Shown here: one piece after another, positions 1 through 64,000 of the stretch
Layout: every line of letters starts with the position of its first letter
Position numbering within the stretch: the first letter of the stretch is position 1
Sequence record: MK903282.1
Origin: Escherichia phage Mansfield
Direction: 5' to 3' (one strand)
Length of the DNA stretch: 64,000 nt
Notes under the pieces: model-generated
Databases searched by the model: none
What the model was told of the DNA's origin: nothing
The model's input: the letters and a program-made list of their open reading frames with translations, nothing else
Made by a program: the position numbers and the translations under genes

Positions 1-175
1 TTCCAGCTTCTCTTCTAAATCGGATTGGCGACGTAAAACCCATGTTAAGTCGCGGTTGCCGACTTCCAATCCATTATAATCGCAAGATGGAACGTCAATT
101 TTGATGCTGCCACCAAAGGCCATTCCGCTGCCTTTAGTATATGCGTGGTGAATAGAATCATTTTTATTTGACATA
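1..175 (-). CDS. hypothetical protein (N-terminal part; ORF runs off the left edge of the window)
   Basis: Minus-strand frame starting ATG at 173-175 (MSNKNDSIHHAYTKGSGMAFGG...) stays open to position 1; absent from ORF track because truncated. Confidence 0.35.
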
Positions 176-247
176 TCATTACCTTTCATGAGGGTGATTA
201 ACTTAAATTATAATAAAGCCGCATAGCGCGGCATTCAAATCGGTTTG

Positions 248-496
248 TTAATTGTAACGATTGGATTCATCAATCGATACCAACTGTGCTGGGTCGCCGG
301 ATACGGTCGAGCCAACGATACCCATCTGCTGAAAGAACTCTGAATAAACTTCCTTCCAGTATTTACGCGCTGCTTTCTGAGCCTGTCCTTTGCGCTTGAA
401 GCTTTTACCTTGAAAGATGAAACGGTCGCTTGCCGCTCGATACTCCACCACACCTTCCAGCCATTGTAAGAATGCTACTGATTCATTCTGATTCAT
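248..496 (-). CDS. hypothetical protein
   Basis: 82-aa ORF in a tightly packed minus-strand gene string; no recognisable motif. Confidence 0.45.
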   Translation of the reverse strand: MNQNESVAFLQWLEGVVEYRAASDRFIFQGKSFKRKGQAQKAARKYWKEVYSEFFQQMGIVGSTVSGDPAQLVSIDESNRYN

Positions 497-503
497 GTTA
501 ACC

Positions 504-899
504 TCAATATTTTAATAAGAAAGCACCCAACCAACTTTCCTCAATCTCGCGCCCAGTAGCCACACGGTCGGTCTTTGCCATGGGTCTGGATTCGCCACAT
601 GGCAATCCGTCTTGTAGTTGTGTACTATTTCCAATTCTCACCATGACCTTTCCATCAGGGGCGATATAAGCGCGACAACCCATGATTTCGAGTCGTTGTA
701 GACACTGGCGAATCGTTTTCAGCCTTTCACCGGACCGGATAGAGCGCGGTCGCGACCGCTGACCGTTCTTATTCACTGTACGCTTAACGACAGGAATCTC
801 ATTGGTGCGTTGCGCTTTCGGTCGGTAGTAGGCTTCTTCTCCAGGAGTTGCGCCTGGCGTCAATTCGCGCTTGAGAGCCTTTTCAATATCGATGATCAT
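504..899 (-). CDS. hypothetical protein, basic (Arg/Lys-rich)
   Basis: 131-aa ORF, same strand and packing as neighbours; no recognisable catalytic motif. Confidence 0.45.
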   Translation of the reverse strand: MIIDIEKALKRELTPGATPGEEAYYRPKAQRTNEIPVVKRTVNKNGQRSRPRSIRSGERLKTIRQCLQRLEIMGCRAYIAPDGKVMVRIGNSTQLQDGLPCGESRPMAKTDRVATGREIEESWLGAFLLKY

Positions 900-902
900 G
901 AT

Positions 903-1001
903 TTATGCCGCTGCAGCGTAAACAATTGCATAAGCAATTCCAAATAGCGCGGCGATGCATACCGTGCCCCAAAGTGCAAAGCGTCGTGACTCTTTATCCA
1001 T
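903..1001 (-). CDS. small hydrophobic protein (32 aa), hypothetical
   Basis: Unlisted short ORF MDKESRRFALWGTVCIAALFGIAYAIVYAAAA filling the gap exactly between two minus-strand genes; single predicted TM helix. Confidence 0.3.
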   Translation of the reverse strand: MDKESRRFALWGTVCIAALFGIAYAIVYAAAA

Positions 1002-1289
1002 TTATTTATCCCCAACGTCCATGAAATTAAACACTAATTTTGCCATGTCATCTTGTGAAACGACACTGTAGTGTTTAGGCAAATTGCTTTCTGACAATAC
1101 CTTCTGGGCTTCTTCTGCCGTCTCAAACAAAGGAATGCACCAATTAACTGCGTCGCCAGAATCATTGCTATCAACTTGTTTCAAGAAAACCAAGCGGTTG
1201 TCTTCAGGATCAATTCCGCAAATCACGTATTTAGGCAATGCTTTTGCTTTTTGGGCCTTATCGATGTCTTCAAATTTCATTTCATTCAC
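1002..1289 (-). CDS. hypothetical protein
   Basis: 95-aa ORF with upstream GAGGTG-like RBS on the minus strand. Confidence 0.45.
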   Translation of the reverse strand: MNEMKFEDIDKAQKAKALPKYVICGIDPEDNRLVFLKQVDSNDSGDAVNWCIPLFETAEEAQKVLSESNLPKHYSVVSQDDMAKLVFNFMDVGDK

Positions 1290-1327
1290 CTCACTTGTTA
1301 ACGTATAATGAGTATAACTTAATAGAG

Positions 1328-1355
1328 CATAAAGTAAAGGCGCTTTTCAGCGCCT
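1328..1355 (-). terminator. putative intrinsic terminator downstream of the tail fiber gene
   Basis: Hairpin AGGCGC-ttttca-GCGCCT followed on the minus strand by UUACUUU. Confidence 0.35.
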
Positions 1356-1363
1356 TGAGTGAA

Positions 1364-3655
1364 TTATTTTGCTGCCTTTAGCGCGGCTATCTCTGCCTTC
1401 AAATCTTCAATTTGCTTATTGAGATACTGCACACAACCCATCAAGTCCATGACGATTGGGTTGTTGTCCACTGAAGGTCGGTCGCGCGTCTTCTCGCCTA
1501 TCTTATTGCCTTCCTCATCAAAAATATCCTCATAAGGCATTTCATGATGCTTGATGTATTGTGGTGCGATCACCTCCGCTTCTTCGGCAATAATCCCGAA
1601 TCTTACGCGCTCTTGCTCGTCATCCTTGTAGACAAAGTTCACTAGACGCTGTGAATTGATTCTGTCCATCGCTTCCTTTGCATCTGCATCAACGATGTCC
1701 CTTTTATATTCAAGACCGGACGTGCCTTGAAGCGCGATTGTTCCAGATGTTGAAGTCGGGAAGTCGAGAGTGATTTCACCAGTACGGTTGCCATCCTTGC
1801 GACGGAAGAATAAACGATAGTAGCGCGTACCGTTGGTGCCCAGCGCGGCTTCAAAAAACATCATACCGCCTACAACCGTGTCAGGGACTGTTCCGCCGCC
1901 GATGTAGTTTGGCTTCATCGAAAGTTGCGGGTACTGCCCATCAATGATTGAAACGCTGCCAGCAAATACTGCGTTTCCTTTGGAAGTTATCATCCCAGGG
2001 GCAGTAAAATCACCTCTTTCGTTAAAGTCATATACCGCTGTCAATCCGCTTGTTCGGTTATACACGTTTAAACGTGCATAATACGTCGCGCCAATCGCTG
2101 CGCGGATACGCCAACTCATTTGCGCTTCTTGAACGCCATTAACGTTGTAGCGTGAAATGATTTCGCCGCCGTCAGCAGTGGTGCCTGGGCCTGGCATAGC
2201 GGAGTCACCAGTGATCACACTCCAAGATGTATTCGCTGCAACAAACCCGCCAGATGCACGAATAACCCAGACGCCTACAAAGCAGTCAGGGCGCACCTTT
2301 GACGAGCGTCCGTAAGCGGCATTCGACCTGCTTGCGCTATAGTTGAATGTTCCGTATCTGGTTTCAGAAGAAGGCGTTGCAATATTTATTGCTTGGTTGT
2401 TTTGTGAAGAAAAAGAGAATGCACCATATCCATTGCCTGTTTGATATGTATACGCGGTGAAAGAGCCTGTTATGTCTGGGGCACCGTTTTCAAACACATC
2501 ACCTGCAGCAGATGATATTCCGCCGTCACCACGTCCGAACAATTCCTTAATTGAACCCGTCTGCACGCCGTTAAAATCAGGTACGCGAAATGTCGTCGTA
2601 CCGTTACCGGAAGAATAACGACCGCGTTTTTTCGAGTCTGCAAGCCAGTCAGCATCAGCAATAGGGGAAAGCATTTGTGCATACGCCCAAAGCTCAGGCC
2701 AGTCTGCACGGTTAAGTAATTGACCGTCCGCTACGACCTCGTACGGTTGGATATATGCACGACTATTTCGTAAGTGGAAGTCCCCAACGCCATAGTTCAT
2801 AACACCGTTCATGTTTGGCCCAACGGTGCCTGTATTTACTAAGTTTTCCACCCAACGCTTTGTCGCGGCATCATAATCGTTGACTGGGTCACCAGCAAGC
2901 GGCGTTGAACCTTGTGGGCGAATGTTTAACCATGCTTGAGCATTCTCTCCAGAGCCTGTGCCGCCCATGGAAGTCGGAACAACGCTCTGATCGGCCACAG
3001 GTCCGAATCCGAATGCATCTTTCATCCCCTGAATTGTGGTTTGGCCTGTTCCACCGTTCGATATTGGGATGATGCTCTGCTCACTGTAGATTGCTTTCCA
3101 AGGACTCCAACCAACAACTGGGTCATGAACTCGAATAAATTGAGAACCATTATTGTTGTATATGGTGTATATTTGTACGCATCCATCAGCGCCATTTGCA
3201 TAATTCTGCTTAACTTCCAGAACACCAGCAATTTGGGCTGGATAGTTTAGAGCAGGTGATGCATTGCTTGATCTGTCTTGATAATAATAACCAAACCAGG
3301 TGCCAGTCAGAGCATTGAGATTTATTCCAGATGGAATAGGCCCGAAATTTCTAACAGTATTGGTCAAAGATGCGGCAGTAGTACGAATTGAAAGTAAATC
3401 ACCAGCCGCCCATGCACGTGCTGCCGTACCTTCTTGTGCACGTTGAACGGTCAGGACGTTTCCAACCACGGCTGTTACTGTGACGATTTCGAATTGGAGG
3501 CCTGTTGCAGCGTCGACGATTGTCGCCACTACACGCTCGTTTGCGCCCAAAGTCGGAAAACCCGACCCTGAGCGAATTGTTATTGTGGTGTCTGAAGTCG
3601 TCGTTGGTTGAGCCAGCGCGACCTCAAAGTTGTTTTTGAATATTAGCCTTGGCAT
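1364..3655 (-). CDS. tail fiber / tail spike protein with C-terminal intramolecular chaperone (peptidase S74-like) domain
   Basis: 763 aa; Gly/Thr/Asn-rich body with repeated GGTG motifs; C-terminal region (LVNFVYKDDEQERVRFGIIAEEAEVIAPQY ... ending in a coiled coil) resembles the auto-cleaving chaperone domain of endosialidases and T5 L-shaped fiber. Confidence 0.7.
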   Translation of the reverse strand: MPRLIFKNNFEVALAQPTTTSDTTITIRSGSGFPTLGANERVVATIVDAATGLQFEIVTVTAVVGNVLTVQRAQEGTAARAWAAGDLLSIRTTAASLTNTVRNFGPIPSGINLNALTGTWFGYYYQDRSSNASPALNYPAQIAGVLEVKQNYANGADGCVQIYTIYNNNGSQFIRVHDPVVGWSPWKAIYSEQSIIPISNGGTGQTTIQGMKDAFGFGPVADQSVVPTSMGGTGSGENAQAWLNIRPQGSTPLAGDPVNDYDAATKRWVENLVNTGTVGPNMNGVMNYGVGDFHLRNSRAYIQPYEVVADGQLLNRADWPELWAYAQMLSPIADADWLADSKKRGRYSSGNGTTTFRVPDFNGVQTGSIKELFGRGDGGISSAAGDVFENGAPDITGSFTAYTYQTGNGYGAFSFSSQNNQAINIATPSSETRYGTFNYSASRSNAAYGRSSKVRPDCFVGVWVIRASGGFVAANTSWSVITGDSAMPGPGTTADGGEIISRYNVNGVQEAQMSWRIRAAIGATYYARLNVYNRTSGLTAVYDFNERGDFTAPGMITSKGNAVFAGSVSIIDGQYPQLSMKPNYIGGGTVPDTVVGGMMFFEAALGTNGTRYYRLFFRRKDGNRTGEITLDFPTSTSGTIALQGTSGLEYKRDIVDADAKEAMDRINSQRLVNFVYKDDEQERVRFGIIAEEAEVIAPQYIKHHEMPYEDIFDEEGNKIGEKTRDRPSVDNNPIVMDLMGCVQYLNKQIEDLKAEIAALKAAK

Positions 3656-3693
3656 TTTACGGTCCTCGTTTTGTCGACAACCGTATTATAACC

Positions 3694-4035
3694 TTAATTT
3701 CTTTTGAGAGGAATATGACGGTTGCTGTCATTATTTGGTTTAATAATGAGCATAAAAACGATTAGAAAGATGATGGCTGATATACTTAATTCAATCAGCG
3801 CGGCTTGAGATATGGATTGATCTTCATGATACTGCTTTTGCATTTCCGCTCTCTTTTGAGCGCAAACTTCAGGCGATATATAATCTCCTTTTGAGTTGCC
3901 ATAATAAATCTCGCCATTCTCAGAAATAAGCCTGCCGCAAATATCCGTATCGGCCTTTGCGCTTGACATCATAATAACGGTGCCGATGATAGCAGCAATT
4001 GTCCAAATTAGCAGTTGTGATAAAGTGTTGTTCAT
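3694..4035 (-). CDS. small membrane protein (N- and C-terminal hydrophobic segments)
   Basis: 113 aa; N-terminal signal/TM segment and C-terminal TM helix; directly downstream of the tail fiber gene. Confidence 0.45.
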   Translation of the reverse strand: MNNTLSQLLIWTIAAIIGTVIMMSSAKADTDICGRLISENGEIYYGNSKGDYISPEVCAQKRAEMQKQYHEDQSISQAALIELSISAIIFLIVFMLIIKPNNDSNRHIPLKRN

Positions 4036-4050
4036 AATAACCTCTTTAAA

Positions 4051-4078
4051 TTACCCTTCCCATGTCGGGAAGGGTGAA
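4051..4078 (-). terminator. stem-loop, possible terminator/attenuator
   Basis: Perfect inverted repeat CCCTTCCC-atgtc-GGGAAGGG; flanked by AT-rich sequence, U-tract weak. Confidence 0.25.
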
Positions 4079-4232
4079 TATTATTTTACGCGAAAGAATA
4101 AGCGCGTGCCACACAGCGAGTCCCAACGGCCCTCACCATCCCATATCGACCCAACACCAGCGGTGATTGGGCCAGCAGAATTGGCGGCATTGGCCCAGGC
4201 GAGTCGTTTCAGTTTCCAACTGCACCAACGAT

Positions 4233-4466
4233 TCACAGTTCACCTCCAGACTGCAAAACAAGTCCCGCATAGAGGATTGCTAGAGCTAAAGGCGCACCAC
4301 TTCCAGCCTCTCTATTCTCTTTGATTTGAAGAGTATCCTTAAGAAATTGCAACTGAACGTTGAATTCATTTTCAATTCCAAGCACTACAGATAATTCTTT
4401 TACAGAATCTGCATATGCCTTGTCTAGAACTTCTTTTGGTAATGTTAAAGTCAATTCACTTGCCAT
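4233..4466 (-). CDS. hypothetical protein
   Basis: ORF track 4233..4496; internal ATG at 4466 preceded by GGAG gives smaller overlap with the upstream gene. Confidence 0.35.
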   Translation of the reverse strand: MASELTLTLPKEVLDKAYADSVKELSVVLGIENEFNVQLQFLKDTLQIKENREAGSGAPLALAILYAGLVLQSGGEL

Positions 4467-4677
4467 TCTCTTTCCACTCCACAAATGTGCTGCCACTTGT
4501 TTCTCTATTTAGCAGGTATCTGCCGCGCATTCCATGAAGGCTGAATTCAACCGTCGATGGATTAGATTTTGAAAGCCACATGGCCTGACCGTCGAACGGT
4601 CCGCCAACGCATGTGTATTTAGCCTTTGGCTCACTCCTTTTGGGTCGCTTTGCCCGCTCTTTGATTGATAGTCTCAT
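4456..4677 (-). CDS. hypothetical protein
   Basis: 73-aa ORF, basic N-terminus; part of minus-strand gene string. Confidence 0.35.
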   Translation of the reverse strand: MRLSIKERAKRPKRSEPKAKYTCVGGPFDGQAMWLSKSNPSTVEFSLHGMRGRYLLNRETSGSTFVEWKENGK

Positions 4678-4892
4678 CAGTCTTCACCTTGAGATTCCAG
4701 ACAAGTAAGAACAAGCCACGTCATCGGAAGAATCAAAACCAGAGAAATAAGGGACCAGATGGACCAGCACAAGATGACAGACTTGAATGTGTGAACGTCG
4801 CCAAACACAGCAGTGAAACAAAATCCCATCACAAAAGCAAGCGTGGTGGAGTGGTTATCAATGGCTTTGATGGCGCGGTCGATGAGTTTCAT
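4677..4892 (-). CDS. small membrane protein (two predicted TM helices)
   Basis: 71 aa with two long hydrophobic segments (LAFVMGFCFTAVFG, ILCWSIWSLISLVLILPMTWLVL). Confidence 0.45.
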   Translation of the reverse strand: MKLIDRAIKAIDNHSTTLAFVMGFCFTAVFGDVHTFKSVILCWSIWSLISLVLILPMTWLVLTCLESQGED

Positions 4893-4981
4893 ATTACCTC
4901 CGGTTTTGAGTTAATATGATTATAACGCAGAGTTTCAGAAAGGCAAACTTTTTGTGAATTTATGCCGTCCATGGCAAATGA

Positions 4982-5212
4982 TTAGTGAGAAGACACGACT
5001 AATGTGCCGCTTCCTTTCGCGAAAATCTCAACACCTGGCGGGATTGTGACCGTGCCAACAACTGCGATGCCGATCAACTTGTCGTCTGCTTTTTCTTCGA
5101 AACAGATCTCTGCGGCACCGCCGCGAACTTGAATAAGTGCGCCTGATACGTTTTCAACAACAGAAAGAACGGAAGTGTAAGATGGAGTGAGTTGAATATT
5201 TACTAGGGCCAT
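4982..5212 (-). CDS. hypothetical protein
   Basis: 76-aa ORF; first gene of the minus-strand left-arm operon. Confidence 0.4.
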   Translation of the reverse strand: MALVNIQLTPSYTSVLSVVENVSGALIQVRGGAAEICFEEKADDKLIGIAVVGTVTIPPGVEIFAKGSGTLVVSSH

Positions 5213-5225
5213 GATTTACTCCTGA

Positions 5226-5253
5226 TAAAAAAATGGCCAGAAAGAATCTGGCC
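5226..5253 (-). terminator. hairpin plus U7 tract (terminator-like or 5' UTR attenuator) in the divergent intergenic region
   Basis: GGCCAG-aaagaat-CTGGCC followed on minus strand by UUUUUUU; lies between a candidate minus-strand promoter (TTGCTT-N17-TAAAAT, about 5296-5324) and the first minus-strand gene. Confidence 0.3.
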
Positions 5254-5330
5254 GAAAAGATCACCCTTTATCCACTACTAAGCTGGAATCACAATTTTAC
5301 TTGATATAGCTGTCTCAAGCAAACTATAAT

Positions 5331-6791
5331 ATGAATAAAATATTAACACATAATTGGAAAGTCATGTACCAGTTGAATCCTGCTTTAAGAGAAGTTTGGA
5401 AGACGAAAGCGCGATACAAAGTAATATACGGCGGTCGTGCATCTTCCAAATCGCATGATGCCGCTGGTTTTGCTATTTATTTGGCGGCAAACTTTAAATT
5501 AAAATTCCTTTGCGTTCGACAATTCCAGAACAAGATTTCTGAATCAGTATATACGCTATTAAAAGATAAGATAGAGATTTCTGATTTTAAAGACGAGTTC
5601 AACTTATTAAAGAACTCTATTGAACACAAAAGAACAAAATCTGAATTCTTATTTTACGGTATCGCACGCAACGTTGACGAAATCAAATCAACAGAAGGCG
5701 TTGATGTTCTTTGGCTTGAAGAAGCGCATGCACTGACTGAAGAACAATGGGACATTATTGAGCCGACCATTCGTAAGGAAGGGTCAGAAATATGGATCAT
5801 ATTTAACCCTGATGAAGAGGCCGATTTCGTCTACCAGAACTTTGTCATGCGACCGCCGAAGAATGCCATCGTTAAGAAGATCAACTGGCAAGACAACCCA
5901 TTTTTGTCACAAACAATGCTGGATGTTATTGCTGGCATGTATGAGCGCGACCCGAAAAAGGCAGAACACGTTTATGGCGGAGTACCGAAGACAGGCGGCG
6001 ACAAGTCGGTCATCAACCGTGCATTCGTCAAGGCCGCGCTAAACCTCCACAAACACCCTACGCTGGGATGGAGCTTGTCAGGGTCTAACCGTATAGGCTT
6101 TGACGTGGCGGACGACGGCGACGACTTAAACGCCACAGCATTTGTCACGGGCAACGTATTGCGCGGCATCAAGACATGGGAAGGTCTGGAAGATGAATTG
6201 CTTAAGTCCGCAAGCGGAGTTTGGAAAGACGCATTGACATTCGGCGCATCAATTACCTATGACGCAATCGGTGTTGGTGCATTTGCTGGTTCAAAATTTG
6301 ATGAGCTTAATGAGTATGCAATCCATGAAAATCCAACATTCCCAAGAATCGAATTTAATGCGTTCAACGCGCAAGGTGCTGTTGATGATCCTGATGATGT
6401 TTTCCTTGAGTTACCACACGTTGAAATACTCAATAAAGACCATTTCGCAAACATAAAAGCGCAAAAATGGACTGAGATTGCCGAACGATTCAGGAAGACA
6501 TATGAATATGCGACAGGGCAAGCCGTATATCCGACCGATGAGTTGATTTCCATCGACACAGACGGCATTCCAGAACTTGGGATTCCTGCTTGGTCTGCGG
6601 AAGAGATTGAGACGTTTCTTTTTGAGATGTCAGCGCCGCGCAAAGATACGTCTGTACTTGGCAAGTTCAAAGTTGAATCGAAAAAAGATATGGCAAAGCG
6701 TGGAGTCAAATCGCCTAACAAAGCGGACGCCGCAATCATGGCATTGATGAAACCAATTGTTGCAGCATCCGGCTTCTTCTCTAACCTTTAA
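5331..6791 (+). CDS. terminase large subunit
   Basis: 486 aa; N-terminal ATPase with Walker A-like YGGRASSKS and LWLEEAH; C-terminal nuclease-like acidic residues; position immediately upstream of portal. True start may be the downstream ATG at 5364. Confidence 0.85.
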   Translation: MNKILTHNWKVMYQLNPALREVWKTKARYKVIYGGRASSKSHDAAGFAIYLAANFKLKFLCVRQFQNKISESVYTLLKDKIEISDFKDEFNLLKNSIEHKRTKSEFLFYGIARNVDEIKSTEGVDVLWLEEAHALTEEQWDIIEPTIRKEGSEIWIIFNPDEEADFVYQNFVMRPPKNAIVKKINWQDNPFLSQTMLDVIAGMYERDPKKAEHVYGGVPKTGGDKSVINRAFVKAALNLHKHPTLGWSLSGSNRIGFDVADDGDDLNATAFVTGNVLRGIKTWEGLEDELLKSASGVWKDALTFGASITYDAIGVGAFAGSKFDELNEYAIHENPTFPRIEFNAFNAQGAVDDPDDVFLELPHVEILNKDHFANIKAQKWTEIAERFRKTYEYATGQAVYPTDELISIDTDGIPELGIPAWSAEEIETFLFEMSAPRKDTSVLGKFKVESKKDMAKRGVKSPNKADAAIMALMKPIVAASGFFSNL

Positions 6792-6794
6792 CAA

Positions 6795-7034
6795 CTAAAG
6801 CATTCCGTGCTGAAGGTCGAGTTTTCTTGCGGCAAATGACCTGGCACGGAATCGCTTACCCGCTCTTACTGCCTGTCGAATTTTCTTTTGCAAACACTTA
6901 CGGTCAAAATCGTTGCGGTCGACGGCTTCGAGTAAATCACGACGCAACGCACCCAGTGTCGACTTTTCGGAGACTTCAACGCCCAGCGCGGCTGCAACGT
7001 CTTTCAAAACATCGAGTTCGGTTAAAGTTCTCAT
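6795..7034 (-). CDS. hypothetical protein
   Basis: 79-aa ORF on the opposite strand between terminase and portal. Confidence 0.4.
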   Translation of the reverse strand: MRTLTELDVLKDVAAALGVEVSEKSTLGALRRDLLEAVDRNDFDRKCLQKKIRQAVRAGKRFRARSFAARKLDLQHGML

Positions 7035-7447
7035 TTGATAATCCCCTTGATGTCTGATTCTGCCATAAAGATTGGAGTGCCGCCGCCAGGAACAATCGAG
7101 CGCGTTACTTTGTCAAAAATATCGTTCTCTTCAACTTGAATACGATAAAATTTATTTTTGGATGAAGATGGGCACAATCCCATAAATTTGCCGATGCCGC
7201 GAACGCATTCATCTTCAAAGTATACTGTTTCACCTTGAATGGATTCGATGTTGTCTACTGGATAGACCTTGCGACCCAACAACCACTCATCTAAAGTCGC
7301 CTGCAAGACGTTTCGCGCATCTAAAATCCACGGGTCAATAGTAGCACCTTCGTATCGCGCAGCAGTAGCCTTTGCCAGTTCTTCATATTCGCATACGTTA
7401 ACGACTTCGCCGTTGTGCAAGACGACAAATACAATTGTTGTGCTCAT
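7031..7447 (-). CDS. hypothetical protein
   Basis: 138-aa ORF with AAAGGAG RBS; opposite strand between terminase and portal. Confidence 0.45.
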   Translation of the reverse strand: MSTTIVFVVLHNGEVVNVCEYEELAKATAARYEGATIDPWILDARNVLQATLDEWLLGRKVYPVDNIESIQGETVYFEDECVRGIGKFMGLCPSSSKNKFYRIQVEENDIFDKVTRSIVPGGGTPIFMAESDIKGIIK

Positions 7448-7542
7448 TTCAATCTCCTTTCGTTTGGTTAACTAAAATATAACTCAAAATGATACAAAAG
7501 CAAAATATTTTATGAACTATTTATGATCACCATACATATCAT

Positions 7543-7571
7543 TTGCTTACAAACACATGAATATTTATAAT
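7543..7571 (+). promoter_or_regulatory. sigma70-like promoter upstream of portal gene
   Basis: TTGCTT-N17-TATAAT read directly from sequence. Confidence 0.4.
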
Positions 7572-7609
7572 ATAGATTGATTCCCTTTCACTGTCAGGTG
7601 GCGTTAACA

Positions 7610-9985
7610 ATGAAAATTCTTGGCATAAAACTCTGGGAGAAGACGCAACCAGAAGCCGAACCAGCGGAGATGCCGCCAGGCGACCCATTGGCACCGTTTG
7701 AACGCCTTGAAAGGCGCGGCAGCGGTCAACGCTGGGAAAAGACTGAAAGCAATCGACCGACCTTTAAAACGGTTGATGACTTCCCTTTATATGAACCTGA
7801 TATTAATGGCGACGGTGTTGCTATCATAAAAGGTCGTTCAGTCGATTCCGCAACAGTATCCAAAAAGGTTATGGATAATGCCTTGAAGAACATCAGTTCA
7901 GAAGGGCAGGTCAACCCATACACAGTCCCTATTCAACTTCAAAACTGGTATTTGTCACAGTCATTCATCGGCTATCAAGCTTGTGCCATCATCGCACAGC
8001 ACTGGCTGGTGAACAAGGCGTGTTCCATGGTAGGCCGCGATGCGGTCCGTAAAGGCTGGGAAGTCAAATCCAGTTCTGAGTCAGAATTATCAGTGCAGGC
8101 CAGCGAACGCCTAAAGCAAATTGATAAAGAATTTAATATCAAAGAGCACTTAGTTGAAGCCGAACGATTCAAAAATATTTTTGGTATCCGCGTCATCATA
8201 TTTGATGTGCGTAGTGATGACCCAGAATACTACAGCAAACCTTTTAACATTGATGGTGTGACAAAGGGGTCTTATAAGGGAATCATTCAGGTTGACCCTT
8301 ATTGGATGATGCCATTTTTGACGTCTGAAAACACCGCCGACCCTGCATCACAGCACTTCTATGATCCAGAATACTGGGTGATCAGTGGACAACGTTATCA
8401 TCGAAGCCACCTGATCATTTTGCGCAACGATGAGCCAGCTGATATTCTCAAGCCGACTTATATTTACGGCGGCATTCCTTTGACTCAGCAGATTTATGAA
8501 CGCATCTATGCCGCTGAGCGTACCGCTAACGAAGCGCCATTGCTGGCGATGTCCAAGCGTACAACCACGCTGCGGACCGACGTTGACAAGGCGATTGCCA
8601 ATGAGAGGTCTTTTGCTGAACGTCTGATGATGTGGATTAAGTACCGCGACAACTATGCAGTCAAAGTGCTTGGTCAAAAAGAAGAGATGGACCAGTTCGA
8701 CATCAACTTGTCAGACTTCGATAGCATCATCATGAACCAGTACCAGCTGGTGGCTGCAATCGCAAAAGTTCCGTCAACCAAACTTCTTGGGACTTCGCCA
8801 AAAGGCTTTAACGCCACTGGTGAATTTGAGATGGTCAGCTATCACGAAGAGTTGGAAACTTGCCAGCAGCATGACCTGACAAAAATTCTCGACCGCCATT
8901 ACAAAATCCTTCTCAAATCAGAAGGGGTGGAAGTCGATGTTAAGGTCGCATGGGAACCAGTTGGCTCACTTACTGCTACTCAACTTGCAGAAATCAACGA
9001 CAAGCGAGCTAACACTGGCAAAACTCTTATTGATGCTGGCGTCATTTCTCCTGATGAAGAGCGCGACCGCATCAAAGACGACAAAAACAGCGGCTACAAC
9101 CGTCTGCCGGAAGACGCAGCAGAAGAAACCCCAGGGATGTCTCCAGAGAATATGGCATTGCTTGGCAAGTCTGCTGGTGAAGTCCTGCAAGGCAAGGCCG
9201 ATATTGAACAGGCGAAAGCTGATGTCGTTAAGATGGGCGGCCAGTTCTATAGCGAAACAGGTATTATGCCAGAAGGTGCCGCGCGTGGTGAGTTGGCGGA
9301 AAACCCTGACAAAGCGCCTGTCGAAATCAACATGGACGATACCGATGATGAATCAAGCCATCAGGTTGATGTCCTAACGCAGTTGAAAGAAGGTCTGGAG
9401 GGTATTGCTGATTATTACCTGAAAGAAGGTCAGGATGTGGATTTTGACCCTCAAAAAGATTCACGGTCGGTACAACCGTCTACCCTTCCAAGCGTCAAAG
9501 GTAATGTCGTTAACTTACGACACAACGTTGGAAAGATGGATGCAGCATCGTTACCTAAGATGAAGTTGCACGGGCTGATTCTTGGGATTGAGAATCCTCG
9601 CAACAGCATCCGTAGAGGGAACAGCCTTGACGGTGAATGGGCAGTCAAGATGCCGCATCACTACGGATTCATCAAGGGCACTAAGGGCGCGGACGGCGAT
9701 GAAGTCGACTGCTTTGTTGGTCCAAATATGAAGTCGCCGAAGGTCTTTATCGTTAACCAGAATGATAATTACTCTGGCGAGTTTGATGAACACAAGTGCA
9801 TGCTTGGATTCGATTCAGCAGAAGAAGCGAAAGAAGCTTATCAAGCATCATTTGGTAACGGGTGGAACGGATTTGACTCAATCCACGAATTGGATGTAAA
9901 CTCGTTCAAGGAGTGGTTGAAGGGTGATTGCTCTCAAGCATACGGAGCACTCAATAATCCTACTAATTCACCGAAGCAAGGTTGA
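7610..9985 (+). CDS. portal protein with C-terminal inorganic pyrophosphatase-like domain
   Basis: ORF track 7577 is a TTG start; ATG at 7610 has AGGTGG RBS 8 nt upstream. About 790 aa, immediately after terminase; acidic linker then C-terminal domain with HYGFIKGT...GADGDEVDCFVG matching family I pyrophosphatase signature. Confidence 0.7.
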   Translation: MKILGIKLWEKTQPEAEPAEMPPGDPLAPFERLERRGSGQRWEKTESNRPTFKTVDDFPLYEPDINGDGVAIIKGRSVDSATVSKKVMDNALKNISSEGQVNPYTVPIQLQNWYLSQSFIGYQACAIIAQHWLVNKACSMVGRDAVRKGWEVKSSSESELSVQASERLKQIDKEFNIKEHLVEAERFKNIFGIRVIIFDVRSDDPEYYSKPFNIDGVTKGSYKGIIQVDPYWMMPFLTSENTADPASQHFYDPEYWVISGQRYHRSHLIILRNDEPADILKPTYIYGGIPLTQQIYERIYAAERTANEAPLLAMSKRTTTLRTDVDKAIANERSFAERLMMWIKYRDNYAVKVLGQKEEMDQFDINLSDFDSIIMNQYQLVAAIAKVPSTKLLGTSPKGFNATGEFEMVSYHEELETCQQHDLTKILDRHYKILLKSEGVEVDVKVAWEPVGSLTATQLAEINDKRANTGKTLIDAGVISPDEERDRIKDDKNSGYNRLPEDAAEETPGMSPENMALLGKSAGEVLQGKADIEQAKADVVKMGGQFYSETGIMPEGAARGELAENPDKAPVEINMDDTDDESSHQVDVLTQLKEGLEGIADYYLKEGQDVDFDPQKDSRSVQPSTLPSVKGNVVNLRHNVGKMDAASLPKMKLHGLILGIENPRNSIRRGNSLDGEWAVKMPHHYGFIKGTKGADGDEVDCFVGPNMKSPKVFIVNQNDNYSGEFDEHKCMLGFDSAEEAKEAYQASFGNGWNGFDSIHELDVNSFKEWLKGDCSQAYGALNNPTNSPKQG

Positions 9986-9986
9986 T

Positions 9987-10838
9987 ATGGCTTTTAAAGC
10001 TTCGAAAAAACGTGAACGCCGCTCACCCGATAGAATCGGGCGCGGCAGTCCGATAATCCCGTCAAACGCTATTGCGATGGCCTACCGTCGTGAGATGAAA
10101 GGTCTTTGCTATGCGATGATTGATGACTATCAAGCAGGCATTTCAGAATGGCTTGATAAGAAGCAGGTGCAGAAGTTTTTTGCGCAAGACTCTGCTGATT
10201 CTACATTCCAGACTCTCATGAAACGGCTGCAGCTGAAATGGGCAAAGGCGTTTGCACGTGTTGGGTCGAAGATTGCCGCTGATTTTATCAAATCGGTCGA
10301 AAAGGGTGCCACTTCTGCTACATTCGCAAGCCTTAAGTCCGCAGGCATAGAAGCGCCAAAGGCCACATATAACAAATTCGTTGAGAACACTCTTAGAACA
10401 AGCGAGACGTTTAACACGACTCTAGTGACTAAGGTCGGCGAGGATATTCACAACAGAGTGTACGAAGCAGTCATGCTTTCGCTGACTTCGCCCGACCCAG
10501 CCCAGCAAGGAACGTCAGGCATTCAGGCGGCGTTGCGAAACGTAAAACACTTCTCTGCAAAGAGGGTCGACTTGATCGCTAAAGACCAGACAAGCAAATT
10601 GTATTGCGTTCTAAGCGATGAAAGGATGCGCCAGAATGGAGTCGAAGAATTTGAGTGGGCGCACTCAGGAGCAGGAAAGGAGCCGCGAATCTCTCATGAA
10701 CACGTCGACGGAATGAGATTCAAACTTGACGACAAGCGACTATGGGAAGTTGACGGCGAATTGAAGTTCAAAAAGGGTGACATCGGTCCTCCTGGATGGG
10801 CAATACACTGCAAGTGCAGAAAAATACCAATCATTTGA
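9987..10838 (+). CDS. head morphogenesis protein (Mu gpF / SPP1 gp7-like minor head protein)
   Basis: Position directly after portal; C-terminal conserved HEHVDG...GWAIHCKCRK region typical of MuF-like proteins; ATG at 9987 abuts portal stop. Confidence 0.65.
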   Translation: MAFKASKKRERRSPDRIGRGSPIIPSNAIAMAYRREMKGLCYAMIDDYQAGISEWLDKKQVQKFFAQDSADSTFQTLMKRLQLKWAKAFARVGSKIAADFIKSVEKGATSATFASLKSAGIEAPKATYNKFVENTLRTSETFNTTLVTKVGEDIHNRVYEAVMLSLTSPDPAQQGTSGIQAALRNVKHFSAKRVDLIAKDQTSKLYCVLSDERMRQNGVEEFEWAHSGAGKEPRISHEHVDGMRFKLDDKRLWEVDGELKFKKGDIGPPGWAIHCKCRKIPII

Positions 10839-10845
10839 GGTCATT

Positions 10846-11766
10846 ATGACGATACCAATCAGCACGTTTCCTCTATCTGGACAAACGCCAGTATTGCCTG
10901 CTGTATATGCTAACGGTTTGGCGATTGTTTCAGATTTTACATCCGACAAAAACCTGATTGTTCCATTGAGTCCGCCATTGGCGTCTGGATACAATTCAGT
11001 TGGTCAATTCTTTATGATCGGTAATGACGGCGATTCTACCAGCAAGCCGAATCTGACACTTTCAGTTCCCAAAATGAACATAACAGACGTGCAGACTGGT
11101 TTAACTGCGTCTACAATCACCATCGCTTTTGGCGAAGCAGTGATTATAGGCATGGAGTCTGGAGGGTCCAAGAATGCTGTCGCCGTTAAGGTAGTCAAAT
11201 CCAGCGGCAATCAATACACGTTACCAGCGGCAACGGCTTCTGTTCTCGGCGGCGTCAAAATAGGAAGTGGCATAAGCGTTGCAGGTGACGGTACAATTAG
11301 CGTGACTCAATACTCGTTACCGATTGCATCAGCATCAACCTTAGGTGGCGTAAAGGTAGGCACGACATTATCAATTGATGGTTCTGGAGTTCTTAATATT
11401 CCGTCAAGCACTGTGCAAAACGCAAGCAATAGTGTAAGCAATCCTCCGACAACTCTGGTGAATCTGGCAACATTAAACCTGCCTGCAGGGAAATGGCTTG
11501 TGACGGCAAGTCAGTTGACTGTCGCGACAGCAGGAATTCAAGCGAATACCGGAATTACAGTCAAATTGTCAACGAGCAATTCAGATATTACTGATGATGC
11601 ATTTACGATGTCAGCTGGCATTCGGGCTGCAGGTCGTTTCGGCGGCAATATTCCAACAAAGATAATTACTCTTGCCGCGCCTGGCAATGTGTATCTAAAC
11701 TATCAATGCACAGATGCGTTGACGTCTACCGTTTACGGACAGATCACCGCAATTAAGTTGAACTAA
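10846..11766 (+). CDS. virion structural protein with internal tandem repeats (fiber-like)
   Basis: ATG at 10846 with GAGGT RBS; repeats ATASVLGGVKIGSGISVAGDGTISVT and ASASTLGGVKVGTTLSIDGSGVLNI. Confidence 0.45.
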   Translation: MTIPISTFPLSGQTPVLPAVYANGLAIVSDFTSDKNLIVPLSPPLASGYNSVGQFFMIGNDGDSTSKPNLTLSVPKMNITDVQTGLTASTITIAFGEAVIIGMESGGSKNAVAVKVVKSSGNQYTLPAATASVLGGVKIGSGISVAGDGTISVTQYSLPIASASTLGGVKVGTTLSIDGSGVLNIPSSTVQNASNSVSNPPTTLVNLATLNLPAGKWLVTASQLTVATAGIQANTGITVKLSTSNSDITDDAFTMSAGIRAAGRFGGNIPTKIITLAAPGNVYLNYQCTDALTSTVYGQITAIKLN

Positions 11767-11776
11767 AGAGGAAGTT

Positions 11777-11914
11777 ATGCAAAAGATTATTCAGTCACGT
11801 TATGTTAAAGTGCGAAATATTAATTGCAACTCTCTGCTTTCTTGGAAATGGGCCGTTTACGATTCGATGCTGATTGGCGTTTTAGTTGCTGGAGTGCTTT
11901 TTAATATTCACTGA
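11777..11914 (+). CDS. small hydrophobic ORF (45 aa), hypothetical
   Basis: Unlisted ORF with AGAGGAAG RBS; C-terminal hydrophobic segment MLIGVLVAGVLF. Confidence 0.25.
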   Translation: MQKIIQSRYVKVRNINCNSLLSWKWAVYDSMLIGVLVAGVLFNIH

Positions 11915-11944
11915 ATCGCCTGGCAATGGATTGCCGCAGGATTT

Positions 11945-12235
11945 TACGCGTATAATGACGTATCATCCGTATCAAGTAAGTATTTGTTTTCAAAAGAATC
12001 TTACGTATGATACGGATGATACGCGTTGCCGCGATACTTTATAGGAATTCAAATAAATTAATTTAAAATTATATATCTAATTTAATTTTATTTTTTTATA
12101 AACTCTTATATATGAAAAGTATCCGTATCATCCGTATCATCCGTAGCACACCAGTGATAGCGCGGCTTATACACCGATACGGATAAAAATACGCCTCATT
12201 TTATCCGTATCATCCGTATCACACTAATTAAGGCG
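11945..12235. repeat. iteron-like repeat region: about 10 copies of 9-mer ATCCGTATC/GATACGGAT in both orientations flanking an AT-rich stretch
   Basis: Read directly: GTATCATCCGTATCA (11960-11974), inverted TGATACGGATGATACGCG (12008-12025), tandem ATCCGTATCATCCGTATCATCCGTAGC (12121-12147), GATACGGAT (about 12176-12184), TTATCCGTATCATCCGTATCACAC (12201-12224); AT-rich block 12040-12120. Confidence 0.6.
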
Positions 12236-12278
12236 CGGCTATATCGGTTGTTATACATATTCAAACCATAATTATTGT

Positions 12279-12307
12279 TTGCCTAAGTTTTTTTCATTAG
12301 ATATAAT
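12279..12307 (+). promoter_or_regulatory. sigma70-like promoter for scaffold/capsid operon
   Basis: TTGCCT-N17-TATAAT upstream of the scaffold gene. Confidence 0.4.
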
Positions 12308-12336
12308 ACACAATACTTATTTGAGGGTGGATGCGA

Positions 12337-13752
12337 ATGCAAACGGCACGCGAAATTGACAAAAATGGATTCTTGACGATTGTGGGTTGTCCCATTTCGT
12401 CATTTGGCATTTTTGATTATTCTGCAGGTCAGGTTGGACTTGATGGTGATCCGAATCGCATCGTAAAAGTTTATCGCCCAGAGTCAGCGGTGAAAGACCC
12501 CGAAGCGATAGATTCATTCAAAAATATCCCTTTCATCGACAATCACGAAATGCTTTCTGGATTCGAAGGTGATGAGGATAACACAGCACCCGAAGAGTAT
12601 GGCGTTGATGGAGTTCTAACTGGCAATGTTTATTATGACAAGCCATGGATGCGCGGCGACCTTAAAGTGTTTAGCCGTCGTCTGAAGAAGGCCATCGACT
12701 CTGGAAAGGTTGACTTGTCTTTGGGCTATGACTGTGAATTCATCATACAGTCTGGAGAGTTTGACGGGCAGCCGTATGAAGTGGTGCAGACAACTCTTCG
12801 CGGCAACCACATTGCTCTCGTGGACGTTGGTCGAGTACCAGGTGCACGGGTGCTGGATGGTCGTTGCTTTGACCATCTTTGTTTGACGACTGTAACACCA
12901 TCCAACGAGGATTTAGACATGCCAAAACCGTTAAAAGGTAAAGCGCGTGATAACGCTGTTGAACAGCTGAAATCACTGATCCCTGCGCTCGAACAATTTC
13001 TGAATGAAGAGAGCACCGAAGCTGCTCATCAGGACGAAGTTGAAGTGAAAGCAGAAGAGAAGGATTCAACCGAAGAACGTGAAGAAGTGATGGTTGATCC
13101 AGAAGTCAAAGCAGAAGCTGAAGAGACTCCAGAAGGTGAAGAGAAGTTTGAAGTTGAAACTGAATCTCACGCTGGCGGCGAGCTTCCGCAACTGATCAGC
13201 CAAATCGAAGCACTTATTGCAAAACTGAAAGGTGGCGCGGTAGGTGATGAAGAAGAAGTTGAAGCCGAAGTCAAAGACGAAGAAGAAGTTGAAGTCAAGG
13301 CTGAAGATGTATCACCTTGCGACAAAGCTGAAGATGTGGTTAGCGGCCTGCAAAACAGCAACGTAAAGGGGGCTTCGGTCGAAAAAGATGACAAACCGAC
13401 AAAAGCGGCGAAAGCGTCGCCAGGTCCAGCAAAAGGGGAACACTCAATGGCATCTGATTCAGCAGTTGCTGCTTTCTACGCTGATTCTGCTCGTAAGAAT
13501 AGCCTCTACCAGCGCCTGTCTAAAGTTGTTGGTGCCTTTGATCATGCAACTATGGACTCCAAGTCCGTAGCGAAATATGGCGCTAAAAAGTTAGGCTTGA
13601 AGTGCGTTGATGGCGCTGAGTTTGACGTTGTGGATAACTATCTGCGCGGCGTTGAACACGGTCAAAAACAGCGTGTAGTCGCAAAACAAAAGGCCGCTGC
13701 GGATTCTGCAGCAACTGACGAAGCATTTGAAGCTTGGTTGAAAGGGGAATAA
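12337..13752 (+). CDS. capsid scaffolding protein (acidic, coiled-coil; N-terminal globular domain of unknown function, possibly protease-like)
   Basis: Glu/Val/Lys-rich low-complexity middle (EVEVKAEEKD..., DEEEVEAEVKDEEEVEVKAED), located between head morphogenesis gene and capsid gene; ATG 12337 better spaced from GAGGGTGG than 12331. Confidence 0.5.
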   Translation: MQTAREIDKNGFLTIVGCPISSFGIFDYSAGQVGLDGDPNRIVKVYRPESAVKDPEAIDSFKNIPFIDNHEMLSGFEGDEDNTAPEEYGVDGVLTGNVYYDKPWMRGDLKVFSRRLKKAIDSGKVDLSLGYDCEFIIQSGEFDGQPYEVVQTTLRGNHIALVDVGRVPGARVLDGRCFDHLCLTTVTPSNEDLDMPKPLKGKARDNAVEQLKSLIPALEQFLNEESTEAAHQDEVEVKAEEKDSTEEREEVMVDPEVKAEAEETPEGEEKFEVETESHAGGELPQLISQIEALIAKLKGGAVGDEEEVEAEVKDEEEVEVKAEDVSPCDKAEDVVSGLQNSNVKGASVEKDDKPTKAAKASPGPAKGEHSMASDSAVAAFYADSARKNSLYQRLSKVVGAFDHATMDSKSVAKYGAKKLGLKCVDGAEFDVVDNYLRGVEHGQKQRVVAKQKAAADSAATDEAFEAWLKGE

Positions 13753-13754
13753 AC

Positions 13755-14372
13755 ATGACTTTCCAAACTAGTGTAGGCCGTCAATATACAACTGGCTTTC
13801 CTGGCGACATCGTTCGCGACGGCCCACAGCGTGGGAAGCCAGGTCGAATCGTTAGCGCCAACGACGGTGCAAACGTAAACGCCATCAGCCGTGTGTTCGG
13901 TTTTAAGGCTGACGTATCTTTAATGGGTACTGGCCAAACCAAAACTTTGGGCGCGCAGGACTTTGAAGTTGAGCTGGGCGGCACCAACTACTACGGCATC
14001 CTCGGTAATAGCAAGCGTTACGCGCTGTATGGCAACTCTACTGGTCCTTTGGGTGCCAGCATGGTTCTGCCTCAATATAGCGAAGGCGAGTTCTATGATA
14101 TGTGCACGGGCCTCGTAGTTGAAGTATTCAACCCAAGCACCAGCCCGCAGACGCTGAACTACGGCGACCTGCTCGCTTATGTACCTAAAGGCATTTCAAG
14201 CGTGAACAACCCGAACAACTTGCCTATTGGTGCAATTATCGCCTATACTGGCTCACTGCCAACTGGCATGGTTGCCATCCCAGGCGGTATTGTGATTGAC
14301 CCGACTGCTATTGCCCTTTCCGGCCCAAGCGTCCAGTCTTCCACTTATACCATTGTACAATTGACTCGTTAA
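13755..14372 (+). CDS. hypothetical head protein
   Basis: ATG 13755 with AAAGGGGA RBS right after scaffold stop; sits between scaffold and capsid genes. Confidence 0.4.
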   Translation: MTFQTSVGRQYTTGFPGDIVRDGPQRGKPGRIVSANDGANVNAISRVFGFKADVSLMGTGQTKTLGAQDFEVELGGTNYYGILGNSKRYALYGNSTGPLGASMVLPQYSEGEFYDMCTGLVVEVFNPSTSPQTLNYGDLLAYVPKGISSVNNPNNLPIGAIIAYTGSLPTGMVAIPGGIVIDPTAIALSGPSVQSSTYTIVQLTR

Positions 14373-14386
14373 TAGGCAGGTGAATA

Positions 14387-15526
14387 ATGACTCGCATTAG
14401 CCAAACACACTCTCGCCTCCCAGCGAGCAAGGTGCGCCCTTTTGATATGCAATCCGTGACCGACGCGGCTGTTTCCCAGCTTGCTCGTATCGGTATTGTG
14501 TTTGATTCCGCGATTGTGCGTGATCAGATTGAGCACTTAAACCGTGCAGGCGCTTTCCGCGTAGGTGACGCCGCGTTTACCGCGCCGCAGACCACGCCAT
14601 CAATCCCGACCCCGCTGCAGTTCCTGCAACAGTGGCTGCCTGGCTTCGTCAAAATCATGACCGCTGCCCGTAAAATTGACGAGCTGGTTGGTATTGACAC
14701 CGTTGGTCAGTGGGAAGATGCAGAAATCGTTCAGGGCATCGTTGAACCAGCTGGCACCGCAGTTGAATATGGTGATTTCACTTCTATTCCTCTGGCAAGC
14801 TGGAACGTGAACTTTGAACGCCGTTCCATCGTTCGCGGTGAAATGGGCATGGCAGTCGGCATGCTGGAAGAAGGCCGCGCGTCTGCGATGCGTCTGAACT
14901 CCGCAGAGACCAAGCGCCAGCAGGCTGCTGTATCTCTGGAAATCATGCGTAACGCAATCGGCTTCTATGGTTGGTACAACGGGAACAACCGCACGTTCGG
15001 CTTCCTGAATGATCCAAACCTGCCAGCGGCGATGACTTCAAACACCACTTCCGGCTGGGCTACTGCGACCTTCCAACAGGTGACTGCAGACATCCGTTTG
15101 ATGGTTCGTCAAATTCGTGTAAACTCTCAGGATCAGATTGATCCAGAGAAGGTTGACATGACTCTGGCGTTGCCGACCAACTCTATTGATTGGCTGTCAA
15201 ACACCACAGACTTCGGTATTTCTGTACGTGACTGGATCACCCAGACTTATCCGAAGATGAAGATCAAATCTGCACCGGAACTCAACGGCGCACTTGGCAG
15301 TGACCCGACTTTCCTGAACGTGGCATATCTGTACGCTGATCACATCGATTCCTCAATTGATGGATCAAGCGATGATGGTTCCGTATTCAGTCAGCTGGTC
15401 CAGACTAAGTTCATGACTCTGGGCGTTGAGAAACGTGCTAAGAGCTACGTTGAAGACTACGCAAACGCAACAGCAGGCGTTCTGCTCAAGCGTCCTTTCG
15501 CAGTCGTCCGTATGACTGGTATCTAA
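14387..15526 (+). CDS. major capsid protein (candidate)
   Basis: 379 aa, AGGTGA RBS, strongly biased codon usage (ctg/ggc/cgt) consistent with high expression, follows scaffold, followed by GC-rich stem-loop. Confidence 0.6.
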
Positions 15527-15553
15527 TTGCTGTGATTACACAGTAAAACACAT

Positions 15554-15579
15554 GGGGCGTGGTCGAAAGGCTTCGCCCC
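15554..15579 (+). terminator. stem-loop after capsid gene (mRNA stabiliser or weak terminator)
   Basis: GGGGCG-N14-CGCCCC; no clear U-tract. Confidence 0.3.
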
Positions 15580-15641
15580 ATATCAATAGACCTCAAGGGC
15601 TGTAGGGGCTTATCTGAGGCTTATATAAATAGGACTACAAA

Positions 15642-16106
15642 ATGCCAAAATACATCGTTTCAACTATGTCTATGTCAGTCAACTACACTTTCTATACGGA
15701 AGTGAAAGAAAACCCGAACGCAAAAGCTGGTTCAGGCGCTCTTCCAAATATTCGAAAACAGATTCTGATCAAGGGCGGCGCTGGTCTTACTTCGGCAACT
15801 TCCGGCTTTGGTGAAATGGCAAAAGGCGCTGATGGTGCACCTTTGTGGACTCCTGAAGGAATCGTCACCGTTGTAAGCGATGCTGATTTTGAACATCTAA
15901 AAGATCATCACGTATTCAAGCAACACCTTGAAAAAGGTCTGGTTAAAGTCGTAAATCACGACATCGTTGGCAATCACAAAGCTGTCGCTAAAGAAGTGCG
16001 CAGCATGTCAGATGACCCGTTCGCACCTATGACGCGTGAGACGGCTGACAAGCGCATCAAGGTTAAATTGAGCGGCGACCAAGAAGATGATTTGTTCCGC
16101 GTTTAA
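15642..16106 (+). CDS. hypothetical structural protein
   Basis: 154-aa ORF in head-neck region. Confidence 0.4.
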   Translation: MPKYIVSTMSMSVNYTFYTEVKENPNAKAGSGALPNIRKQILIKGGAGLTSATSGFGEMAKGADGAPLWTPEGIVTVVSDADFEHLKDHHVFKQHLEKGLVKVVNHDIVGNHKAVAKEVRSMSDDPFAPMTRETADKRIKVKLSGDQEDDLFRV

Positions 16107-16120
16107 ATAAGGTGAATGCC

Positions 16121-16576
16121 ATGTCATTAGATTACGAAAAGTTCAGAATAAAATTTCCACAGTTTGCTGATCAGGTCAAATTCCCTGACACAACGCTTCA
16201 AGTATTCTATGACATGGCATGTGAATTTATTGAATCACAAGACAGTCCTTGTCGTGTTTTAAATGGCAGTAAATTGGAGCTGGCATTGGAATATATGACG
16301 GCTCATCTTTTATGCATATCCGCAGACCAACAGGTGTCTGTGTCTTCTGGCGACGGAGTTGAACAAGGCGGCTTCGTGACTGGTGCGACAATCGGTGACA
16401 TCACCGTGAATAAGGTAGCGCCGCCTGCGAGTGATGGTTGGGAATACTGGCTTTCAAGCACTCCTTATGGTATGGCGCTTTGGGCGCTTCTGCAAGCACT
16501 GGCTGTCGGCGGCTTGTCGTTTGGCGGTCTTCCAGAGCGCGAAGGATTCCGTAAAATTGGTGGGGTATTCTGGTGA
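16121..16576 (+). CDS. head-tail connector / neck protein (candidate)
   Basis: ORF track start 16112 is GTG; ATG 16121 has AAGGTGA RBS; position between capsid and tail genes. Confidence 0.4.
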   Translation: MSLDYEKFRIKFPQFADQVKFPDTTLQVFYDMACEFIESQDSPCRVLNGSKLELALEYMTAHLLCISADQQVSVSSGDGVEQGGFVTGATIGDITVNKVAPPASDGWEYWLSSTPYGMALWALLQALAVGGLSFGGLPEREGFRKIGGVFW

Positions 16577-16959
16577 GGATTCCTGGCGTAAACTTATATC
16601 GAGTTGCGACAAAGGTCATCGGTCGCCAACCGATTCAATATTACATGTACAAGGGGCGTACTCTTGATAAGATGCGCAACTATGTTACCACATATGAAGA
16701 ACCAATCACCCTGCTTGCTTCGGTGCAGGCTGTACTTCGAAATCAATACGTTGAGCTTGGATTAGAGCTTCAAAAGAACTATGTCAAAATTTGGGTAGAC
16801 AAAGACATTGTTGACCTTGACCGTGACGCTTCCGGCGACTATTTTGTGTTTGGTGGGAAAACGTATAAAATGGAAGATGAAACGACATGGTTTGACCAAG
16901 ATGGTTGGACGTCTTGCCTTGCCGTGGAAGTAAAACAAAGCTTTCCAGTGTCTACTTGA
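16573..16959 (+). CDS. neck / head completion protein (candidate)
   Basis: 128-aa ORF, GTG start overlapping upstream stop; gene order. Confidence 0.35.
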   Translation: MRIPGVNLYRVATKVIGRQPIQYYMYKGRTLDKMRNYVTTYEEPITLLASVQAVLRNQYVELGLELQKNYVKIWVDKDIVDLDRDASGDYFVFGGKTYKMEDETTWFDQDGWTSCLAVEVKQSFPVST

Positions 16960-16966
16960 GGTGTAT

Positions 16967-17542
16967 ATGACAGATGTCGACCTGATTGACATGCTGGCAA
17001 CGCGAATTGAAGAAGGTCTGGCGGCGTATAGTCGTGCAGACCTTTCTGCTGTTCCGGTCCAGAAAAAGTATCAACCGACTCAACAGGGTATTCCGACTGG
17101 TGACCAAATTTGGTTTAACCTTTTATTCTCAGTTCCGTTTGGATGGTCAATGAGGAAAAGTGAATTTGTCAATGATGAGTCTCAATTTGTAAACGGAAAA
17201 TTCAAAGATGTTGAAGATCAAATATACGCCACACGTTTTCAAATCAGCGGCTTATTTCCAGAAGTTCCTGGCAATCCAGAAAAGCCTACTGCTAATGACG
17301 TGTTGACTTATTTGGCAAGATTCATAACTCATAAAGCTAATCTGAGAGATTGGTTCAAAAAGCACCAAGCTTCAGTATATCGAATCGACATGAATAATAA
17401 TGAAAAGTTTTATGATGACATGTCTCAATTTGAATCATTCCCTTCTTTTGATTTAGTAATACTTCACAGAAACGCAATTTCAATTGATACTCCTGCAGTG
17501 GCAAGAGCTGTTAATAATGACTTGGGTGACGTTCCGGTGTGA
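16967..17542 (+). CDS. neck / tail completion protein (candidate)
   Basis: ATG 16967 with GAGGTG RBS (track start 16961 is GTG); gene order. Confidence 0.35.
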   Translation: MTDVDLIDMLATRIEEGLAAYSRADLSAVPVQKKYQPTQQGIPTGDQIWFNLLFSVPFGWSMRKSEFVNDESQFVNGKFKDVEDQIYATRFQISGLFPEVPGNPEKPTANDVLTYLARFITHKANLRDWFKKHQASVYRIDMNNNEKFYDDMSQFESFPSFDLVILHRNAISIDTPAVARAVNNDLGDVPV

Positions 17543-17543
17543 T

Positions 17544-18029
17544 ATGACAAAATCAAAAATGATAGAAAAACAGATAAAGGCGCTTCAATCGATGAAGGGT
17601 CTTACTGTCGAGGCAGGATGGTTTGATTCTACCAGATACCCTTCAGAAACTGGTGGAGAAGGAATGTTGGTGTCAGAAGTCGCGCGGCTTAATGAATTTG
17701 GTCACATAGCCGTTTTGAACTTTGGACAAGGGCCAGTCAGGGTAGAAGTTCCACCCAGACCATTCATGAGATATGCCTATGAATTATTCGTTAGTGAGCG
17801 CAGTGAAATAGAGAATAAAATTGCTAAAAAAATTTTTTCCGGTAAAATAGACGCTAGACAGGCATTAGGTCAAATTGGGCTTGCGATGGAAGCAAAGATT
17901 GTCGAATCAATTAAAAACGGACCTTGGCAAAGAAACGCCAGATACACCGTGCGTGTGAAAGGATTCGACAAACCTTTAATTCACAGCAGCCTTATGTGGC
18001 AATCTGTCAACAGCCAAGTCATTAAATAA
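17544..18029 (+). CDS. tail completion / sheath terminator protein (candidate)
   Basis: ATG 17544 immediately after upstream stop; gene order before sheath-like gene. Confidence 0.35.
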   Translation: MTKSKMIEKQIKALQSMKGLTVEAGWFDSTRYPSETGGEGMLVSEVARLNEFGHIAVLNFGQGPVRVEVPPRPFMRYAYELFVSERSEIENKIAKKIFSGKIDARQALGQIGLAMEAKIVESIKNGPWQRNARYTVRVKGFDKPLIHSSLMWQSVNSQVIK

Positions 18030-18041
18030 GAGGACACCGAC

Positions 18042-19580
18042 GTGATCAGTCAATCTCGTTATATTAAAATTGTATCAGGGGTCGGAGCAGGCGCGGCTGT
18101 TGCAGTTCGCAAACTGTCGCTTCGCGTCATGACTTCTAATACAGTTCTGCCGCCAGGCATTGTAGCAGAATTTTCAACTGCTGATGCCGTTGGATCATAT
18201 TTCGGTTTTTCTTCCGAAGAATACAAGCGCGCAGCACTGTATTTTGGATTCATTAGCAAGCAAATCAACTCGCCTGATTCAATCAGCTTCTCGCGTATTG
18301 TTTCAACTGCGATTCCAGCAATGGTAATCGGTGATACTGAGCCTAAAGTGCTTGCTACGTTTCAAGCATTCACTGGCGCTATCTTAAGCATCACTTACGA
18401 TGGCACAGACTACCTGACTGACGCAATTAACCTTTCAGCGGCGACAAGTCTGGCAAATGTTGCTGAACTTCTGGAAACGGCAATCAATACTAAATTCGCA
18501 GCAGAAGGTGGCACATCGGTGCCTGCACTTGCTGATGCAGAAGTGTATTGGAATGCTAACACTCAGCAGTTCACGCTGGAAGCAGCGCCGTCGACCGCTG
18601 GTGCAGGAAATCTGTCTATCAACGTCACAGGCCAACCGACCGACCCGTCTCAAGCATTGGGTTGGACCACCACTGGAACCGTAACTGTTGCAGGCCAGGG
18701 CGTTTCAAGTCCGGTAGAAGCAATCGCAGCATCTGTGGAAATCTCCAACAACTTTGGCTCATTCCTTTTTGCTGGGGCTGACCGAACTCTGGAAGAAATT
18801 ACCGCTGTGGCAGCGTGGACTCATTCGCAGAATAATATGTACATGTATTTATTCTCGACTTCGTTCGCCAATATCGGGTCATACTACACCGCTCTGAAAG
18901 GGTACTCAGGTGTTGGCATGATGATTCGCGCAACTAACCTTGCCAACGATTACATCGACCAAGCGCCTGCTGAAATCCTCGCGGCAACAAACTATAATAC
19001 TGTAAATGCAACTCAAAACTACATGTATTATCAGTTTGACACTCGCAACGTGACTGTTTCAACTGACTCTCGCGCAGATACTGCTGATCAAAACCGTGCC
19101 AACTACATCGGCGCTACTCAGCAGGCCGGACAAACATTGGCGTTCTTCCAGCGCGGTGTATTGATGGGCGGGTCAACTGCAGCAGTCGATATGAACACTT
19201 ATGCCAACGAGATGTGGCTCAAGTCCGCTATTACATCTCAGCTGTTCAGCATGTTCTTGAATCTGGGTCGCGTCCCTGCTAACGAAGAAGGGAAAGCAAC
19301 TGTACAAGCCATGATTCAGGTTGCTGTGGATAACGCAAAAGTAAACGGCACCATCTCTGTTGGCAAGGCGCTGACTGAGATTCAGAAACAATACATCACG
19401 CAAACTTCCGGTGACAACACTGCTTGGCGGCAGGTTGAAACTATCGGTTACTGGCTGACTGTAGATTTTGATACTGAAACCACTTCCGATGGGCGCACCG
19501 AATACTATGCAACATACACGCTAATCTACTCTAAAGATGATGCTGTGCGTCGCGTTGAAGGTCGTGACGTTCTTATCTAA
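18042..19580 (+). CDS. tail sheath-like major tail protein
   Basis: 512 aa, GTG start with AAGAGGA RBS, biased codon usage, followed by hairpin and a 155-aa tube-like gene. Confidence 0.45.
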   Translation: MISQSRYIKIVSGVGAGAAVAVRKLSLRVMTSNTVLPPGIVAEFSTADAVGSYFGFSSEEYKRAALYFGFISKQINSPDSISFSRIVSTAIPAMVIGDTEPKVLATFQAFTGAILSITYDGTDYLTDAINLSAATSLANVAELLETAINTKFAAEGGTSVPALADAEVYWNANTQQFTLEAAPSTAGAGNLSINVTGQPTDPSQALGWTTTGTVTVAGQGVSSPVEAIAASVEISNNFGSFLFAGADRTLEEITAVAAWTHSQNNMYMYLFSTSFANIGSYYTALKGYSGVGMMIRATNLANDYIDQAPAEILAATNYNTVNATQNYMYYQFDTRNVTVSTDSRADTADQNRANYIGATQQAGQTLAFFQRGVLMGGSTAAVDMNTYANEMWLKSAITSQLFSMFLNLGRVPANEEGKATVQAMIQVAVDNAKVNGTISVGKALTEIQKQYITQTSGDNTAWRQVETIGYWLTVDFDTETTSDGRTEYYATYTLIYSKDDAVRRVEGRDVLI

Positions 19581-19586
19581 ATAATT

Positions 19587-19604
19587 GCCGCCGTAACTGG
19601 CGGC
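19587..19604 (+). terminator. stem-loop between sheath-like and tube-like genes
   Basis: GCCGCC-gtaact-GGCGGC; no strong U-tract, likely attenuator or processing site. Confidence 0.3.
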
Positions 19605-19627
19605 CATCTCTCTGAGAGGAATCTGTA

Positions 19628-20095
19628 ATGATTAACGTTTCCGGTTTTGGCGCTTCGATTCGTTTAGTGGCATCAAACACTTTTCCAAATGGTGTAACTC
19701 TTTCTGATTTCGCAGATGATGCTGATCCGATTGACGCGCCTGATCTTCAAATCTCTGAAGCAGCAATGGGATTGAACGGTGACCTGGTAGTCTGGAACCG
19801 TGCCAACCCTCTTGAAGTAGGCGTCAACATCATCCCTACTTCTGAAAGCGATGTGAACTTAGATGTTCTGGCTGCGGCTAACCGTGTAGGCAAGCGCAAG
19901 AACTCTGCGAAAGATGTGATCACCCTTATTCTGACCTATCCTTCTGGCATGGTCATCACATTGAACAAGGGCACTTTGACGACTGGTTCAGTGATTCCTG
20001 GCATCCAGTCTCAGGGTCGTGTAAAAACACGTCAATATCGCTTTAAGTTTGAGAACGTAGTCAAAACTGGCGTGAGCAACCAAGAGATTTTATAA
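19628..20095 (+). CDS. tail tube-like protein
   Basis: 155 aa following the sheath-like gene; clear paralog of the 21046..21543 product. Confidence 0.45.
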   Translation: MINVSGFGASIRLVASNTFPNGVTLSDFADDADPIDAPDLQISEAAMGLNGDLVVWNRANPLEVGVNIIPTSESDVNLDVLAAANRVGKRKNSAKDVITLILTYPSGMVITLNKGTLTTGSVIPGIQSQGRVKTRQYRFKFENVVKTGVSNQEIL

Positions 20096-20424
20096 TGTAT
20101 CAAATACCACTTGACAGCGTACCTAACCAGAATATCAGCTTTAACGTTGACGGTGCTTATTGGCAGCTGCACATATTCGCCGCAATTGATCACATGTGCG
20201 CAGATGTTTACCGCAATGGCGAACTGTTGATTCAGGGGGTGCGTTGTTTTGGTGGTATACCAATGGTGCCTTATAAATATCTCATGATTGGGTACGGCAA
20301 CTTTATTTTTGACAGCGTACCCGATTATGAGAATTTTAACTCTGGCGGCTGTAATTTATATTACATGTCAGAATCTGAGTTGGCTGAATTCCAGAAGACT
20401 GCTGAAGCGGAGTTTGCAATTTGA
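20095..20424 (+). CDS. hypothetical tail-region protein
   Basis: 109-aa ORF, ATGA-type overlap with upstream gene. Confidence 0.4.
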   Translation: MYQIPLDSVPNQNISFNVDGAYWQLHIFAAIDHMCADVYRNGELLIQGVRCFGGIPMVPYKYLMIGYGNFIFDSVPDYENFNSGGCNLYYMSESELAEFQKTAEAEFAI

Positions 20425-20777
20425 CGACTCTAACGATTGAAGTTGATGATAACAACGACCTGTTTCTGCCTGATGGAAGAAATTTGAATATTCTGTCAGG
20501 AGAGAAGGCTATGGTACAAGTCATCAAGGCGGCGCATCAAATGCGACTTGGTGAAGACTTGTACGATGTTGAAAACGGAGTCGATTATTTAGGAACTGTT
20601 TTCAAATCGCCCGTTGATGAAGACGGTGCGAGAAAGTCGATTGCAGATGCTATTCTGAAGAAAGCAGACGTTGCCGGAATCGACTCATTGACTGTCACCA
20701 TCCAAAACGGTATTCTTGGATTCACCGCTGAAGTGGTGACTATTTATGGCGAACGTATAAAGGTGAGTAATCAATAA
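20421..20777 (+). CDS. hypothetical tail-region protein
   Basis: 118-aa ORF; track start is TTG with GGAG upstream; start uncertain. Confidence 0.35.
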   Translation: MTTLTIEVDDNNDLFLPDGRNLNILSGEKAMVQVIKAAHQMRLGEDLYDVENGVDYLGTVFKSPVDEDGARKSIADAILKKADVAGIDSLTVTIQNGILGFTAEVVTIYGERIKVSNQ

Positions 20778-21043
20778 TGGCACAAGTAATTCATTTTGCT
20801 AATGGCGTCATGAAATTTGGCGAAAAATTTGAAGACGCATCGGAATTATTCAACAAGACTTCAAATCCTGTTGCGGAGAAGAAAGAACAGGTCGAAGAGA
20901 AGACATTAGAGTCGAAAGTTGATTTTGATTCAATGAGCGTCTCTGAATTGAAGGCTTATGCAAAGGAACATGAGATTGACATCAAAGGTCTTTCTTATAA
21001 GGATGAAATTATTGCGGCAGTTAAATCTGCATCTGCGGAGTAA
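20777..21043 (+). CDS. small protein with C-terminal helix-extension-helix (SAP/Rho-N-like) motif
   Basis: 88 aa; MSVSELKAYAKEHEIDIKGLSYKDEIIAAV resembles HeH/SAP DNA-binding motif. Confidence 0.4.
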   Translation: MAQVIHFANGVMKFGEKFEDASELFNKTSNPVAEKKEQVEEKTLESKVDFDSMSVSELKAYAKEHEIDIKGLSYKDEIIAAVKSASAE

Positions 21044-21045
21044 AT

Positions 21046-21543
21046 ATGGTCAATATTAGTGGATTTGGCACAAGCATTAGAATTGTCGCTCTTCAATCTT
21101 TTCCTGTTGGGCTGAATATCAGTTCTTTGTCTGATGACCAGGATTCGCTAATTATTGAGGAAGTTGAATCAGTAGGCTATCAACTTACTTATGACGGCGG
21201 CATTTGTATTTACGACAAGGCCGCCGTCGTTCGCGTATCCATTGCGGTGATCCCAAACACTGAAGACGACATAAACCTAAAGCTTTTGCTTTCCGCTCGT
21301 AAAGGCGGATTCAAGTGGCTTCCTATACAGGATGTCACGTCAATGCTTATTACATATCCTGATGGCGGCAGAGTGGCGTTTTCAAACGGAACCATCATCA
21401 GCGGTCCGCTTGGCGACTCCATTGAGCAATCCGGTCGTCGTAAGACAAACAGATACACATTCGTGTTTGCCAGCTACGGCGGCGCACAGAGCACATCGCA
21501 AATTGCAAAAGGCGTGGTGCAGAGCATATTGGGGTCAATTTAA
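21046..21543 (+). CDS. tail tube paralog (tube initiator or second tube-like protein)
   Basis: 165 aa; N-terminus MVNISGFGTSIRIVALQSFPVGLNISSLSDDQD parallels MINVSGFGASIRLVASNTFPNGVTLSDFADDAD of 19628 product. Confidence 0.45.
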   Translation: MVNISGFGTSIRIVALQSFPVGLNISSLSDDQDSLIIEEVESVGYQLTYDGGICIYDKAAVVRVSIAVIPNTEDDINLKLLLSARKGGFKWLPIQDVTSMLITYPDGGRVAFSNGTIISGPLGDSIEQSGRRKTNRYTFVFASYGGAQSTSQIAKGVVQSILGSI

Positions 21544-22076
21544 TGGCTATCGATTTATTGTCATATAGTCTTTCCAACAGAAGCTTCACAATAAGAAGCT
21601 TCAACCTTGGGGAAGTATCAACGCTTGGTTGGGCAATTGTTAACGTTAAAATAAGACTCCAAGCGAAGATATTCAAGAACCAAAGGGAAGATGGAAGCTA
21701 TATTGTCGATGGCAGAGTCAAAATGCCTAGAATATTGACTGTGACTGTAATAGCACAGACAAAAAGCGCATCCGACGCAATCGCAAAGATGTTGCAGAAC
21801 AGGTCCACGATATACACAATAAATTCTCGTGGGCTAATATTTGAACGTATGGTGCTGCAAAATAACAATTTCAGCCAAGATGCTGACAATATAACTTCAC
21901 AACCCATACAACTGGTATTCCACGAGATATTAACACAGCAGGATGTGTCTATTCAAACAGCGCAAGCAGCCGACTCTACTGTCATTGAGCGCGGCATCGC
22001 TTATATAAAAGAAACTACTGCCAGCGTCACTGGCGTTGCAACAAAGGTGATGAATGGCATCAAGGGGATGTTCTGA
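21543..22076 (+). CDS. hypothetical tail protein
   Basis: 177-aa ORF, overlapping start/stop with neighbours. Confidence 0.4.
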   Translation: MAIDLLSYSLSNRSFTIRSFNLGEVSTLGWAIVNVKIRLQAKIFKNQREDGSYIVDGRVKMPRILTVTVIAQTKSASDAIAKMLQNRSTIYTINSRGLIFERMVLQNNNFSQDADNITSQPIQLVFHEILTQQDVSIQTAQAADSTVIERGIAYIKETTASVTGVATKVMNGIKGMF

Positions 22077-22636
22077 TGGACTTTGTTTCGATTCTGCTTT
22101 CTGGTCAATCTCTGACCATAACGAATGAGTCGACAGGGCTTCCTGTCTGGACAAGGCTTTCTCCAGTGTCTGCAGAAATAACATCACCAGCAGAAACTAC
22201 TCAATTTCCACTTGCTGGAACGGCAATGCAGGTGGTGGAAGTATCAAGCACATCCTCAGTAAGCAATTTACAGGCGGCAAAAGTTATTATGCCAGCGCAC
22301 ATGGCGCTAAACGTAATTTGCAATGACCAATCGACTATTGAAAACATAATTAATGCATTCGAAAATGATGAATTTACATTTTCAATAACTTCTCGAAGCA
22401 TAATTGCAAGCAAAATGTCGATGTCTGATGTTGAAATAACTCAGTCAGAAGAAAACCTGAATGGAGTATCAATTGTAATAACATTTGAACAGACGTCATT
22501 TAGTATTCAAGGAAGCTTTGATCCTAAACAGTCCGCAGATGAATCGTCAAATGGCGTGGCTATTAAAGAGCCAGTCAGTTTGACTACAACTGTGAGTTCG
22601 TTATATAATAAAATAAAATCAACAGTAGGAATATAA
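22076..22636 (+). CDS. hypothetical tail protein
   Basis: 186-aa ORF. Confidence 0.4.
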   Translation: MDFVSILLSGQSLTITNESTGLPVWTRLSPVSAEITSPAETTQFPLAGTAMQVVEVSSTSSVSNLQAAKVIMPAHMALNVICNDQSTIENIINAFENDEFTFSITSRSIIASKMSMSDVEITQSEENLNGVSIVITFEQTSFSIQGSFDPKQSADESSNGVAIKEPVSLTTTVSSLYNKIKSTVGI

Positions 22637-22637
22637 A

Positions 22638-23054
22638 ATGAAGATCACCAATAAACAAACTGGTCGTAAAGTAGAAATTAAAATCAGCAAAATGACTGCG
22701 ATGGAAGGTTGGAACATACAACGCCGATTTATCGAATTTGCGATGTCAAAAGACCCTGCCTTTCGTTCAGAATACACAATGGAAGTATTAAACTTTGCAA
22801 AGGTTGAACTTGATGTCGGGCAAGAAATTCCTCTGAGTACTGGCGCACTTATTGACAACCATCTTGGCGACTGGGAAAACTTGAAATTGGTTTTCGAAGC
22901 AGTGTTGATGGAAAACGGAATCAACCCAGAGACTCACGCTGAACGTGAAGGATACTGGGAACAAGCTGGCGGCGAAATGGCTGCAGCGTTTATTGGCGAA
23001 TCGATGCGATTAATCGCGCCATTCCTCAGCGGCGAGACTCCAAACAAGGGGTAA
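22638..23054 (+). CDS. tail assembly chaperone (candidate)
   Basis: 138-aa ORF immediately upstream of tape measure gene. Confidence 0.35.
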   Translation: MKITNKQTGRKVEIKISKMTAMEGWNIQRRFIEFAMSKDPAFRSEYTMEVLNFAKVELDVGQEIPLSTGALIDNHLGDWENLKLVFEAVLMENGINPETHAEREGYWEQAGGEMAAAFIGESMRLIAPFLSGETPNKG

Positions 23055-23057
23055 ACT

Positions 23058-25238
23058 GTGTCTGACTCATTAGAAAAATTTGTTCTTCAATATACGGTGG
23101 ACTTGAAAGAGTCCATCAATCGTCTTGAGCAATTGCAAGATAAGGTTGATCAGACAAACAAAAAGGCAAAGGCTGCTGGTAAAGACTTCACCGGAGCATT
23201 CAAAGATGTGTTTGGTGAGCTGAAGCCTCTCACAGCTGAACTGGGGTCTATTGACGGAATCCTTGCGCGGCTTACTTATCGCTTTGCCGCGCTTGTGCCT
23301 GTTGTCGCAGGATTGGCCGTCGTCGTCAAATCCATTGTTGATGTTCGAAAAGAATATGAAGCGCAAAGGAAGCTGGGATTTGAAGCAGGTCTTTCACCAA
23401 TTGGCGTGGAGCAGCTACAGCGACAATTGAATGAAAGTTCAGGTGGCATTCTTGGTGCGCAGGGGTCAAGGGATTTGATCAGCAAAGCTTCTAATCTCGC
23501 ATTCAACGCATACACCAACCCAGATGTGATGAACAAGGACAACTTGTTACTGAACAAGATGGGCACTAGTCCTTTCAACAGTAACGGCGGCATCAAAGAC
23601 ACAAACCAGCTTCTTGATGAAATTGGCACAAAGCTGAGAAGTGTGAATGAGCAAACCGCTCGTGCTATTGGTGCTCTGGCAGGTTTTACCGCCGATGAAG
23701 TCCGTGCGCTTCGTGAGCGAAATCAATCAGTCAAAGAAAGTACCCGTATAAGCGACGAAGAAACCGCAAAGCTGCAAAGACAGCAGGCCGCGCTTGAAAC
23801 GATACGAAACAGCATGGGCCAAATTCAAGAAGACTGGCGACGCATTGAACTGGTAATCGGTGAGAACGTGATGCCTGCATTCTCGACGCTTGTCAGCAAA
23901 ACCGCCGATACAGTCGAAGGATTCCAGATGATGTTTCAAAGGATGTCTGATGGATGGTCCGAATTTGTCGACAATTTCATTGCTGACTTGAAACACCCGT
24001 TTGATAAACAGGCGGCTGTTAACGAGCGTCACGAGCGTGCCGTTGATAGATGGATCACTCAGATGGCTGACGGCGATGTGAAACGCCAGAGGAATCAGGA
24101 GCAAAACGCGGCTGAACAACGTTCTGCGCAAGCACTTTTCACTCGCGACATCAACCTGTTTTCAAGCGCCGTATCAACCTTTGCTGGTGTCATTGATGAG
24201 CGACAAGCGTGGGCTGCATGGGCTGGTGAAATAGGACGAAGTGCAGGCCAATCCGCCATGCCTGGAACACCAGCACTAAGCACTGGTGCGACCGTAGGCA
24301 ATAACTTGGGGTCAGGCAATCCGACTGCATATGACTCAATCTATGAGGAAGCCTCCAAACGTTATGGAATCCCTGTTGCGATGATGAAGGCCGTCACAGA
24401 AGTCGAATCTGGATTCAACCCCAACGCCGTAAGCGGAGCAGGCGCGACCGGACTGATGCAAATAATGCCTTCCAACTTCAAGGGTCTTGGCATCACAGAC
24501 GGCAACGACCCAAGACAAAACATTATGGGCGGCGCTCAACTTCTCAAGGAATATTTAACTGCTGCCAATGGCGATTGGAATCTTGCTCTGACGATGTATC
24601 ACGGCGGATACGACCGCAGCGGATGGGGTAAGAACACCCGTGCATATCCTGGCAAGGTCATGGCTGCTCTCGACCGACAGGCGAATGGAGAATACGCCAC
24701 AGGAGCGCCGCAAGGTGCACCAGTGACTCCCGTCCTTAGCGGTAGCGGAGCAGAAGCGCCGAAAGGAAGCTATGCACCAGTACAAGGCCAATCCCGCCAA
24801 ACGGTGCAATACAGACAGTTGCAAGAAGCCATCGCGGGATACTTAAACGTGCCAGTTGAGCAGTTGATGCAAGGGCAAGTTAACAAAGGTGATATTGACT
24901 TTGCTCAAACTTACCTTAAACTTGGAACGCAAAGGGATTATATTAAAAACATGCAGCTGGCTTCAACTCCAGGTGTAAGACCGAACATTCAGGCTGAAGC
25001 GATGAAGAATGCTCGTCTTGCGGCATTCCAGCTTGAGGCATTCCAGAAATACGGCGGCGACCTTTCCGCGAATAGTCGACCTGGTGGGCGTGATATCACT
25101 ATGGGTCAGAAAAACGTTGTCATCAACGTCAACGGCGCTCAAGACCCACGCAGCACGGCATTCGAAACAAAACGAGTGCTTGAACAAGATGATATCAACG
25201 ACATAAACAACCTTACTGCTACACCTTTGAAGTGGTGA
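23058..25238 (+). CDS. tail tape measure protein with lytic transglycosylase (SLT) domain
   Basis: 726 aa; N-terminal coiled coil and hydrophobic segment; SLT motif AVTEVESGFNPNAVSGAGATGLMQIMPSNF; GTG start with RBS. Confidence 0.7.
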   Translation: MSDSLEKFVLQYTVDLKESINRLEQLQDKVDQTNKKAKAAGKDFTGAFKDVFGELKPLTAELGSIDGILARLTYRFAALVPVVAGLAVVVKSIVDVRKEYEAQRKLGFEAGLSPIGVEQLQRQLNESSGGILGAQGSRDLISKASNLAFNAYTNPDVMNKDNLLLNKMGTSPFNSNGGIKDTNQLLDEIGTKLRSVNEQTARAIGALAGFTADEVRALRERNQSVKESTRISDEETAKLQRQQAALETIRNSMGQIQEDWRRIELVIGENVMPAFSTLVSKTADTVEGFQMMFQRMSDGWSEFVDNFIADLKHPFDKQAAVNERHERAVDRWITQMADGDVKRQRNQEQNAAEQRSAQALFTRDINLFSSAVSTFAGVIDERQAWAAWAGEIGRSAGQSAMPGTPALSTGATVGNNLGSGNPTAYDSIYEEASKRYGIPVAMMKAVTEVESGFNPNAVSGAGATGLMQIMPSNFKGLGITDGNDPRQNIMGGAQLLKEYLTAANGDWNLALTMYHGGYDRSGWGKNTRAYPGKVMAALDRQANGEYATGAPQGAPVTPVLSGSGAEAPKGSYAPVQGQSRQTVQYRQLQEAIAGYLNVPVEQLMQGQVNKGDIDFAQTYLKLGTQRDYIKNMQLASTPGVRPNIQAEAMKNARLAAFQLEAFQKYGGDLSANSRPGGRDITMGQKNVVINVNGAQDPRSTAFETKRVLEQDDINDINNLTATPLKW

Positions 25239-25242
25239 TAAT

Positions 25243-26115
25243 TTGAAAAAGAGAATCCTTAAAGTCACCTTATCTATGCCGGATGGCACAAGCCAAGTGC
25301 TTGATGAAGGATTGATGCTTAGATGCCGAATCAAAAAGGCAGCACTTTCCGTTCAGAATAAGGCCACGATTGAAGTTGCAGGATTGACAGGTTACTTGAG
25401 AGAGTACCTGCTTTCTAACTTCACGGCATTCAACAAACGTCTGCGCGACCAAGGCCAGCTGGCGGCGAACTACGTCAACGTGACTATTGAAGCTGGATAC
25501 AGAGAGGGGAGCGTAATCAGCAGCAACTTGGTATACAAGGGGCAGGTGACGACGGTGGAGATAACAGCGCCGCCGCCGAATATTGTCATCAGAATTACTT
25601 GCTACACTAACCAAATAAACAGAACGAAGTTCATCACTCAAGCTGCGCCATCCAACCCGACTTTCAAAGAGTTCGTGGAATGGTCTGCAAAGCAAATGGA
25701 CATCGATACTGTTATTTGTGATACGTCGATTAACAATCAGCGCCTTGTGAATCCAGGAAGAACGACATATGTTGCTGCTGCGCTGCTGCTTGAGATCCAG
25801 AACTATCAACGCAACTCCATCGCGGCATACATTGATGACGATACGTTAATTGTTAAGGATAAAGACAAAATTCTAAATCCAGACCAGATTACAATCATTG
25901 AGGAATTTGTCGGAATACCGATGTGGAACGAGTGGGGTGCAGACTTCACTTGTATGTATAACGCAGATTTGAAGCTTGCACAAGGTGTTAAATTCAAATC
26001 AGTCTTAAACCCAAGCTTGAACGACACCACATTTGTCATCATGCAACTTGAATATGATTTAGCGAGTCGTGATGATATATTTACGGTGACGGGCGGCGTT
26101 GCACCATCGGCATAA
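25243..26115 (+). CDS. baseplate/tail hub protein (candidate)
   Basis: 290 aa directly after tape measure; TTG start with GGTGA RBS. Confidence 0.4.
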   Translation: MKKRILKVTLSMPDGTSQVLDEGLMLRCRIKKAALSVQNKATIEVAGLTGYLREYLLSNFTAFNKRLRDQGQLAANYVNVTIEAGYREGSVISSNLVYKGQVTTVEITAPPPNIVIRITCYTNQINRTKFITQAAPSNPTFKEFVEWSAKQMDIDTVICDTSINNQRLVNPGRTTYVAAALLLEIQNYQRNSIAAYIDDDTLIVKDKDKILNPDQITIIEEFVGIPMWNEWGADFTCMYNADLKLAQGVKFKSVLNPSLNDTTFVIMQLEYDLASRDDIFTVTGGVAPSA

Positions 26116-26117
26116 AT

Positions 26118-26639
26118 ATGAGAAAGAATAAAATAATCGACTTGTTTGGCGTAACTTATGAAATTCATCAATTCAGCGCAATAGATGCATTTGAAATGGT
26201 TGATGACATAAGTATATTAACTCCACTTGAATTATTGAGTGAATGTTATGTAATCAAGTATGACGGGTCCAAAGTAAGGCTTAACTCTGAAAAAGTAATT
26301 AGTGAGGAAGTGAAAAGTATTCCTAATCACTTGCCGCCTAATCTCGTGTTGAAAGTATTGATGGAAGCCGTTAAAAAGCACAACTTTGGATTCCTTAGCG
26401 ATTGGAAAAGCACCAAAATTCCAAATAGATTCTTGGCTGATGCACCGACAGTAGAGCCTAATTATCTTGAGCCAATGGTTGCAAGCCTAATAAATAACGG
26501 CCTTGCATCTTTAAAGGAGTTGGAAGAATACTATTCACTGCGTGATGCATTCGCTATGTTTGATGGACTAATAGCAAAATCACTTAATGAAGCATACTCA
26601 AACGAAGCTGCCATTAAAGAATCAAAGTCAAATCGCTAA
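26118..26639 (+). CDS. hypothetical baseplate-region protein
   Basis: 173-aa ORF. Confidence 0.4.
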   Translation: MRKNKIIDLFGVTYEIHQFSAIDAFEMVDDISILTPLELLSECYVIKYDGSKVRLNSEKVISEEVKSIPNHLPPNLVLKVLMEAVKKHNFGFLSDWKSTKIPNRFLADAPTVEPNYLEPMVASLINNGLASLKELEEYYSLRDAFAMFDGLIAKSLNEAYSNEAAIKESKSNR

Positions 26640-26696
26640 AATATTGCTTATAGACTCCTTATAGATTATAATTTGTTGATCAGATATAAGGAGTCT

Positions 26697-27425
26697 ATGA
26701 TGGCAGAAAAGTTAACACAACTTACAAGCCCCAACCAAACTGACAAATCAAGTATGTTTGCCGCGCTGCAGGGAATGCTGGACCGTGGCAAGTATACCAC
26801 TGACGGTATGATTCCTGCGCAAGTAATATCTTATGACCGCAAGAAAAATTTAGCAGTCATAAAACCTGTTATTCATTTCGTAAGTCTTGATGATAAGCCA
26901 GTGGAGCGTCAACCTTTGGTGTCAATTCCTGTATTGGCAATCGGCGGCGGCGGCTTCGTGATCAACTTTCCTTTGAAAGAAGGTGATTTGGGTTGGATAT
27001 TCGCTGGCGACCGCGAGTTGTCGACATTCCTTGAAGAATTGAAGCCGACCGCGCCCACCAATGGCCGTGTAAAAACTTTCGCTGATGGACTGTTCATACC
27101 GGATGTATTCCGAAAATACACCATAAGCGGAGAGGATGCAGGGTCAATGGTAATCCAGTCCCTCAGTGGCGCTGTGAGAATTGCACTAAGTGATGACTCA
27201 ATAAACATTACTGCATCTGCTGGAGTAAACATCAAGACCCCGATAACCACTATCGATCAACAATTGATAGTGAATGGAAAGGCAACATTCAATGGCGGGA
27301 TAGAAGGCAAAGAAGGAACGACGGCAACGCTTCCGACTGGCACAACGGTCGGCGGCATTGATGTATCCACTCACGGGCATATCGGCAACGGGCCTGGAAA
27401 CAGAACTGGGAATATGATAGAATGA
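26697..27425 (+). CDS. baseplate central spike (gpV/gp45-like) protein
   Basis: ATG 26697 with AAGGAG RBS; OB-fold-like N-terminal region, Gly-rich segment, C-terminal GIDVSTHGHIG. Confidence 0.45.
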   Translation: MMAEKLTQLTSPNQTDKSSMFAALQGMLDRGKYTTDGMIPAQVISYDRKKNLAVIKPVIHFVSLDDKPVERQPLVSIPVLAIGGGGFVINFPLKEGDLGWIFAGDRELSTFLEELKPTAPTNGRVKTFADGLFIPDVFRKYTISGEDAGSMVIQSLSGAVRIALSDDSINITASAGVNIKTPITTIDQQLIVNGKATFNGGIEGKEGTTATLPTGTTVGGIDVSTHGHIGNGPGNRTGNMIE

Positions 27426-28693
27426 GTGCACAATATTCTTACATAGTAAGCACTGGTGTAATAACCATCGACACAGCCGATTTACTGGCTGACGTTCAAA
27501 GTGAATGGATTGAGTCATTAGGGGTCGGGCTTGACGTTGATGCCTCGACACCGCAAGGCACGCTAATCGCAACAGAGACGTTGGCAAGAACTTCAGTGAT
27601 GAAGAACAATGCCGAATTGGGAAGTCTCATCAACCCTAACTACTCATATGGAGTATACCTTGATGCAATCGCGGCGCTTCTTGGCATCGAGCGCACAAAG
27701 AATGTAAGCACAATGTTGAAAGGTGTGACTGCAGAGGGAACACCGCTGTTGGAAATTCCTGCTGGAAGTCTTCTCACTGATTCAAATGGCACATACTGGT
27801 ATGTGCTGGAAGACGTTCAAATCACTTCGACTGGCAAGACAAGCAACATGACTCTTGCGTCAAAAGAGTATGGCTCATTTACTGTTGCGCCTGATGAAGA
27901 GTTTACAGTGGTGCAAGGTTATGACGTCATCGGATGGTCAAGAACTTATTCAACGTCTGCAACGACGACCGTTCCAGGAACACAATACATGGGCGACGGA
28001 GCATTAAAGGCCGCTCGTGTTAAGCGTCTTTACCAGCAGGGCATCGCATCGCTTGGTGCCATCCGCGCTCGCGCCATGTCGGTCGACGGTGTAGAATCTG
28101 TGATGGTCGTGGAGAATGACACAGGAGTCCCTGGAACGGTGCGCGGCATTACGTTCTCAACGCCTAACGGTGTTTGGGTATGCGCAAGCGGAACATTTGA
28201 CAAGCAAGTGTTTGCGGAGACGATATTCAAGGCGAAGATGGGCGGTCAACCTTGGGACTTTGGTGCTACTAATCAAGGCAATCCGGTAAACTCTCCTGAT
28301 GGAATCGAAGTGGTTGATTCAGAATCACAGCTTTCTTATTTCGTCAAATTTAACACTGCAGTGATATATGATTTGTATGTTGATATAACCGTTTCAAGAG
28401 GGACGGCGACCGCTGATGCAGAGTCTATTATTGCCGCCGTACTGAATTACGGCAATGGCAATTTTAACGGTGAGCAGGGGTATACAGTAGGACAATCTCA
28501 ATCTTCTTTTGAAATTGCTTCAGCAGTATCCTGCGAATATCCAGGACTTTATATCAAAGATTGCAAAATTGCAGCAGTCAAAAGCGGACAGGCAGCGCCA
28601 ACTTATCCTTCCGATTATGGCAGCGAGTGGGTCGCAAATCCTTGGGATAAGGCCAATACTATGCGCGGCTTCATCAACGTTAAATTTGTGTGA
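27422..28693 (+). CDS. baseplate J-like protein
   Basis: 423 aa; position after spike; size and composition typical of gpJ/gp47 family. Confidence 0.5.
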   Translation: MSAQYSYIVSTGVITIDTADLLADVQSEWIESLGVGLDVDASTPQGTLIATETLARTSVMKNNAELGSLINPNYSYGVYLDAIAALLGIERTKNVSTMLKGVTAEGTPLLEIPAGSLLTDSNGTYWYVLEDVQITSTGKTSNMTLASKEYGSFTVAPDEEFTVVQGYDVIGWSRTYSTSATTTVPGTQYMGDGALKAARVKRLYQQGIASLGAIRARAMSVDGVESVMVVENDTGVPGTVRGITFSTPNGVWVCASGTFDKQVFAETIFKAKMGGQPWDFGATNQGNPVNSPDGIEVVDSESQLSYFVKFNTAVIYDLYVDITVSRGTATADAESIIAAVLNYGNGNFNGEQGYTVGQSQSSFEIASAVSCEYPGLYIKDCKIAAVKSGQAAPTYPSDYGSEWVANPWDKANTMRGFINVKFV

Positions 28694-28699
28694 GGAACT

Positions 28700-31438
28700 A
28701 TGCAAAAGTTTGACACAAACCTGTTGCAAAACCTTAAGTGGATGCAAAACAACGCGCCGAACATCACATCTTTGGTTCAAAAGAAAAGTGACTGGTATGA
28801 GCGATATCAAGATCAGTTTTGGATTGACTGGTACAAGAACATATTCAACATTGATACTTGTGATGCAATGGGCATTTATATTTGGTGTGACATCCTATGC
28901 ATACCAAGGGATTTTGTTGACTTAAGCAACTATGAGCACAACTGGGCGTTTGGACCCACACGCGACAACTTCGAAGGGCCGGACAACATCGGCGGCAACT
29001 TCTTTGGTGCTGGCGGAAAGGTTGTGAAAAACATTGAAGAAGCGCGAATCCTTCTTAAGCTTCGTTATTTGACGCTCACAAGCGATGGCCGCATAGAAAG
29101 CATCAACCGTATGCTTAAGTGGATTTTTAACCGTGGAGAAGCTTGGGATTATTCTTCATCGCGATACGCATACGTGACAGACAATACTCAAGGCGCGGTG
29201 TCTTCTTCTGAATCAACAAACGGTTCATTCCTTCTGTACGACTGGCAGGGGTCAACTGAGATTCAGCACGATTATAAACAAGTTCTTTTGAGTCACGGCA
29301 ACAACGCAGGACTGACCATAAGTGGGGTGGCAGGGACCGTTTCGCGAATGGCACACCCAGACTGGTATTCATGGGGCAACGGGTCCGGCGCTGGTATTGT
29401 CGGCGGTGATACACGCCAATATGGCGGCCCTGACTATTACGGCCAACTGTGCGGTGATTACCCAGGGGAGGCCATCGAGAACTTTGCCAACGCAGTACGG
29501 GTCATCAAAACGGCTTCCAGCGGTGAGCCTGTGTATTCGTTGGCCAATAATCCAAGCGCCCAATCTATTTCGCTTCCTTCTCAGGCTGGCGTCAACGTTT
29601 GCTATAGCTTCTACATAAAAGTGCTTTCTGAAAACGTGGCTTCTGTTTCCGTAACAGAGAACAGTGATGCATCGAGTAATGGAAAGCTTTTCGACCCAGT
29701 GACTGGGCAATTCAACCTTGACCCTTCTTTGAGTTATTTTATCACAGGCAAGTTCGACGGTGTTAGAAGGGAATCAAGCCGTGGTGGCATCAAGGCCATC
29801 GGCGGCGATTGGTACAGAATCTGGATTGTAGAGCAAACTGCAAACGCTACAGCTGGAGTTAAAACAAGCTTTTCAATTGAGTTGAAAGCAACTGCCGCTG
29901 GATCAACACAAACTCGCGAATTGCCTGAAGGGTCTGATGCGCTTCTTTTTGGATACTCCATTTGTGTTTGCGACCCTGTTCAGAATCCTAATGGGCCTGA
30001 GCCTTATTTCTATGGGACTCAAAATCCTCCTGCGGATGGCACGGCAATCTTGTCCGTTACGGCAGGAACGCTCAACAACATCTCTTGCGCAAACGGTCCG
30101 TTGACCACAAGAGATGGCGTGGTAGGTGAATCATTCATGCAGCCTGGTTCATCACTTGCATACTCTGGTTCAATCGGCGGCTATCCGTACCCAGGGAACG
30201 CCACCCTCATTGCAGAGACAGATGGAATCAGACGCTCATGGAACGTTAGCCGATTGGACGGAGTACCGCCGCCGCCGACCGCTGACTATTACATGGAATA
30301 TGTCATCGGGCCTTATTTTGCCAACAACTTGTCTGATAACTTTAAGACGCTAGTTGGCGACAGGAATGAAGGATTCTTGCCAGCAAACGCTGGGATACGT
30401 TGGCAGCTTTACCAAGAAGTTGCAGACCTTTCAGATATTGACTTGACAGTGAGCGACATCACAGACACCCGAATCGGATTTGAAACGGAAGGTGTTGCAT
30501 GGATTAACACTGACGGGATTATCAGAGTTGGCGGCATTAACGAGTGGCCGTTGAACAATTTTAACGGTGTCATAAGACAGCTTGAATCTTTGAAAGGTGT
30601 AAACCAAGTAATCGACGGCGCTCTTGTCAACGACTATTCAATCTCAAAAGCTTCAAGAGATGACTTTGGGCGTGAAATTCCACGTGCTGCAATCACTAAC
30701 TACTGGCGATACACACAGCCGAATGATGGTACATCTTTTGGCAATATCGTCAAGGACGGAGCTAACACGGTCACGGCAACGCCAATCAGCGGTGTTCCCA
30801 ACCAGTTTCCATCATTCAAGCTTTCAGCTACAATAGGGACTGTGCCCGCATCCGGTTATGCACGCGCTGTACTTGCCACTAAATACACTGGCACCCTGAC
30901 TGGGCCTTTGTCGTTTATCGCAATAGTTAAAAACAACACGGTAAACGGTCAAAAACTTTTTGTAACCGTACCGGATGGGATGGGCGGCTATATCCCTAAA
31001 TTCTACAACATAGGCGTAGGTGATTTGCAGCGTATCGAAATTGACCTTGCCGCTGAGATTGTTGCAGGAGCGACTTGGGACGGTTCGACAGGTGGGATCA
31101 GTATTGGTTTGATATCAGGGAAAGACTTGCCGACCGAAGTTGGCACAACTCTTGAACTTGACATTTTAAGCTTGATGCTTGTGTCTGGTGATACGATGAA
31201 TGCGCTTGCGATTTCAACAAGCGAAGATTTTGCAAAGAAAACTGCAACTTCTATATACATCAAAAACCCAGGGTCACTGGCGACTGGAGTTCAATTGATA
31301 GCTTCAAATGGGGATGTTGTAGCGACAGTAAACTTTCCAAGAAGTGCTGCTGGCGGTTATGTTTCAAGCATGAATATAACTGACTTAACTGGTGATTGGG
31401 CATCGACCCTTTTATCAAAAATTAAATACATCGTGTAG
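28700..31438 (+). CDS. large baseplate wedge / proximal tail fiber protein
   Basis: 912 aa, Gly/Thr/Ser/Asn-rich; between baseplate J-like and distal fiber genes. Confidence 0.5.
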   Translation: MQKFDTNLLQNLKWMQNNAPNITSLVQKKSDWYERYQDQFWIDWYKNIFNIDTCDAMGIYIWCDILCIPRDFVDLSNYEHNWAFGPTRDNFEGPDNIGGNFFGAGGKVVKNIEEARILLKLRYLTLTSDGRIESINRMLKWIFNRGEAWDYSSSRYAYVTDNTQGAVSSSESTNGSFLLYDWQGSTEIQHDYKQVLLSHGNNAGLTISGVAGTVSRMAHPDWYSWGNGSGAGIVGGDTRQYGGPDYYGQLCGDYPGEAIENFANAVRVIKTASSGEPVYSLANNPSAQSISLPSQAGVNVCYSFYIKVLSENVASVSVTENSDASSNGKLFDPVTGQFNLDPSLSYFITGKFDGVRRESSRGGIKAIGGDWYRIWIVEQTANATAGVKTSFSIELKATAAGSTQTRELPEGSDALLFGYSICVCDPVQNPNGPEPYFYGTQNPPADGTAILSVTAGTLNNISCANGPLTTRDGVVGESFMQPGSSLAYSGSIGGYPYPGNATLIAETDGIRRSWNVSRLDGVPPPPTADYYMEYVIGPYFANNLSDNFKTLVGDRNEGFLPANAGIRWQLYQEVADLSDIDLTVSDITDTRIGFETEGVAWINTDGIIRVGGINEWPLNNFNGVIRQLESLKGVNQVIDGALVNDYSISKASRDDFGREIPRAAITNYWRYTQPNDGTSFGNIVKDGANTVTATPISGVPNQFPSFKLSATIGTVPASGYARAVLATKYTGTLTGPLSFIAIVKNNTVNGQKLFVTVPDGMGGYIPKFYNIGVGDLQRIEIDLAAEIVAGATWDGSTGGISIGLISGKDLPTEVGTTLELDILSLMLVSGDTMNALAISTSEDFAKKTATSIYIKNPGSLATGVQLIASNGDVVATVNFPRSAAGGYVSSMNITDLTGDWASTLLSKIKYIV

Positions 31439-31448
31439 AGGAACGGCA

Positions 31449-33236
31449 ATGCCAACACTTATTAACAGACCTTTCGCGCAAAGCGGTGATGTATCCGTGG
31501 TGCCGGATGCAAGCCCAAGCGGTTATGTGAACTTCCAGCGCGGCTACACACCTGACTATGCGCTTGCTCTGGAGGCTGGAAACGTCGCCGCGAAAGCTGT
31601 TGAGCGCGAATCGATGAACTGGTTGCTGAATTTGATTACAGACAACCTTATGTTTATTCAAGACCATGGCGCTCAACAATATTTCTCTTCTGACTTGAAG
31701 CCGGATGGATACCCGAAAAATGCCATTGTTGTCAGCAACTCTGGAACGCCTTCAGCGCCTGAGTGGCGCATCTTTCAAAGCGTGGTCGACGGCAACACAA
31801 GCGCCGTACCAGCTAACGGAGAAACGGAATCTTGGCAGGAATTAACACTGCCCAGCGAAGCGCGAAAATACATTCCGATGCCTGCTGGCGGCGATGCGCA
31901 AAACCCGTACTTTGTTCGCGGATTGATTTCAAGCTTTGTGGACTTCGATAATATCACGACTTCCACAACTATCGTCATTCAATCAGATGCAGTCGCCGCT
32001 CTTTGCTCTAACATCCCGAATGCGGTTGGCGCAACAAAGGTTGCAGGTCGACTGCAGGTCTGCGCTTGGCAGGTCGATGCGCAAACGTTTGCCTTGCAGC
32101 AATATACATCAATGAATGGCTATTTGTTTACTCGCTCTTACACTTCTGGTGCTTGGAGTGCTTGGATTCAAAACGCAACCATTCAAGATGTGCAAATCGG
32201 AACGCCAAACCTTGCATCTGGTAAAGGCGCGCAAGATATAATCCTCACCGTTCCAGCAGGGTATTCATGGCCACCTTCTGCGGGTAGCCGTTTAACCATC
32301 GTCAATGATGTGACTACTACCGGACCTGTCACCGTGACCATTGGTGCGAACAAGGTTGCCGTTCTTGGATTCGACGGCGGCGAGTTACCAGCTGGCGCTA
32401 TCGTAGGTTTGTTGCCATTCACCATCATTTATGACGGCACCGTGTGGCGTCTCCTTCAGGCGTTTGGCGCGGCGCAAATCGGCGTTGACGCTACTGAGCC
32501 GCAGCAGTTTGTGACCAAAAGACAGCTTGATGCGCTTGCTGAAAAGTTGATCACCATGGGTGATGTGTTCGAAGTCGGTGAGACTCGATTCCTGACAAAC
32601 GGGACCAACCCAAACACCAAACTGGGTGCTTACGGTCAGGTATGGACACGACTGCCTGATAACATGGTGATTCGCACGTCCGGCACGGCACGGAACGGGC
32701 TTGCAACTGGCGGCGCGGACTCTGTCACCCTTACCGCCGCCATGCTTCCTCTCCACAATCACAGTGTGAACATTACCACACGACAAAGTGGCCCATGGTC
32801 CAATACCACTGGAGACGCAGGCAATCACAATCACACAGGGGATACAAGCCAAAACGGTGCTCACGTGCACGGAATGGACACTGCAGGCAACCACCACCAT
32901 GACAGCAGCTGGGGTGAAGCGAATACACACGATGCGCGGTATGGTGTGTATGATAATACGCGCAACAACTTCGGAAGTCGCAAAGGCGGCGACTGGGATA
33001 ACTACAAATACAACACTTCAACTAATGGCAACCACGTCCACAATATTCAATCTTCTGGGTCACACACCCATGGGTTGAATATAAATTACGCTGGCAATCA
33101 CAGCCACAGTTATACCCTTCCCGCTCACACTCACGATGTGGTCGGTAACACTGGCAATGCAGGGCAGTCGGTGCCAACGGCTGTTGCGACTTTGCCGCGA
33201 TACGTTGTTTTGAATGGCTGGTACAGAAGCGCATAA
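31449..33236 (+). CDS. tail fiber (receptor-binding) protein with histidine-rich HxH repeat tip
   Basis: ATG 31449 with GAGGA RBS; C-terminal run of HxH motifs (NHNHTG, AHVHG, NHHHD, NHVHN, SHTHG, NHSHS, AHTHD) like metal-binding needle tips of T4-type fibers. Confidence 0.6.
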   Translation: MPTLINRPFAQSGDVSVVPDASPSGYVNFQRGYTPDYALALEAGNVAAKAVERESMNWLLNLITDNLMFIQDHGAQQYFSSDLKPDGYPKNAIVVSNSGTPSAPEWRIFQSVVDGNTSAVPANGETESWQELTLPSEARKYIPMPAGGDAQNPYFVRGLISSFVDFDNITTSTTIVIQSDAVAALCSNIPNAVGATKVAGRLQVCAWQVDAQTFALQQYTSMNGYLFTRSYTSGAWSAWIQNATIQDVQIGTPNLASGKGAQDIILTVPAGYSWPPSAGSRLTIVNDVTTTGPVTVTIGANKVAVLGFDGGELPAGAIVGLLPFTIIYDGTVWRLLQAFGAAQIGVDATEPQQFVTKRQLDALAEKLITMGDVFEVGETRFLTNGTNPNTKLGAYGQVWTRLPDNMVIRTSGTARNGLATGGADSVTLTAAMLPLHNHSVNITTRQSGPWSNTTGDAGNHNHTGDTSQNGAHVHGMDTAGNHHHDSSWGEANTHDARYGVYDNTRNNFGSRKGGDWDNYKYNTSTNGNHVHNIQSSGSHTHGLNINYAGNHSHSYTLPAHTHDVVGNTGNAGQSVPTAVATLPRYVVLNGWYRSA

Positions 33237-33244
33237 GGTGATTT

Positions 33245-33889
33245 ATGATTAACGCAAACGTAATATCTAAAGGGACCGGATGCAGCATGGATGTTGCAGA
33301 GAAATGGGTGGACCCTTTCAAGCAGGCTTGTGAGCACTACGGAATCAAAAGCAAGAGTGCCATCGCGGCATTCCTTGCAAACGTAGGAGTAGAAACGGGC
33401 AGCTTGAAGACCTTTGTGGAAAATCTCAACTACTCTGCACAGGGTCTTGCCAATACATGGCCTAGTCGTTACAGCGTCAACGGTCGTGCTGGAAGCGCCC
33501 CGAACTCATTGGCCCTGTCGATTGCCCGTAAACCTGTGGAAATCGCCAATAATACATATGCAAACCGCATGGGAAACGGTTCGGTAGCGTCTGGTGACGG
33601 TTGGAAGTACCGTGGCCGTGGTGCCATTCAGTTGACTGGCAAAGCAAACTATGCGGAATATACGCGTCAATCAGGCTATGATGCATTGAATAACCCCGAC
33701 ATTTTGACTGAGCCGAAATACATCGCTGACAGCGCGGCATGGTTCTTCAAGAATAGTGGTTGTATTCCTCTTGCTGACGCAGGTAATTTTGATTCAACCG
33801 TTAAGCGGATTAACGGGGCCGCGCCGAACGCAGCAAACCACGGTGAGTTGCGAAGAAAGCGTTACAAGGATGCATTAGCAGTTATGTAA
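33245..33889 (+). CDS. endolysin, glycoside hydrolase family 19 (chitinase-like lysozyme)
   Basis: IAAFLANVGVETGSL and YRGRGAIQLTGKANYAEY match GH19 endolysin signature regions. Confidence 0.8.
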   Translation: MINANVISKGTGCSMDVAEKWVDPFKQACEHYGIKSKSAIAAFLANVGVETGSLKTFVENLNYSAQGLANTWPSRYSVNGRAGSAPNSLALSIARKPVEIANNTYANRMGNGSVASGDGWKYRGRGAIQLTGKANYAEYTRQSGYDALNNPDILTEPKYIADSAAWFFKNSGCIPLADAGNFDSTVKRINGAAPNAANHGELRRKRYKDALAVM

Positions 33890-33895
33890 GAAAAA

Positions 33896-33922
33896 GGCCC
33901 ATATGGGCCTTTGTTTATTTTA
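33896..33922. terminator. bidirectional intrinsic terminator between convergent genes
   Basis: GGCCC-atat-GGGCC flanked by A5 upstream and TTTGTTTATTTT downstream. Confidence 0.55.
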
Positions 33923-34145
33923 CGGCTTCAACTTGGACGGGCGGAGCGGAACTTGTATCAATGTCTGGCAAGTCGAAGTAATACCCCGCCATACCAATCA
34001 CACCTACAATCGCGGCCCGTGCCACCTTGTTGCTAATTGACTCCCCAATAAGCTTTACCAACAGGGATAAGATTTGAGACGTCAAAGCCTTTTTCAGCCT
34101 TTTGTTTTCTTCCAAATCTTTCTGCATAACTACCACCCATGTCAA
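33915..34145 (-). CDS. small membrane protein (single TM), possible holin-like or accessory protein
   Basis: 76 aa; hydrophobic segment AAIVGVIGMAGYYF; ATGA overlap with upstream gene. Confidence 0.4.
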   Translation of the reverse strand: MTWVVVMQKDLEENKRLKKALTSQILSLLVKLIGESISNKVARAAIVGVIGMAGYYFDLPDIDTSSAPPVQVEAVK

Positions 34146-34684
34146 CGCACTTCCTGTGTCTTAACATTACCTGAAGCATCTCTCAAGGGCAGTGGATAGT
34201 AGGCCATTTGGTAGTCTGATACGCCTTCAATGTGATAAAACACGATTACGTCTTTGCTGTTGATGAGCATGTTAACGACATCTGATTTATCTTCTGGAGT
34301 GAGTATTAGTGCGCCGCCTGTCCTGCTGTCTACTGCAACAGGGTATGTCTTGTCGACAAGGCCGCTGTCCAATGTATTATACCTGACAACGATTTCAGGG
34401 GCATCAACTTTTGCCATTGACATTCCGAACACAAACGACACGACCTGCCGACCGCGATCATTCATTACGCACATCTTTTCTTTGTCAAATCTTTCTTTTA
34501 TTACGTCGTATTTATTCCAGCAGAACTCAAAGGATTGACCATTGTTGAAATATCTTGTAAGAACTTTTGCACTTCCATTTGGCGGCGTAAACATATTTTC
34601 AGCCGCTGCAGCCTTGGTGAAGAATATAACTGTCAGCATAGCCATGATGATGATCAAAACAATCTTTAATTTGTTCGCTTTCAT
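34142..34684 (-). CDS. secreted/periplasmic protein with N-terminal signal peptide
   Basis: 180 aa; MKANKLKIVLIIIMAMLTVIFFTKAAAAE signal-peptide-like N-terminus; strong AAAAGGTGA RBS. Confidence 0.5.
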   Translation of the reverse strand: MKANKLKIVLIIIMAMLTVIFFTKAAAAENMFTPPNGSAKVLTRYFNNGQSFEFCWNKYDVIKERFDKEKMCVMNDRGRQVVSFVFGMSMAKVDAPEIVVRYNTLDSGLVDKTYPVAVDSRTGGALILTPEDKSDVVNMLINSKDVIVFYHIEGVSDYQMAYYPLPLRDASGNVKTQEVR

Positions 34685-34757
34685 TATAATTCACCTTTTG
34701 ATTATGAATATTAATAGTATAGGCTTAAGGTTTTGAAAGTAAATACGCCGAAAGTAA

Positions 34758-34785
34758 ATAAAAGAAAAGCCGGAAATTTCCGGCT
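34758..34785 (-). terminator. intrinsic terminator downstream of DNA ligase gene
   Basis: AGCCGG-aaattt-CCGGCT followed on minus strand by UUUCUUUU. Confidence 0.45.
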
Positions 34786-34859
34786 TTATGTATACACTGC
34801 ATATTAAATTCTATAAAACGGCGCGATAGATTATACGCAACAATTATTTATCCAGTGTG

Positions 34860-35837
34860 TTAAAAATACTCCATATCGGTAATATCACGGAAGCACTTAT
34901 ACAAGGCAGAGCGCGGCACGTCAACGATGCCAAAGTTAAAGAATTTATATGTCAGATACTTGTTGCGATAATTCTCGCGATTCTCCCAAAGCATTTTTCT
35001 CTCTGCCATAGGCATTGAACCAGCGGAGACGCGGAAAGGAATCATTTCCCCTTTCTCATCAACATATTTTGGATTGACAACTACGAATGAGCCAAGGTAT
35101 CCTTTTGCGACTAAGCCTTCAGCCTCTTTTGAACGCTTAGTGCGACCCAACTCATCAATGAATGCTTCGTTGTTGTTCTCCATCATCTCAACGAAGTCTA
35201 TGATCAGTCCTTCTTCATCGGTCCACGGCTTATCCTTCCACACATCACGTGACTTTGGCGTCGCGCGGCCATGCTTGTATTTGCCCGTCCAAGACTTGCC
35301 ATACAAGCCTTCATAGCCAAGCTGGTCTGCTTCGATTTGCATTGCCGCGTACTGTTCCATATTTTCGATGTTTCGATATTCGAGAGCGCGAAGGAATGGG
35401 CGTCGACCATGGTTGATGAGGTGCTGATTGACTTCAGCAACTCTAGCGCGATAGTTTGCATAACGTTTTTCAAAAGGCAAATCAGGGTCGCTGAAGTCAT
35501 CAAACACCCACCATGTAAAGTTAGTGATTGCATCAGTGTTCATACATGCAGTATAGGCCTGTTGCATGACGTTCTTGTCGTTCGGATTGCCGTCAATTAG
35601 CTCTCCATCAAGTCCGTGAATCAATTCACCCAAGAACAGGAACTCTTTTTTGATTTGAATGTTGCGCAGCGCCATGCCGGAAGTGCCCATTGGCAAGTTG
35701 TCATACGCCATCGCGCGTATGCCATCGACCTTGAAGGATAATCCGCAAGGCAGCGGCACATCTTCACCGCGCTCGATAATTTGCTTACGCTGGCAACCTT
35801 TCATTGGTTTTAATGCTTTGATTTCCCCTGCCATCAC
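34860..35837 (-). CDS. ATP-dependent DNA ligase
   Basis: 325 aa; nucleotidyltransferase motif I KVDGIR (KxDGxR) and downstream ligase-like motifs. Confidence 0.75.
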   Translation of the reverse strand: MMAGEIKALKPMKGCQRKQIIERGEDVPLPCGLSFKVDGIRAMAYDNLPMGTSGMALRNIQIKKEFLFLGELIHGLDGELIDGNPNDKNVMQQAYTACMNTDAITNFTWWVFDDFSDPDLPFEKRYANYRARVAEVNQHLINHGRRPFLRALEYRNIENMEQYAAMQIEADQLGYEGLYGKSWTGKYKHGRATPKSRDVWKDKPWTDEEGLIIDFVEMMENNNEAFIDELGRTKRSKEAEGLVAKGYLGSFVVVNPKYVDEKGEMIPFRVSAGSMPMAERKMLWENRENYRNKYLTYKFFNFGIVDVPRSALYKCFRDITDMEYF

Positions 35838-36427
35838 TCGCGACCCTCATTCATTACTTGTTCCATTGCGTAGGCATAAGCCTGATCAGTCGATTTGATA
35901 AAAGTTCCGTTATACATCACGCCTTTACGGTCCTTGATGTCTTCATAGGCGGCTTGAGCGCAATCAGACAGTCGAAGTCCATAATCATGCGCTACGCCGG
36001 AAAGATAATCGACTGCGGCCATGATGGTGACATCAATATCCATACTCTGATTTTTAGCAATGGCGTCACCAAGCCGTCCGAGAGTCTTTGCTAAGCGAAG
36101 GATAAACGAGTGAGGGTGGGCACCTTTGTCAGCGCAACCGCCGCCGTTGACATCTTCGATTTTTGCACCATTTTGCGCAGCAAGAATAGTTAACACAACA
36201 AGGCAATCGCCGATGTCATCCTTGATTGCGGCTTGTAAATCACAGATGGCCTGCTCTGTATATCCGATTTCAGGGTCAAAGAACACAAGGTCATGGAGTT
36301 GATCAACGTGGTCGGTCAACTCCCCAAACTCGCTAATAAGCTTCGGGTATTGGTCTTTAAGACCGCAACCTTTGATGATGTTACGGTCAGAAGCCCACTG
36401 GCGAATGTTTGCATAAATCTGGTTCAT
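35834..36427 (-). CDS. mazG: MazG-like nucleoside triphosphate pyrophosphohydrolase
   Basis: 197 aa; all-alpha NTP-PPase motifs EFGELTDH and DIGDCLVVL, second degenerate repeat. Confidence 0.55.
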   Translation of the reverse strand: MNQIYANIRQWASDRNIIKGCGLKDQYPKLISEFGELTDHVDQLHDLVFFDPEIGYTEQAICDLQAAIKDDIGDCLVVLTILAAQNGAKIEDVNGGGCADKGAHPHSFILRLAKTLGRLGDAIAKNQSMDIDVTIMAAVDYLSGVAHDYGLRLSDCAQAAYEDIKDRKGVMYNGTFIKSTDQAYAYAMEQVMNEGRE

Positions 36428-36942
36428 TTATTTTCCTTTGATGCGTTGAATTGATCGATTTTAATTTTAGCCTGATTATAAGTATCAATCAAGCTATTAA
36501 CCTTCTCTTTTAATCTGTTTGTTTCTGCGGCGAACTGAACAAGAAATCGGACATCCTCTTCTGATAGTCCACAGTTTCCTTCTGGGATAGAGAGGCGTCC
36601 AGTGGTCGCAGAGTCGGGCACACTCCTGAGTAATTCACGGGAGCAGCTGAGTTGCTCGCGCAACTTGATATTCCCAGACTTGTAACGAGCAATAGTGTCA
36701 TCAGCAACCAGTTGCGCTTCCTGGCGACCCTTCTCATATGCCGATGCCGATTCAACCTGTAAAGATGCAATTTGCTCTTCGAGTGCATTTATCTTGTCCT
36801 TACGCTCATTAAGCGATGTCAGATATTGATTATCCTTGGCCAGTGATGCGTTGGTTTGCTGAAGGTCTTCAACGTATGATCCAGCGGCGAACGCGCCAAC
36901 AAGGGCCAGAATCTTCAGAAGCGGTACAATTCTTTCTATCAT
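36424..36942 (-). CDS. i-spanin (Rz-like) lysis protein
   Basis: 172 aa; N-terminal TM helix LLKILALVGAFAAGSYV followed by long charged coiled coil; contains an embedded lipoprotein ORF in another frame. Confidence 0.5.
   Translation of the reverse strand: MIERIVPLLKILALVGAFAAGSYVEDLQQTNASLAKDNQYLTSLNERKDKINALEEQIASLQVESASAYEKGRQEAQLVADDTIARYKSGNIKLREQLSCSRELLRSVPDSATTGRLSIPEGNCGLSEEDVRFLVQFAAETNRLKEKVNSLIDTYNQAKIKIDQFNASKENK
36510..36737 (-). CDS. o-spanin (Rz1-like outer-membrane lipoprotein), embedded within i-spanin gene
   Basis: Embedded frame MRRVARKRNWLLMTLLLVTSLGISSC with lipobox-like ISSC, Pro-containing mature region; start chosen at internal Met of track ORF 36510..36788. Confidence 0.4.
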   Translation of the reverse strand: MRRVARKRNWLLMTLLLVTSLGISSCASNSAAPVNYSGVCPTLRPLDASLSQKETVDYQKRMSDFLFSSPQKQTD

Positions 36943-36954
36943 GATGCACCAGAT

Positions 36955-36984
36955 AAATAAAAGGCCGCCAATCGGCAGCCTTGT
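36955..36984 (-). terminator. putative terminator between SSB-like gene and spanin genes
   Basis: Imperfect hairpin GGCCGCC-aatc-GGCAGCC followed on minus strand by UUUUAUUUAU. Confidence 0.35.
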
Positions 36985-36999
36985 TGATTTGATTGTCGA

Positions 37000-37860
37000 T
37001 TAAAACTCTTCTGCGTCGGTCGGAGTTTCGTTGACAGGACCAGCAGCACCGCTTGCTTCTTCCTGCTTGCTGCGATCAATGTTAACGTTGCCGCCAACTA
37101 CGTCGTTGTGGAATGCTTTGGCGACTTCATACAGACCTTTGTCCTGCACCAGACCTTCCAGCTCAAACTTCAGGACGGACCAGGTGTTGCCGTCTTTGGA
37201 CTGAGACGCAGTACCCATGCGAACGATGTTCATAAAGGTCGGCGGAGTTTTCAGACCCTGCGGAGTCTGAACTTTCTTCTGTTGCAGCGCGGTCATCAGC
37301 ATGCGAGACGGCTTGATCATGGAAGAAGTCAAAGACAGCATTGCACTACCAAATTCACCAGTTTCTTCGTTCAACAGAATCACGAAGTGGTTGCGTGTAT
37401 CAGCGTAGTAAGGTGATTTCTTCTCGTGCACTTTGCCGTTTTCATCCGGCACAAACACCTTACCGTTGATCTCAACAGCGCGGCCTGTCGCGACTTCTGC
37501 ATCAACGTGCTCTTTGGTGAATTCACCTTTAAAGCCTTTATCGTCGGACTCGCGACCGCCCCAAAGGATGAAGGTGCGTTTGAATGCGCAAGGGATGATC
37601 TGCACGCCTTTCTTGCCGTCATACAACTCACCAGTAACGGTGTTGTACAGCATACCAGCTTTTGCGCCAGGCACGTGTTTTGGATCATCTTCGTCGACCA
37701 TCGGAGACATCTTTTGCAGTACGACGATAAAAGGAATGGCATAAGCGTCGGCATCGGCACCTTCAAAACCAGCGCCAAAATCGGTCATATCGACAAAATC
37801 AGCCATAGCGGACATCTGGGTGTTTTTCACTGCAACTTCGGTAGTTTCTTTCTTAGACAT
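37000..37860 (-). CDS. single-stranded DNA-binding protein (T7 gp2.5-like, candidate)
   Basis: 286 aa; acidic C-terminal tail ending in Phe (TPTDAEEF) as in T7 gp2.5; location within replication module. Confidence 0.4.
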   Translation of the reverse strand: MSKKETTEVAVKNTQMSAMADFVDMTDFGAGFEGADADAYAIPFIVVLQKMSPMVDEDDPKHVPGAKAGMLYNTVTGELYDGKKGVQIIPCAFKRTFILWGGRESDDKGFKGEFTKEHVDAEVATGRAVEINGKVFVPDENGKVHEKKSPYYADTRNHFVILLNEETGEFGSAMLSLTSSMIKPSRMLMTALQQKKVQTPQGLKTPPTFMNIVRMGTASQSKDGNTWSVLKFELEGLVQDKGLYEVAKAFHNDVVGGNVNIDRSKQEEASGAAGPVNETPTDAEEF

Positions 37861-37919
37861 TTGATGTTTTCCTATAGTATCAAGTTTCGTGGCAACCTGA
37901 TTTCAAGATAAAGGTTAAA

Positions 37920-38477
37920 TTACTTTTTGCTTTTAGGCAAGGTTATTTTAGCTTCTTTATACTCAAAGACGCTAATATCTTCACTGACTGGATTACCCGC
38001 TTCCAGCTGTTCTTTTACGAATGACTTCAGTGTAGCAGAATGAACGCCTTGTTTCAATGTGGCTTCAACACCGTCTTCACGCAGTGCGGCAACAATCTCT
38101 TGCGCTTGTTCGATTTCTTCGCGACCGAACTCAGCCGTGACGCTGGACTTGATCAAGCCGCCGTAACCGTTGTTGACAAGCCAATCGAATACCTTCAATT
38201 CATTTTCTTTCTTAATTGAAGCATTAACTTTTGACTCGACCTTGATCTTGGTCTTGTCTTCAAGCTTGATTTCGGACACGCCAAGCTCATCCATAACGCC
38301 AGGAAGCAGAACAGTTTTGATTTCACTGATGCGCTGCTTTTGCATATCAGCTTCATCTTCAAGCTCTGTCAAAGCTTCTTGGCGTTCTGCCAATTCCGAT
38401 ACTAAGCGCGCAAGGCGCTCTTGGATGCTCTCAGGAGCGACCTGCGGCAAATCATCTTCCCAATTAATATTGCTCAT
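37920..38477 (-). CDS. hypothetical protein (coiled-coil, acidic)
   Basis: 185-aa ORF adjacent to SSB-like gene. Confidence 0.4.
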   Translation of the reverse strand: MSNINWEDDLPQVAPESIQERLARLVSELAERQEALTELEDEADMQKQRISEIKTVLLPGVMDELGVSEIKLEDKTKIKVESKVNASIKKENELKVFDWLVNNGYGGLIKSSVTAEFGREEIEQAQEIVAALREDGVEATLKQGVHSATLKSFVKEQLEAGNPVSEDISVFEYKEAKITLPKSKK

Positions 38478-38737
38478 ATTTTACCTTCTTGCATTAGCCC
38501 TTCAACACGGGTCATTTGATAACGTTCAGGTTTCCAAGCCGCCAAAGCCTTCTCAGCGCCTTTTAAAGTTTTATATGCCTTGATGCCAGGCATAATGACG
38601 GTATTCACCCCAGCACCGTTGCCATAATCAAACTCTTTTACAACGCGGAACATGCCGTCAATTTCTTTGACCAAAAGACGTTTGAACGCGATTGCGCCAG
38701 TAGATTCATTTTTGTAACGTTCAAGGATGCGTACCAT
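38474..38737 (-). CDS. hypothetical protein
   Basis: 87-aa ORF. Confidence 0.4.
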   Translation of the reverse strand: MVRILERYKNESTGAIAFKRLLVKEIDGMFRVVKEFDYGNGAGVNTVIMPGIKAYKTLKGAEKALAAWKPERYQMTRVEGLMQEGKI

Positions 38738-38811
38738 TTTGTATTCCTCTATTTCGTTTCGATGAAGTAATTATGACTCATCTTCCGTGACAAGTCAAAT
38801 TATTTTTGATA

Positions 38812-40335
38812 TTAATTCATCTTTTTGCCGTCGAGGATGTGATCAGCAAGCATAGACTTCATACTTAGTGAACGCTGAATTTCTTCGTCGATGGTATCAA
38901 CACCAATAAAATCAACATACAACACGCTTGATTTTGTACCGATGCGGTGATTTCGGTCTTCGGATTGCTTGCGCAACTCGTTGTCGTAGTTGCAAGAATA
39001 ATAAATTGCCAAATCGGCGGCGGTAAGCGTGATGCCGATGCCTGCCGCTGCAGCGTGGCAAACCAAGACTTGCGTTCCACCGTTCTCGACTGTGTTTTTC
39101 TGGAAGTCATCAATCAAGAACTCGCGTTGCTCTTTTGACGTTTCACCGTTGTATACACCAGTGACCACACCTTCGGACTCAAGCCAATCCTTAATCTGGT
39201 TCATCTCTTCCTTAAAGATGGCCCAAACAATGAATTTACGTTCTGGGTCGTCTTCCAACACCCCTTCCACATAATCCTTAAAGGCCGTGAATCGTGGGTT
39301 GTCTTCCATGTAGACCATCTCATCATACACCTTAACAAAGCCGGATGTCACCTGCTTCATCTTAGTGCGCGACGCGATCATCTCAAACTTGACGTTTTCT
39401 TCTTCGCCCTTGTATTCCATCAAATAGTTGTACTCATTCTTGAGTTCATCGTAAACATCGCGTTGTTTAGGCGAAAGCTCAAAGTCGATAAACTTGTACA
39501 CCTTCTCTGGAAGGTCCGGCAAGTATTCCGCTTTTGTCGCACGAAAATAGTGCGGTTCCATCAGCCGGATAAGCTTGTCAAGGTTTTTGTACATCGGTCG
39601 GCCAAACTGGTCTTTGCGCGGCACTTGCGGAATCCCATGGCCATTGCCGCCGATTTTCTTGAGGATGGCTTGCATCTCTGGGTCGTGCGCTTCAAGTAGC
39701 ACAGTGAATTCAGAGTTGAATGCACGGAATGATTTGGTGCCGAGCAATCCTGCTTCAAGAAAGTGATATTGCATGTAAATATCCGCAGGCGAGCGCGGCA
39801 ACGGCGTGCCAGAAAGGATTCGACGGGCCTTTGCCAGCCGTCCCAATTCCACAACCTTGATGGAGCGTTTGGCTGTGTTATTCTTGATGCGCGTTGATTC
39901 GTCGATAATCATCAGGCAGCGGTATTTCTTCAAGACCGACTCAATGTGTTGATAACCGACTGGTGTGTTGACGGTATCAATGTTGAATGAGAAAATGCGT
40001 GCAGGCACTTCACCTTCAGGGTAGTGATCAGCAAACATCTTCTCCCAAAGCGCCTTGCCCTTTTTAGTCTTCATCTTGTCATTGCCGCGCCAGTAGTGCC
40101 CAATCCATTTGATGGAAAGGTGTTCTGGTGCTTCACGACGAATCCAGTTTGAGTGGACACCGTTTGGAGCGATGACGACCATGGCATCGAACGCGCCAGC
40201 GGCGAAGTGCTTTTCAAACTCTGCCAAAGCGGTCCAGGTTTTGCCAAGACCCTGTTCCATGAAATAGGCAAAGTATTTTCTGCGGCCTGCTTTATCAAGC
40301 GCCAGAAGCTGGTGGCGCATCCCTTGTGTTTTCAT
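38812..40335 (-). CDS. SNF2/DEAD-like superfamily 2 helicase
   Basis: 507 aa; motif I EQGLGKTWTA, motif II MIIDESTRIKN, motif VI QSEDRNHRIG. Confidence 0.8.
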   Translation of the reverse strand: MKTQGMRHQLLALDKAGRRKYFAYFMEQGLGKTWTALAEFEKHFAAGAFDAMVVIAPNGVHSNWIRREAPEHLSIKWIGHYWRGNDKMKTKKGKALWEKMFADHYPEGEVPARIFSFNIDTVNTPVGYQHIESVLKKYRCLMIIDESTRIKNNTAKRSIKVVELGRLAKARRILSGTPLPRSPADIYMQYHFLEAGLLGTKSFRAFNSEFTVLLEAHDPEMQAILKKIGGNGHGIPQVPRKDQFGRPMYKNLDKLIRLMEPHYFRATKAEYLPDLPEKVYKFIDFELSPKQRDVYDELKNEYNYLMEYKGEEENVKFEMIASRTKMKQVTSGFVKVYDEMVYMEDNPRFTAFKDYVEGVLEDDPERKFIVWAIFKEEMNQIKDWLESEGVVTGVYNGETSKEQREFLIDDFQKNTVENGGTQVLVCHAAAAGIGITLTAADLAIYYSCNYDNELRKQSEDRNHRIGTKSSVLYVDFIGVDTIDEEIQRSLSMKSMLADHILDGKKMN

Positions 40336-40754
40336 GACAATTCCTCTAAATACTTGATGATGTGATGAATAGTTCCCTTCACGATTATCTCACGTTGAAC
40401 GTCTGCAATATTATAACGCTTTAATTCAATCGAAGGGTGGACTAAATAAAACATCTTCTCAGAATCGACTTTAAGCAAAACAAATGATGGGTATTTCCAA
40501 TCATTCCACGAAGAAAGAAAGCTGCACTGACCTTTCTCAAATGCATTTCTGAAAGGTGCAGTGGTGGCCCTTGCAGGCCACGATTCAAAGAACTTCATTT
40601 CAAGCCAAAAGCCGCGCCCTTTCCGGTTGGTGCCGATTACATCCGGCACGCCATCACCAGTCATCGATTCGATTCGTTGAAGCTTCAATATTGATTCTGA
40701 ATGCTTCTTCAAAGGTACGAATATGTATTTCTGTTCACGGTTATTTGTTGCCAT
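40332..40754 (-). CDS. VRR-NUC (PD-(D/E)xK) nuclease
   Basis: GVPDVIG...WLEMKF matches PD...(D/E)xK core; start moved to internal ATG 40754 (CAGGTG RBS) to avoid overlap with polymerase. Confidence 0.5.
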   Translation of the reverse strand: MATNNREQKYIFVPLKKHSESILKLQRIESMTGDGVPDVIGTNRKGRGFWLEMKFFESWPARATTAPFRNAFEKGQCSFLSSWNDWKYPSFVLLKVDSEKMFYLVHPSIELKRYNIADVQREIIVKGTIHHIIKYLEELS

Positions 40755-43638
40755 CTGGATACACCTGTTTGATAACGTCGACGATGAACATATCAATGCC
40801 TTCAAGCTTGCGCCCTTTCATCAGGAAGAATGCACCGTTCCCAACGTTCTCTGCAATGTATTTCCCGTACTTCTGGAACTTCTCTGGGCGAATCCTGAAA
40901 CGCATTGGCGAATCGGTCGAATCGTCTTTGCACATAAGGTCAATGAACTGAGTTTCAAGCTTGTTTCCATACTGGTCAAACTCTGCGTAGCGGCCATCGG
41001 ACTGAAGACCTTTTTTAAGCTTGCCGTGCTTTGTATAAATGCCGCGCTCAAGACGTTTACGTATGCGTGTCGCTTCGTTCTCGTCAGCCAGCACTTTCTT
41101 GGTCAACTTGCCGATTACTATTGCACGCTCGTCATCGCCGACTTCCTTCATCTGGCGTATTGAAGCACCGGAAGTAACGCCAATCAGATAGGGGTCATTA
41201 TACGCCCAGCCGAACTTTGTGTGCATTTCTGTAAGGTCGCCGTATTTGACTTCAGCATTGGCCAATGCGTCCTTTTGTTTTTGCGTTAAGGTTCCGGCTT
41301 CACGTGCTTCGATGTACTTCATCGCCTTCACCATTCCGTACCCTTTAGCGTTCATGATTCCGCCGATTAGCTTTCCGTTAGCGATGGTCCAGTTCATTGA
41401 AGAGTGGTCAGGGTCGATTGGCACATAATCCACGCCTTCCTTTGCAAGTTCACGTAATATCGCAATCGTCTGGTCTTCGTCCTTGGCAGCGCGTAAGCAA
41501 GCAGCGGCAAATTCCAACGGGTAGTGTCGTTTAAGCCACAAGGTCCAGTAGGTCACGACCGCGTATGATACGGAGTGTGACTTGTTAAAGCCCCATGACC
41601 CGAACGTCGCCATCGCCTGCCAAAGCTTTCTTGCATCCGCTTCCGGTACGCCGTTATTTATTGCGCCTGCAACGAAGTCTTCGCCAAGCTTGTTAAAGTA
41701 TTCCTCACCCTTACGACCTGACATCGCCTTACGCACAGCTGACGTTTTCGCCCAGTCGAATGAACCAATCTCTTTAACCACGGCCATGATTTGCTCTTGG
41801 TAAAGAAACACGCCGTAAGTCTCTTTTAAGTATGGCTCAAGCTGCGGCACATCATACTCAATCGGCGCACGCCCTGCCGCGCGTTCGATGTATTTCTGGG
41901 CCATACCGGATGACAACGGGCCAGGTCGGCCAAGTGCTGTCAGGTTATCGATTTTGTTAAAGTTATCAACGTGCACAAAGTTGGTTACTGAGCGTACAGC
42001 ATCGCCTTCAAACTGAAATATGCCTGACATCTTGTTTTCGTTAAGGATGTCAAGGACGCTTTGATCATTGAGCTTGATTCCGTACAGCGTTTCAGCATCT
42101 ATCACGCCAGTATCAGAAATGATGCCGAGGGTGCGAAGGCCCAACGCATCAAGCTTCAAAAGGTTAAGATATTCGCTGTCAGGCTTATCAATTTGTGCAA
42201 TCCCTTCCGCCGTTACCGTACAGTAATCAGAGATTGGGTCGTTACACACAATGATTCCTGCTGCGTGAACGCCAGTGTGGGAAGGGTGAATCTCAAGGTC
42301 ACCCATGCATCGCGCGGCATCAGGATATTTAGCCACAAACTCTTGGCCCGTGGTCGTTGTTGCAAAGGTATCCTCCAGGCCGTGACCATAACGGGCGTCA
42401 CCGGATGAGTATTCAAGCAATGCGTTTTTAATGTTGGCCGTTTCGTGATAGCCAATGTTAAACTTCTTACCAACCTGAGCCATTACTGAGTTGGCCTTAA
42501 GCGTGTTGATGTTGCCAAGCTTTGCAACGTTCATTTCGCCGTATTTTTCTTTAAGGTAATCAAACACCATATAGCGTTTGGTATCCTCAAAGTCAATATC
42601 AATATCAGGAAGGTCGGCGCGGCTTACGTCGATGAATCGGGCAAAAAGCAGCTTATACGGGATTGGATCAACTTCCGTGATGCCGAGGCAATAACAAACC
42701 AATGAACCAGCCGATGAGCCGCGAGCGGGTCCAACGAGCATTTTTGTTTTTGCGAATCGTACAAGGTCCGCTACCACCAGAAAGTATGAGTCAAAATCTT
42801 TCAGCTGAATCTGGTGAATCTCTTCGTTGAATCGGTCCTCATATTCCTGAGTCCATTCTTTGATGTGACCTGCCTTAAGTCGGTACTCCATCCCCTCACG
42901 AGCAAGCTTTACCATGTCACCAGCAAGGTGGATAATCGGTGCCTTGCGCAGCTTCAGGTCAAGCCCCACAATTCCGTTTGCGATGTCAACTGCATTGGCC
43001 GTTGCTTGATTCAGCTCATCTTCTGTCAGGATTCCTTTAAGCTGTTTGCGCAAGTCTTCCGCGTCAACGATGCAGTGCGGCTTGACCGTGTCGCGAACTT
43101 CCCAAGCATAAGCAAAGTCAACGTGCTCAGGTGAAGGCATGTGGTTGTATCCGGTTAAAACCAGCGGCCTTCCGTTGCTGCGGTGAGCCAATGCCTGGCG
43201 CTTAGCCAAAAGGAACGATGATGGGTTGACGTCTATATAATCGTAGTCCTCTGGTCGCAGCAACTCCACGGCACCGCCACAGAATTTAACGACGCCATCC
43301 AACGCCCCGAACTCTGCACGGGTCAGTCCGCCGCGCTGTGTTGCAAGTGTCGTAGCGTTGTAAAAGGATTTCAGGTCAAGCGCCAATATCCAAGCCTTCG
43401 GTTTGAATCCCTTTTTCGGGTCCGCATCAGGGTCGATGATTGGAATCTCCATGCCGAACATAGGCTTGATATCATTCTTCTGACATTCCTTTTCCCAGCG
43501 AACGTGACCCCATGTATTGTTATCAACTAATGCCGCGACTTCGCAGCCCAACTCTTTGAGCCGTGCTATAATTTCAGGATGCCGTCCATATACTTCTTTG
43601 AACGTGTAACCGCTGCGAACTCTCAATTGTGGAAACAT
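40741..43638 (-). CDS. dnaE: DNA polymerase III alpha subunit (DnaE-type replicative polymerase)
   Basis: 965 aa; N-terminal PHP region, PARGSSAGSLVCYCLGITEVDP and FNKSHSVSYA motifs characteristic of DnaE. Confidence 0.9.
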   Translation of the reverse strand: MFPQLRVRSGYTFKEVYGRHPEIIARLKELGCEVAALVDNNTWGHVRWEKECQKNDIKPMFGMEIPIIDPDADPKKGFKPKAWILALDLKSFYNATTLATQRGGLTRAEFGALDGVVKFCGGAVELLRPEDYDYIDVNPSSFLLAKRQALAHRSNGRPLVLTGYNHMPSPEHVDFAYAWEVRDTVKPHCIVDAEDLRKQLKGILTEDELNQATANAVDIANGIVGLDLKLRKAPIIHLAGDMVKLAREGMEYRLKAGHIKEWTQEYEDRFNEEIHQIQLKDFDSYFLVVADLVRFAKTKMLVGPARGSSAGSLVCYCLGITEVDPIPYKLLFARFIDVSRADLPDIDIDFEDTKRYMVFDYLKEKYGEMNVAKLGNINTLKANSVMAQVGKKFNIGYHETANIKNALLEYSSGDARYGHGLEDTFATTTTGQEFVAKYPDAARCMGDLEIHPSHTGVHAAGIIVCNDPISDYCTVTAEGIAQIDKPDSEYLNLLKLDALGLRTLGIISDTGVIDAETLYGIKLNDQSVLDILNENKMSGIFQFEGDAVRSVTNFVHVDNFNKIDNLTALGRPGPLSSGMAQKYIERAAGRAPIEYDVPQLEPYLKETYGVFLYQEQIMAVVKEIGSFDWAKTSAVRKAMSGRKGEEYFNKLGEDFVAGAINNGVPEADARKLWQAMATFGSWGFNKSHSVSYAVVTYWTLWLKRHYPLEFAAACLRAAKDEDQTIAILRELAKEGVDYVPIDPDHSSMNWTIANGKLIGGIMNAKGYGMVKAMKYIEAREAGTLTQKQKDALANAEVKYGDLTEMHTKFGWAYNDPYLIGVTSGASIRQMKEVGDDERAIVIGKLTKKVLADENEATRIRKRLERGIYTKHGKLKKGLQSDGRYAEFDQYGNKLETQFIDLMCKDDSTDSPMRFRIRPEKFQKYGKYIAENVGNGAFFLMKGRKLEGIDMFIVDVIKQVYPDGNK

Positions 43639-44180
43639 TATTTACTCCAGATGTCATATACGCCAATTTGTTGGCAGACTTTGTGCAGTAATATTACGTC
43701 GTCTAATGCACGGTGTTTCTGTTCATATTTTCCGAAATATAATTCATACAACTCTTGAAGCTTAACTCTTCGGCCAAAAATAGGCAAGGTTTGCTCGACT
43801 GTACAAATGTTTATTTCTGGAAAATTAACATCACCAAGTGTAAGACCTTCGCGCTGTAATGCATAGTCAAGAATGTTTTTATCAAACGCATGGTTGTGCG
43901 CGATAGTTGCATCCGTCTTCTTGAATATTTCTTTTAGCTGCGGAACGAAATGAATAAATGGTGGATTGCACTCAAGGTCTTCGTTGGTTAATCCGGTAAT
44001 CTTCGTGATGATTTCTTCAATCACAATTTCAGGATTAATTATGAACTCGAAGGTTTCAAGAATCTCTTTGCCATCCGTCAACAGGCCTGCAAATTCAATA
44101 GGGCGCGGCTGCATTCCAAGCGGTGCTTTCGGGTGCACGGTTAATCCGGTTGTTTCGAAGTCATAAGGGAGAAATAACAC
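43638..44180 (-). CDS. DnaQ-like 3'-5' proofreading exonuclease (DEDDh)
   Basis: Exo motifs DFETTG, HNHAFD and HRALDD; immediately upstream of and translationally coupled to polymerase. Confidence 0.85.
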   Translation of the reverse strand: MLFLPYDFETTGLTVHPKAPLGMQPRPIEFAGLLTDGKEILETFEFIINPEIVIEEIITKITGLTNEDLECNPPFIHFVPQLKEIFKKTDATIAHNHAFDKNILDYALQREGLTLGDVNFPEINICTVEQTLPIFGRRVKLQELYELYFGKYEQKHRALDDVILLHKVCQQIGVYDIWSK

Positions 44181-44191
44181 ATTGGCCTCCT

Positions 44192-44218
44192 ACAAAAAGG
44201 CCGCCCATTAGGACGGCC
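44192..44218 (-). terminator. intrinsic terminator between metabolic island and replication genes
   Basis: GGCCGCC-N-GGACGGCC hairpin followed on minus strand by UUUUU, then AGGAGG RBS. Confidence 0.45.
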
Positions 44219-44234
44219 ACAGATTCAAGATTCG

Positions 44235-44786
44235 TTATGCAGTGTACGGAGTACCGTCTTGATTCAACCGCACGATGAACTTAAGGTCGACACCAATGAT
44301 TTCACGAGTATCAAAGATCACATAGTTGTAACGACGCTGACCAGCAATATTTGGGTTGGTGTGAGAGTCAGTTACGACTTCCTGCGCAACCTGAATGCCT
44401 TCTTCTTTAAAGAACTTACGCCATTCAGCAAGTTCAGCGGCAGTCACATGCATACCAAGATGGCTGACCTGATTATCGTGCGCATCAAGCATGTCGATGT
44501 TTTCGTTGATCCAGTTGCAACCCATTGTGTAGTCAAGGATTTCAAGCTCAAGAGGCTTACCAGCGCCGCCATCGGTGCCGTTGCCAGCCTGATAGTTGAA
44601 TCGCAAGTCAGCTTCGTTGGTGCAATCGTCGCGACGACCTTTAAATTCGTCATTTTCAAATACGCGACCAGTAGCAACAACATGATCATGGAACCATTCT
44701 GTCAGGCCGATTTTAGCCAGAAAATCCTGTGCACGCTTAGCATCTGGAATTGACAGGGCGATTTGTTCAATTTTAAAGTGTGGCAT
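44235..44786 (-). CDS. VOC/glyoxalase-fold protein (candidate)
   Basis: 183 aa; two beta-alpha-beta-beta-beta-like halves with His/Glu positions paralleling glyoxalase I (HFKIEQIALSIPDAKRAQDFLAKIG..., SHLGMHVTAAELAEWRKFF...). Confidence 0.4.
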   Translation of the reverse strand: MPHFKIEQIALSIPDAKRAQDFLAKIGLTEWFHDHVVATGRVFENDEFKGRRDDCTNEADLRFNYQAGNGTDGGAGKPLELEILDYTMGCNWINENIDMLDAHDNQVSHLGMHVTAAELAEWRKFFKEEGIQVAQEVVTDSHTNPNIAGQRRYNYVIFDTREIIGVDLKFIVRLNQDGTPYTA

Positions 44787-44806
44787 TTTGTTTCCTTAAT
44801 TAAATA

Positions 44807-45022
44807 TTATTGATTAATTACTGTGTTGTCTTCGTCCTGTTGCTTTTCAGGAGCGGGTGTGACAATTTCAAATTTAGGTTTGGGTAATTCACCTTTAGCG
44901 CCTGGGACTTCAACGACAATCTTTTTGTCAGACTCAACAGGATTTGGAACTTCAAATTTGGTTGTGTATCCTAATACAACAAGAAGCACTAAACCGATTA
45001 CCGCTACCCAGGCTTTGTTCAT
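44807..45022 (-). CDS. small membrane-anchored protein
   Basis: 71 aa; N-terminal hydrophobic anchor WVAVIGLVLLVVLGY, Pro/Lys/Glu-rich tail. Confidence 0.4.
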   Translation of the reverse strand: MNKAWVAVIGLVLLVVLGYTTKFEVPNPVESDKKIVVEVPGAKGELPKPKFEIVTPAPEKQQDEDNTVINQ

Positions 45023-45025
45023 GAT

Positions 45026-45709
45026 TTATTTCCCAAATGGAATATCAGTACCAGACATAAAGCGCCATGCGCCCGTAATTAAGATATGGCGAATGAAGTC
45101 AGCAATTACTTGCGGCTCAGTCTCCAATCCATTCATCAACGCCTTTTTCTGGTATTCAGCAGCATACTCAGGAGTCCAGCCGCGAGTCGCACAAACAGCA
45201 TCTTCAATCTGTTTAGACATGCCAGTGCCGCGCAACTTGTTAGGACTAATAGAGAATACCGTAATCCCGTATTTAGGCGTAAGTTCGTGGGCCATCTGCT
45301 TACTGATCATAAGTGCAGCGGCCTTGGAAGCATTATAACACAAGCTGGACGTCATAGGAATATGCGCAGCGTTGGAAACGATATTGATCACAAAACCTTT
45401 GTTGTCGATAAGACTTTTCAGTGCAGCCTGAGTCGTGTTAACGAAAGAGAAGGCGTTGGTATGCATAACGCGGTTAAATTCTTCGTAGTTGACATCTTCA
45501 AACCAGTTGTTGGAGTTGACGCCAGCACAGTTGATCAAGCCTTCCACGTCGTATTGAGAGAGAAGCTCTTTCATTTGTTTCGCGTTACGGATGTCATAAC
45601 CGTTGTCCAAATCAATACCGACGACTTCATGACCGTAAGCACCAAGGGTGTCAAAAATTGATTTACCAAGACCGGAATTGCAGCCAGTTACAACAATTAC
45701 TTTTTTCAT
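45026..45709 (-). CDS. short-chain dehydrogenase/reductase (SDR)
   Basis: 227 aa; cofactor motif VTGCNSGLGKS and catalytic YNASKAA. Confidence 0.8.
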   Translation of the reverse strand: MKKVIVVTGCNSGLGKSIFDTLGAYGHEVVGIDLDNGYDIRNAKQMKELLSQYDVEGLINCAGVNSNNWFEDVNYEEFNRVMHTNAFSFVNTTQAALKSLIDNKGFVINIVSNAAHIPMTSSLCYNASKAAALMISKQMAHELTPKYGITVFSISPNKLRGTGMSKQIEDAVCATRGWTPEYAAEYQKKALMNGLETEPQVIADFIRHILITGAWRFMSGTDIPFGK

Positions 45710-45775
45710 TTATTTATCCTTTTTTGGACTTCGTTTCGATGAGATAAATATAACTCATCGAAACGCACAAGTAAA

Positions 45776-46648
45776 CTATTTATTGAAATTAATATTATGG
45801 GTGTTGACGAGACGTTCACACATGGCGCTGTAAACACCATCATCGTGTATAGAGTCTTCGTGCTTCAGGCCGCTAATTGCGAAGCGTGTAAGCTTGACAA
45901 TCTTAAGCTCGAAAAGGTGCCACATGTGATAGTCTTCCGGCGTTTTCAACGTCACGCCATTAGGGAAAAGTACCTGCATAACCTGACCTACCATCACAGC
46001 GTTATCGCCATATACGGCGTTGCGTTCACGGAAAGTCGCGGCCATCGCATCAAGAATATCGGCGGCGGTTGCCGGAGATTGTTCAATTTCCACAGCCTTA
46101 TTCTCTTCTTGCCCCGTTGCGCTTGGATCAATTGCTAATTGTTGCACCACTTCACCTGCCTTGCAAAGATTAAATGTAAAGGCGATTTTATTTTGTGCCA
46201 TGGAATTATAATCCATAGCTTCCTTACGCATTGCCGCGAGAATGTCTTGTCTGTCATCAAATACGTTGATGATTCGATAATCGCCATGCCGCAACACATA
46301 CTGCAACCACTTTGATTTGATGGTCATTGACGGACGTTTGTCACCATCGTCTCTCATCTTGATGATAAATTCATCGAAAGGAAAAACATTGTCAAGACGT
46401 TCAAAGGTTGCTTGTCTGTATTTTTTTGGTCTTGCCGTCCAATATTCAACCGACTCACCGCGAAGAGTTGCAGACTCTACTGATGATGCGATGTCAGGAT
46501 AGAACTGATCATAACCAATGCCGCTGTGATAATCATCATAGTCTGACAACGGGCCTGCCACCTTGATGCGGTCTAAGCGCCAACGGTCATCAAACAGCGT
46601 TCCGTCAAGGTCGAATGCGTTTAAGATTTGGTGACTTTTAATGCTCAT
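45776..46648 (-). CDS. HAD-superfamily phosphatase (nucleotidase or 3'-phosphatase-like) with extra C-terminal domain
   Basis: HAD motif I FDLDGTLFDD and motif IV VFDDRQD; no kinase P-loop. Confidence 0.55.
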   Translation of the reverse strand: MSIKSHQILNAFDLDGTLFDDRWRLDRIKVAGPLSDYDDYHSGIGYDQFYPDIASSVESATLRGESVEYWTARPKKYRQATFERLDNVFPFDEFIIKMRDDGDKRPSMTIKSKWLQYVLRHGDYRIINVFDDRQDILAAMRKEAMDYNSMAQNKIAFTFNLCKAGEVVQQLAIDPSATGQEENKAVEIEQSPATAADILDAMAATFRERNAVYGDNAVMVGQVMQVLFPNGVTLKTPEDYHMWHLFELKIVKLTRFAISGLKHEDSIHDDGVYSAMCERLVNTHNINFNK

Positions 46649-47448
46649 CCTTTTGACACTCCATCTTTAGCCACTGGATTGTTGGTGATTGGCATTGCAT
46701 TCCAAAACTGGATGCGTAATTCTTCTTGCTGTGCAGTTGTATCCATCCAATCACGATACCAAGGGCAATGGGCTTTGCCATGACGAGGAAACGCGCATTT
46801 ACCCATACCGATGCATTGCGGCTGTAGTAAAGGATTAGCCCACGGGTGCACCTTGAGGACTTCCGCAACCATTGCGCGAAATACTTCTTGATACTCGCCT
46901 TGTGTGCGCGTGCACAAGCGGTTTGACGCCATCTGCTGCAGCGTGCGCAAGTTGAACTTTGCCATGATATGCGTTTGCATATTAGAAGGCAAAACGGCAC
47001 GTGCATCTTGAATCTCTGCGCCAGCCGCGCGAAGTTCTTGGTATAGGGCGTCAATGGTCGCCATTGCATCATCCCACTTCTCTGCCAGTGCAGCAGCCTT
47101 CTCGTCATGGCGAGTCCAGCCCTTTGGATCATCCTCTGGGTAAGTAAATTTGGCAGGACGAATCGCATCAAAAGCAGAAGATTCCTGAGCGCGGCTTGTG
47201 CGTTCTTGATATGCGCCTGTGCGTGTGCGTACCATCTGATGAGTCATATTCTTTGATACATCAGTAATGTCAAAGATATAGTCCACAAAGTCAAAAGGTG
47301 ACTTGATTGTATCAAGCATGTAGCGCCAGTGCTCTTGCTTCTCTGATTCCGTCATTTCAGAGACAGGCTTGCCAGTCATGCGCGTGTTCTTTGTTTCCAG
47401 CAAAAGGTCAAGTGCATCTTGGGTGTATCGAATTAATTCAACTTTCAT
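46645..47448 (-). CDS. thyX: ThyX-like flavin-dependent thymidylate synthase homolog
   Basis: 267 aa; SPFDFVDYIFDITDVSKNMTHQMVRTRTGAYQERTSR aligns with the ThyX RHR-X7-S region but reads RTR; ARAVLPSNMQTHIMAKFNLRTLQQMASNR matches second ThyX conserved block. Confidence 0.7.
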   Translation of the reverse strand: MKVELIRYTQDALDLLLETKNTRMTGKPVSEMTESEKQEHWRYMLDTIKSPFDFVDYIFDITDVSKNMTHQMVRTRTGAYQERTSRAQESSAFDAIRPAKFTYPEDDPKGWTRHDEKAAALAEKWDDAMATIDALYQELRAAGAEIQDARAVLPSNMQTHIMAKFNLRTLQQMASNRLCTRTQGEYQEVFRAMVAEVLKVHPWANPLLQPQCIGMGKCAFPRHGKAHCPWYRDWMDTTAQQEELRIQFWNAMPITNNPVAKDGVSKG

Positions 47449-47461
47449 TTTAATTATCCTA

Positions 47462-47908
47462 TTAACGGTAATTCACTAATTGTTGATCACCAGAGAAGGT
47501 GCAATGATAAACGAATTGTGCGTTGTAAAGCAATTGAAAACTTTTCTTTGGTTCATTATTAGCACTCATCGATGTGAATACTTCTGCACCGGAACGGTTT
47601 TCACCAATCAGATTGATAAAGCCGCCAGTTGAACGAGGTTGAACGAAAGTGAAACGTTGCATCCACGGAGTACGGTTGGCACCTTTCCCTGTGAATCCCT
47701 GAATCTGAATATTCAGACCTTCTTGCTCGTTAACACCGATGTAAGTGGTAATCGTTGCACCAGTTGTCGCTGCGGTCTTACCGTCCATCGCTTCACAATC
47801 GTAAACAGCGATTGAATCGGAAGTACGGACGGCAGCTTCAGTCGCTTCCATATACATGGTGCCGAGAATAGCAGTTGCGGCAAGCGCGATTCCAGTGATT
47901 CGTTTCAT
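47462..47908 (-). CDS. secreted protein with signal peptide
   Basis: 148 aa; MKRITGIALAATAILGTMYMEATEAA signal-peptide-like N-terminus. Confidence 0.45.
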   Translation of the reverse strand: MKRITGIALAATAILGTMYMEATEAAVRTSDSIAVYDCEAMDGKTAATTGATITTYIGVNEQEGLNIQIQGFTGKGANRTPWMQRFTFVQPRSTGGFINLIGENRSGAEVFTSMSANNEPKKSFQLLYNAQFVYHCTFSGDQQLVNYR

Positions 47909-47973
47909 TTTCGTTTCCTCTATGAGTTCTGCTTCAATGATTAAAGTATACGCCCATTGAAGCAGAAAGCAAA

Positions 47974-48969
47974 TTATTTATTAGCAATATAAGCAAATTT
48001 TTGATAGTTATTTGCTTTGATGAGTTTTTCAACTTCAGCAAGGTCATGAGCGACGTCATCAAGCAAAATGTTGCGCCAGGTAGCAAATCGACCGACACTA
48101 AACACATTCAAATCCATAGTCAGCTGCAGGAGTAGGGCGTGTCGCAAGTCCTTCGGAATGTCGACAATCTTGCCATATTTCTGGTCGACCTTTTCAACTT
48201 CTTCAAGAGCAATGTCACTCCATGAGAGGCCAAAGGCTGTCAACACTTCGTCGACTTCTGCGCGCAACTTCATGTCACGGTAACGAGTGATGCCGCCAGC
48301 GGCTTCAACTGCAGCTGCACTTACGCTGACCAAAGGAATAGTTTCAATGATAAGCGTGTCACCAGTGATTGATGCGCGGTAAGTTCTGACGGAGTAGTCA
48401 GGGAAGTAAATCGTCTGATACAACTCGCACTTACGTTTAATCTTAAAGCGATAAACACGAATATTTGCCTTATCAAATGAGAAATCAAGCTTTTGATCAA
48501 TCCCAGCCAGCTTCATCATGACTGGCAGCGGCGACGTGTTGATGATTGGCGTCTCGCTATAGCCGCAAAGAGTATCAACCGGAGTATTAAAGAATATGCG
48601 GTCACCCAGTTTGTCGACAAGCTGATCATAAAAGTCATCAGGTGCAATATAACGCGTTGCAGTTTTAAGCTTCATAATTGAACGGCTGCCAAACTGATTG
48701 GTGACCTTCATGGAATACATATTGGCAAGGTTGATTGGGCAATGGTCGTGGTAGTAGTTGCCGCGAAAATACACAGCCTTGTCAACTGTCACGGCCTTGA
48801 AAGGGATTCCGGTAATACGGCTTACTTCTTCGCCGCGAAAGCGTAGAAGCGCCTTGTGCTGTTGCGCTCGTTCCCCTGCTTCGTACACAATAGAGTTCGG
48901 GAAGTGACACGCTGTGATAAGTCCTGCCAGTCCGCCGCCGATAATCATTACAGGTTGTTTCATGTTCAT
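47974..48969 (-). CDS. FAD/NAD(P)-binding oxidoreductase
   Basis: 331 aa; N-terminal Rossmann dinucleotide-binding motif VMIIGGGLAGLITA. Confidence 0.55.
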   Translation of the reverse strand: MNMKQPVMIIGGGLAGLITACHFPNSIVYEAGERAQQHKALLRFRGEEVSRITGIPFKAVTVDKAVYFRGNYYHDHCPINLANMYSMKVTNQFGSRSIMKLKTATRYIAPDDFYDQLVDKLGDRIFFNTPVDTLCGYSETPIINTSPLPVMMKLAGIDQKLDFSFDKANIRVYRFKIKRKCELYQTIYFPDYSVRTYRASITGDTLIIETIPLVSVSAAAVEAAGGITRYRDMKLRAEVDEVLTAFGLSWSDIALEEVEKVDQKYGKIVDIPKDLRHALLLQLTMDLNVFSVGRFATWRNILLDDVAHDLAEVEKLIKANNYQKFAYIANK

Positions 48970-49102
48970 TTGTCCTTTGTGGGTGATATGAGAAGTATAA
49001 TAGCTAAATTATTTTACAGCAACAAGTCATTTTATTTAGTACAGATGAAAAAAAGACCCACAACAAGTGTGGGTCAATTACCGCTGCATAACCGTCCTAA
49101 GG

Positions 49103-49948
49103 TTATTCCGCTTGATCACCGTCTTCGGCATCTTCGTTGGATTCAACATCGACAAACTCGATGTGACCCATCTCTTCCAGCTTGCTCAGGTAGGAGCGAA
49201 CTGAAGCGCCAAACAGTTGATCTTTAACTTTTTCGCCCAGCTCATCGATAGACTGTGCCACGCCAACTTCGCCTTCTTTGATCGCCGCCAGAACGCGTCC
49301 ACGGGTGGAATGCTCTTGCGGCTGACTCAGGCCATTGCCAGTGTAGATGAAGTGAGTAGCTTTTGCACGACGCTGACCATTGGCCTTTTTGGCAGCCTTA
49401 CGTTCTGCGATGGCTTTGCGACGTTCTTCAGCTTCTTGCTTACGCTGTTCTTTCTGCTGTTCTGCAGCTTCTTTCGCCGCAATCTTAGCAGCTTCACGCT
49501 CTGCCTTGCGTTTCGCTTTGGCTTCTTCTTTGGCCTTCTCTTTTTCGGCCTTCGCTGCAGCACGGGCTTGATCACGCTCTGCTTTCTTAGCAGCAGCTTG
49601 TTCAGCTTTCAGGCGCTTGGCTTCTTCTTTAGCCTTTGCCTTTTCGATTTCTTTCGCTGCTTTAGCGGCTTCACGCTCTGCTTTCTTAGCAGCAGCCTTT
49701 TCTGCACGCTCTTTGGCCTTCTTGGCTGCTTCTTCAGCACGCTTCTGAGCCTTCTCATCAGCAGCCTGCTTGCGTTTCAGGGCAGCTTCTTCACGCTTGG
49801 CTTGTTTTTCCTGCTCACGCTTCTGGCGTTTTTCTTCGGCTTCTTTCTTTTTAGCCAGACGTTTTTCTTCAGCCACGCGACGACGTTCTGCTGCAGCTGC
49901 TTGTTTTTCTTCTTTAGATAATACTTTGATTGCTTCGGCCATGTTCAC
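49103..49948 (-). CDS. charged single-alpha-helix (ER/K-rich) protein with C-terminal globular domain
   Basis: 281 aa; about 200 residues of near-pure K/A/E/R/Q, then a globular segment and acidic tail. Confidence 0.6.
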   Translation of the reverse strand: MNMAEAIKVLSKEEKQAAAAERRRVAEEKRLAKKKEAEEKRQKREQEKQAKREEAALKRKQAADEKAQKRAEEAAKKAKERAEKAAAKKAEREAAKAAKEIEKAKAKEEAKRLKAEQAAAKKAERDQARAAAKAEKEKAKEEAKAKRKAEREAAKIAAKEAAEQQKEQRKQEAEERRKAIAERKAAKKANGQRRAKATHFIYTGNGLSQPQEHSTRGRVLAAIKEGEVGVAQSIDELGEKVKDQLFGASVRSYLSKLEEMGHIEFVDVESNEDAEDGDQAE

Positions 49949-50101
49949 AGTCCTTAAATAAATTAGTTTATTTTATATTCCCCGTTTGGGATAACTTAAT
50001 TATGCCTTCAGTCGCCGCCAGTAGCAACTAAAAACTCTGGCGGCAATGCCACTTTAATTAAACTGATTTTCAGTTTTATTTTTCGTAAATTTACGTCAAC
50101 A

Positions 50102-51286
50102 TTAACGCGCTTTCAAATCACGGTACACGGTCAGATTCTTTTTAGCGCGGGTAATAGCGGTGTACATCATCTTTGCATACGGAACGCCGCGCAGGATTTC
50201 TTCCAACACGCACACATTGTCCCACTCGCTGCCTTGCGATTTGTGCACCGTTATGACATAGCCATAGTCCATGCCTCCAACGGCTCGTTGGGCCTCTTTG
50301 CGCACTTCCTGATCAGTAGAGAAGGAAAGAGGATTTATCTTCACCTTTATATCTTTGCCATCGGTAAGCGAGCGCAAGTTGACATACATGATTTCATTAG
50401 ACTCGTCTTCATCCCTTTCAAAGTCCGGCACTGGCTCATAACTAATAACAATCCCTTGCTCGCCATTACAGAATCCTGGACCGTGTTGGTTGAATGTGCA
50501 AATAACTTTCTCTCCGATTCCTGGCATCGGCGTTATACGTCCGCTCACTTGCCGCAATAATGAATTCCATTTATCTTTGGTGCTATTATATGAGCAAATA
50601 ATTTGATCATCTTCGCCCATGAATTTCTTCAACGCAGTAACGCGCGGCGATTCAGCCAACACCTTGACATCATCGTATTCGCGCGGAGGAAGTCGGTTGC
50701 CCTGTCGCACGAAGAAGGAAGCGCGGATGATGTTGGACTCTTTCCCTTGCCGCATGATTTCGGTTAACAGTACGTCAACGGCATCTTCAGTAAAGTAGGC
50801 GGCGGCTTTTACCGGAGGGACTTGTCCAATGTCGCCTAATGCCAGAACAGGGATGCGGTGATCAAGAAGGCGCTCTGTGTCCCACTCGCCAACCATTGAA
50901 GCTTCATCAAGGACGACAAGATGCGGCCTTTCATCAAGCGTTGACTTCCTTGCAAAGATTGGTTCATTGTCATCGTTAACGCCGCGCACGTTATAGATGA
51001 ACTGGTGAAGGGTCTTAGCGCCACGACACCCTTTCTGCTTCAATCGGCTGGCGGCCTTTCCGGTCGGCGCAATATAAATGGCACCGTACTCACCGACACA
51101 ACGGCGCACAATCTCACGCGCAATAGAGGTTTTACCTGTTCCTGCATAGCCAGCGATGAAAAACACGCGCTTCGTTGTTTTGCCGTCCTGCAATCGCTTG
51201 TACCATGCAACGGCCTTTTCGATGGCGTCAATCTGTTGCGCGTTAAACTGAATCACTGGCTCATCATTAAATTCTGGAATGTTCAT
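50102..51286 (-). CDS. Dda/RecD/Pif1-like superfamily 1 DNA helicase
   Basis: Walker A GYAGTGKTS, Walker B VLDEASMV, motifs LGDIGQ, TVHKSQGSEWD, YTAITRAK. Confidence 0.85.
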   Translation of the reverse strand: MNIPEFNDEPVIQFNAQQIDAIEKAVAWYKRLQDGKTTKRVFFIAGYAGTGKTSIAREIVRRCVGEYGAIYIAPTGKAASRLKQKGCRGAKTLHQFIYNVRGVNDDNEPIFARKSTLDERPHLVVLDEASMVGEWDTERLLDHRIPVLALGDIGQVPPVKAAAYFTEDAVDVLLTEIMRQGKESNIIRASFFVRQGNRLPPREYDDVKVLAESPRVTALKKFMGEDDQIICSYNSTKDKWNSLLRQVSGRITPMPGIGEKVICTFNQHGPGFCNGEQGIVISYEPVPDFERDEDESNEIMYVNLRSLTDGKDIKVKINPLSFSTDQEVRKEAQRAVGGMDYGYVITVHKSQGSEWDNVCVLEEILRGVPYAKMMYTAITRAKKNLTVYRDLKAR

Positions 51287-51612
51287 TATAACTCCACTAC
51301 GCTTTCAAGGTCCAGATATACTGGAATAAAATGGCAATCTTCTTTTCGTTCAAACATCTCACCGTCAACATGACTGAAGAAAACAGTTGTGTTTGGTATC
51401 TTCCACCCTTGCTCGCCGCGCACTAGGTATGCCATGGATTCAACAGGGATGTAAAGCGATACCGGATTTGCGGCAAAGATGAATTTGATTCTGTCTGGTT
51501 GACCAAGGAATCGCATAATTGTAAGACTTGAATTCAGTCTTGTATTAAGGAAGGACTCAACGATGCCGACGTGTGTTGCACGTTCGCGTTGCTTCGTATC
51601 TTTTTCGTTCAT
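51286..51612 (-). CDS. hypothetical protein
   Basis: 108-aa ORF, first gene of minus-strand block; 1-nt overlap with helicase gene. Confidence 0.45.
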   Translation of the reverse strand: MNEKDTKQRERATHVGIVESFLNTRLNSSLTIMRFLGQPDRIKFIFAANPVSLYIPVESMAYLVRGEQGWKIPNTTVFFSHVDGEMFERKEDCHFIPVYLDLESVVEL

Positions 51613-51715
51613 TTCAGGCGACCTTTGTTAGTGCGGAAATATTTTCTGATAGTATAATTGCAGATATAGTATAAAGCAAAGTAAATCGAAATTGTGAACT
51701 AAATGGTAAATATTG

Positions 51716-51743
51716 TTGACTTTGTATCACTCAATATTATACT
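51716..51743 (+). promoter_or_regulatory. sigma70-like promoter for plus-strand early operon
   Basis: TTGACT-N16-TATACT; a mirror TTGCTT-N17-TATACT reads on the minus strand about 51640-51670 (divergent promoters). Confidence 0.4.
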
Positions 51744-51772
51744 GCAGGTATTGATCACCGAAGGAAAGAAAG

Positions 51773-52855
51773 ATGGCTAGTTTAAGAGAAGAAGCAAAAA
51801 TAATCGAAGAGTTTTTGACAGAACTCCAAAGAGGCATTCCAGAAGATGAACGCGTCATGACCGTGTTTGCGCCTGAAGCAACGGTGCAGACCGACGAGCG
51901 CGGCAAAAAGATTAACAGCAGCTTCTGGCCTAAGCCTTGGAAGCTTGGCAAGCCGCTGATGCAACATCAGAACGGTTACGCCTGCATAAGTTCAATGCGT
52001 AAGTCTCCCAACCCAAAGACAGGCGAGATGCGATACTGGCGCACGGAATCGGCTTTCGGTCATGGCATGGCGATGATGGTCGACGACATCGGTCACGGTA
52101 AAGGGTCCAAAGGCGATTTAGATTTAGAGTTCTTTTTCGAGAGTCTGAAGCCAACCGTCATTGTTGAGACTTCACCGAACAACCACCAGCTGTGGTATTT
52201 CTTTAAAGACCCGATTGACCATCTTATCCAGTTCAAAGCATTCCTTGGGTCTTTCGTAAACATGGTACTCAAGAAGGGCGGCGACAACACGATTAAAGAC
52301 GTGACGCGCGTGGGCCGTGTTCCTGGTTGCATCAACAACAAGCGTGTGACTCACGACGGCCCTTACAAATATGTCGATGAGAACGGCGACCCGTTCCGCT
52401 GCCGACTTGTCCATGCAGACTATTCTTTGCGATACACAATCGAAGAGATTTGCCAAGCCTTCGGTTTCCACGTCGTTATGCCGCAAAAGCGTGAAATTCA
52501 AATCGACGTTGACGAATACAAATATGATGCTGTTTGGTATAAAATAGCCCAGCAAATCCTTGCTCGCAATAAGATGGGTGAAGGGTCCGATGGCGATGTT
52601 GTTGAAAACATGTCAGGTAAATGCCGCATCATCTGCCCTTGGGGTGAAGAGCACACCAACGGCGACCCATATGGCGCTTACTTTCGCGGCCCAATCCCTG
52701 GCGCTGAACATGAATTCGTTTTCGGTTGCGCTCACGACTGTCACCGGAAAGGTGAAGGTAAGAAAGGCTGGACAGCTTTTGTTGAAGCAGTAGTCATGCC
52801 TTATATTGAGAATCAACTTGATATGATAAATCGTCGCGCAGGTGGCATAAAATAG
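51773..52855 (+). CDS. primase-polymerase (archaeo-eukaryotic primase-type Prim-Pol) with C-terminal Cys/His cluster
   Basis: AEP-like motifs MMVDDIGH, NHQLWYFF, RVGRVPGCINNK; C-terminal CRIICPWGEEH...CAHDCH zinc-binding-like cluster. Confidence 0.55.
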   Translation: MASLREEAKIIEEFLTELQRGIPEDERVMTVFAPEATVQTDERGKKINSSFWPKPWKLGKPLMQHQNGYACISSMRKSPNPKTGEMRYWRTESAFGHGMAMMVDDIGHGKGSKGDLDLEFFFESLKPTVIVETSPNNHQLWYFFKDPIDHLIQFKAFLGSFVNMVLKKGGDNTIKDVTRVGRVPGCINNKRVTHDGPYKYVDENGDPFRCRLVHADYSLRYTIEEICQAFGFHVVMPQKREIQIDVDEYKYDAVWYKIAQQILARNKMGEGSDGDVVENMSGKCRIICPWGEEHTNGDPYGAYFRGPIPGAEHEFVFGCAHDCHRKGEGKKGWTAFVEAVVMPYIENQLDMINRRAGGIK

Positions 52856-52913
52856 TTTGCTTTTATTTTTCTAGCAACTATAATCATTTTATGAACTGAA
52901 GCAGAGGTGATTT

Positions 52914-53060
52914 ATGAAAAGCGAAGAATTGAATATCGAGCTTGAAGGTCTGTTAAAGTCGTTAGAACCTAAGCCCGTAGAGCTTCCCACCCTTGAAGGT
53001 GTCATGGCTCACCACCAATCGGCTGCGGCCAAACACTACTATGAATTTATTAAGGAATAA
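52914..53060 (+). CDS. small hypothetical protein (48 aa)
   Basis: Unlisted ORF with GAGGTGA RBS and preceding TTGCTT-N16-TATAAT promoter (52857-52884). Confidence 0.35.
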   Translation: MKSEELNIELEGLLKSLEPKPVELPTLEGVMAHHQSAAAKHYYEFIKE

Positions 53061-53062
53061 AA

Positions 53063-53353
53063 ATGAACGAACCAAAAATGATGACTCCTGAAGAAGCACA
53101 AAAACTTCGCGTGGAAAACGAGCTGAAGCTTGTAAATGAAATTCTTCCTCTGTTTAAAGGCTATGCGGTTGAAGAAGTCGTTGGCGCAATCCTTAATGTG
53201 TCGACTCACGTGGCGATGAATCTGAATGCAGAGCGTTTCAATACTTTGCTGACGATCAACAACTTTACTGTCAGTGCAACATTTACAGTTGAGCCAGTAA
53301 ATTTTGAAGAAGCTGCAGCCGCAATTCAACAACAGCGAGATCAAGAGGTGTAG
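53063..53353 (+). CDS. hypothetical protein
   Basis: 96-aa ORF with AAGGAA RBS. Confidence 0.45.
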   Translation: MNEPKMMTPEEAQKLRVENELKLVNEILPLFKGYAVEEVVGAILNVSTHVAMNLNAERFNTLLTINNFTVSATFTVEPVNFEEAAAAIQQQRDQEV

Positions 53354-53354
53354 C

Positions 53355-53618
53355 ATGGGCGCTTTCCGCAACGAGTTCATTTGGAACGTCACAAGCAGTC
53401 TTTCGACTTGTCCTAACTGTGCGAGCGATGTGATCAAGGTGCGGCAGCATCGCAACGCAGAGGAAGGTGCCTGGGAGGACGGCGACCTTGTAGAGTGCCA
53501 GTGCTGCTCTCACGAAGGCGTGGTGGAGCTTTACGCAGGAGAAGGTTGTCCACCAGCAGAACGTTCAGCACGCGTTGAATGGGATGCGACAGACTCCATC
53601 GGTGATCCTCAACAGTAA
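53355..53618 (+). CDS. hypothetical zinc-ribbon protein
   Basis: Start at ATG 53355 (AGAGGTG RBS); CPNC ... CQCC cysteine pairs. Confidence 0.4.
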   Translation: MGAFRNEFIWNVTSSLSTCPNCASDVIKVRQHRNAEEGAWEDGDLVECQCCSHEGVVELYAGEGCPPAERSARVEWDATDSIGDPQQ

Positions 53619-53636
53619 ATTTAGGTATAGATACAT

Positions 53637-53741
53637 ATGAAAGCCGTAAAGAAATACACATTAATCATTTCCCTTGTTATCATCCTGGGGCTATTATATG
53701 TATTGGATATGGCATATTATTTGGCAGGGGTGAGTAAATGA
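53637..53741 (+). CDS. small membrane peptide (34 aa)
   Basis: Unlisted ORF MKAVKKYTLIISLVIILGLLYVLDMAYYLAGVSK; stop overlaps ATG of next gene (ATGA). Confidence 0.3.
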   Translation: MKAVKKYTLIISLVIILGLLYVLDMAYYLAGVSK

Positions 53742-54028
53742 ATATTGTAATTCTTTATGGTGAGAATATCAGCGATGACGACATCGAAGTTGCCGTTGAT
53801 GTTTACGGTATCGATGAGGTGAAACGTGTTGAAGAAATTAATGGCTCAAATCTTAATGAGATTGCCAAAGAAGCTGGTTGCCCTTCGGAAGAGATTCTGG
53901 TGGTTACTAACGATGACCTGTCTTCTATGGATTGTTTGCGCCGCATCTTCACCGATTGCCAATACCTTCATTCTGTTCAGTCAGTAAACAAATTGAGAAA
54001 GGCATACGCTGACCAATTTCCTTGCTGA
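53738..54028 (+). CDS. hypothetical protein
   Basis: 96-aa acidic ORF. Confidence 0.45.
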   Translation: MNIVILYGENISDDDIEVAVDVYGIDEVKRVEEINGSNLNEIAKEAGCPSEEILVVTNDDLSSMDCLRRIFTDCQYLHSVQSVNKLRKAYADQFPC

Positions 54029-54080
54029 TAGTTCACCAGTTATATTGCTTTAAACTGAGTTTTACTATATTAATATACAA

Positions 54081-54104
54081 CGCCAGATTTCTGGCGTTTA
54101 TTTA
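54081..54104 (+). terminator. intrinsic terminator
   Basis: CGCCAG-attt-CTGGCG followed by TTTATTT. Confidence 0.5.
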
Positions 54105-54164
54105 CCGCACCCTGAAAGGATATATCCATGCAACAATATAACAAAGCCGTATCAGGAGGATTAA

Positions 54165-55835
54165 ATGTCAATTGAACATGACAATCTTCCAGAGGATACA
54201 GGTGATGAATTTGGTGCAATCTTTGACGAAATTCAAGACGCTGGTGTTTCAGAAGAAATGCAAGCGGCAGAGCAGCAAGGCACCAGAGCTAAAATCAGCC
54301 TACAGCACAAGGCTGTTGAGAAAGATGCAGAGCGCATGGAATGCTACGGTGAAGAAGACTTGGTTGAAAGGGCACGTTTGCTCGCCTCACTTCAGGTAAT
54401 CAAGTTCCCTCACTACAAACCGACGAAAGATGATTTTGTTCTTCAGGCGGACCGGACGAGTGACATGAACCGTTATGCGGTTTTCGACGCGTTGTTTGAT
54501 AAGGGAAGTGGCGTTGTTCCATTCCCTCACAAAGATACTTTTCGTGGACGCTTAGTCGACCATCGCGGCGAAACTTTCACCGACCGGACGTTGGAAGTTA
54601 CAGAGATAGTTGCCGCTGTCGATGCAGCAGGACTGTCCAACCCAAACTCACGTCAGGTCGCTCAATCCTATAAGGAATGGGCCATGCGTTATCAGCGCGA
54701 CGACCTGATGGACTTCTTCTACAAGAAGCTGCCTGAATGGGACGGTACTGCGCGCATTGAGAAATACCTTATCGAGCTATTCCGACCGTTCGATACAGAG
54801 TTAAACCGACAAATCGGTGTGTATTTTTGGCTATCGCTCTATAACCGCCTGACCAACCCTGGCTGTCAAGCGCCAATCTCCATCGCGCTCATCGGCGGCC
54901 AGAACGCAGGGAAGAGTTATTTTAGCAAGCTGCTTTGCGAAGCTATTATGAACGACCGCCACGCAACACCGATTCCGTTGAACTTGGCCGCGCAGAACTT
55001 CAACCCGTTCTTGCGAGCTATTACGGGTCGCTCAATTATCGCGAACGTTGGCGAGATGACAGGCTTTAAAAAGGCTGACATCGAAAACATGAAAGCATTC
55101 CTGACTAAGACGGAAGATGACCTGGACTTCAAATTTGAGGACACGCAGGTTAAACCACGCCAGTGGATTGCTATCATGGACGGCAACGAATACGCAGGCA
55201 TGCAGCGTGACGACACGGGCAACCGTCGTGTATACCCTATATTTGTTGGCCAACTCGCTGACAAGGACGGGCAACCGAACTGGTCTAAAGACTTCCAAGC
55301 TGACCTTTCCACTTTGAAAGAAGACGTTTGGCAGCTGATGGCTGAGTGCGCTGCTTGGATGGAGAAGCACGGCGAAGCAGGTTACAATGCCTTTGTTGGT
55401 GAAACGTCTCGCATGCTTACTGAGTTCAGTAAGAACGAAATGGAACGCGCTCGCGGCGTTATCCGTGATGAGATGGTCGACAACGACCTTGTTGAAGTCG
55501 TCATCACCGCGCCTTATGACCGACATCACAGCGGACGCTGGCACATCACCAGTGGTGCAATCGCTATGGGATTCAGAGCTAAGTGCGGCAAGTCGCCTTT
55601 CTCACGTACCCTTGCGCCGCACATGTCGAAGCTTGGATTTGAGCCTGCGACCTATCGCAACCAGCGCGGTTACTTTACGCCGCTGATTAAGAATGAAGCA
55701 GGGGAATACATTTCTGACCTGATGACTATTTTGGCGTATCTTATCCGCGACGAATCTGACCCTGAAGATATTGAATTCTTGAAGAAGGTTATTGAGCGCA
55801 AACGTTCTTTAGGAAGAGATAAGGATGAATTCTGA
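54165..55835 (+). CDS. VirE-like P-loop NTPase (primase-associated SF3 helicase-like protein)
   Basis: 556 aa; Walker A IALIGGQNAGKSYF, Walker B-like QWIAIMDGNE; architecture typical of phage/plasmid VirE/primase C-terminal domain proteins. Confidence 0.6.
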   Translation: MSIEHDNLPEDTGDEFGAIFDEIQDAGVSEEMQAAEQQGTRAKISLQHKAVEKDAERMECYGEEDLVERARLLASLQVIKFPHYKPTKDDFVLQADRTSDMNRYAVFDALFDKGSGVVPFPHKDTFRGRLVDHRGETFTDRTLEVTEIVAAVDAAGLSNPNSRQVAQSYKEWAMRYQRDDLMDFFYKKLPEWDGTARIEKYLIELFRPFDTELNRQIGVYFWLSLYNRLTNPGCQAPISIALIGGQNAGKSYFSKLLCEAIMNDRHATPIPLNLAAQNFNPFLRAITGRSIIANVGEMTGFKKADIENMKAFLTKTEDDLDFKFEDTQVKPRQWIAIMDGNEYAGMQRDDTGNRRVYPIFVGQLADKDGQPNWSKDFQADLSTLKEDVWQLMAECAAWMEKHGEAGYNAFVGETSRMLTEFSKNEMERARGVIRDEMVDNDLVEVVITAPYDRHHSGRWHITSGAIAMGFRAKCGKSPFSRTLAPHMSKLGFEPATYRNQRGYFTPLIKNEAGEYISDLMTILAYLIRDESDPEDIEFLKKVIERKRSLGRDKDEF

Positions 55836-56482
55836 TGAATAAAGCAATCAACATCGCTAAATTCTTTCAACATCTCGGTGAACTGAACAAAGAGAGTGAC
55901 GTTCACGGAGAAGAAATGAACCGGATGATTTCAACCGTGTTGCGTGGTTTTGGTTACGATAAAGACTCCATCACCTGTAAACGCACGAAGCTTGTCGATG
56001 AGACATACCTTTACTACGTTGAATTGCGCGTAGGGAAAGATTTGATGATCATCGACCCTAAATTGGAAGGGGCGCACTGTTTTGGCGCTCACCCTCGTGC
56101 AAGTGAATTCAAGGGGCGCGGTCGTAACCGACTCCAGAAGCTTGATGATGCAGGCGACTTGAACATCTCGATGTTCCTCAAAGAGTTCCTTGCTTTGCCG
56201 AAGGTTGCGTCTTCAACGGGTCGTGATGACCTTTGCAAGATTGGATTCAGAACTAAAGATTTGCGCAATGCGCTACGCAAGAAGGGATTTGTGCCTTCTT
56301 ATGATAACGTCGCCGCGCTGATGGCTTCCATGGAGGAAGCTGAAGCAATGGACAAGGTGCGCGGCTATTTCCTGAATACAGGCTGCACAATGTATGAGTG
56401 GCACACCAAAGGATTGACGGTCGCCGACTTCATCTATTCATTAGAGCAGAAGTATGTACGCAATATGCAGGCCACAGGATAA
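55835..56482 (+). CDS. hypothetical protein
   Basis: 215-aa ORF, ATGA overlap with upstream gene. Confidence 0.45.
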   Translation: MNKAINIAKFFQHLGELNKESDVHGEEMNRMISTVLRGFGYDKDSITCKRTKLVDETYLYYVELRVGKDLMIIDPKLEGAHCFGAHPRASEFKGRGRNRLQKLDDAGDLNISMFLKEFLALPKVASSTGRDDLCKIGFRTKDLRNALRKKGFVPSYDNVAALMASMEEAEAMDKVRGYFLNTGCTMYEWHTKGLTVADFIYSLEQKYVRNMQATG

Positions 56483-56521
56483 TTATCATCAAAATATTTG
56501 CTTTTCTGAAGAGGTGATATT

Positions 56522-56746
56522 ATGATTAATTTAGACAGGATTGAGTTAGCACTTAGTACCTTAATCAAATATTACCAGTTTGCTTTTAAGGCCAGTTTGT
56601 TCGGCTTGTTCAATCCTCATCAAGCAGCAAAGGCGCGAAGCAATGCAAACCGCCTGCGTTGTACTGGTATAGTCATCCACGACCGGATATTGACAGAGGG
56701 TAGATCCAGCCATGAATACACAAGGGAGAATAACAAATCAGCGTAG
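56522..56746 (+). CDS. hypothetical protein
   Basis: 74-aa ORF with strong GAGGTG RBS; coding status of the 56700-56920 region is ambiguous. Confidence 0.35.
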   Translation: MINLDRIELALSTLIKYYQFAFKASLFGLFNPHQAAKARSNANRLRCTGIVIHDRILTEGRSSHEYTRENNKSA

Positions 56747-56917
56747 GGCTTTACAAGTCCTCGTCCACTACCTGACACGCCTTTATCCAACGGCGCACGA
56801 GCAGAATCCATCAACGGGTCACCTGTTTAAGCGCCGTAACCTTTCGTTGAAAACATTCGCTTTAATCCAATACGACCGCTACCTGGACGGGCGCTACAGC
56901 GGCCCGAAGGACTCACT

Positions 56918-57196
56918 ATGATTACTACATACAAAATATTCTTTGTCAAGTGCACATCATCGATTGATGACCAGTTTACTGCTGGAAAGAATTATCCCGT
57001 GATTTCTGAGTCAAAACTAGATATAATCTTGAATGATCATGAAATCTATGAGCCAATGCCAGCGACTGCGTTTGATGTTATCGGTCACGTTCGGATTAAG
57101 ACGAATGTTGAAACGATGCATGACCCGTTGTTCAAGAAGCAAATTAAGAATGCCATGCAAGACTTTTGCGCGGCAATGTTTAAATACTATAAGTGA
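56918..57196 (+). CDS. hypothetical protein
   Basis: 92-aa ORF. Confidence 0.4.
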   Translation: MITTYKIFFVKCTSSIDDQFTAGKNYPVISESKLDIILNDHEIYEPMPATAFDVIGHVRIKTNVETMHDPLFKKQIKNAMQDFCAAMFKYYK

Positions 57197-57203
57197 GTTG
57201 AAG

Positions 57204-57425
57204 ATGAGCAAGAAAACTCTTAAGGCTGGCGACCGTATCCGTTGGGTGTCAGGACAGAATATGCGCGCAGGCACCATCCTTGAGTTGGATGAATACCTTA
57301 CCGATTCGCGCGGTCGCAATCATTACCGCGTTCGAATCGATACGGTAAAAGAAGATGACAAGTCACTGGTTGGTGAAGTGGTCATCGTTACTCCACGTCA
57401 AATTAAGGCGGCTTGTGAAGCGTGA
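57204..57425 (+). CDS. hypothetical protein
   Basis: Internal ATG of track ORF 57033..57425, avoids overlap with upstream gene. Confidence 0.35.
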   Translation: MSKKTLKAGDRIRWVSGQNMRAGTILELDEYLTDSRGRNHYRVRIDTVKEDDKSLVGEVVIVTPRQIKAACEA

Positions 57426-57579
57426 ATAAATTTCAATTTAGCGATAATAAAATCAGTAAGGCAGATGCAATCAAGCAGCTTCGCCGCGTACTTGAAGCCA
57501 GCGGCCATACGAAAGAGCGTTCACGCGTCCTAGCCAAAGAACATTATAAACGTTTTGTGTCACAAATCAGAGGTTAATT

Positions 57580-58074
57580 ATGATCATCCATCGCCCTTTA
57601 ATGTTAAAGAAAGAAGAGTGTGAAGAAATCTTACACGCATTGAGACGTGCAGAAGCAGATGTTAACCTTCGTGTAAGGGTAAGAGACTTCATCATGAAGG
57701 AGTTTGAAAGTGATGATGTTGACTATGCCATTGATGAATTGCTGAAGCGCAACGTCAAGGGTGCAACAATACCTATTTACCATCAATCTCGTTGCGTACA
57801 AGTTCCTATCAAGACTTATGTTGATAAAAAGCCGCGCCTTAAGCCTGTTCCGGCTGATAAAATAGAAGTCGGTGATGTTATCGTCTGCGTCTATTACGGC
57901 AGTCAGATTTTCAATGCTGTTGTAGTAAGACGATACAGCATAAACGGATGCCAATACATGGAAGTGACAAACGCAAAGAAAGAACCTGGCAGCTTGAACG
58001 TGGCTTATGCATTAAGGGAATTCAGCAGCCCTTCTTGCACTCTTTATAAGGTACTCGACCATGGCTCATGTTAA
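57580..58074 (+). CDS. hypothetical protein
   Basis: 164-aa ORF. Confidence 0.45.
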   Translation: MIIHRPLMLKKEECEEILHALRRAEADVNLRVRVRDFIMKEFESDDVDYAIDELLKRNVKGATIPIYHQSRCVQVPIKTYVDKKPRLKPVPADKIEVGDVIVCVYYGSQIFNAVVVRRYSINGCQYMEVTNAKKEPGSLNVAYALREFSSPSCTLYKVLDHGSC

Positions 58075-58408
58075 AGACGAAGTGTTGTTTGGCGCAGAGA
58101 TTAAGAAGCGTGTCAGAGAAATGGCAGGAGAAGAAAGAATGAAACCGCTGCGAAAAGGCTTTGATCACATCAATGGCGTATCCGGCACGAAGGAGATGGG
58201 CGTGTTGGTAAAAGACATTCGCGTTGGCGATGTCATGGTCATCGACCGACAAGCGCGAGTCGTTATCCAGGTGCAACCGAACGATGATGAAGGATGTGTC
58301 CTATTGAAGCTGAAGAAACTTTCATCCAGCCCAGCAAAGGCCGTCATCAAGAAGGTATGGCCCGAAGGATTACGCAAACTCATCCGTAGACCCGTGGAGA
58401 ATTTGTAA
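58061..58408 (+). CDS. hypothetical protein
   Basis: 115-aa ORF. Confidence 0.45.
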   Translation: MAHVKDEVLFGAEIKKRVREMAGEERMKPLRKGFDHINGVSGTKEMGVLVKDIRVGDVMVIDRQARVVIQVQPNDDEGCVLLKLKKLSSSPAKAVIKKVWPEGLRKLIRRPVENL

Positions 58409-58644
58409 TGGAAGATTATATCAACGCTATGTATATGGCATTCTATGTCGTGCAACTTCCGAATGGCGCGGTATTCTATGGCGAGTATACCTTTGACGTT
58501 CAATATGACGTTTCAGAGCGTACAGTGTTAACAAGGGAGTTGATTGCGGACCTTAAGGACGACATCAAACGCGTCGCGCGACAGCAGTTCAATTTGGATG
58601 ACACAGTCATCGTTCGAATTACCGGAATAACAGAGGTGCAGTAA
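58408..58644 (+). CDS. hypothetical protein
   Basis: 78-aa ORF. Confidence 0.45.
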   Translation: MEDYINAMYMAFYVVQLPNGAVFYGEYTFDVQYDVSERTVLTRELIADLKDDIKRVARQQFNLDDTVIVRITGITEVQ

Positions 58645-58973
58645 TGACCCGTGATCAGATACTCGCCGCGCATGAGCGTGAGAAGGTTAAAGAGATTTGT
58701 AAAAGGCACAGATCATTTGCCGATTCTTACGCCTTCTTAAAGTCCTGTATCAAGCAAAATGCAAGGATGGACAATACTGTATTGACATTCAACCTTTTGT
58801 CTAACGGAGCAAAGCTTGATGCAATATGCGGCTGCAGAATTGCCAGCATGACGTTTGAGCGATGTGCTCACAAAGACTCTTTCTTCTATCAATTCTCCCA
58901 CCGGACGGGTGATACAAAGATAACAAGGACAAGGCACGAGATAGAGATTGACTTACTCCACTATGTAAAATGA
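58644..58973 (+). CDS. hypothetical protein
   Basis: 109-aa ORF. Confidence 0.45.
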   Translation: MTRDQILAAHEREKVKEICKRHRSFADSYAFLKSCIKQNARMDNTVLTFNLLSNGAKLDAICGCRIASMTFERCAHKDSFFYQFSHRTGDTKITRTRHEIEIDLLHYVK

Positions 58974-58997
58974 ATATCAAAAAGGTGAGCTAAATGC

Positions 58998-59026
58998 TTG
59001 CCTTTTATTTTATCAATACTTATACT
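58998..59026 (+). promoter_or_regulatory. conserved early promoter-like element, copy 1
   Basis: TTGCCT-N17-TATACT inside a block (AAAAAGGTGAGCTAAATGCTTGCCTTTT) that is repeated at 60241. Confidence 0.4.
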
Positions 59027-59058
59027 CTTTTCATCAAGACTAACAAGCGAGGTGAATT

Positions 59059-59376
59059 ATGATTTACTTAGGCATTGACCAGGAACAAGACGAGCGGTTA
59101 GGAAGCGTGTTAAACGTAGACTTAAACACAGCTGTACACATCAGGCCTTGGCCAGAGGCGCATCCCGACGTAGTTGTACCCGTTGCGCCTTGGACGCGTT
59201 ACGTTGCCATTGACAATGATGGCCTTGTCCATTGCTACTCAGAAAAGCCGACATACTTCGAAAAGTATCACCAATGGCTTATGACTGGTTGGGCAAAGGT
59301 GCGATGCTGCGGCGAAGTCGGTCTGGAAGGCTGGAGCTTCGAGGCTAGTGAATCGTGTGTCGAGGTGCAATTATGA
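59059..59376 (+). CDS. hypothetical protein
   Basis: 105-aa ORF with GAGGTG RBS. Confidence 0.45.
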   Translation: MIYLGIDQEQDERLGSVLNVDLNTAVHIRPWPEAHPDVVVPVAPWTRYVAIDNDGLVHCYSEKPTYFEKYHQWLMTGWAKVRCCGEVGLEGWSFEASESCVEVQL

Positions 59377-59591
59377 ATGCCACGCTGGGTAAGCTGTCTT
59401 TCAACAAGCGCAATGAGCTGCGCATGGTGTCTCGTTTTCAGTTTTTATTGAATGCTATGTCAAGCGTTGCCATAACAATGCTTCGCGCTGATTGCCCTGC
59501 TGAAAAGCGTGAGACTTTATTCAAACGTCACCAACAATTAAGAAATGCTGCTTATAAACTGCAGCAATATGCTATGGAGTATGCAAAATGA
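59373..59591 (+). CDS. hypothetical protein
   Basis: ATG 59373 with GAGGTG RBS (track start 59355 is GTG). Confidence 0.4.
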   Translation: MNATLGKLSFNKRNELRMVSRFQFLLNAMSSVAITMLRADCPAEKRETLFKRHQQLRNAAYKLQQYAMEYAK

Positions 59592-59980
59592 GAATGAAAC
59601 GTTGTCCTTATTGCCACGATGTGATGCATCTTCCACACGAAGATTTTGTGCAGCACATGACTAATTGTGATAAGAATCCTAAGAGCGAAAGCCAGCTTGA
59701 AGAAAGGATGTTTCTGGTGTCATTCAAGTATTCAGCTTATGACGTGCAACTGGCTTATGGCGCGAGCGGCGCACCAAGTGCTATCAACTGCCCAACAACA
59801 TTGAGAAGTGACATCGACTCGATGCAGCTTGCGGCTTGGATTAACGTTAAGGAAGGCATCACGCCGCACTTTATCGCGCGCATCCAATCCCAGATTCTAC
59901 AAATCAAGCGCGAATACAACCGTGACATCACTGAAGTGAAGGTGCTGTCCATAACGCCGATGAACAAGGAGTTACCGTGA
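59588..59980 (+). CDS. hypothetical zinc-finger protein
   Basis: N-terminal CPYCHDVMHLPHEDFVQHMTNC Cys/His cluster. Confidence 0.45.
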   Translation: MRMKRCPYCHDVMHLPHEDFVQHMTNCDKNPKSESQLEERMFLVSFKYSAYDVQLAYGASGAPSAINCPTTLRSDIDSMQLAAWINVKEGITPHFIARIQSQILQIKREYNRDITEVKVLSITPMNKELP

Positions 59981-60237
59981 ACAAGGGTCCGATGACTAAG
60001 CTGGCCGTTGCCGCACGGAAGCTTCGACAAGCCGTTAATGGGTCGCGGCCCGTGGTGTTAACACTAGACGATGCAAAGGCACTGGTAGAACTACTCGACG
60101 AGCACAACCGACGCAAGAATCTGGAGAACACATTACGCTGGCGCGTCACTCCAGCCGGACGGGAAAGCGAGAAGAAAGCTTACTTGCGACGTAAGCTAAG
60201 GTCAGTCGGCCTACACGAAGAGGCGAAGAAGATTTGA
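59977..60237 (+). CDS. hypothetical protein
   Basis: GTG start with AAGGAG RBS 7 nt upstream. Confidence 0.45.
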   Translation: MNKGPMTKLAVAARKLRQAVNGSRPVVLTLDDAKALVELLDEHNRRKNLENTLRWRVTPAGRESEKKAYLRRKLRSVGLHEEAKKI

Positions 60238-60259
60238 TTCAAAAAGGTGAGCTAAATGC

Positions 60260-60287
60260 TTGCCTTTTTATTTGCCTGTATTATACT
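60260..60287 (+). promoter_or_regulatory. conserved early promoter-like element, copy 2
   Basis: TTGCCT-N16-TATACT within repeated block AAAAAGGTGAGCTAAATGCTTGCCTTTTT. Confidence 0.4.
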
Positions 60288-60315
60288 TAGTTCATCAAGC
60301 AAAGGAGATTTGATT

Positions 60316-60621
60316 ATGAGTTATGACGAAAGGTTTGGCAGAAGCGGATTGTTTCACGATTGCGTTTGGATGGACAGCCAGGATGTCGTCTGCGTAGCAT
60401 TGAATGAATCTTACAACGGCGTGTTCAAGCCGTTCAAAATCGGGGAGACATACGAATTGTTTCACGGCTGGTTGACGCGTCGCAACAACTTGCCTGACGT
60501 GGAGGTGTGGTGGATAGAATACAAGGGTCAGGCTCATCGGTGCAAGGTTGTAGAGATGCACGGCGTCAAATACTATCAATCGATCATCAGCGGCTTTGTT
60601 TTTAAAGAGGGTGAGCTATGA
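60316..60621 (+). CDS. hypothetical protein
   Basis: ATG 60316 with AAGGAG RBS; track ORF 60256 begins inside the repeated element. Confidence 0.45.
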   Translation: MSYDERFGRSGLFHDCVWMDSQDVVCVALNESYNGVFKPFKIGETYELFHGWLTRRNNLPDVEVWWIEYKGQAHRCKVVEMHGVKYYQSIISGFVFKEGEL

Positions 60622-60920
60622 GTACAGAAGCGATGAAGAAAAAGATTTTGAACGCTTTGCAAGAAGCCGTGAACTGTGGTGCCATTAAAGAGTTTAACGA
60701 GGCGCAAGTCAGCGGAGAAAATGCAATAGGATTTAGTAATAATCAAGGCGGCATCGCGGCAATCCTTTTGTTAAATAACACCGATGATAAGTTTATACTT
60801 TACGTCGGAGGGTATGAGCTTATTGTTGATGATTTATTCATCACTTGTGCCGATGGACTTAATCCTATGTTAACATTTGAACGTTGCGGCATCCGTGTTG
60901 CAACATTTGGAGGTAAGTGA
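60618..60920 (+). CDS. hypothetical protein
   Basis: 100-aa ORF. Confidence 0.45.
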   Translation: MSTEAMKKKILNALQEAVNCGAIKEFNEAQVSGENAIGFSNNQGGIAAILLLNNTDDKFILYVGGYELIVDDLFITCADGLNPMLTFERCGIRVATFGGK

Positions 60921-60925
60921 ATATT

Positions 60926-61162
60926 ATGACATCCAACCTTAAAGCCCGTTTATTATTCATCAAGCCGCATGTGCCGTATAAGATTAGCAAGCGCACCTGG
61001 CTCAACATTTACAACCGCAGCGGCGACCGTTGCTTGTACAAGGCAAAGCGACGCAAGAAGGTATATTTAAAAGCGGTGATGTCACAGCCCGTCGATGCCT
61101 TTAACATCGGCGAAAATGAATTGTCAATCGGCTATCAAATTGAACTCGGAGCAAAGAAATGA
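60926..61162 (+). CDS. hypothetical protein (basic)
   Basis: ATG 60926 (track start 60917 is GTG). Confidence 0.4.
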   Translation: MTSNLKARLLFIKPHVPYKISKRTWLNIYNRSGDRCLYKAKRRKKVYLKAVMSQPVDAFNIGENELSIGYQIELGAKK

Positions 61163-61485
61163 AAATCGAACAACTAGAAGCAGTACTGGAAATGGCTGTA
61201 AAGGCTGGAGCAATTAAAAGCTGTCGCCGCGAGAAGTCCGATGATGCTGCGCACTTTTGTCGAAACTTCTATATCGTCGGCAACCTTAACGACCGCTACA
61301 CCATCGAGTGGTATACTAACATGATGACCCTTAAGTCGCGCACCATGGAGCTTTGGTGCGATGACGTTTGTCTTTCTCATAGCCACCCGTGCTACGACGT
61401 TGCGCTTGGATTCTTTTACAAAAGCAACCAGCCAATCGCCCACATCGGAGAGAAGTACGACCACTTGAAGGAGAAGGTTGAATAA
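61159..61485 (+). CDS. hypothetical protein
   Basis: 108-aa ORF. Confidence 0.45.
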   Translation: MKIEQLEAVLEMAVKAGAIKSCRREKSDDAAHFCRNFYIVGNLNDRYTIEWYTNMMTLKSRTMELWCDDVCLSHSHPCYDVALGFFYKSNQPIAHIGEKYDHLKEKVE

Positions 61486-61826
61486 TGGAAGAGCAAGAAG
61501 GTCGTGAGCTAACGTTCGACGAACAAATGAAAGAGCTTCAGCGCACATCGCCGCTGCGCGGTAAGATTGTTGACATCGAGGCGAGCGAATCCAATCTCAC
61601 CCAGTGGCGGCTCAAGTGCACCAGCACAAGCAAGGATATGTTAAGCTTCAAAGTCGGTCATACTTATTTGCTTTATGAGGCAAAAGGACTTATTATTGAT
61701 GGAAGGCAAATTGTCTTCACCGTCGTCAACGGCATGCGTTGGTTCGTGAAGCGTGATGTCGAGGGCCGTGACATGTTTGTCGCAGGCTTTCCAGAAACAA
61801 GATTCCAATTGGAGAAGGTTAAATGA
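61485..61826 (+). CDS. hypothetical protein
   Basis: 113-aa ORF with AAGGAGAAGG RBS. Confidence 0.45.
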   Translation: MEEQEGRELTFDEQMKELQRTSPLRGKIVDIEASESNLTQWRLKCTSTSKDMLSFKVGHTYLLYEAKGLIIDGRQIVFTVVNGMRWFVKRDVEGRDMFVAGFPETRFQLEKVK

Positions 61827-62155
61827 AATTGAAATGGTACGTGGACCCTGAGCCAACAGGCCAATACAGGTCATTCCAACGTCGCGGCTGGCCGACTTGT
61901 TACAGCGGCAATCCCGATAAAGAAGATTGCGAGCTGCTTGCCGCCATCGTAAGCCTCGACCATCACGGCTATGAAGGCCACTACGCGAGAGCAACCAACC
62001 TTCGGCTCAAGGTGCGCATCCATTTCAAGGTCGCAGGCGAGGACCGCACCGGACTCTCCAAGGAAGAGTTCAGCAGCATCGCCGACGCAAAGGCGTGGCT
62101 CAAGGCTTTCTATAAGAACAACCCTAAATTCTATCCAACTAAGGATGCATCATGA
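61823..62155 (+). CDS. hypothetical protein
   Basis: 110-aa ORF. Confidence 0.45.
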   Translation: MKLKWYVDPEPTGQYRSFQRRGWPTCYSGNPDKEDCELLAAIVSLDHHGYEGHYARATNLRLKVRIHFKVAGEDRTGLSKEEFSSIADAKAWLKAFYKNNPKFYPTKDAS

Positions 62156-62646
62156 CTAATAAAACTCAGCGCATCAAGTTCGAAGGCAAAGAATACAAAA
62201 TAGACGTTCGTGCAAGATTCATTGCGCGCGATTCCAATGGCAGCATTTGGTTGTATGAGTCAAAACCTGTATGGGAAGAGCGGCGCGGCCAGTGGTTGTA
62301 CGAGACTTGTGGTTCGGTTTGGTGCGAGCGCATCGACCAAGTGAAGACGTTGAAAAAGAACCGACCAGCATCACGAGATTCTCTGCAAGAAGTCGAATCA
62401 ATCAAAATCCAAGACCCAGCAACGTCGACCGATAAACAATACGCAGTCGGGCAACGTGACATCGAGCAACTCGACGAGGGTGGCTATTATACGCGCCACA
62501 TCTATGCCATGACTCATGAAGGACTTTACAGCAAGTCAGACATCGCCGCTGAACTGGCTCACCGTGACTTGCAAATTGACATGTTGCGTCTTGCGCTTGA
62601 GAAACAGACGCAAATCGCTATTGAAATTTTGGAGAAGTTAGAATGA
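62152..62646 (+). CDS. hypothetical protein
   Basis: 164-aa ORF. Confidence 0.45.
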   Translation: MTNKTQRIKFEGKEYKIDVRARFIARDSNGSIWLYESKPVWEERRGQWLYETCGSVWCERIDQVKTLKKNRPASRDSLQEVESIKIQDPATSTDKQYAVGQRDIEQLDEGGYYTRHIYAMTHEGLYSKSDIAAELAHRDLQIDMLRLALEKQTQIAIEILEKLE

Positions 62647-63071
62647 TACAACGTTACGATGTTGATTATTGCACGCAGCACGCTTGCACTTGCGAAGTTG
62701 TAAAGGATAATGAAGGCGAGTATGTTGAATATGAGGACTATGCCGCGCTGGAAGCGAAATATAGTGAAGCGCAACGAGAGTTGGTTGCATTACGCTCACA
62801 GGTCCGTGATGCGTCGGCGCTCGTTAAGCAGTTACATGATGTTGTTGCTACTATAGGCGTGGGCGCTGATGCTTGCGAAAAGCAGGATGAAGCGTGGACT
62901 GTGTGGGAGTCTAACGCAACCAATCCCGTCCCAGCACAAATGGTCATGTATAAGTTGCGCGACGGCTATGAATCAAAAGCGCCTGTCATCTCGAACGAGT
63001 TGCGATGGGAGATGATGGGAATGCCACACGGAACAGACATCGTTGCTTATCGGGTCGTTAAGGAGGGGTGA
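62643..63071 (+). CDS. hypothetical protein
   Basis: 142-aa ORF. Confidence 0.45.
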   Translation: MIQRYDVDYCTQHACTCEVVKDNEGEYVEYEDYAALEAKYSEAQRELVALRSQVRDASALVKQLHDVVATIGVGADACEKQDEAWTVWESNATNPVPAQMVMYKLRDGYESKAPVISNELRWEMMGMPHGTDIVAYRVVKEG

Positions 63072-63520
63072 TGGGTAAACGGCTTATCGCCGCTGGTTGG
63101 GCCATACCGAAGTGGGGCCATCGTGCGCATTACTTTGACGAAGGAGAAGTGCAAAGCCTTTGCGGTCGCGCAACATATTTCGGTGATGAGCGCGTCAGCG
63201 GCGATTATATCGACTCGCTTTTAGGTAAAGGTGATTGCAAGAAGTGCCAGAATATATTAAGGGATATTCTCACGCAAAAAGGATTGCTTGAGCTTGATGA
63301 ATCGGAAGAAGTAATTGAACTTAAGCTTGAAGCAAATTACCTTATTTATACGTTCAAGAACTATTACGCAACTAATATGCGCTCAAAAATGAGCGAGGAA
63401 GTAATAGAAAAGGTGTTCACCTACAATCCGCTAAGGATGAATAAAACTAAATTGAAGAAGTTTAATATAATGTTAAGGAAAGAATTTAAAAGGCTAGGAG
63501 TGAAGAATTTTATATTTTAA
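63071..63520 (+). CDS. hypothetical protein
   Basis: ATG 63071 with AGGAGG RBS (track start 63068 is GTG). Confidence 0.45.
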   Translation: MGKRLIAAGWAIPKWGHRAHYFDEGEVQSLCGRATYFGDERVSGDYIDSLLGKGDCKKCQNILRDILTQKGLLELDESEEVIELKLEANYLIYTFKNYYATNMRSKMSEEVIEKVFTYNPLRMNKTKLKKFNIMLRKEFKRLGVKNFIF

Positions 63521-63538
63521 CTTTGACTAATGTTAAGA

Positions 63539-63561
63539 GGGCCGATTGGCCCTTTTGTTTG
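63539..63561 (+). terminator. intrinsic terminator ending the early operon
   Basis: GGGCC-gatt-GGCCC followed by TTTTGTTTG. Confidence 0.55.
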
Positions 63562-63800
63562 TCCGTGTGGTGTGAGTCTTTATTATTGGATAAAGCGATT
63601 GATTTGTGTAAATCTATTAGAGGATTGTGGGAAGTGAGTATTGTGACGTGAATTTTGCGTCTTGAATATGTGTGCGAATCTGGAAGATTATCGTACTGTG
63701 GTGCTGTTGGATTGGAGAGGGAATCACTAGGAATTGGAGCGTGTACCGTGGTGTGTGGTCCTGTGTGGTGCGCCGTCTATGGGATTGCCGCTTGAAATTA
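63562..63800. other. noncoding block with strong G+T strand skew
   Basis: About 240 nt with almost no C-rich stretch on the plus strand; repeated GTGTGG / GGATTG / GGAATTGG words; no ORF. Confidence 0.5.
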
Positions 63801-63839
63801 AAAAGGAGATATAGTTAGCTGGCTAACCTTACGCATAGA

Positions 63840-63980
63840 ATTTAAACGTATAATGACGTAAGATTTGGACCTATCCGTAGTTCACTCCACACACTTCTAT
63901 GGTGCGCCGCGACTGGGTTCAGTGGTACATCTTACGGATGATACGGATGATACGCGTCGCCGCTATACTTTATACAACTT
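63840..63980. repeat. second copy of the repeat module found at 11945-12050
   Basis: ACGTATAATGACGTA (63844-63858) and CTTACGGATGATACGGATGATACGCGTCGCCGCTATACTTTATA (63930-63973) match the same two blocks at 11946-11960 and 12000-12043 with few mismatches. Confidence 0.55.
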
Positions 63981-64000
63981 TGAAAAAAACAATTAACTCC

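Follow-up and report, generated by a model that had tools for sequence, protein, structure and literature searches.

A conserved phage gene module with a divergent ThyX-like protein as a candidate pathway for thymidine hypermodification in Escherichia phage Mansfield

Introduction

Several phages replace part of the thymidine of their DNA with bulkier derivatives. In phages M6, ViI, SP10 and PhiW-14 the pathways reportedly begin with a ThyA-type dUMP hydroxymethylase, and the later steps are said to involve a P-loop 5-hmdU DNA kinase, aGPT-pyrophosphorylase-type transferases and PLP/radical-SAM enzymes. Phages RB69 and DLP3 have a 5-hydroxy-dCMP synthase that works together with arabinosylation (Lee et al., 2026 NAR; PMC13326640), and the headings of the methods section of that paper may be read as pointing to the involvement of a flavin in this enzyme. 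The DNA of the Pbunavirus phages F8 and 14-1 contains thymidine derivatives not seen before (362 and 390 Da), described as sugar-alcohol and pentose derivatives, which occupy about a quarter of T and lie in a TG context; no biosynthetic genes for these adducts were named (END nuclease preprint, PMC12191111). Wifcevirus phages show a broad resistance to restriction by type I, II and III systems, including resistance to EcoRI and EcoRV, without a known mechanism.

Here we describe a gene cluster in Escherichia phage Mansfield, a Wifcevirus-type coliphage, within a stretch of 64,000 nucleotides (sequence record MK903282.1; hereafter the window). The module that it contains is widespread in phages and was previously without an assigned role, and it is the best candidate for a pathway adding sugar-derived groups to phage thymine.

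Organisation of the locus

The cluster occupies positions 44235-48969 of the minus strand and consists of seven genes in one direction with an intrinsic terminator on each side (Table 1). An initial annotation, made from the sequence alone, had described a co-directional minus-strand cluster here, and all seven open reading frames are present; the bounding terminator that it had placed at 44192-44218 was also found, as a stem with a T5 tail. Its SDR oxidoreductase, HAD phosphatase and ThyX-like assignments are borne out by Pfam, and its membrane-anchored and signal-peptide proteins do have, respectively, an N-terminal hydrophobic helix (71 aa) and a signal-peptide-like N-terminus (148 aa).

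The block of exonuclease and DnaE genes (40741-44180) directly adjoins the module, and ligase, helicases and polymerase are encoded in the replication block around it. Immediately upstream is a conserved gene for a K/A/E-rich protein (49103-49948) that is probably DNA-binding. The cluster had been said to sit next to the replication genes and a MazG-like pyrophosphohydrolase, and the first of these is correct, whereas the MazG-like gene (35834-36427; Pfam E 3e-3, under the cut-off) is about 7.8 kb away.

Table 1. Features of the Mansfield module and its flanks (positions in the window).
Feature	Position	Strand	Evidence
DnaE-like polymerase, downstream neighbour	40741-43638	-	
DEDDh exonuclease, downstream neighbour	43638-44180	-	RNase_T E 1.6e-21
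Intrinsic terminator, downstream end of cluster	44199..44218	-	8-bp stem, 7 G-C pairs, T5 tail
p183, putative distant VOC (glyoxalase/dioxygenase-fold) protein, 183 aa, accessory	44235..44786	-	Glyoxalase_4
p71, 71 aa, N-terminal hydrophobic helix/membrane anchor, Wifcevirus-specific	44807..45022	-	without family match
Classical short-chain dehydrogenase/reductase (SDR), 227 aa, accessory, 'long' module	45026..45709	-	adh_short E 1.2e-31
p290, 290 aa, HAD + putative DUF6378 fusion	45776-46648	-	
Four-helix-bundle domain, putative DUF6378, p290 C-terminus, core domain	45779..46087	-	AF2 model + PF19905
HAD phosphatase domain, p290 N-terminus	46124..46648	-	D13-x-D15 nucleophile motif; HAD_PNKP E 1.8e-7
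Divergent ThyX-like flavoenzyme, 267 aa, core gene	46645..47448	-	Thy1 E 1.9e-30
Variant signature motif R74-T-R-T-G-A-Y-Q-E-R-T-S-R-A87	47188..47229	-	translation + T. maritima ThyX alignments
p148, 148 aa, signal-peptide-like N-terminus, Wifcevirus-specific	47462..47908	-	without family match
p331, FAD-dependent two-domain flavoprotein, 331 aa, core gene	47974..48969	-	GxGxxG at residues 11-16; phrog_4828
Intrinsic terminator, upstream edge of unit, before p331/after K/A/E-rich gene	49055..49075	-	8-bp stem, T7 tail

Conservation of the module across phages

A comparison of gene neighbourhoods across related phages, which the initial annotation had proposed as a check, was made with 80 metagenomic loci from IMG/VR, retrieved via p331. 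The core genes (p331, ThyX-like and HAD-DUF6378) were collinear in 79 of these, and because the same order recurs in so many independent loci the clustering is far beyond chance. Presence was counted in the 43 loci whose downstream flank extended for 7 kb or more. The ThyX-like gene was found in all 43, DUF6378 in 42 and the HAD domain in 39, while the SDR (32) and VOC-like (33) genes were present in about three quarters; exonuclease and DnaE both lay downstream of the module in 42. Wherever accessory genes occur the VOC-like gene pairs with the SDR. What had been called a five-enzyme island centred on ThyX is instead a three-gene, four-domain core with an optional SDR/VOC pair, conserved across phages. 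Homologues of p148 were seen in three Wifcevirus-like loci only, among the 80, and p71 in one, and both proteins are probably lineage-specific passengers outside the pathway.

Among GenBank phages, p331 occurs in 361 records and the DUF6378 subfamily seen here in 363, and the two have matching host breakdowns. Rearranged or split modules lie beside DnaE in the phages Microbacterium RikSengupta, Gordonia Ranch and Mycobacterium Hawkeye. Synteny within one large assemblage of DnaE phages could reflect a vertically inherited replication block and not functional coupling.

The ThyX-like protein

The match of this protein to Pfam Thy1 covers profile positions 2-191 of 191 at 106.5 bits (cut-off 24.8), and its score against the NCBIfam equivalog TIGR02170 is 82.1 bits, under the cut-off of 87.9. 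The ThyX signature, RHR(X7-8)S then xRY (RHRxxSxxxxSxRY), is absent from the Mansfield protein, which has a variant motif (Table 1). Public annotations label the gene thymidylate synthase.

An alignment of 77 sequences of the clade, numbered as in T. maritima, separates the residues that are kept from those that are lost. The dUMP-binding residues Q75, R78, R80, R90, R147 and R174 are invariant in all 77, and R165 is also retained across the clade. In every member H53 is replaced by I, H79 (the histidine of the RHR motif) by T, S or N, and Y91 by V, A or T; H59 has become F and H178 has become R throughout. His53 of T. maritima ThyX is presumably the histidine that stacks on folate and flavin. 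Control ThyX proteins from Staphylococcus, Clostridium and Bacillus phages are canonical, with the residues lost in the clade present (RHR...QSQRY), and the ThyX-like copies of actinophages show the same pattern of loss as the clade. The alignment shows that the residues holding dUMP are kept and that those with which canonical ThyX, together with folate and flavin, completes reductive methylation are gone. Many members of the clade also carry a C-terminal extension with conserved cysteines.

The flavoprotein p331, the HAD-DUF6378 protein and the accessory proteins

No match to p331 was found in Pfam (including GLF) or NCBIfam. Despite this, its earlier description as an FAD-binding Rossmann protein is upheld by structure prediction (pLDDT 87.8) and a fold search, and the model places it in the amine-oxidase/UDP-galactopyranose-mutase/renalase structural class. 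Foldseek E-values fail to distinguish UGM from MAO, renalase and halogenases, and in an hhalign comparison with an approximate E. coli Glf sequence the alignment was confined to the first 20 residues, at the Rossmann motif.

The N-terminal domain of p290 has the D13-L-D15-G motif, the invariant residues D13, D15, T71, K111, D131 and D132 and a fold like that of the T4 Pnkp phosphatase (5uj0; profile-vs-PDB 1.5e-7, Foldseek 7.5e-5), in keeping with the HAD superfamily. The equivalent HAD protein of actinophages resembles NT5C deoxynucleotidase more. In the AF2 model the C-terminal domain folds into helices spanning residues 195-213, 216-227, 237-258 and 264-280. The PF19905 (DUF6378) profile picks up 15 of 22 members of the family, with a best E of 6.6e-5 and the Mansfield copy under the reporting threshold, and a search for sequence relatives of this domain in the PDB found none. 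A Microbacterium phage encodes DUF6378 as a stand-alone gene; elsewhere it is joined to HAD.

The SDR has TGCNSGLG at 8-15 (TGxxxGxG), NCAG at 60, S112 and Y125-NAS-K129, as in the classical enzymes. The VOC/glyoxalase assignment of p183 is weak, since the Mansfield protein itself, at E 5.5e-3 and 17.4 bits, is under the Pfam cut-off of 27; some support comes from its family, 9 of 16 members of which match Glyoxalase_4 (best E 1.8e-5). A PDB sequence search with p183 gave no match. Five His/Glu residues conserved in the family (E80, E82, H109, H113 and H142) could be metal binders.

A proposed pathway of thymidine hypermodification

We lean, at somewhat better than even confidence, towards the view that the module hypermodifies thymidine by means of a set of enzymes without precedent, giving a sugar- or polyol-bearing thymidine in phage DNA. 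This would correspond to the second of two roles suggested at the outset, a new base-modification route, which the evidence favours, short of proof. It is favoured because the ThyX-like clade is without its signature residues, because the ThyX-like gene is co-inherited with p331 and HAD-DUF6378 across very distant phages, because relatives with the core module carry hypermodified thymidine without assigned genes, and because Wifcevirus phages show a broad restriction resistance that is otherwise unexplained. F8 and 14-1 encode the short module, and their Pbunavirus genome annotations contain no other candidate modification enzymes. As the initial annotation had remarked, the locus does not match the textbook hypermodification pathways: no known hypermodification gene was found in the annotation of the sister phage Bas98 or among the Mansfield ORFs scanned.

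In the proposed pathway the ThyX-like protein would carry out C5 chemistry on a deoxyuridine nucleotide, stopping before or diverging from dTMP, possibly at a 5-hydroxymethyl or 5-methylene-type intermediate. Attachment and dephosphorylation of a side chain derived from a sugar phosphate would fall to p331 and HAD-DUF6378, and in the long variant the SDR and VOC proteins would reduce or isomerise the side chain, so that the Wifcevirus adduct would differ from that of Pbunavirus. The DnaE/exonuclease replicase encoded beside the module would tolerate the modified nucleotide, and a sequence-specific step (TG in Pbunavirus) would take place before or after replication. The product would be a C5-substituted deoxyuridine in phage DNA, shielding the genome from bacterial restriction enzymes.

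The TG specificity counts against this proposal, since it requires a step at the level of DNA and no obvious glycosyltransferase, DNA-binding or base-flipping enzyme was found among the module proteins. Comparison of F8 with 14-1 did not pinpoint any single module gene as the source of their differing adducts, and their strongest divergence (56% identity) is in ORF070, outside the module. In the Bas98 genome EcoRI sites number 18 and CACAG sites 93. EcoRI and EcoRV sites are without TG, and the Pbunavirus motif, simply transferred, therefore cannot account for all of the Wifcevirus resistance. Among six-base palindromes, those absent from the genome number 0/16 with TG/CA and 16/48 of the others (Fisher p 0.0066), a trend that runs the same way in F8 and is not present in lambda, T7 or T1; after dinucleotide correction it was not significant (label-permutation p 0.17), and as a signal of TG/CA modification it is weak.

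Alternative explanations

The main alternative is an ordinary supply of nucleotides. The ThyX-like protein would then be an active flavin-dependent synthase raising dTMP output to sustain rapid replication, HAD-DUF6378 would be a PNKP-type 3'-phosphatase or nucleotidase in DNA repair or salvage, and p331, SDR and VOC would be unrelated redox auxiliaries, co-inherited with the replication genes and serving, for example, to maintain reduced flavin or NAD(P)H. Given its strong Thy1 score over the full profile, the ThyX-like protein could be a functioning thymidylate synthase whose active site departs from the norm; every dUMP-binding arginine is retained, the HAD domain is closest to T4 Pnkp and nucleotidases, the module is located within the replication block and the public label agrees. 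We nevertheless regard this as unlikely, if a serious contender. The clade is without the RHR histidine, the His53 equivalent and Tyr91 that the control phage enzymes possess, and the TIGR02170 cut-off is not reached. The phyletic pattern of the ThyX-like protein is close to one-to-one with p331 and the DUF6378 subfamily, and the co-occurrence extends to unrelated actinophages, in which the genes are ordered differently. Moreover, the Pbunavirus adduct and the Wifcevirus resistance would be left without candidate genes. The first role suggested at the outset combined dTMP synthesis and nucleotide dephosphorylation with folate recycling, and for the last of these no support was found.

It is improbable that the module instead produces or degrades a small molecule unconnected with DNA bases (a sugar, a signalling nucleotide or a cofactor, for instance) to aid host takeover or counter-defence, and that the Wifcevirus resistance has another source, for example an anti-restriction protein or one that coats DNA. 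A phosphatase, an SDR, a VOC protein and an FAD oxidoreductase are usual in sugar-phosphate and small-molecule pathways, p331 is also like renalase, a nucleotide-cofactor oxidase, and the K/A/E-rich protein is encoded just upstream. Such a role is hard to square with genes so consistently linked to the replicase and to a dUMP-binding protein of ThyX type, and with Pbunavirus DNA that is chemically modified in phages where no other candidate enzymes are annotated. Resistance to type I, II and III systems at once would also be atypical of anti-restriction proteins, none of which, Ocr and ArdA included, is known to stop all three together.

Least probable is hypermodification by small unannotated early genes, with only indirect support from the cluster, for although roughly one gene in two of the genome is labelled 'hypothetical' and ORF070 lies beyond the module, the unannotated genes mostly encode fewer than 170 aa without enzyme signatures and, unlike the module, are not common to Wifcevirus and Pbunavirus or remoter carriers.

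Comparison with known systems

Thymidine hypermodification by the module, as favoured here, can be set against what is known of its nearest counterparts. The ThyX-like protein belongs to the same fold family as ThyX (PF02511; T. maritima TM0449) and conserves the dUMP-binding Gln and Arg, but the Mansfield clade replaces the RHR His, His53, His59, Tyr91 and His178. The closest solved relative of the p290 HAD domain is the 3'-phosphatase domain of T4 polynucleotide kinase/phosphatase, although p290 is without the kinase domain and has DUF6378 fused instead. Compared with UGM (Glf), amine oxidases and renalase, p331 is shorter, at 13-16% identity, and has no Pfam GLF match.

RB69 and DLP3 offer a precedent (PMC13326640) for a thymidylate-synthase homologue re-purposed to C5 chemistry as the first step to a sugar-bearing pyrimidine. 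Their enzyme is homologous to ThyA and has dCMP as its substrate, whereas that of Mansfield is of the ThyX type and the base would be T, and in the same account sugars are added on DNA by glycosyltransferases, of which there are none in the Mansfield module.

Pbunavirus F8 and 14-1 are distant relatives of Mansfield in which the module core occupies the equivalent place, but they are without the SDR and VOC genes, and any modification in Wifcevirus is indicated only indirectly, by restriction resistance.

With respect to M6, ViI, SP10 and PhiW-14, the Mansfield enzyme set is without counterpart in their pathways, and no ThyA-type hydroxymethylase, 5-hmdU DNA kinase or downstream transferase was found in the Bas98 annotation or the Mansfield ORFs scanned, those left unassigned being too small for enzymes of the 5-hmdU route. 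The likeness to these phages lies in genes clustered with replication genes, in a modification that is partial and context-dependent, and in the proposed outcome, in which some thymidines would become a bulky C5 derivative that blocks restriction.

Organisation and limits of the module

The region is 92-95% identical in nucleotide sequence to the Wifcevirus coliphages ECO71P1, kaset, Bas98-101, WFH, WFC, ECML-117 and FEC19. All seven minus-strand ORFs proposed in the initial annotation were found as described; the public labels of the cluster genes are hypothetical, ‘thymidylate synthase’, ‘polynucleotide kinase/phosphorylase’ and ‘FabG-like reductase’. Pfam matches agree with the proposed SDR (adh_short, E 1.2e-31), HAD phosphatase (HAD_PNKP, E 1.8e-7) and ThyX-like protein (Thy1, E 1.9e-30), and the AF2 model of the 331-aa protein (p331; pLDDT 87.8) is that of a two-domain FAD flavoprotein, as the call of an FAD-binding Rossmann protein had implied. 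The HAD protein is 100% identical to an Escherichia phage Mansfield protein labelled ‘phosphatase’. The VOC assignment stands in part: the match of the window protein to Glyoxalase_4 is sub-threshold (5.5e-3), but nine of 16 homologues also match, the best with E 1.8e-5. A PDB sequence search with the VOC-like family gave nothing usable.

The terminator said to close the cluster was confirmed and a second one limits the upstream side. Terminators thus flank the cluster on both sides, and the seven genes are therefore a discrete unit. The genes for the signal-peptide and membrane-anchored proteins are restricted to Wifcevirus-like loci (80 IMG/VR loci compared); these two small proteins are best seen as putative passengers. 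In the sister phage Bas98 an additional 55-aa ORF, Bas98_0048, which is absent from the window, lies in the interval between the membrane-anchored protein gene and the SDR gene, and is one sign of an apparently variable small-ORF content of the cluster across the genus.

A MazG-like pyrophosphatase gene had also been placed next to the cluster. Such a gene is present but lies about 7.8 kb away, with a Pfam match under the cut-off (E 3e-3). DnaE is accompanied by a MazG-like gene in the Pbunavirus phage F8 and in Gordonia phage Ranch too. By analogy with other hypermodifying phages, the MazG-like protein could clear a canonical dNTP. The upstream neighbour of the module encodes a 281-aa protein in which an extended low-complexity stretch rich in Lys, Ala and Glu is combined with a conserved domain of about 100 aa at the C-terminus (phrog_4765; GenBank label ‘TolA’). 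In Wifcevirus, Myosmarvirus and Pbunavirus alike its gene lies upstream of p331, with a terminator of its own behind it; the protein may coat DNA and be an alternative contributor to genome protection. Both primase-type genes are transcribed divergently from the module-helicase block.

Coordinates of the features discussed (L numbers are handles of other phage sequences)
Feature	Sequence	Position	Strand	Remark
MazG-like pyrophosphatase gene	window	35834-36427	-	
Terminator closing the cluster	window	44199-44218		
Module	window	44235-48969	-	
ThyX-like cysteine region	window	46645-46910		
Second terminator	window	49055-49075		
Lys/Ala/Glu-rich protein gene	window	49103-49948	-	
Primase-type genes (two different)	window	51773-52855 and 54165-55835	+	RepB-primase N-terminal domain in one, VapE-like in the other
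Bas98_0048	L001 (Bas98)	7026-7193		
ORF070	L002 (F8)	1031-2227		398 aa
ORF70	L089 (14-1)	13997-15301		434 aa
RikSengupta module version	L007	4234-13105		adjoins DnaE
Hawkeye module version	L093	386-8927		adjoins DnaE
Ranch module version	L008/L090			adjoins DnaE

Conservation of the module in other phages

The cluster recurs as a conserved module. With p331 as bait 80 IMG/VR loci were recovered, and in 79 of them the detectable homologues follow one order on one strand: p331, ThyX-like, HAD, DUF6378, (SDR, VOC), exonuclease, DnaE. Where at least 7 kb of downstream sequence was available (n=43), ThyX-like was found in 43 loci, DUF6378 in 42, HAD in 39, VOC in 33 and SDR in 32. The more distant loci have protein identities down to 30-45%, and in many of them the helicase and the Lys/Ala/Glu-rich protein of Wifcevirus and Pbunavirus are lacking. 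A ‘long’ variant that includes SDR and VOC is present in Wifcevirus, Myosmarvirus and phages of Xanthomonas, Pantoea and Luteibacter, and a ‘short’ variant without these two genes in Pbunavirus and others. Among GenBank phages p331 occurs in 361 records and the DUF6378 subfamily of the module in 363, with near-identical host distributions.

Versions of the module are also found in unrelated phages, a pattern that vertical inheritance alone explains less well. Microbacterium phage RikSengupta has consecutive genes for an FAD-Rossmann ‘oxidoreductase’, a HAD phosphatase, an SDR (32% identity), a VOC homologue (33%) and DUF6378 as a protein by itself (49% identity across the domain), and then DnaE. 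Within 8-10 kb in both Gordonia phage Ranch and Mycobacterium phage Hawkeye lie genes for an oxidoreductase, a HAD ‘nucleotidase’ resembling NT5C and an SDR, along with DnaE and a ThyX-like gene. The actinophage oxidoreductases have an N-terminal region and a C-terminal G-R-[FY]-[AG]-x-W motif in common with p331 and match it over partial regions in profile comparisons (E 1.8e-4, 1.4e-4 and 3.3e-5); homology is probable but weak. Ranch gp74, at 19% identity, was not accepted as a VOC homologue. Ranch has a methyltransferase gene inside its module, and RikSengupta has a pyrimidine-dimer-glycosylase-like gene (gp54, a weak match) and a nearby glycosyltransferase gene (gp65); no glycosyltransferase was found within the module itself.

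The ThyX-like protein

When 77 module-linked ThyX-like sequences were aligned with T. maritima ThyX as reference, Q75, R78, R80, R90, R147, R165 and R174 were invariant in all 77. His53 is replaced by Ile in every sequence, His79, at the centre of the RHR signature, by Thr, Ser or Asn, Tyr91 by Val or Ala, His59 by Phe and His178 by Arg. The Gordonia and Mycobacterium copies have likewise lost H53, H79 and Y91 and carry an RQR motif, whereas GH...LEH, RHR and QSQRY are intact in control ThyX proteins of Staphylococcus, Clostridium and Bacillus phages. Against the TIGR02170 equivalog model the window protein reaches 82.1, short of the cut-off of 87.9. On this alignment evidence the ThyX-like protein is a distinct clade. 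By the Myllykallio motif and by structures and mechanistic work on ThyX, the residues kept here are those that hold dUMP, and those lost are the ones that contact flavin, folate and the deoxyribose 3'-OH. This pattern suggests that nucleotide binding has been retained and that the chemistry or the form of the substrate has been altered.

Many members also have a C-terminal extension with conserved cysteines. In the window protein these are Cys179, which lies within R-L-C beside the active-site Arg, and then Cys212, Cys218 and Cys228. All four are conserved in the Wifcevirus, Myosmarvirus (phage Hera), Pbunavirus F8 and Gordonia Ranch copies. Neither T. maritima ThyX nor the Rhizobium phage copy has them; a metal or Fe-S site is one possible role.

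The p331 flavoprotein and the HAD-DUF6378 protein

No family match to p331 (phrog_4828) was found in Pfam or NCBIfam and a PDB sequence search gave nothing usable. In a fold search UDP-galactopyranose mutase (UGM) scores hardly better than monoamine oxidases, protoporphyrinogen oxidases, renalase and halogenases, and for this reason ‘UGM-like’ is a lead from the model and not an assignment.

The 290-aa HAD-DUF6378 protein (p290) has two domains in its AF2 model (pLDDT 89.8). The first, at the N-terminus, is a HAD phosphatase in which the motif D13-x-D15 is invariant; among solved structures it is closest to the T4 Pnkp 3'-phosphatase and to class B/C nucleotidases. The second, at the C-terminus (residues 195-280), is modelled as a four-helix bundle and matches the DUF6378 profile in 15 of 22 family members. 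A PDB sequence search with this domain returned no relative, and a fold search with the whole model gave HAD matches and nothing on DUF6378. The idea that DUF6378 is a MazG-type pyrophosphatase is unsupported, hhalign showing no relation to the MazG-like protein of the window. A proposed sugar-isomerase fusion, Rhizobium phage gp205 (GenBank ‘phosphoheptose isomerase’), was dropped; Pfam identifies it as HAD-like plus DUF6378.

Modified nucleosides and restriction resistance in relatives

Wifcevirus and Pbunavirus are distant relatives (PMC11990801). A 2025 study found a sugar-derived thymidine adduct in Pbunavirus DNA, with about a quarter of T replaced, in a TG context, by novel nucleosides of 362 Da in F8 and 390 Da in 14-1; the biosynthetic genes were not named, and such phages were said to lack known modification genes (PMC12191111). 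Papers citing that study later have added no biosynthetic genes, and literature searches on ThyX and hypermodification, on DUF6378 and on Wifcevirus DNA chemistry found no assignment. Pbunavirus DNA is cut by EcoRI, HindIII, XbaI, DraI and BsaI. The short module is present in both F8 and 14-1. Between these phages, which have different adducts, the FAD protein is 97%, the ThyX-like protein 94% and the HAD-DUF6378 protein 80% identical, the last with an indel, and the comparison singled out no one module gene behind the adduct difference. The most divergent gene in this comparison is ORF070 of F8 (ORF70 of 14-1; 56% identity, with neighbours at 91-99%), for which a family search gave no match and no enzyme signature was seen; it may encode a diversifying early protein.

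When a phage withstands type I, II and III systems all at once, this usually points to hypermodified DNA. The restriction resistance of Wifcevirus was flagged as unexplained in a second study. For Bas98 the raw plaque counts are 9.6e9 pfu with the vector, 1.04e10 with EcoCFT_I, 8.8e9 with EcoRI, 1.0e10 with EcoRV and 1.08e10 with EcoCFT_II, and zero plaques on EcoP1_I. Term searches of the BASEL text and supplements for the EcoCFT_I and EcoCFT_II recognition sequences were without result; site counts in the Bas98 genome (L005, L001 and L006 combined) match the S2 site table exactly with EcoCFT_II as CACAG (93 sites) and EcoCFT_I as GAG(N7)GTCA (four). There are 18 EcoRI sites in Bas98 and 16 in the window. 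TG/CA is contained in the sites of EcoKI (blank for Bas98 in the plaque counts), EcoCFT_I and EcoCFT_II but not in that of EcoP1, which fits a TG motif. The EcoRI and EcoRV sites lack it as well, and therefore the Wifcevirus motif or adduct must differ from that of F8 if modification is the cause of resistance.

Ordinary dTMP supply and repair is the main rival to a role in modification. It accounts for the Pfam match of the ThyX-like protein and for the location of the genes, but leaves unexplained the loss of motifs, the tight co-inheritance and the two orphan phenotypes, and we regard it as unlikely.

Palindrome census

Six-base palindromes absent from the window number 16 of the 48 without TG/CA and none of the 16 with it (Fisher p 0.0066). 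Avoidance of many such palindromes is extreme: the 16 at zero, each expected 10-13 times, include GGATCC, GGTACC, GAGCTC, CTCGAG, CCCGGG and AGCGCT. Over the whole window CTAG occurs 22 times and GATC 109 times against 247 expected for each, and TGATCA 49 times where 18 are expected, its sites being scattered and without conserved flanks. Within the GATC core the counts of AGATCT, CGATCG, GGATCC and TGATCA are 1, 0, 0 and 49 in the window; F8 shows the same contrast (1, 0, 2 and 28) and lambda none (6, 3, 5 and 8). With dinucleotide-corrected expectations the values for TG palindromes versus others are 0.86 and 0.70 in the window, 0.98 and 0.78 in F8, and 0.86 versus 0.65 and 0.88 versus 0.74 in pooled module loci; in the controls they are 0.57 and 0.58 (lambda), 0.46 and 0.47 (T7) and 0.51 and 0.74 (T1). 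TG-flanked GCGC and GGCC cores are favoured in lambda too. The p of 3e-4 under mononucleotide expectations becomes 0.17 for the window after dinucleotide correction and label permutation, a non-significant trend. The census is thus a weak signal, in the right direction, in support of TG-linked modification.

Proposed pathway and comparison with known systems

The composition and conservation of the module, the changed active site of its ThyX-like protein and the fold classes are established by the data; the pathway built on them is inferred. In such a DNA modification pathway the ThyX-like enzyme would carry out C5 chemistry on a deoxyuridine nucleotide, p331 and the HAD-DUF6378 phosphatase would add a chain derived from a sugar phosphate and dephosphorylate it, and in the long variant SDR and VOC would modify this chain further. 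The reported masses correspond by computation to thymidine plus C4H8O4 (362.3 Da) and thymidine plus C5H8O5 (390.3 Da). A 1-deoxypentitol chain on dU-5-yl (C14H22N2O9, 362.3 Da) gives the mass reported for F8, and a keto-hexose-derived chain (C15H22N2O10, 390.3 Da) that for 14-1. O-linked 5-hmdU ethers or glycosides share these formulae with C-C-linked 5-(polyhydroxyalkyl)-dU and fit equally well, so that mass alone does not decide.

Normal ThyX transfers a flavin-N5-bound methylene onto C5 of dUMP. A far-reaching and quite improbable version of the modification pathway has the two flavoenzymes, p331 and the ThyX-like protein, cooperate in a C-C bond-forming base alkylation with 5-(polyhydroxyalkyl)-deoxyuridine as product. 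Here p331, with reduced flavin as in UGM, would open a sugar (phosphate) as a flavin-N5 iminium and the ThyX-like protein would move the sugar carbon onto C5 of dUMP, after which the HAD domain would remove the terminal phosphate and SDR and VOC would tailor the chain. If so, this chemistry would be without precedent.

Pbunaviruses are among the Pseudomonas phages most often chosen for therapy, and Wifceviruses stand out among coliphages for their speed; for both groups, the range of clinical strains that can be killed is set by genome protection. The module offers a concrete, knock-out-ready gene set for the Pbunavirus adduct and the Wifcevirus resistance. Confirmation would give a new enzymatic route to DNA hypermodification, of ThyX type rather than ThyA type, the first functions for phrog_4828 and DUF6378, a trait that reaches hundreds of phages of Proteobacteria and Actinobacteria, and markers from which sensitivity to the END family and other modification-dependent nucleases could be predicted.

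Known thymidine hypermodification clusters encode a ThyA-type hydroxymethylase, a 5-hmdU DNA kinase and transferases. In agreement with the earlier view that the island matches no textbook pathway, none of these was found in the Bas98 annotation or among the ORFs scanned, and the module would be a DNA hypermodification system with an unprecedented enzyme set. For the re-purposing of thymidylate synthase homologues there is a precedent in the 5-hydroxy-dCMP synthase of RB69/DLP3 (PMC13326640).

Follow-up and report, generated by a model that had tools for sequence, protein, structure and literature searches.

Does a phage protein that reads Arg-Thr-Arg where the signature of flavin-dependent thymidylate synthase (ThyX) has Arg-His-Arg still make dTMP, or does the substitution announce a different enzyme? 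This question is raised by one open reading frame (ORF) of Escherichia phage Mansfield (MK903282.1), a Wifcevirus, that is, an E. coli myovirus and a relative of the Pseudomonas PB1-like phages; the window referred to below is the whole 64,000-nt stretch of its DNA that was analysed. A sequence-only reading had described the ORF as a ThyX homologue with RTR in place of RHR and had left two outcomes side by side, namely an altered substrate or chemistry and a substitution that is simply tolerated. Mechanistic models of ThyX, an antibacterial drug target, rest on the 'strictly conserved' RHR motif, His53, Ser88 and Tyr91, whereas more than 360 sequenced phages carry a lineage in which most of these residues are lost and the substrate-binding arginines are kept. 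The PB1-like Pseudomonas phages, which are members of this lineage, are among the phages most used for personalised therapy (BASEL paper).

The RTR motif in a ThyX fold

The ORF and the segments of it discussed below are as follows (Tm, Thermotoga maritima ThyX numbering).

46645..47448, minus strand: ThyX-like ORF, 267 aa, ATG start, intact in the ORF call
47188..47235, minus strand: signature segment M72-VRTRTGAYQERTSR-A87, with R74-T75-R76 in place of RHR
47287..47313, minus strand: residues 46-54, DTIKSPFDF, aligned by HMMER to Tm H51-G-H53-E-T-P-F-E-H59
46912..47001, minus strand: retained arginines R150 (46999-47001), R168 and R177 (46918-46920), then C179 (46912-46914)
46765..46815, minus strand: cysteine motif C212-x5-C218...C228, with C179 a putative four-Cys metal site

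An AGGA Shine-Dalgarno sequence lies ~9-12 nt 5' of the start codon. The protein matched Pfam Thy1 (PF02511) above the gathering score with residues 5-203 (E=1.9e-30; 106.5 bits, cutoff 24.8), covering profile positions 2-191 of 191. The AlphaFold2 model, computed from an 82-sequence alignment, had a pLDDT of 92.1 and a pTM of 0.89, and its best Foldseek matches were T. maritima ThyX structures (7ndz, 1o26 and others; E ~1e-11, target-normalised TM ~0.8, ~20% identity). For the ThyX structures of T. maritima and M. tuberculosis, Foldseek gave a probability of 1.00 and a target-normalised TM of 0.67-0.81, with an rmsd of ~3 Å over ~206 columns. As modelled, residues 1-204 form the ThyX fold and residues 205-267 extend it at the C-terminus, and the earlier assignment to ThyX is borne out by the Pfam match, the model and Foldseek alike. 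The score against the NCBIfam equivalog TIGR02170 fell below its cutoff (82.1 versus 87.9 bits), in agreement with the earlier impression that this is not a plain textbook ThyX.

Residues 72-86 read MVRTRTGAYQERTSR, and the RTR codons occupy 47221-47229 on the minus strand. When the protein was aligned by phmmer with the ThyX chains of T. maritima, whose numbering was checked on the H53A mutant 4GTF among the same matches, R74-T75-R76 lay over R78-H79-R80, and no canonical RHR occurs elsewhere in the 267 aa; the reported loss of the motif histidine and the register of RTR are therefore correct. The other half of the RHR-X7/8-S reading is refined by the alignment: the protein reads R74-T75-R76-x7-T84-S85, in which Thr84 corresponds to Tm Ser88 and Ser85, the presumed signature serine, to Tm Gly89, followed by R86 at Tm Arg90 and A87 at Tm Tyr91.

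RTR was invariant in 120 of 120 close homologues among the matches listed, down to 52% identity, and is thus not due to chance or sequencing error. Across representatives of the wider subfamily, position 75 was T (74), H (32), Q (14), S (10) or N (7), and position 87 was V, T, F, A or I, with Y in only 12, whereas R74, R76 and R86 were invariant or nearly so; the cellular ThyX proteins had the motif His and the motif Ser in 62/62 each. Within this one subfamily, and beside the same partner gene (described below), locus L011 encodes RHR, L007 RNR and L009 RSR. The view that the change from His to Thr is in itself the telling feature consequently finds no support. We take Tm His79 to have the role described for its PolB counterpart. 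In PolB, a ThyX paralogue, the 5'-phosphate of the nucleotide is described as being bound by the RHR histidine (PMC5003785). All of the replacements found at this position are polar hydrogen-bond donors, and RTR and RHR coexist in the subfamily; both observations agree with the more cautious of the two earlier suggestions, that the substitution is tolerated. One subfamily member carries an intein within the motif, at TRAF|THQxVRxR, which marks the site as functionally critical.

Active-site residues lost, kept and replaced

The changes extend well beyond the motif. Both histidines of the 46-54 segment are gone (His53 to Ile48 and His59 to Phe54), and further substitutions are Ser88 to Thr84, Tyr91 to Ala87, His178 to Arg181 and Trp181/Ile183 to Gly/Tyr. 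The positions changed are 94-100% conserved among 62 cellular ThyX proteins, 60 of which have His at the H59 position. The subfamily as a whole lacks equivalents of Tm His53, His59, Tyr91 and Trp181, which the 62 cellular proteins keep almost throughout: position 48 was I in 93 representatives, L in 20, V in 10 and H in 11, and position 54 was F in 119 and H in 9. An 'extended ThyX motif' is said to have been described by Ulmer et al. in 2008. His53 of T. maritima ThyX is conserved and stacks on the flavin or folate, and Tyr91 is the proposed general acid; Tyr91 and Ser88 are described as strictly conserved and critical, Y91 mutants being 100- to 1000-fold slower (PMC11940539, PMC8316439). The equivalent mutant of PolB, Y99A, is nearly dead (PMC5003785). 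The Mansfield protein has Ile48 and Ala87 at the His53 and Tyr91 positions.

By contrast with these losses, the substrate-binding arginines are retained. R150, R168 and R177 correspond to Tm R147, R165 and R174; R150 and R177 were invariant in a broad subfamily alignment and R168 was present in 141/148. Conservation of the dUMP/FAD arginines R74, R76, R86, R150 and R177 within the subfamily is complete or no lower than 96%, and the equivalents of Tm R78, R80, R90, R147, R165 and R174, together with Q75, vary little or not at all among relatives at ~30% identity. According to Mathews et al. (2003), Tm T55, E58, N163 and R165 are reportedly ligands of the FAD adenosine and pyrophosphate, and the residues aligned with them here (S50, D53, N166 and R168) are chemically equivalent. 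R78 of the T. maritima enzyme stabilises FADH-, and R174 activates dUMP (R174 role: PMC8316439). Hydrogen bonds to uracil O2/O4 and to the phosphate come from arginines that are invariant, and dCMP was rejected as a substrate on these grounds. A switch to dCMP is thus unlikely; an altered mechanism stays alive because His53 and Tyr91 are gone and a gene partnership is conserved, not because of RTR. The sequence-only reading was incomplete rather than wrong, and these stronger signals were overlooked in it.

In place of the lost residues, the lineage conserves G151, R181, G184 and Y186, which indicates that the site has been rebuilt and has not decayed. The cysteines of the putative metal site vary together: among 139 family representatives, 83 had C179 with at least three tail cysteines, 56 had neither and none was mixed.

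Judged by its sequence, the protein belongs to a large branch of ThyX that is essentially confined to viruses, and RTR is just one sign of a divergent branch without several supposedly essential active-site residues. The subfamily was found in 360 phage records and is nearly absent from cellular genomes, where the sole matches were metagenome-assembled contigs that also carry phage replication genes. Our literature searches turned up no report in which a subfamily member had been assayed.

The partner gene and the conserved cassette

The ThyX-like gene lies in a tightly packed unit of genes on the minus strand, the two terminators marking the start and end of the transcription unit.

49055..49075, minus strand: strong intrinsic terminator immediately 5' of the partner gene, 8-bp stem with 5 GC pairs, T7 tail
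47974..48969, minus strand: partner gene, 331 aa, N-terminal FAD/NAD-type GxGxxG (MIIGGGLAGL) and invariant Glu30; phrog_4828
47462..47908, minus strand: ORF between the partner and the ThyX-like gene, 148 aa, signal-peptide-like N-terminus
45776..46648, minus strand: HAD (PNKP-type phosphatase)-DUF6378 fusion, 290 aa, its start overlapping the ThyX-like stop by 4 nt
45026..45709, minus strand: SDR (FabG-like), accessory cassette member, 227 aa; Pfam adh_short E=1.2e-31
44199..44218, minus strand: strong intrinsic terminator at the end of the unit, 8-bp stem with 7 GC pairs, T5 tail

Between the terminators lie the partner, ThyX-like, HAD-DUF6378 and SDR genes and small ORFs. The 148-aa ORF had no family match in Pfam, NCBIfam or PHROGs and no counterpart at the other loci, and the SDR gene adjoins the cassette in only three related loci (L008, L011 and L014). 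Pfam HAD_PNKP matched residues 12-144 of the HAD-DUF6378 protein (E=1.8e-7), and DUF6378 was matched by the C-terminal domain in 6/10 members of that family; searches of this domain against the PDB returned only POU-domain matches, which were spurious.

The partner itself had no Pfam or NCBIfam match, and its PHROG is one of unknown function. In per-member Pfam scans, 34/49 members of its family weakly matched NAD_binding_8, and a PDB profile search recovered the N-terminal dinucleotide motif and nothing more; neither a second NAD(P)H motif nor a recognisable flavin reductase was found in it. One database annotation, UDP-galactopyranose mutase, was rejected, as hhalign gave a probability of 4% and hmmsearch matched the GxGxxG only. 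A C-terminal resemblance, GRFATW versus GRLAEY, can be seen by eye only.

What distinguishes this gene is its company. It lies upstream of the ThyX-like gene in 11/11 subfamily loci and in none of ~70 cellular thyX loci, and it is missing from every phage with another ThyX type. The partner was found in 361 phage records, and the records for the ThyX-like protein and for the partner agree in number within host groups (Pseudomonas 292/292, Escherichia 26/26, Serratia 9/9). The ThyX-like gene is thus almost always co-inherited with the partner. The gene occurs without the partner in two Rhizobium phage records, TM39 (190 kb) and TM21B (154 kb), both shorter than their relatives of ~203-207 kb; TM39 is labelled a partial genome, and the ThyX match of TM21B is truncated. 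No fusion of the two proteins was found, and the extensions of the longer ThyX-like members held no informative domains except one intein.

Partner, ThyX-like and HAD-DUF6378 genes follow one another in this order on three kinds of phage backbone: PB1/Wifcevirus-type myoviruses, 40-kb Ralstonia and Vibrio phages, and 207-kb Kleczkowskaviridae, where it stands beside dUTPase and ribonucleotide reductase (RNR). The HAD-DUF6378 gene follows the ThyX-like gene in most subfamily loci, and also in Rhizobium phage Y65 and Ralstonia phage PY059YO380. At most loci, the partner is inside a larger conserved replication module with an exonuclease and a DNA polymerase (31-44% identity). In Y65, however, the shared genes shrink to the partner, ThyX-like and HAD-DUF6378 genes in the same order, and no PB1-type exonuclease or polymerase was detected in the 19-kb locus examined. 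This 207-kb phage encodes RNR, dUTPase, dCMP deaminase, dihydrofolate reductase (DHFR) and 5'-deoxynucleotidase, and it has neither ThyA nor a second ThyX, so that no gene but the ThyX-like one is a candidate for thymidylate synthase in this large relative, which has dNTP genes of its own. In the Mansfield window, ThyA homology was likewise not found (tblastn best E 0.45, with E. coli ThyA as the query).

Candidate functions and known systems

We propose that the ThyX-like enzyme is still a flavin-dependent dUMP C5-methylase in which Thr is tolerated and the folate/NADPH face is rebuilt, and which probably works with the partner; we would give this explanation about an even chance. The enzyme would bind FAD and dUMP and place a one-carbon unit on uracil C5, yielding dTMP for phage DNA synthesis. 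Thr75 would take over the hydrogen bond of the RHR histidine to the nucleotide phosphate, and RTR would be tolerated because this bond is supplied. The real change would lie on the opposite flavin face, the folate/NADPH side, where the stacking His53 and Tyr91, the proposed general acid, are lost and where G151, R181, G184 and Y186 would occupy the rebuilt site. That site may be paired with the co-inherited 331-aa FAD/NAD-type Rossmann protein, a presumed source of reducing equivalents or of the one-carbon unit, and the HAD-DUF6378 phosphatase-like protein would complete a three-gene thymidylate module within the replication operon. Fold, motif states, residue conservation, gene co-occurrence and order, and the lack of another thymidylate synthase in Y65 are observed; FAD and dUMP binding, dTMP as the product and any physical or functional coupling to the partner are what we infer. 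Several points weigh against the proposal: an enzyme without Tyr91, Ser88 and His53 may not do the same chemistry, and the partner could be linked by descent alone, inside the larger replication module. The TIGR02170 score, the two records that lack the partner, the failure to find fusions and the restriction insensitivity described below count on the same side. The milder of the novel forms would be a thymidylate synthase made of two flavoproteins, the partner standing in for direct reduction by NADPH or for delivery of carbon from folate, and we hold it as a tentative possibility that is somewhat less probable than its opposite. Such a synthase might yield dihydrofolate, which would explain the DHFR gene of Y65. 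If dTMP is still made, the lineage amounts to a natural experiment on which residues are truly required, and maybe reveals a new electron or carbon feed to the flavin.

The main alternatives keep different parts of this evidence. An ordinary NADPH/CH2-THF-dependent synthase, in which H79T, H53I, Y91A and the other changes are compensated internally and the neighbours are unrelated genes of a replication module, would agree with the fold, with the retention of all substrate- and FAD-binding arginines, with the databases, which call the protein thymidylate synthase throughout, and with the lack of fusions found. The partner usually forms part of a larger block with the exonuclease and polymerase, as this view expects, whereas Y65 keeps just the three genes; TM39 and TM21B do without the partner, but both records are much shorter than those of their relatives. 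A co-occurrence of ~1:1 over 360 phage genomes, set against none of ~70 cellular loci, and an FAD-type motif beside a flavoenzyme with a rebuilt cofactor face would make an unlikely coincidence, and we regard a stand-alone ThyX as unlikely. That the protein is an inactive relic or a regulatory nucleotide-binding protein, its fold maintained only to bind dUMP/FAD or to help build a complex for replication or nucleotide synthesis, seems very unlikely indeed: several residues reported to be essential in canonical ThyX are gone, but every catalytic or binding arginine is invariant across relatives at ~30% identity, the replacements G151, R181, G184 and Y186 are conserved, one member has its intein within the motif, and Y65 has no other thymidylate synthase.

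Altered chemistry, in which the exocyclic methylene intermediate would not be reduced and another C5-modified pyrimidine would result, for example 5-hydroxymethyl-dUMP by water capture, has in its favour that Tyr91, Ser88 and His53 are missing, since these residues have been linked to methylene transfer and to the positioning of flavin and folate. Incorporation of a non-canonical base into phage DNA would then depend on the SDR, the partner and the HAD phosphatase, for example a nucleotidase specific for dTMP or dNMP; a phosphatase is indeed part of the cassette, as is a reductase in some of the phages. Most restriction-modification (RM) systems are reported to have no effect on Wifceviruses, for which no protection mechanism is known; a modified base would fit, and the window retains 16 EcoRI, 5 EcoRV and 5 EcoKI sites. 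On the other hand, GATC is strongly avoided in the window (109 versus ~258 expected) and BamHI, KpnI and SacII sites are absent from it, which suggests that the DNA is still exposed to restriction. The argument from the pathway hole does not separate a synthase from a hydroxymethylase, and the 5'-deoxynucleotidase and dCMP deaminase of Y65 would equally suit a hydroxymethyluracil-type pathway, whereas its DHFR is a better match for a methylation that oxidises or consumes folate than for hydroxymethylation. The annotation of the phage includes no kinase and no glycosyl-, amino- or other transferase of the kind typical of thymidine hypermodification, the conserved uracil-reading arginines make dCMP an unlikely substrate, and no report of modification was found in the literature on PB1-like phages, hundreds of which have been sequenced and handled. 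Digest data in the phage papers were uninformative: for JG024 only SacII is reported, and the SacII site has no thymine. We consider altered chemistry improbable. In its strongest form, which we consider more improbable still, the triad would be a virus-specific pyrimidine C5-modification system that makes a non-canonical nucleotide, such as 5-hydroxymethyl-dUMP or a derivative of it, while the phosphatase removes the canonical competitor, and it would explain the RM insensitivity of Wifceviruses. A product other than dTMP would mean a new route to modified phage DNA; in practice, the two genes are annotated merely as 'thymidylate synthase', uniformly so, and, usually, 'hypothetical protein'.

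Set beside canonical ThyX (EC 2.1.1.148; T. maritima TM0449, M. tuberculosis Rv2754c, PBCV-1 A674R), the Mansfield protein shares the fold, the Thy1 match and the dUMP/FAD arginines with Q75, and its subfamily shares the place of sole candidate thymidylate synthase in phages that have dNTP genes. It differs in RTR, in the loss of His53, His59 and Tyr91, in its TIGR02170 score, in a C-terminal extension of ~60 residues with a four-Cys motif, and in the partner gene, which is nearly always beside it and is absent at cellular thyX loci. PolB of Streptomyces cacaoi, which methylates UMP and dUMP in polyoxin biosynthesis, offers a precedent for a ThyX fold with a change of specificity, its function having drifted from plain dTMP synthesis; yet it keeps the canonical Arg82-His83, Ser96, Arg98 and Tyr99, is 38% identical to Tm ThyX and owes its specificity to the tyrosines of Loop 1 and Loop 2 (PMC5003785). 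The Mansfield protein has Thr75 and Ala87 in place of the PolB His and Tyr99, unlike a PolB-type UMP/dUMP C5-methylase, and it belongs to a phage replication operon with a partner gene, not to an antibiotic cluster. Two-component flavin-dependent systems, composed of a flavoenzyme and a reductase, may offer an analogy, in that a flavin-using catalytic subunit would stand beside the gene of a separate dinucleotide-binding protein; no homology to them was shown, and the coupling suggested here comes from gene co-occurrence only. A further resemblance is to the 'ThyX-like thymidylate synthases' of Gordonia, Mycobacterium and Streptomyces phages, which are likewise phage-encoded and uncharacterised, read RQR or RSR, lack equivalents of His53, His59 and Tyr91 and have the same four-Cys motif. 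They form a separate sub-branch at 25-30% identity, have no 331-aa partner, are 310-380 aa long and read QWEI or QFEW where the Wifcevirus protein has QGEY.

A ThyX homologue with an altered motif

The window comes from a Wifcevirus (E. coli myovirus; WFH/WFC/ECML-117/Bas98-101 group; nucleotide identity 93-96% over 44000-50000) and carries the following ORFs:

47974-48969 (-), 331 aa, partner of the ThyX-like gene
47462-47908 (-), 148 aa, between partner and ThyX-like gene
46645-47448 (-), 267 aa, ThyX-like protein
45776-46648 (-), 290 aa, HAD-DUF6378 fusion
45026-45709 (-), short-chain dehydrogenase/reductase (SDR)
44235-44786 (-), 183 aa, hypothetical, downstream of the SDR gene

The ThyX-like ORF is intact and has a Shine-Dalgarno sequence. 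Pfam Thy1 matches it across the whole domain (E=1.9e-30), and it was assigned to PHROG 85 ('thymidylate synthase') while narrowly missing the NCBI equivalog cutoff for thyX (82.1 vs 87.9 bits). Its AlphaFold2 model, with an 82-sequence alignment as input, was confident (pLDDT 92.1) and fitted T. maritima ThyX with a target-normalised TM of ~0.8. The sequence-only reading had proposed that RTR replaces RHR, and both the substitution and its register were borne out: HMMER alignment to T. maritima ThyX chains placed R74-T75-R76 on R78-H79-R80 (T. maritima numbering, Tm), and RTR is encoded by codons 47221-47229. The numbering was verified with the H53A mutant chain 4GTF in the same alignment and with the residue numbers of PMC11940539; T. 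maritima and M. tuberculosis ThyX and E. coli ThyA sequences were used in local alignments, and the ThyX ones match the PDB segments of the HMMER output.

Searching 1.84 billion cluster representatives turned up 1615 relatives. RTR was kept in 120/120 homologues among the matches listed (90%-identity clusters, down to 52% identity), and among the best 150 of the 1615 the middle residue was T (~74), H (~32), Q (14), S (10) or N (7). Judged by alignment, RTR is a lineage trait and one of several replacements.

Replacements in the ThyX-like protein (Tm residue, query residue)
His53, Ile48
His59, Phe54
Ser88, Thr84
Tyr91, Ala87
His178, Arg181
Trp181/Ile183, Gly184/Tyr186

A scan of a single genome from each of 185,579 species yielded 62 canonical cellular thyX loci that could be used, and in these His79 (62/62), Ser88 (62/62), Tyr91 (58/62), His59 (60/62) and Trp181 (60/60) were conserved. 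In the same collection, the close relatives of the query were on roughly ten MAG contigs (<=60 kb) with phage replication genes, and all five positions were changed. At the level of aligned motifs, a cellular type (LEH / RHR / SQRY / ARF / QWEI) is cleanly split from a viral type (SSWEF / R(T)R / xR(V,T,A) / ARG / QGEY). The ThyX-like proteins of Gordonia phages (RQR) and of Mycobacterium and Streptomyces phages (RSR) are non-canonical in their own ways; the ThyX of one Staphylococcus phage is fully canonical.

Active-site residues and a cysteine pattern

Query R74, R76, R86, R150, R168 and R177 correspond to Tm R78, R80, R90, R147, R165 and R174 and, together with Q71, are invariant or nearly so in relatives at ~30% identity. 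In ThyX, Tm R78 stabilises the reduced flavin (PMC11940539, PMC8316439) and R174 activates dUMP (PMC8316439); S88 and Y91, termed 'strictly conserved', help methylene transfer, and H53 stacks on flavin or folate and hydrogen bonds to Y91 (PMC11940539, PMC8316439). In PolB, Arg82 and His83 of the RHR motif hold the nucleotide phosphate and Tyr99, the counterpart of Y91, is essential (PMC5003785); this makes the RHR histidine a phosphate ligand, and T/S/N/Q/H are the residues one would expect to be tolerated where a hydrogen-bond donor is needed. On the dUMP and FAD side the query active site looks intact, while its folate/NADPH side (H53, Y91) is rebuilt.

The query also carries C179 (window 46912-46914) and C212, C218 and C228 (window 46765-46815). 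A cysteine of the C179 type lies two residues past the catalytic Arg (Tm R174) and is paired with C-x4-7-C...C in a C-terminal extension; of the representatives, 83 carry both elements, 56 neither and none just one. The pattern occurs in non-canonical ThyX and in some canonical cellular ThyX (e.g. RCC... loci L015, L021 and L025), but is missing from the query-matching solved structures, those of T. maritima and M. tuberculosis ThyX. Its probable role is that of a Zn or Fe-S site stapling the extension to the catalytic helix. A separate metagenomic member of the subfamily (P0166, 637 aa) contains an intein (Pfam Intein_splicing, residues ~75-462), inserted as GVTRAF|C...HN|THQLVRHR, six residues before RxR and exactly inside the TRAF|THQxVRxR motif.

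The gene partnership

By tblastn of the window neighbours, all 11 subfamily loci have a partner homologue (28-41% identity) that lies upstream of the ThyX-like gene and shares its strand, and none of ~70 canonical cellular thyX genes (flanks up to 6 kb) has one beside it. Separate searches of 50,697 phage records with the two window proteins gave nearly identical counts.

Phage records matched (host, ThyX-like, partner)
Pseudomonas, 292, 292
Escherichia, 26, 26
Serratia, 9, 9
Rhizobium, 10, 8

With Rhizobium proteins as queries (ThyX-like E <= 1e-20), the totals were 360 ThyX-like vs 361 partner records, with matching counts for Xanthomonas (6/6), Pantoea (3/3), Vibrio (2/2) and Ralstonia (1/1). 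In the phage-record searches, the partner was missing from Gordonia, Mycobacterium, Streptomyces, Clostridium, Bacillus and Sulfolobus viruses with other ThyX types. The ThyX-like gene occurred without it in Rhizobium TM39 (190 kb), labelled a partial genome, and TM21B (154 kb), where the ThyX match is truncated; their relatives are ~203-207 kb. In Vibrio phage PVA7 (L093 4110-5001), the partner homologue directly upstream of thyX gave two tblastn pieces, and its annotation divides it into two ORFs (4110-4622 and 4624-5001); this reflects either a frameshift, a sequencing error or a split gene.

Most loci carry a HAD(PNKP-type)-DUF6378 fusion downstream of the ThyX-like gene; the two reading frames overlap in the window (fusion start codon with ThyX-like stop), and two strong terminators enclose the whole gene set. 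Most loci also share a larger replication module (exonuclease and PolC-like polymerase, 31-44% identity), so part of the synteny is inherited. Rhizobium phage Y65 (Kleczkowskaviridae, 207 kb), by contrast, was found to share just three genes with these loci, those for the partner, the ThyX-like protein and HAD-DUF6378; they keep their order, have unrelated small genes between them and lie next to dUTPase and ribonucleotide reductase, which points to a functional triad.

The partner has no Pfam or NCBIfam model, is annotated 'unknown function' in PHROG, and has 1916 relatives, nearly all labelled 'hypothetical'; no partner-ThyX fusion was found among long representatives. Its only recognisable feature is an N-terminal beta-alpha-beta GxGxxG motif with invariant Glu30, which gave a weak NAD_binding_8 match in 34/49 members and matched amine-oxidase N-termini at E ~0.1. 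Many invariant Arg, Lys and His suggest an anionic ligand. Profile comparison did not support a relationship to UDP-galactopyranose mutase.

The HAD-DUF6378 protein is annotated 'polynucleotide kinase/phosphorylase', a misleading name because the PNKP resemblance is confined to the HAD phosphatase half; its C-terminal domain (residues ~186-290) is DUF6378, not a kinase. Invariant there are R19, Y23, G31, K62, R65, D75, S76, D79 and Y83, with numbering from 1 at protein residue 191, the first of the 100-residue segment in alignment A4. The N-terminus of the 148-aa ORF (MKRITGIALAATAILG...) resembles a signal peptide or that of a lipoprotein; with no family match and no counterpart in any related locus, the ORF has the look of a moron-type gene inserted into the cassette. 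The 183-aa ORF is again beside the SDR gene in L008 and L011 and could be one of the cassette's accessory genes.

Pyrimidine pathway and product

The complete Y65 genome encodes RNR alpha and beta, dUTPase, dCMP deaminase, DHFR, 5'-deoxynucleotidase and NUDIX. A search for ThyA in it found none (best tblastn E = 0.41), and a gene of this viral type is the sole ThyX-family member present, so the ThyX-like protein fills the single 'dUMP C5' slot of the phage's pyrimidine pathway. That the query protein is inactive is very improbable. The gene set supports a thymidylate-synthase-like role, being equally compatible with methylation or hydroxymethylation. Canonical ThyX yields THF, so DHFR is odd in a ThyX-only genome and hints at possible folate oxidation in this phage.

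The sequence-only reading had left a choice between altered chemistry and a tolerated change. The threonine itself does look tolerated, given the T/S/N/Q/H spectrum, but the protein is one of a virus-specific, non-canonical ThyX lineage whose cofactor face has been rebuilt and which has a dedicated partner. A stand-alone ThyX of the ordinary kind is improbable. We see about an even chance that it is a dTMP-forming variant working within the triad. A different product, as for modified DNA, is unlikely: no hypermodification enzymes are annotated in the phage, GATC is strongly avoided in the window (109 observed vs 258 +/- 16 expected), BamHI, KpnI and SacII sites are absent from it, and literature searches found no reports of modified DNA in PB1-like phages, although the reported insensitivity of Wifcevirus to most RM systems and the EcoRI (16), EcoRV (5) and EcoKI (5) sites retained in the window speak for it. 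Our literature searches found no earlier account of the ThyX divergence or the partner association.

According to BASEL, Wifcevirus is insensitive to most RM systems, and the EcoRI, EcoRV and EcoKI sites persist despite this; HindIII and SspI sites are enriched in window 1-64000. In Y65 (RHph_Y65, NC_070967.1), the DHFR gene lies at L095 609-1124 and a PurZ-like gene, annotated '2-aminooxy adenylosuccinate synthetase', at 10186-11436; the latter suggests that the Y65 genome is 2-aminoadenine (Z) DNA.

Follow-up and report, generated by a model that had tools for sequence, protein, structure and literature searches.

Long uninterrupted helices that are rich in E, K, R and A and poor in hydrophobic residues are known from ER/K single alpha-helices (SAHs), as in the lever extensions of myosin VI and X and in caldesmon, and from A(EAAAK)n linkers. 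Hendecad helices, with an 11-residue repeat, are found in group-3 LEA proteins, in the 11-mers of apolipoproteins and alpha-synuclein, and in right-handed coiled coils. In plasmid KfrA and in H-NS, a long helix is joined to a DNA-binding domain, and viral proteins that are packaged or histone-like include the T4 internal proteins, phi29 p6, SPO1 TF1 and adenovirus protein VII. The phage protein described here resembles each of these systems in some features and differs from each in others.

The window, the whole 64,000-nt stretch of Escherichia phage Mansfield DNA that was analyzed (MK903282.1), comes from a Wifcevirus, an E. coli myophage and a relative of Pseudomonas phage PB1 (Lindbergviridae). 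The features of the locus are as follows.

49103..49942, minus strand: coding sequence of a 279-aa protein, with ATG at 49942, stop at 49105-49103 and a full-length match to PHROG 4765.
49951..49955, minus strand: Shine-Dalgarno sequence AAGGA, 8 nt before the ATG, as read from the sequence.
49388..49915, minus strand: predicted single alpha-helix, residues 10-185 (AF2 pLDDT about 86-98; charge register).
49151..49378, minus strand: predicted basic arm and winged-helix-like domain, residues 189-264 (AF2 fold).
49106..49150, minus strand: predicted disordered acidic tail, residues 265-279, the VDVESNEDAEDGDQAE region (pLDDT below 50).
49055..49075, minus strand: intrinsic terminator 28 nt past the stop, an 8-bp stem with 5 GC pairs and then a T7 run.
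49999..50027, minus strand: sigma-70-like promoter candidate TTGCTA-17-CATAAT, a consensus match only, within the 153-nt spacer that follows the helicase gene.
49217..49921, plus strand: antisense shadow ORF of 234 aa, rich in F, L, S and C, from the ORF list.

The ORF lister reported the minus-strand frame as 49103..49948, opening at an in-frame GTG at 49948. The ATG at 49942, and not this upstream GTG, is almost certainly the true start, because the AAGGA is correctly placed before the ATG and an 840-nt CDS is annotated in every GenBank relative. The 279-aa product has a pI of 9.6 and a computed mass of 31.14 kDa, in agreement with the 31.1 kDa published for its ortholog vB_Eco4M-7_83. The gene is flanked by a Dda/RecD-like helicase (50102-51286) and a block with ThyX, PNK and a FabG-like gene, and so lies, as an earlier note made from the bare sequence had it, between the helicase and a metabolic island. 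This position belongs to the replication and nucleotide-metabolism module, outside the structural module. The terminator is also annotated in WFH and WFC, and an equivalent strong terminator lies downstream of the orthologs in PB1, LMA2 and KTN6. No conserved counterpart of the promoter candidate was found in PB1. No alignment could be made between the sequences upstream of the Wifcevirus ortholog, the 14-1 ortholog and two metagenomic ones, and therefore no common promoter or operator can be defined for them. A unique 8-bp inverted repeat (50014-50044) overlaps the promoter candidate.

The gene is genuine, translated, and a strongly conserved core gene of PB1-like myophages. Its CDS is 279 aa long, with no indel, in 9/9 independently assembled genomes, which rules out a repeat-collapse assembly artefact, and 78 of the 86 variable sites in these genomes fall at codon position 3 (codon-position pattern 78/7/1). 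Within the genus, the helix-coding part carries one substitution against about 45 synonymous changes in the nine genomes. The earlier note had named a collapsed repeat and a lack of translation as the two findings that would undo its claim; the gene length is constant, and peptides of the ortholog have been detected (PMC7048862). The antisense ORF, which the same note had called artefactual, is indeed present, but it is rejected as a gene: its first codon positions fall on the variable wobble sites of the minus-strand frame, a pattern that marks it as a shadow.

The protein matches PHROG 4765 with an E value of 3e-84, its residues 1-279 aligning to positions 14-271 of the 294 in the profile. 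This family has no Pfam model and is restricted to PB1-like phages. A word-indexed protein search returned 8 matches with the full-length protein, where it was swamped by low complexity, and 4 with the domain, so that an exhaustive HMM search was needed. By tblastn with the C-terminal 89 aa, 356 phage records were found, mostly of Pbunavirus (293 Pseudomonas phage records), together with relatives on other hosts. Gene order is preserved in PB1, LMA2, 14-1, SCUT-S1 and metagenomic phages; the Dda/RecD-like helicase gene directly precedes this one in PB1-like phages. Distant phages of 35-45 kb still carry it within a module of RepB-primase, ThyX, PNKP and DnaE polymerase, and the helicase neighbor is missing from distant members that retain the domain. 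The papers on KTN6, JG024, KIL, FoX and Banzai are silent on the gene.

Most of the protein is a tract of very restricted composition. Between residues 9 and 188, K, A, E, R and Q make up 94% (A 55, K 44, E 38, R 20, Q 12), and only 7 residues are aliphatic; the K/A/E/R/Q fraction in 20-residue windows stays at 0.85-1.0 from residue 11 through 190. The string AEEKRQKREQEKQAKREEAALKRK, quoted earlier from the frame, is found in the protein. The tract itself thus stands as it had been described, while its length is about 180 residues and not the ~200 claimed. The full-length AF2 model predicts a single unbroken helix of 176 residues (10-185), about 26 nm long, with a pLDDT of about 90, in line with the very long, charged and hydrophobic-poor helix that had been proposed. 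Only 9 residues lie N-terminal to it. The helix has a net charge of +23, 58% charged residues and 31% Ala. In most homologues the net charge is just +4 to +13, and across the family the helix length ranges from 50 to 190 residues with the composition maintained.

The dominant helix signal conserved in the family is an 11/3 charge periodicity that sets K/R and E on opposite faces. In the window protein, 16 hendecads follow one another without interruption, with K/R at positions 1, 4, 8 and 11 (56-75% K/R) and E at 3, 6, 9 and 10; no acidic residue occurs at positions 4, 8 or 11, and no basic one at position 9. The phases of K/R and E/D lie 176 degrees apart, so that one face of the helix is basic and the other acidic. 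The charge spectrum peaks at 3.65 residues with a power of 7.9 against a shuffle 99th percentile of 4.4, and same-charge pairs are in excess at lags 7, 8, 11, 15, 18, 26 and 33 (z 3-5; +4.5 at lag 11 and +5.0 at lag 26). The register phase stays within about 50 degrees across 155 residues, nine homologues being similar, and the register is kept across 140-180 residues in ten family members. A charge period of 3.65-3.70 residues (p<=0.01) was found in 21/22 homologues despite their varying sequence and length. A second charge peak of the window protein at 8.95 residues (p<0.003) falls within the ER/K range; the 6-10-residue band is significant (p<0.05) in only 3/22 homologues. There are 34 opposite-charge i/i+4 pairs, where shuffles give 28.2+/-4.1 (z=+1.4), and their orientation is K to E in 22 and E to K in 12, the former being the less stabilizing.

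A canonical heptad coiled coil was rejected, since neither Ala nor the hydrophobic residues show a peak near 3.5 residues (R 0.04 for Ala, 0.18 for LIVM, n=7). Ala also lacks significant periodicity at 11/3 (vector strength R=0.01). In the hendecad register there is no apolar stripe for a core or for lipid binding, and K/R are found there instead. The phage helix is like the known hendecad helices in its unbroken 11/3 register and nearly straight stripes, and like the LEA 11-mers in being rich in K, A and E. It differs from them in that the a/d/e/h-like positions carry K/R in place of an apolar stripe, which leaves the helix unable to bind membranes or to form a hydrophobic coiled-coil core. 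With ER/K SAHs and A(EAAAK)n linkers it shares the uninterrupted helix rich in E, K, R and A and poor in hydrophobics. However, its charge content is lower than that of ER/K SAHs, its Ala content is considerable, there is no significant i/i+4 excess, no N-terminal domain precedes it, and it bears like-charge 11/3 stripes that are conserved in the family. The label of an ER/K single alpha-helix, as given in the earlier note, is only partly right: the long helix without a hydrophobic seam was borne out, and the charge density and i/i+4 pairing were not.

The small globular segment and acidic tail that had been read after the helix were both recovered. Residues 189-264, 76 in all, are folded with confidence by AF2; the segment opens with a near-invariant basic arm, GxRRxKATH, and continues as a domain b1-H1-b2-H2-H3-b3. 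The AF2 model of the domain has a pLDDT of 82, with the core above 90, and a winged-helix topology; its elements are E10-13, H26-35, E42-44, H45-51, H61-70 and E74-77, and the tri-helical bundle, the H2-turn-H3 and the flanking beta-strands were all found in it. In this model the canonical beta-hairpin wing is absent: one strand (74-77) lies between H3 and the disordered tail, and the N-terminal strand stands in for the second wing strand. Helix 3, SVRSYLSKLEEMGH, is almost invariant, and the surface residues that never vary are R, S, S and K of this helix together with the RR.KATH arm. Helix 3 fits S-x-x-S-x-x-L-x-K-L-E-x-x-G-(I/L/V), the signature of ArsR/MarR/TrmB-type recognition helices. 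The 15-residue C-terminal tail (265-279) has a net charge of -8, and an acidic tail of variable length is present in most homologues.

Neither the full protein nor the C-terminal domain or its profile gave a significant match in Pfam, NCBIfam or PDB sequences, and ten distant family members have no Pfam domain either. Foldseek found no significant match in the PDB, and in BFVD its matches were confined to the protein's own family. The closest folds to the domain include several protein-binding winged helices (RPA32C, Scc1 and ScpB). NA37 (nucleoid-associated protein), which appeared below threshold in four homologues, scored just 11-12 bits on re-scan and was discarded as noise. The predicted H1-strand-H2-H3-strand topology and the matching helix 3 motif are those of ArsR/MarR/Fur/BlaI winged helices; unlike those systems, the phage domain is C-terminal, has no hairpin wing and no Pfam, NCBIfam or PDB sequence match, and completes its sheet with the N-terminal strand. 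The combination of a small putative DNA-binding domain and a long helical region recalls KfrA and H-NS, whereas the phage helix is devoid of the hydrophobic oligomerization seam of such architectures. A nucleic-acid-associated role for the protein is plausible because the folded domain is predicted to be winged-helix-like.

Orthologs are annotated as 'TolA' in FEC19, ECML-117, Ro157lw, vB_Eco4M-7, Epa7, MTx and BcepF1, and the LMA2 record describes its ortholog as a 'cell wall associated protein'. It is scarcely credible that the protein belongs to the envelope in the manner of TolA or is associated with the cell wall. All that it has in common with E. coli TolA is a compositional likeness to the K/A/E-rich helical domain II, and even there the charge period of domain II is 7.2 residues as against 3.65 in the phage helix. 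The best composition-adjusted BLASTP alignment with E. coli TolA has an E value of 0.078 across 29 residues. The TolA C-terminal domain PF06519 has no match in the phage protein even at E<=1, and in the positive control Pfam finds it in E. coli TolA at 2e-38. The N-terminus, MAEAIKVLSKEEK, has no hydrophobic anchor and no signal peptide, and the hydrophobic fraction is <=0.2 in every window ahead of the C-terminal domain. Membership in the TolA family is ruled out by these PF06519, BLASTP, N-terminus and charge-period tests. The database name is wrong, and its correction is worthwhile in itself.

The association of the protein with the virion is not secure. The ortholog vB_Eco4M-7_83 and the window protein are identical except at 2 aa. 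In CsCl-purified phage this ortholog was identified by 7 peptides at 25.8% coverage, and its score of 1197.6 is the 6th highest of 33 proteins, above portal, capsid and sheath (PMC7048862). The protein yields exactly 7 tryptic peptides of at least 7 aa. The DNA helicase vB_Eco4M-7_73 scored about 500-fold lower; clearly non-structural proteins (helicase, glyoxalase and reductase) were detected in the same study, where the ECML-117 ortholog had a score of only 3.21 with 2 peptides (PMC7048862). The ortholog is labeled a structural protein by the depositors of LMA2 and KTN6. It is missing from the MS list of SCUT-S1 'ghost' particles prepared with LiCl/DNase, an absence that fits with the protein leaving together with the DNA. 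The searchable main text of the Pa193 and E217 cryo-EM papers makes no mention of it. Like the packaged and histone-like viral proteins, the phage protein is basic and apparently abundant, its gene lies outside the structural module, and it has been seen in purified particles. However, it has no sequence or fold relationship to the T4 internal proteins, phi29 p6, SPO1 TF1 or adenovirus protein VII, and no capsid-targeting or protease-cleavage signal was identified in it.

Our best guess, a tentative one, is that the protein may be an abundant, virion-associated, DNA-binding rod. The predicted winged-helix domain and the basic arm would fix it to DNA, and the two-faced 26-nm helix would place its basic stripe along or between DNA duplexes. 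Alternatively, the helices could zip side by side with other copies via their complementary stripes. Either arrangement would give a histone-like rod that coats or bridges DNA. The protein would be produced in quantity and at least partly packaged with the genome, alongside which it probably enters the cell, and the acidic tail may compete with DNA or recruit a partner. It is doubtful that Lindbergviridae (PB1-like and Wifcevirus phages, many of them in therapeutic use) package tens of copies as a 'phage histone' that the winged helix anchors to the genome, its 11/3 basic stripe lying along or between the packed duplexes, and that is injected with the DNA; in the first minutes of infection such a rod would organize the DNA or protect it against host nucleases and defence systems.

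The helix admits two other readings. A monomeric ER/K-type single alpha-helix could act as a rigid spacer or lever that holds the globular domain at a fixed distance, but with 9 residues ahead of the helix there is nothing to space, and a pure spacer needs no segregation of like charges onto opposite faces. The family also speaks on both sides: variation in helix length with the composition kept is what a spacer predicts, whereas the period of about 9 residues that brings the window protein into the ER/K range is shared by few homologues and the 11/3 stripes by nearly all, and the helix sequence is almost invariant within the genus. Ala/Glu/Lys-rich peptides (Marqusee-Baldwin), EAAAK linkers and ER/K motifs form stable monomeric helices, which favors a spacer, as do the one straight, high-confidence AF2 helix, an aliphatic content of only 4%, and the lack of 3.5-residue periodicity in Ala and hydrophobics; against it stand the charged and Ala fractions, unlike canonical ER/K, and the weak i/i+4 pairing in which the less favorable orientation predominates. 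On balance we consider a spacer unlikely. It is quite improbable that the striped helices self-assemble via Ala-lined interfaces of complementary charge, in the manner of hendecad, right-handed coiled coils, into a fiber, scaffold or filament to which the winged helix attaches. An unbroken 11/3 register across 16 hendecads is a hallmark of nearly straight helical bundles, and the basic and acidic faces could pair between chains; however, the would-be core positions hold K/R and not hydrophobics, and Ala is unphased at this period. The GenBank note of vB_Eco4M-7, 'coiled-coil structure found', and the structural-protein annotation in several records point toward assembly, and the silence of the searchable cryo-EM texts points away from it, the scaffolding role in Pa193 having already been given to another gene.

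A replication accessory or adaptor would account for the genomic setting. The domain would then be a protein-binding winged helix (cf. RPA32C and PriA WH), the acidic tail would recruit helicase, polymerase or primase in the way of the tails of SSB, T7 gp2.5 and T4 gp32, and the virion signal would be carry-over. The position immediately after the helicase in PB1-like phages agrees with such a role, although the helicase neighbor is lost in distant members that retain the domain; the RepB-primase/ThyX/PNKP/DnaE module is retained around the gene in the distant phages, and acidic tails are common across the family. Non-structural proteins were likewise in the MS sample, yet carry-over does not sit well with a score above those of portal and capsid and far above that of the helicase. 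No sequence similarity to known replication factors was found in the Pfam, NCBIfam and PDB searches. This adaptor role, too, seems to us rather unlikely, and the DNA-binding rod is retained as the best guess. The gene's place in the genome had been taken earlier to hint at a DNA-associated role.

PB1-like phages are among the most-used therapeutic Pseudomonas phages, and Wifceviruses are candidates for use against E. coli O157. The protein is a conserved, apparently abundant and so far uncharacterized component of both. Its helix carries a charge-only hendecad register over about 26 nm, unlike textbook ER/K single helices, and could be a natural charge-patterned rod for polyanion binding or electrostatic self-assembly. 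If the protein is packaged with DNA, it would be an additional genome-associated protein in myophage virions and might bear on early-infection protection against defences. If the 'phage histone' reading is true, it would mean that tailed phages have a class of genome-associated virion protein that had not been described before, one built on a charge-only hendecad helix.

The minus-strand ORF that carries the striped helix spans 49103..49948 and has an in-frame ATG at 49942, on the minus strand, with a Shine-Dalgarno sequence (AAGGA) 8 nt upstream. Since the corresponding 840-nt CDS is also used in all annotated relatives, the product is taken as 279 aa. The 4-kb region around the gene is 99.3% identical in Escherichia phage EC150 and mostly 95–98% identical in about 28 other Wifcevirus genomes (Lindbergviridae), the most divergent standing at about 94–95%. 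Variation was counted in an alignment of nine independently sequenced Wifcevirus genomes. In the minus-strand frame, 78 of the 86 variable CDS sites fall at codon position 3, which leaves 7 at position 1 and a single one at position 2. The CDS has no indels, the protein is 279 aa in 9/9 genomes, and among about 45 synonymous changes the helix shows one substitution, Q169K. A long reverse-strand ORF, regarded as an artefact in an earlier note made from the sequence alone, does exist with 234 aa on the plus strand, but the variable sites sit at its codon position 1, and it is therefore a shadow of a conserved gene.

The protein is translated. By LC-MS/MS on CsCl-purified vB_Eco4M-7 and ECML-117, Necel et al. 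detected the Wifcevirus ortholog vB_Eco4M-7_83 ("TolA protein", 31.1 kDa) through 7 peptides covering 25.8% of it; its protein score of 1197.6 was the 6th highest among 33 proteins and above portal, major capsid and sheath (PMC7048862). In ECML-117 the ortholog scored 3.21 from 2 peptides, and the lists holding both orthologs also hold non-structural proteins (PMC7048862). The window protein has a computed mass of 31.14 kDa and differs from vB_Eco4M-7_83 at two residues. It yields exactly seven tryptic peptides of at least 7 residues, with 70/91 of their residues in the C-terminal part, which accounts for the modest coverage. At least one preparation of gradient-purified phage contains the protein, with a high MS score. 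The two doubts attached to the earlier note, that the region is untranslated or that it is a repeat-collapse artefact of assembly, are dispelled by these peptides and by the nine indel-free genomes, respectively. A second protein of about 31–32 kDa, whose gene belongs to the replication-side block and not to the structural cluster, also turns up repeatedly in MS of phage particles: SCUT-S1 ORF54 (8405–9304 of L019, a locus from another phage), vB_Eco4M-7_70 (12 peptides) and PI34_gp68 (PMC7048862). SCUT-S1 ORF54, with 8 peptides, may be an ortholog of vB_Eco4M-7_70.

Residues 9–188 comprise 55 A, 44 K, 38 E, 20 R and 12 Q, with 7 aliphatic residues. The K/A/E/R/Q-rich stretch of the earlier note is present, at about 180 residues instead of about 200, and its small folded segment, acidic tail and antisense ORF were all described correctly. 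Of the signals in the helix, the strongest is charge recurring every 3.65 residues. Pairs of like charge are over-represented at lags 7, 8, 11, 15, 18, 26 and 33 (z=+3 to +5) and under-represented at lags 5, 12–14, 16 and 20–21, the pattern characteristic of an 11/3 (hendecad) repeat. When the sequence is written in rows of 11, K/R make up 56–75% at positions 1, 4, 8 and 11 (positions 4, 8 and 11 are never acidic) and E/D 38–50% at positions 3, 6, 9 and 10 (position 9 is never basic), while Ala is unphased. At period 11/3, an angle of 176 degrees separates the K/R vector from the E/D vector, and the register is unbroken through 16 hendecads with a phase drift of about 50 degrees over 155 residues. 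This phasing gives a helix with a basic and an acidic face, each of which runs nearly straight along the full length. In the helix-coding DNA, an imperfect 99-nt tandem duplication (49518–49696; 1.8 copies, 79% match) was noted; 99 nt equal 33 aa, or three hendecads, which suggests that the helix grew by in-register duplication.

A full-length AlphaFold2 model, built on a 10-sequence alignment, predicts a single uninterrupted helix at residues 10–185 (176 residues, about 26 nm; pLDDT about 86–98), from which a short linker leads to a compact domain and, last, a disordered tail. Modelled alone, the C-terminal 92 residues reach pLDDT 82 and pTM 0.72, with the predicted topology strand(10–13)-H1(26–35)-strand(42–44)-H2(45–51)-H3(61–70)-strand(74–77). 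On this model the domain is called winged-helix-like; the beta-hairpin wing is absent. Helix 3, SVRSYLSKLEEMGH, hardly varies within the family and matches the recognition-helix signature of ArsR/MarR/TrmB-type domains. A nearly invariant basic arm, GxRRxKATH, lies N-terminal to the domain. No sequence relationship to curated families was detectable for the domain; Foldseek returned nothing significant against the PDB and, among viral models, only its own family, named "TolA protein" or "putative structural protein".

Only 38 proteins were retrieved from 1.84 billion cluster representatives with a profile built on the C-terminal domain. By tblastn, 356 phage records were found, mainly Pbunavirus (PB1 gp69/ORF66, LMA2 gp66, 14-1 gp67, Pa193_084 and SCUT-S1_069), with further relatives in phages on Serratia, Burkholderia, Xanthomonas, Pantoea and Vibrio. 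Where a K/A/E region occurs, it covers about 50–190 residues and is not alignable in sequence. Nevertheless, the charge periodicity of 3.65–3.70 is significant (p<=0.01) in 21/22 members tested, the 6–10-residue band typical of ER/K motifs in just 3/22, and none of the ten members examined breaks the hendecad register. Conservation between genera lies in the stripe pattern, not in the sequence. Distant members (P0039–P0045) keep the domain and have a small globular N-domain with a Pro/Ala-rich linker in place of the helix. In metagenomic members (P0004–P0007 and P0013; loci L014 and L015), a His-rich N-terminus (MSHGHHHH..., ...GHTHG...), which the Wifcevirus protein lacks, precedes the charged helix; this extension may bind metal or be purely compositional.

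Features flanking the striped-helix gene
Upstream, minus strand: 108-aa ORF
Upstream, minus strand: Dda/RecD-like helicase (AAA_30 and UvrD_C_2, PHROG 325)
49075–49055, downstream: strong intrinsic terminator, also annotated in WFH and WFC
47974–48969, minus strand, downstream: 331-aa gene, PHROG 4828
47462–47908, minus strand: 148-aa ORF, between the PHROG 4828 gene and ThyX
Downstream, beyond the 148-aa ORF: ThyX, polynucleotide kinase and FabG-like reductase

The gene order, in which the PHROG 4828 gene comes directly after the striped-helix gene and ThyX next, is kept, also in 35–45-kb phage contigs without the Dda helicase, where the PHROG 4828 neighbour has 38–40% identity. Since this gene always adjoins the striped-helix gene downstream, even in distant contigs, the two proteins may form a functional pair, judging from gene order. 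The PHROG 4828 protein has an N-terminal GGGLAGL motif of dinucleotide-binding type and no sequence match in Pfam, NCBIfam or PDB. The 148-aa ORF begins with a signal-peptide-like N-terminus (MKRITGIALAATAILG...) and has no match in PHROG, Pfam or NCBIfam. Two of the contigs, L020 and L021, share a replication and nucleotide-metabolism module (RepB primase, DUF5906 helicase, winged-helix protein, PHROG 4828, ThyX, PNKP, SDR, RNase T and DnaE polymerase), which therefore seems to extend beyond PB1-like myophages; L020 also encodes a small terminase of Hendrixvirinae type. In the 153-nt spacer between the helicase and striped-helix genes, candidate sigma-70-like sites are consensus matches only. 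A perfect 8-bp inverted repeat, GCCGCCAG-N15-CTGGCGGC (50014–50044), unique within the 64-kb window, overlaps the -35 hexamer of a promoter-like site upstream of the striped-helix gene; it might act as an operator or form a hairpin in the RNA where the helicase transcript ends. The leftward operon of the 108-aa ORF, helicase and striped-helix gene is separated from a rightward RepB-type primase gene (51773–52855) by a divergent intergenic region of 160 nt (51613–51772), a candidate divergent promoter or origin region.

The basic protein joins a winged-helix-like domain and an acidic tail to a long helix striped by charge. We tentatively favour a DNA-associated rod carried in the virion, a possible reading that falls short of probable. 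The invariant basic arm and helix 3 would bind DNA, and the 26-nm basic stripe (net +23 in the window protein) could lie along or between duplexes, or else the complementary faces could zip copies side by side. The acidic tail might fold back onto the basic parts or recruit a partner, as is known for the acidic tails of SSB-type proteins and of HMGB1. MS of LiCl/DNase ghost particles did not list the SCUT-S1 ortholog, and the searchable text of the cryo-EM papers on E217 and Pa193 does not mention the protein; these weak observations would fit a protein travelling with DNA. Against the virion rod stand the non-structural proteins in the same MS lists and the weak ECML-117 signal (PMC7048862). 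The location of the gene in the replication module and several nearest folds that are protein-binding winged helices, none significant by Foldseek against the PDB, also count against it. An adaptor acting in replication is unlikely in our judgement.

A monomeric spacer helix is likewise rather doubtful. The ER/K-type single helix of the earlier note holds in that a long helix is predicted; its charge pattern fits poorly, with 58% charged residues and 31% Ala, opposite-charge i+3 and i+4 pairs just z=+1.4 over composition-preserving shuffles, K->E pairs outnumbering E->K pairs (22 vs 12), and 11/3 periodicity. A self-assembling fibre appears less likely still. The database label "TolA" is wrong, and a TolA-like protein is highly improbable. 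BLASTP with composition adjustment against E. coli TolA reached E 0.078 at best, across 29 residues; the TolA C-terminal domain, found in TolA at 2e-38, is missing from the striped-helix protein, as is a membrane anchor. Domain II of E. coli TolA, used as compositional control, has its charge peak at 7.2 residues, against 3.65 here. The LMA2 annotation "cell wall associated protein" most probably arose, like the TolA label, from low complexity.

The gene is already in databases and detected by MS, and its parts, charged long helices and winged-helix domains, are of known kinds. The literature searched holds no description of the protein's function or architecture; both the combination of a long charged helix with a winged-helix domain and a charge-only hendecad register giving opposite basic and acidic faces appear undescribed. 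If the protein were proven to be a packaged, genome-bound component in this phage family, which is therapeutically important, the finding would be of greater interest.
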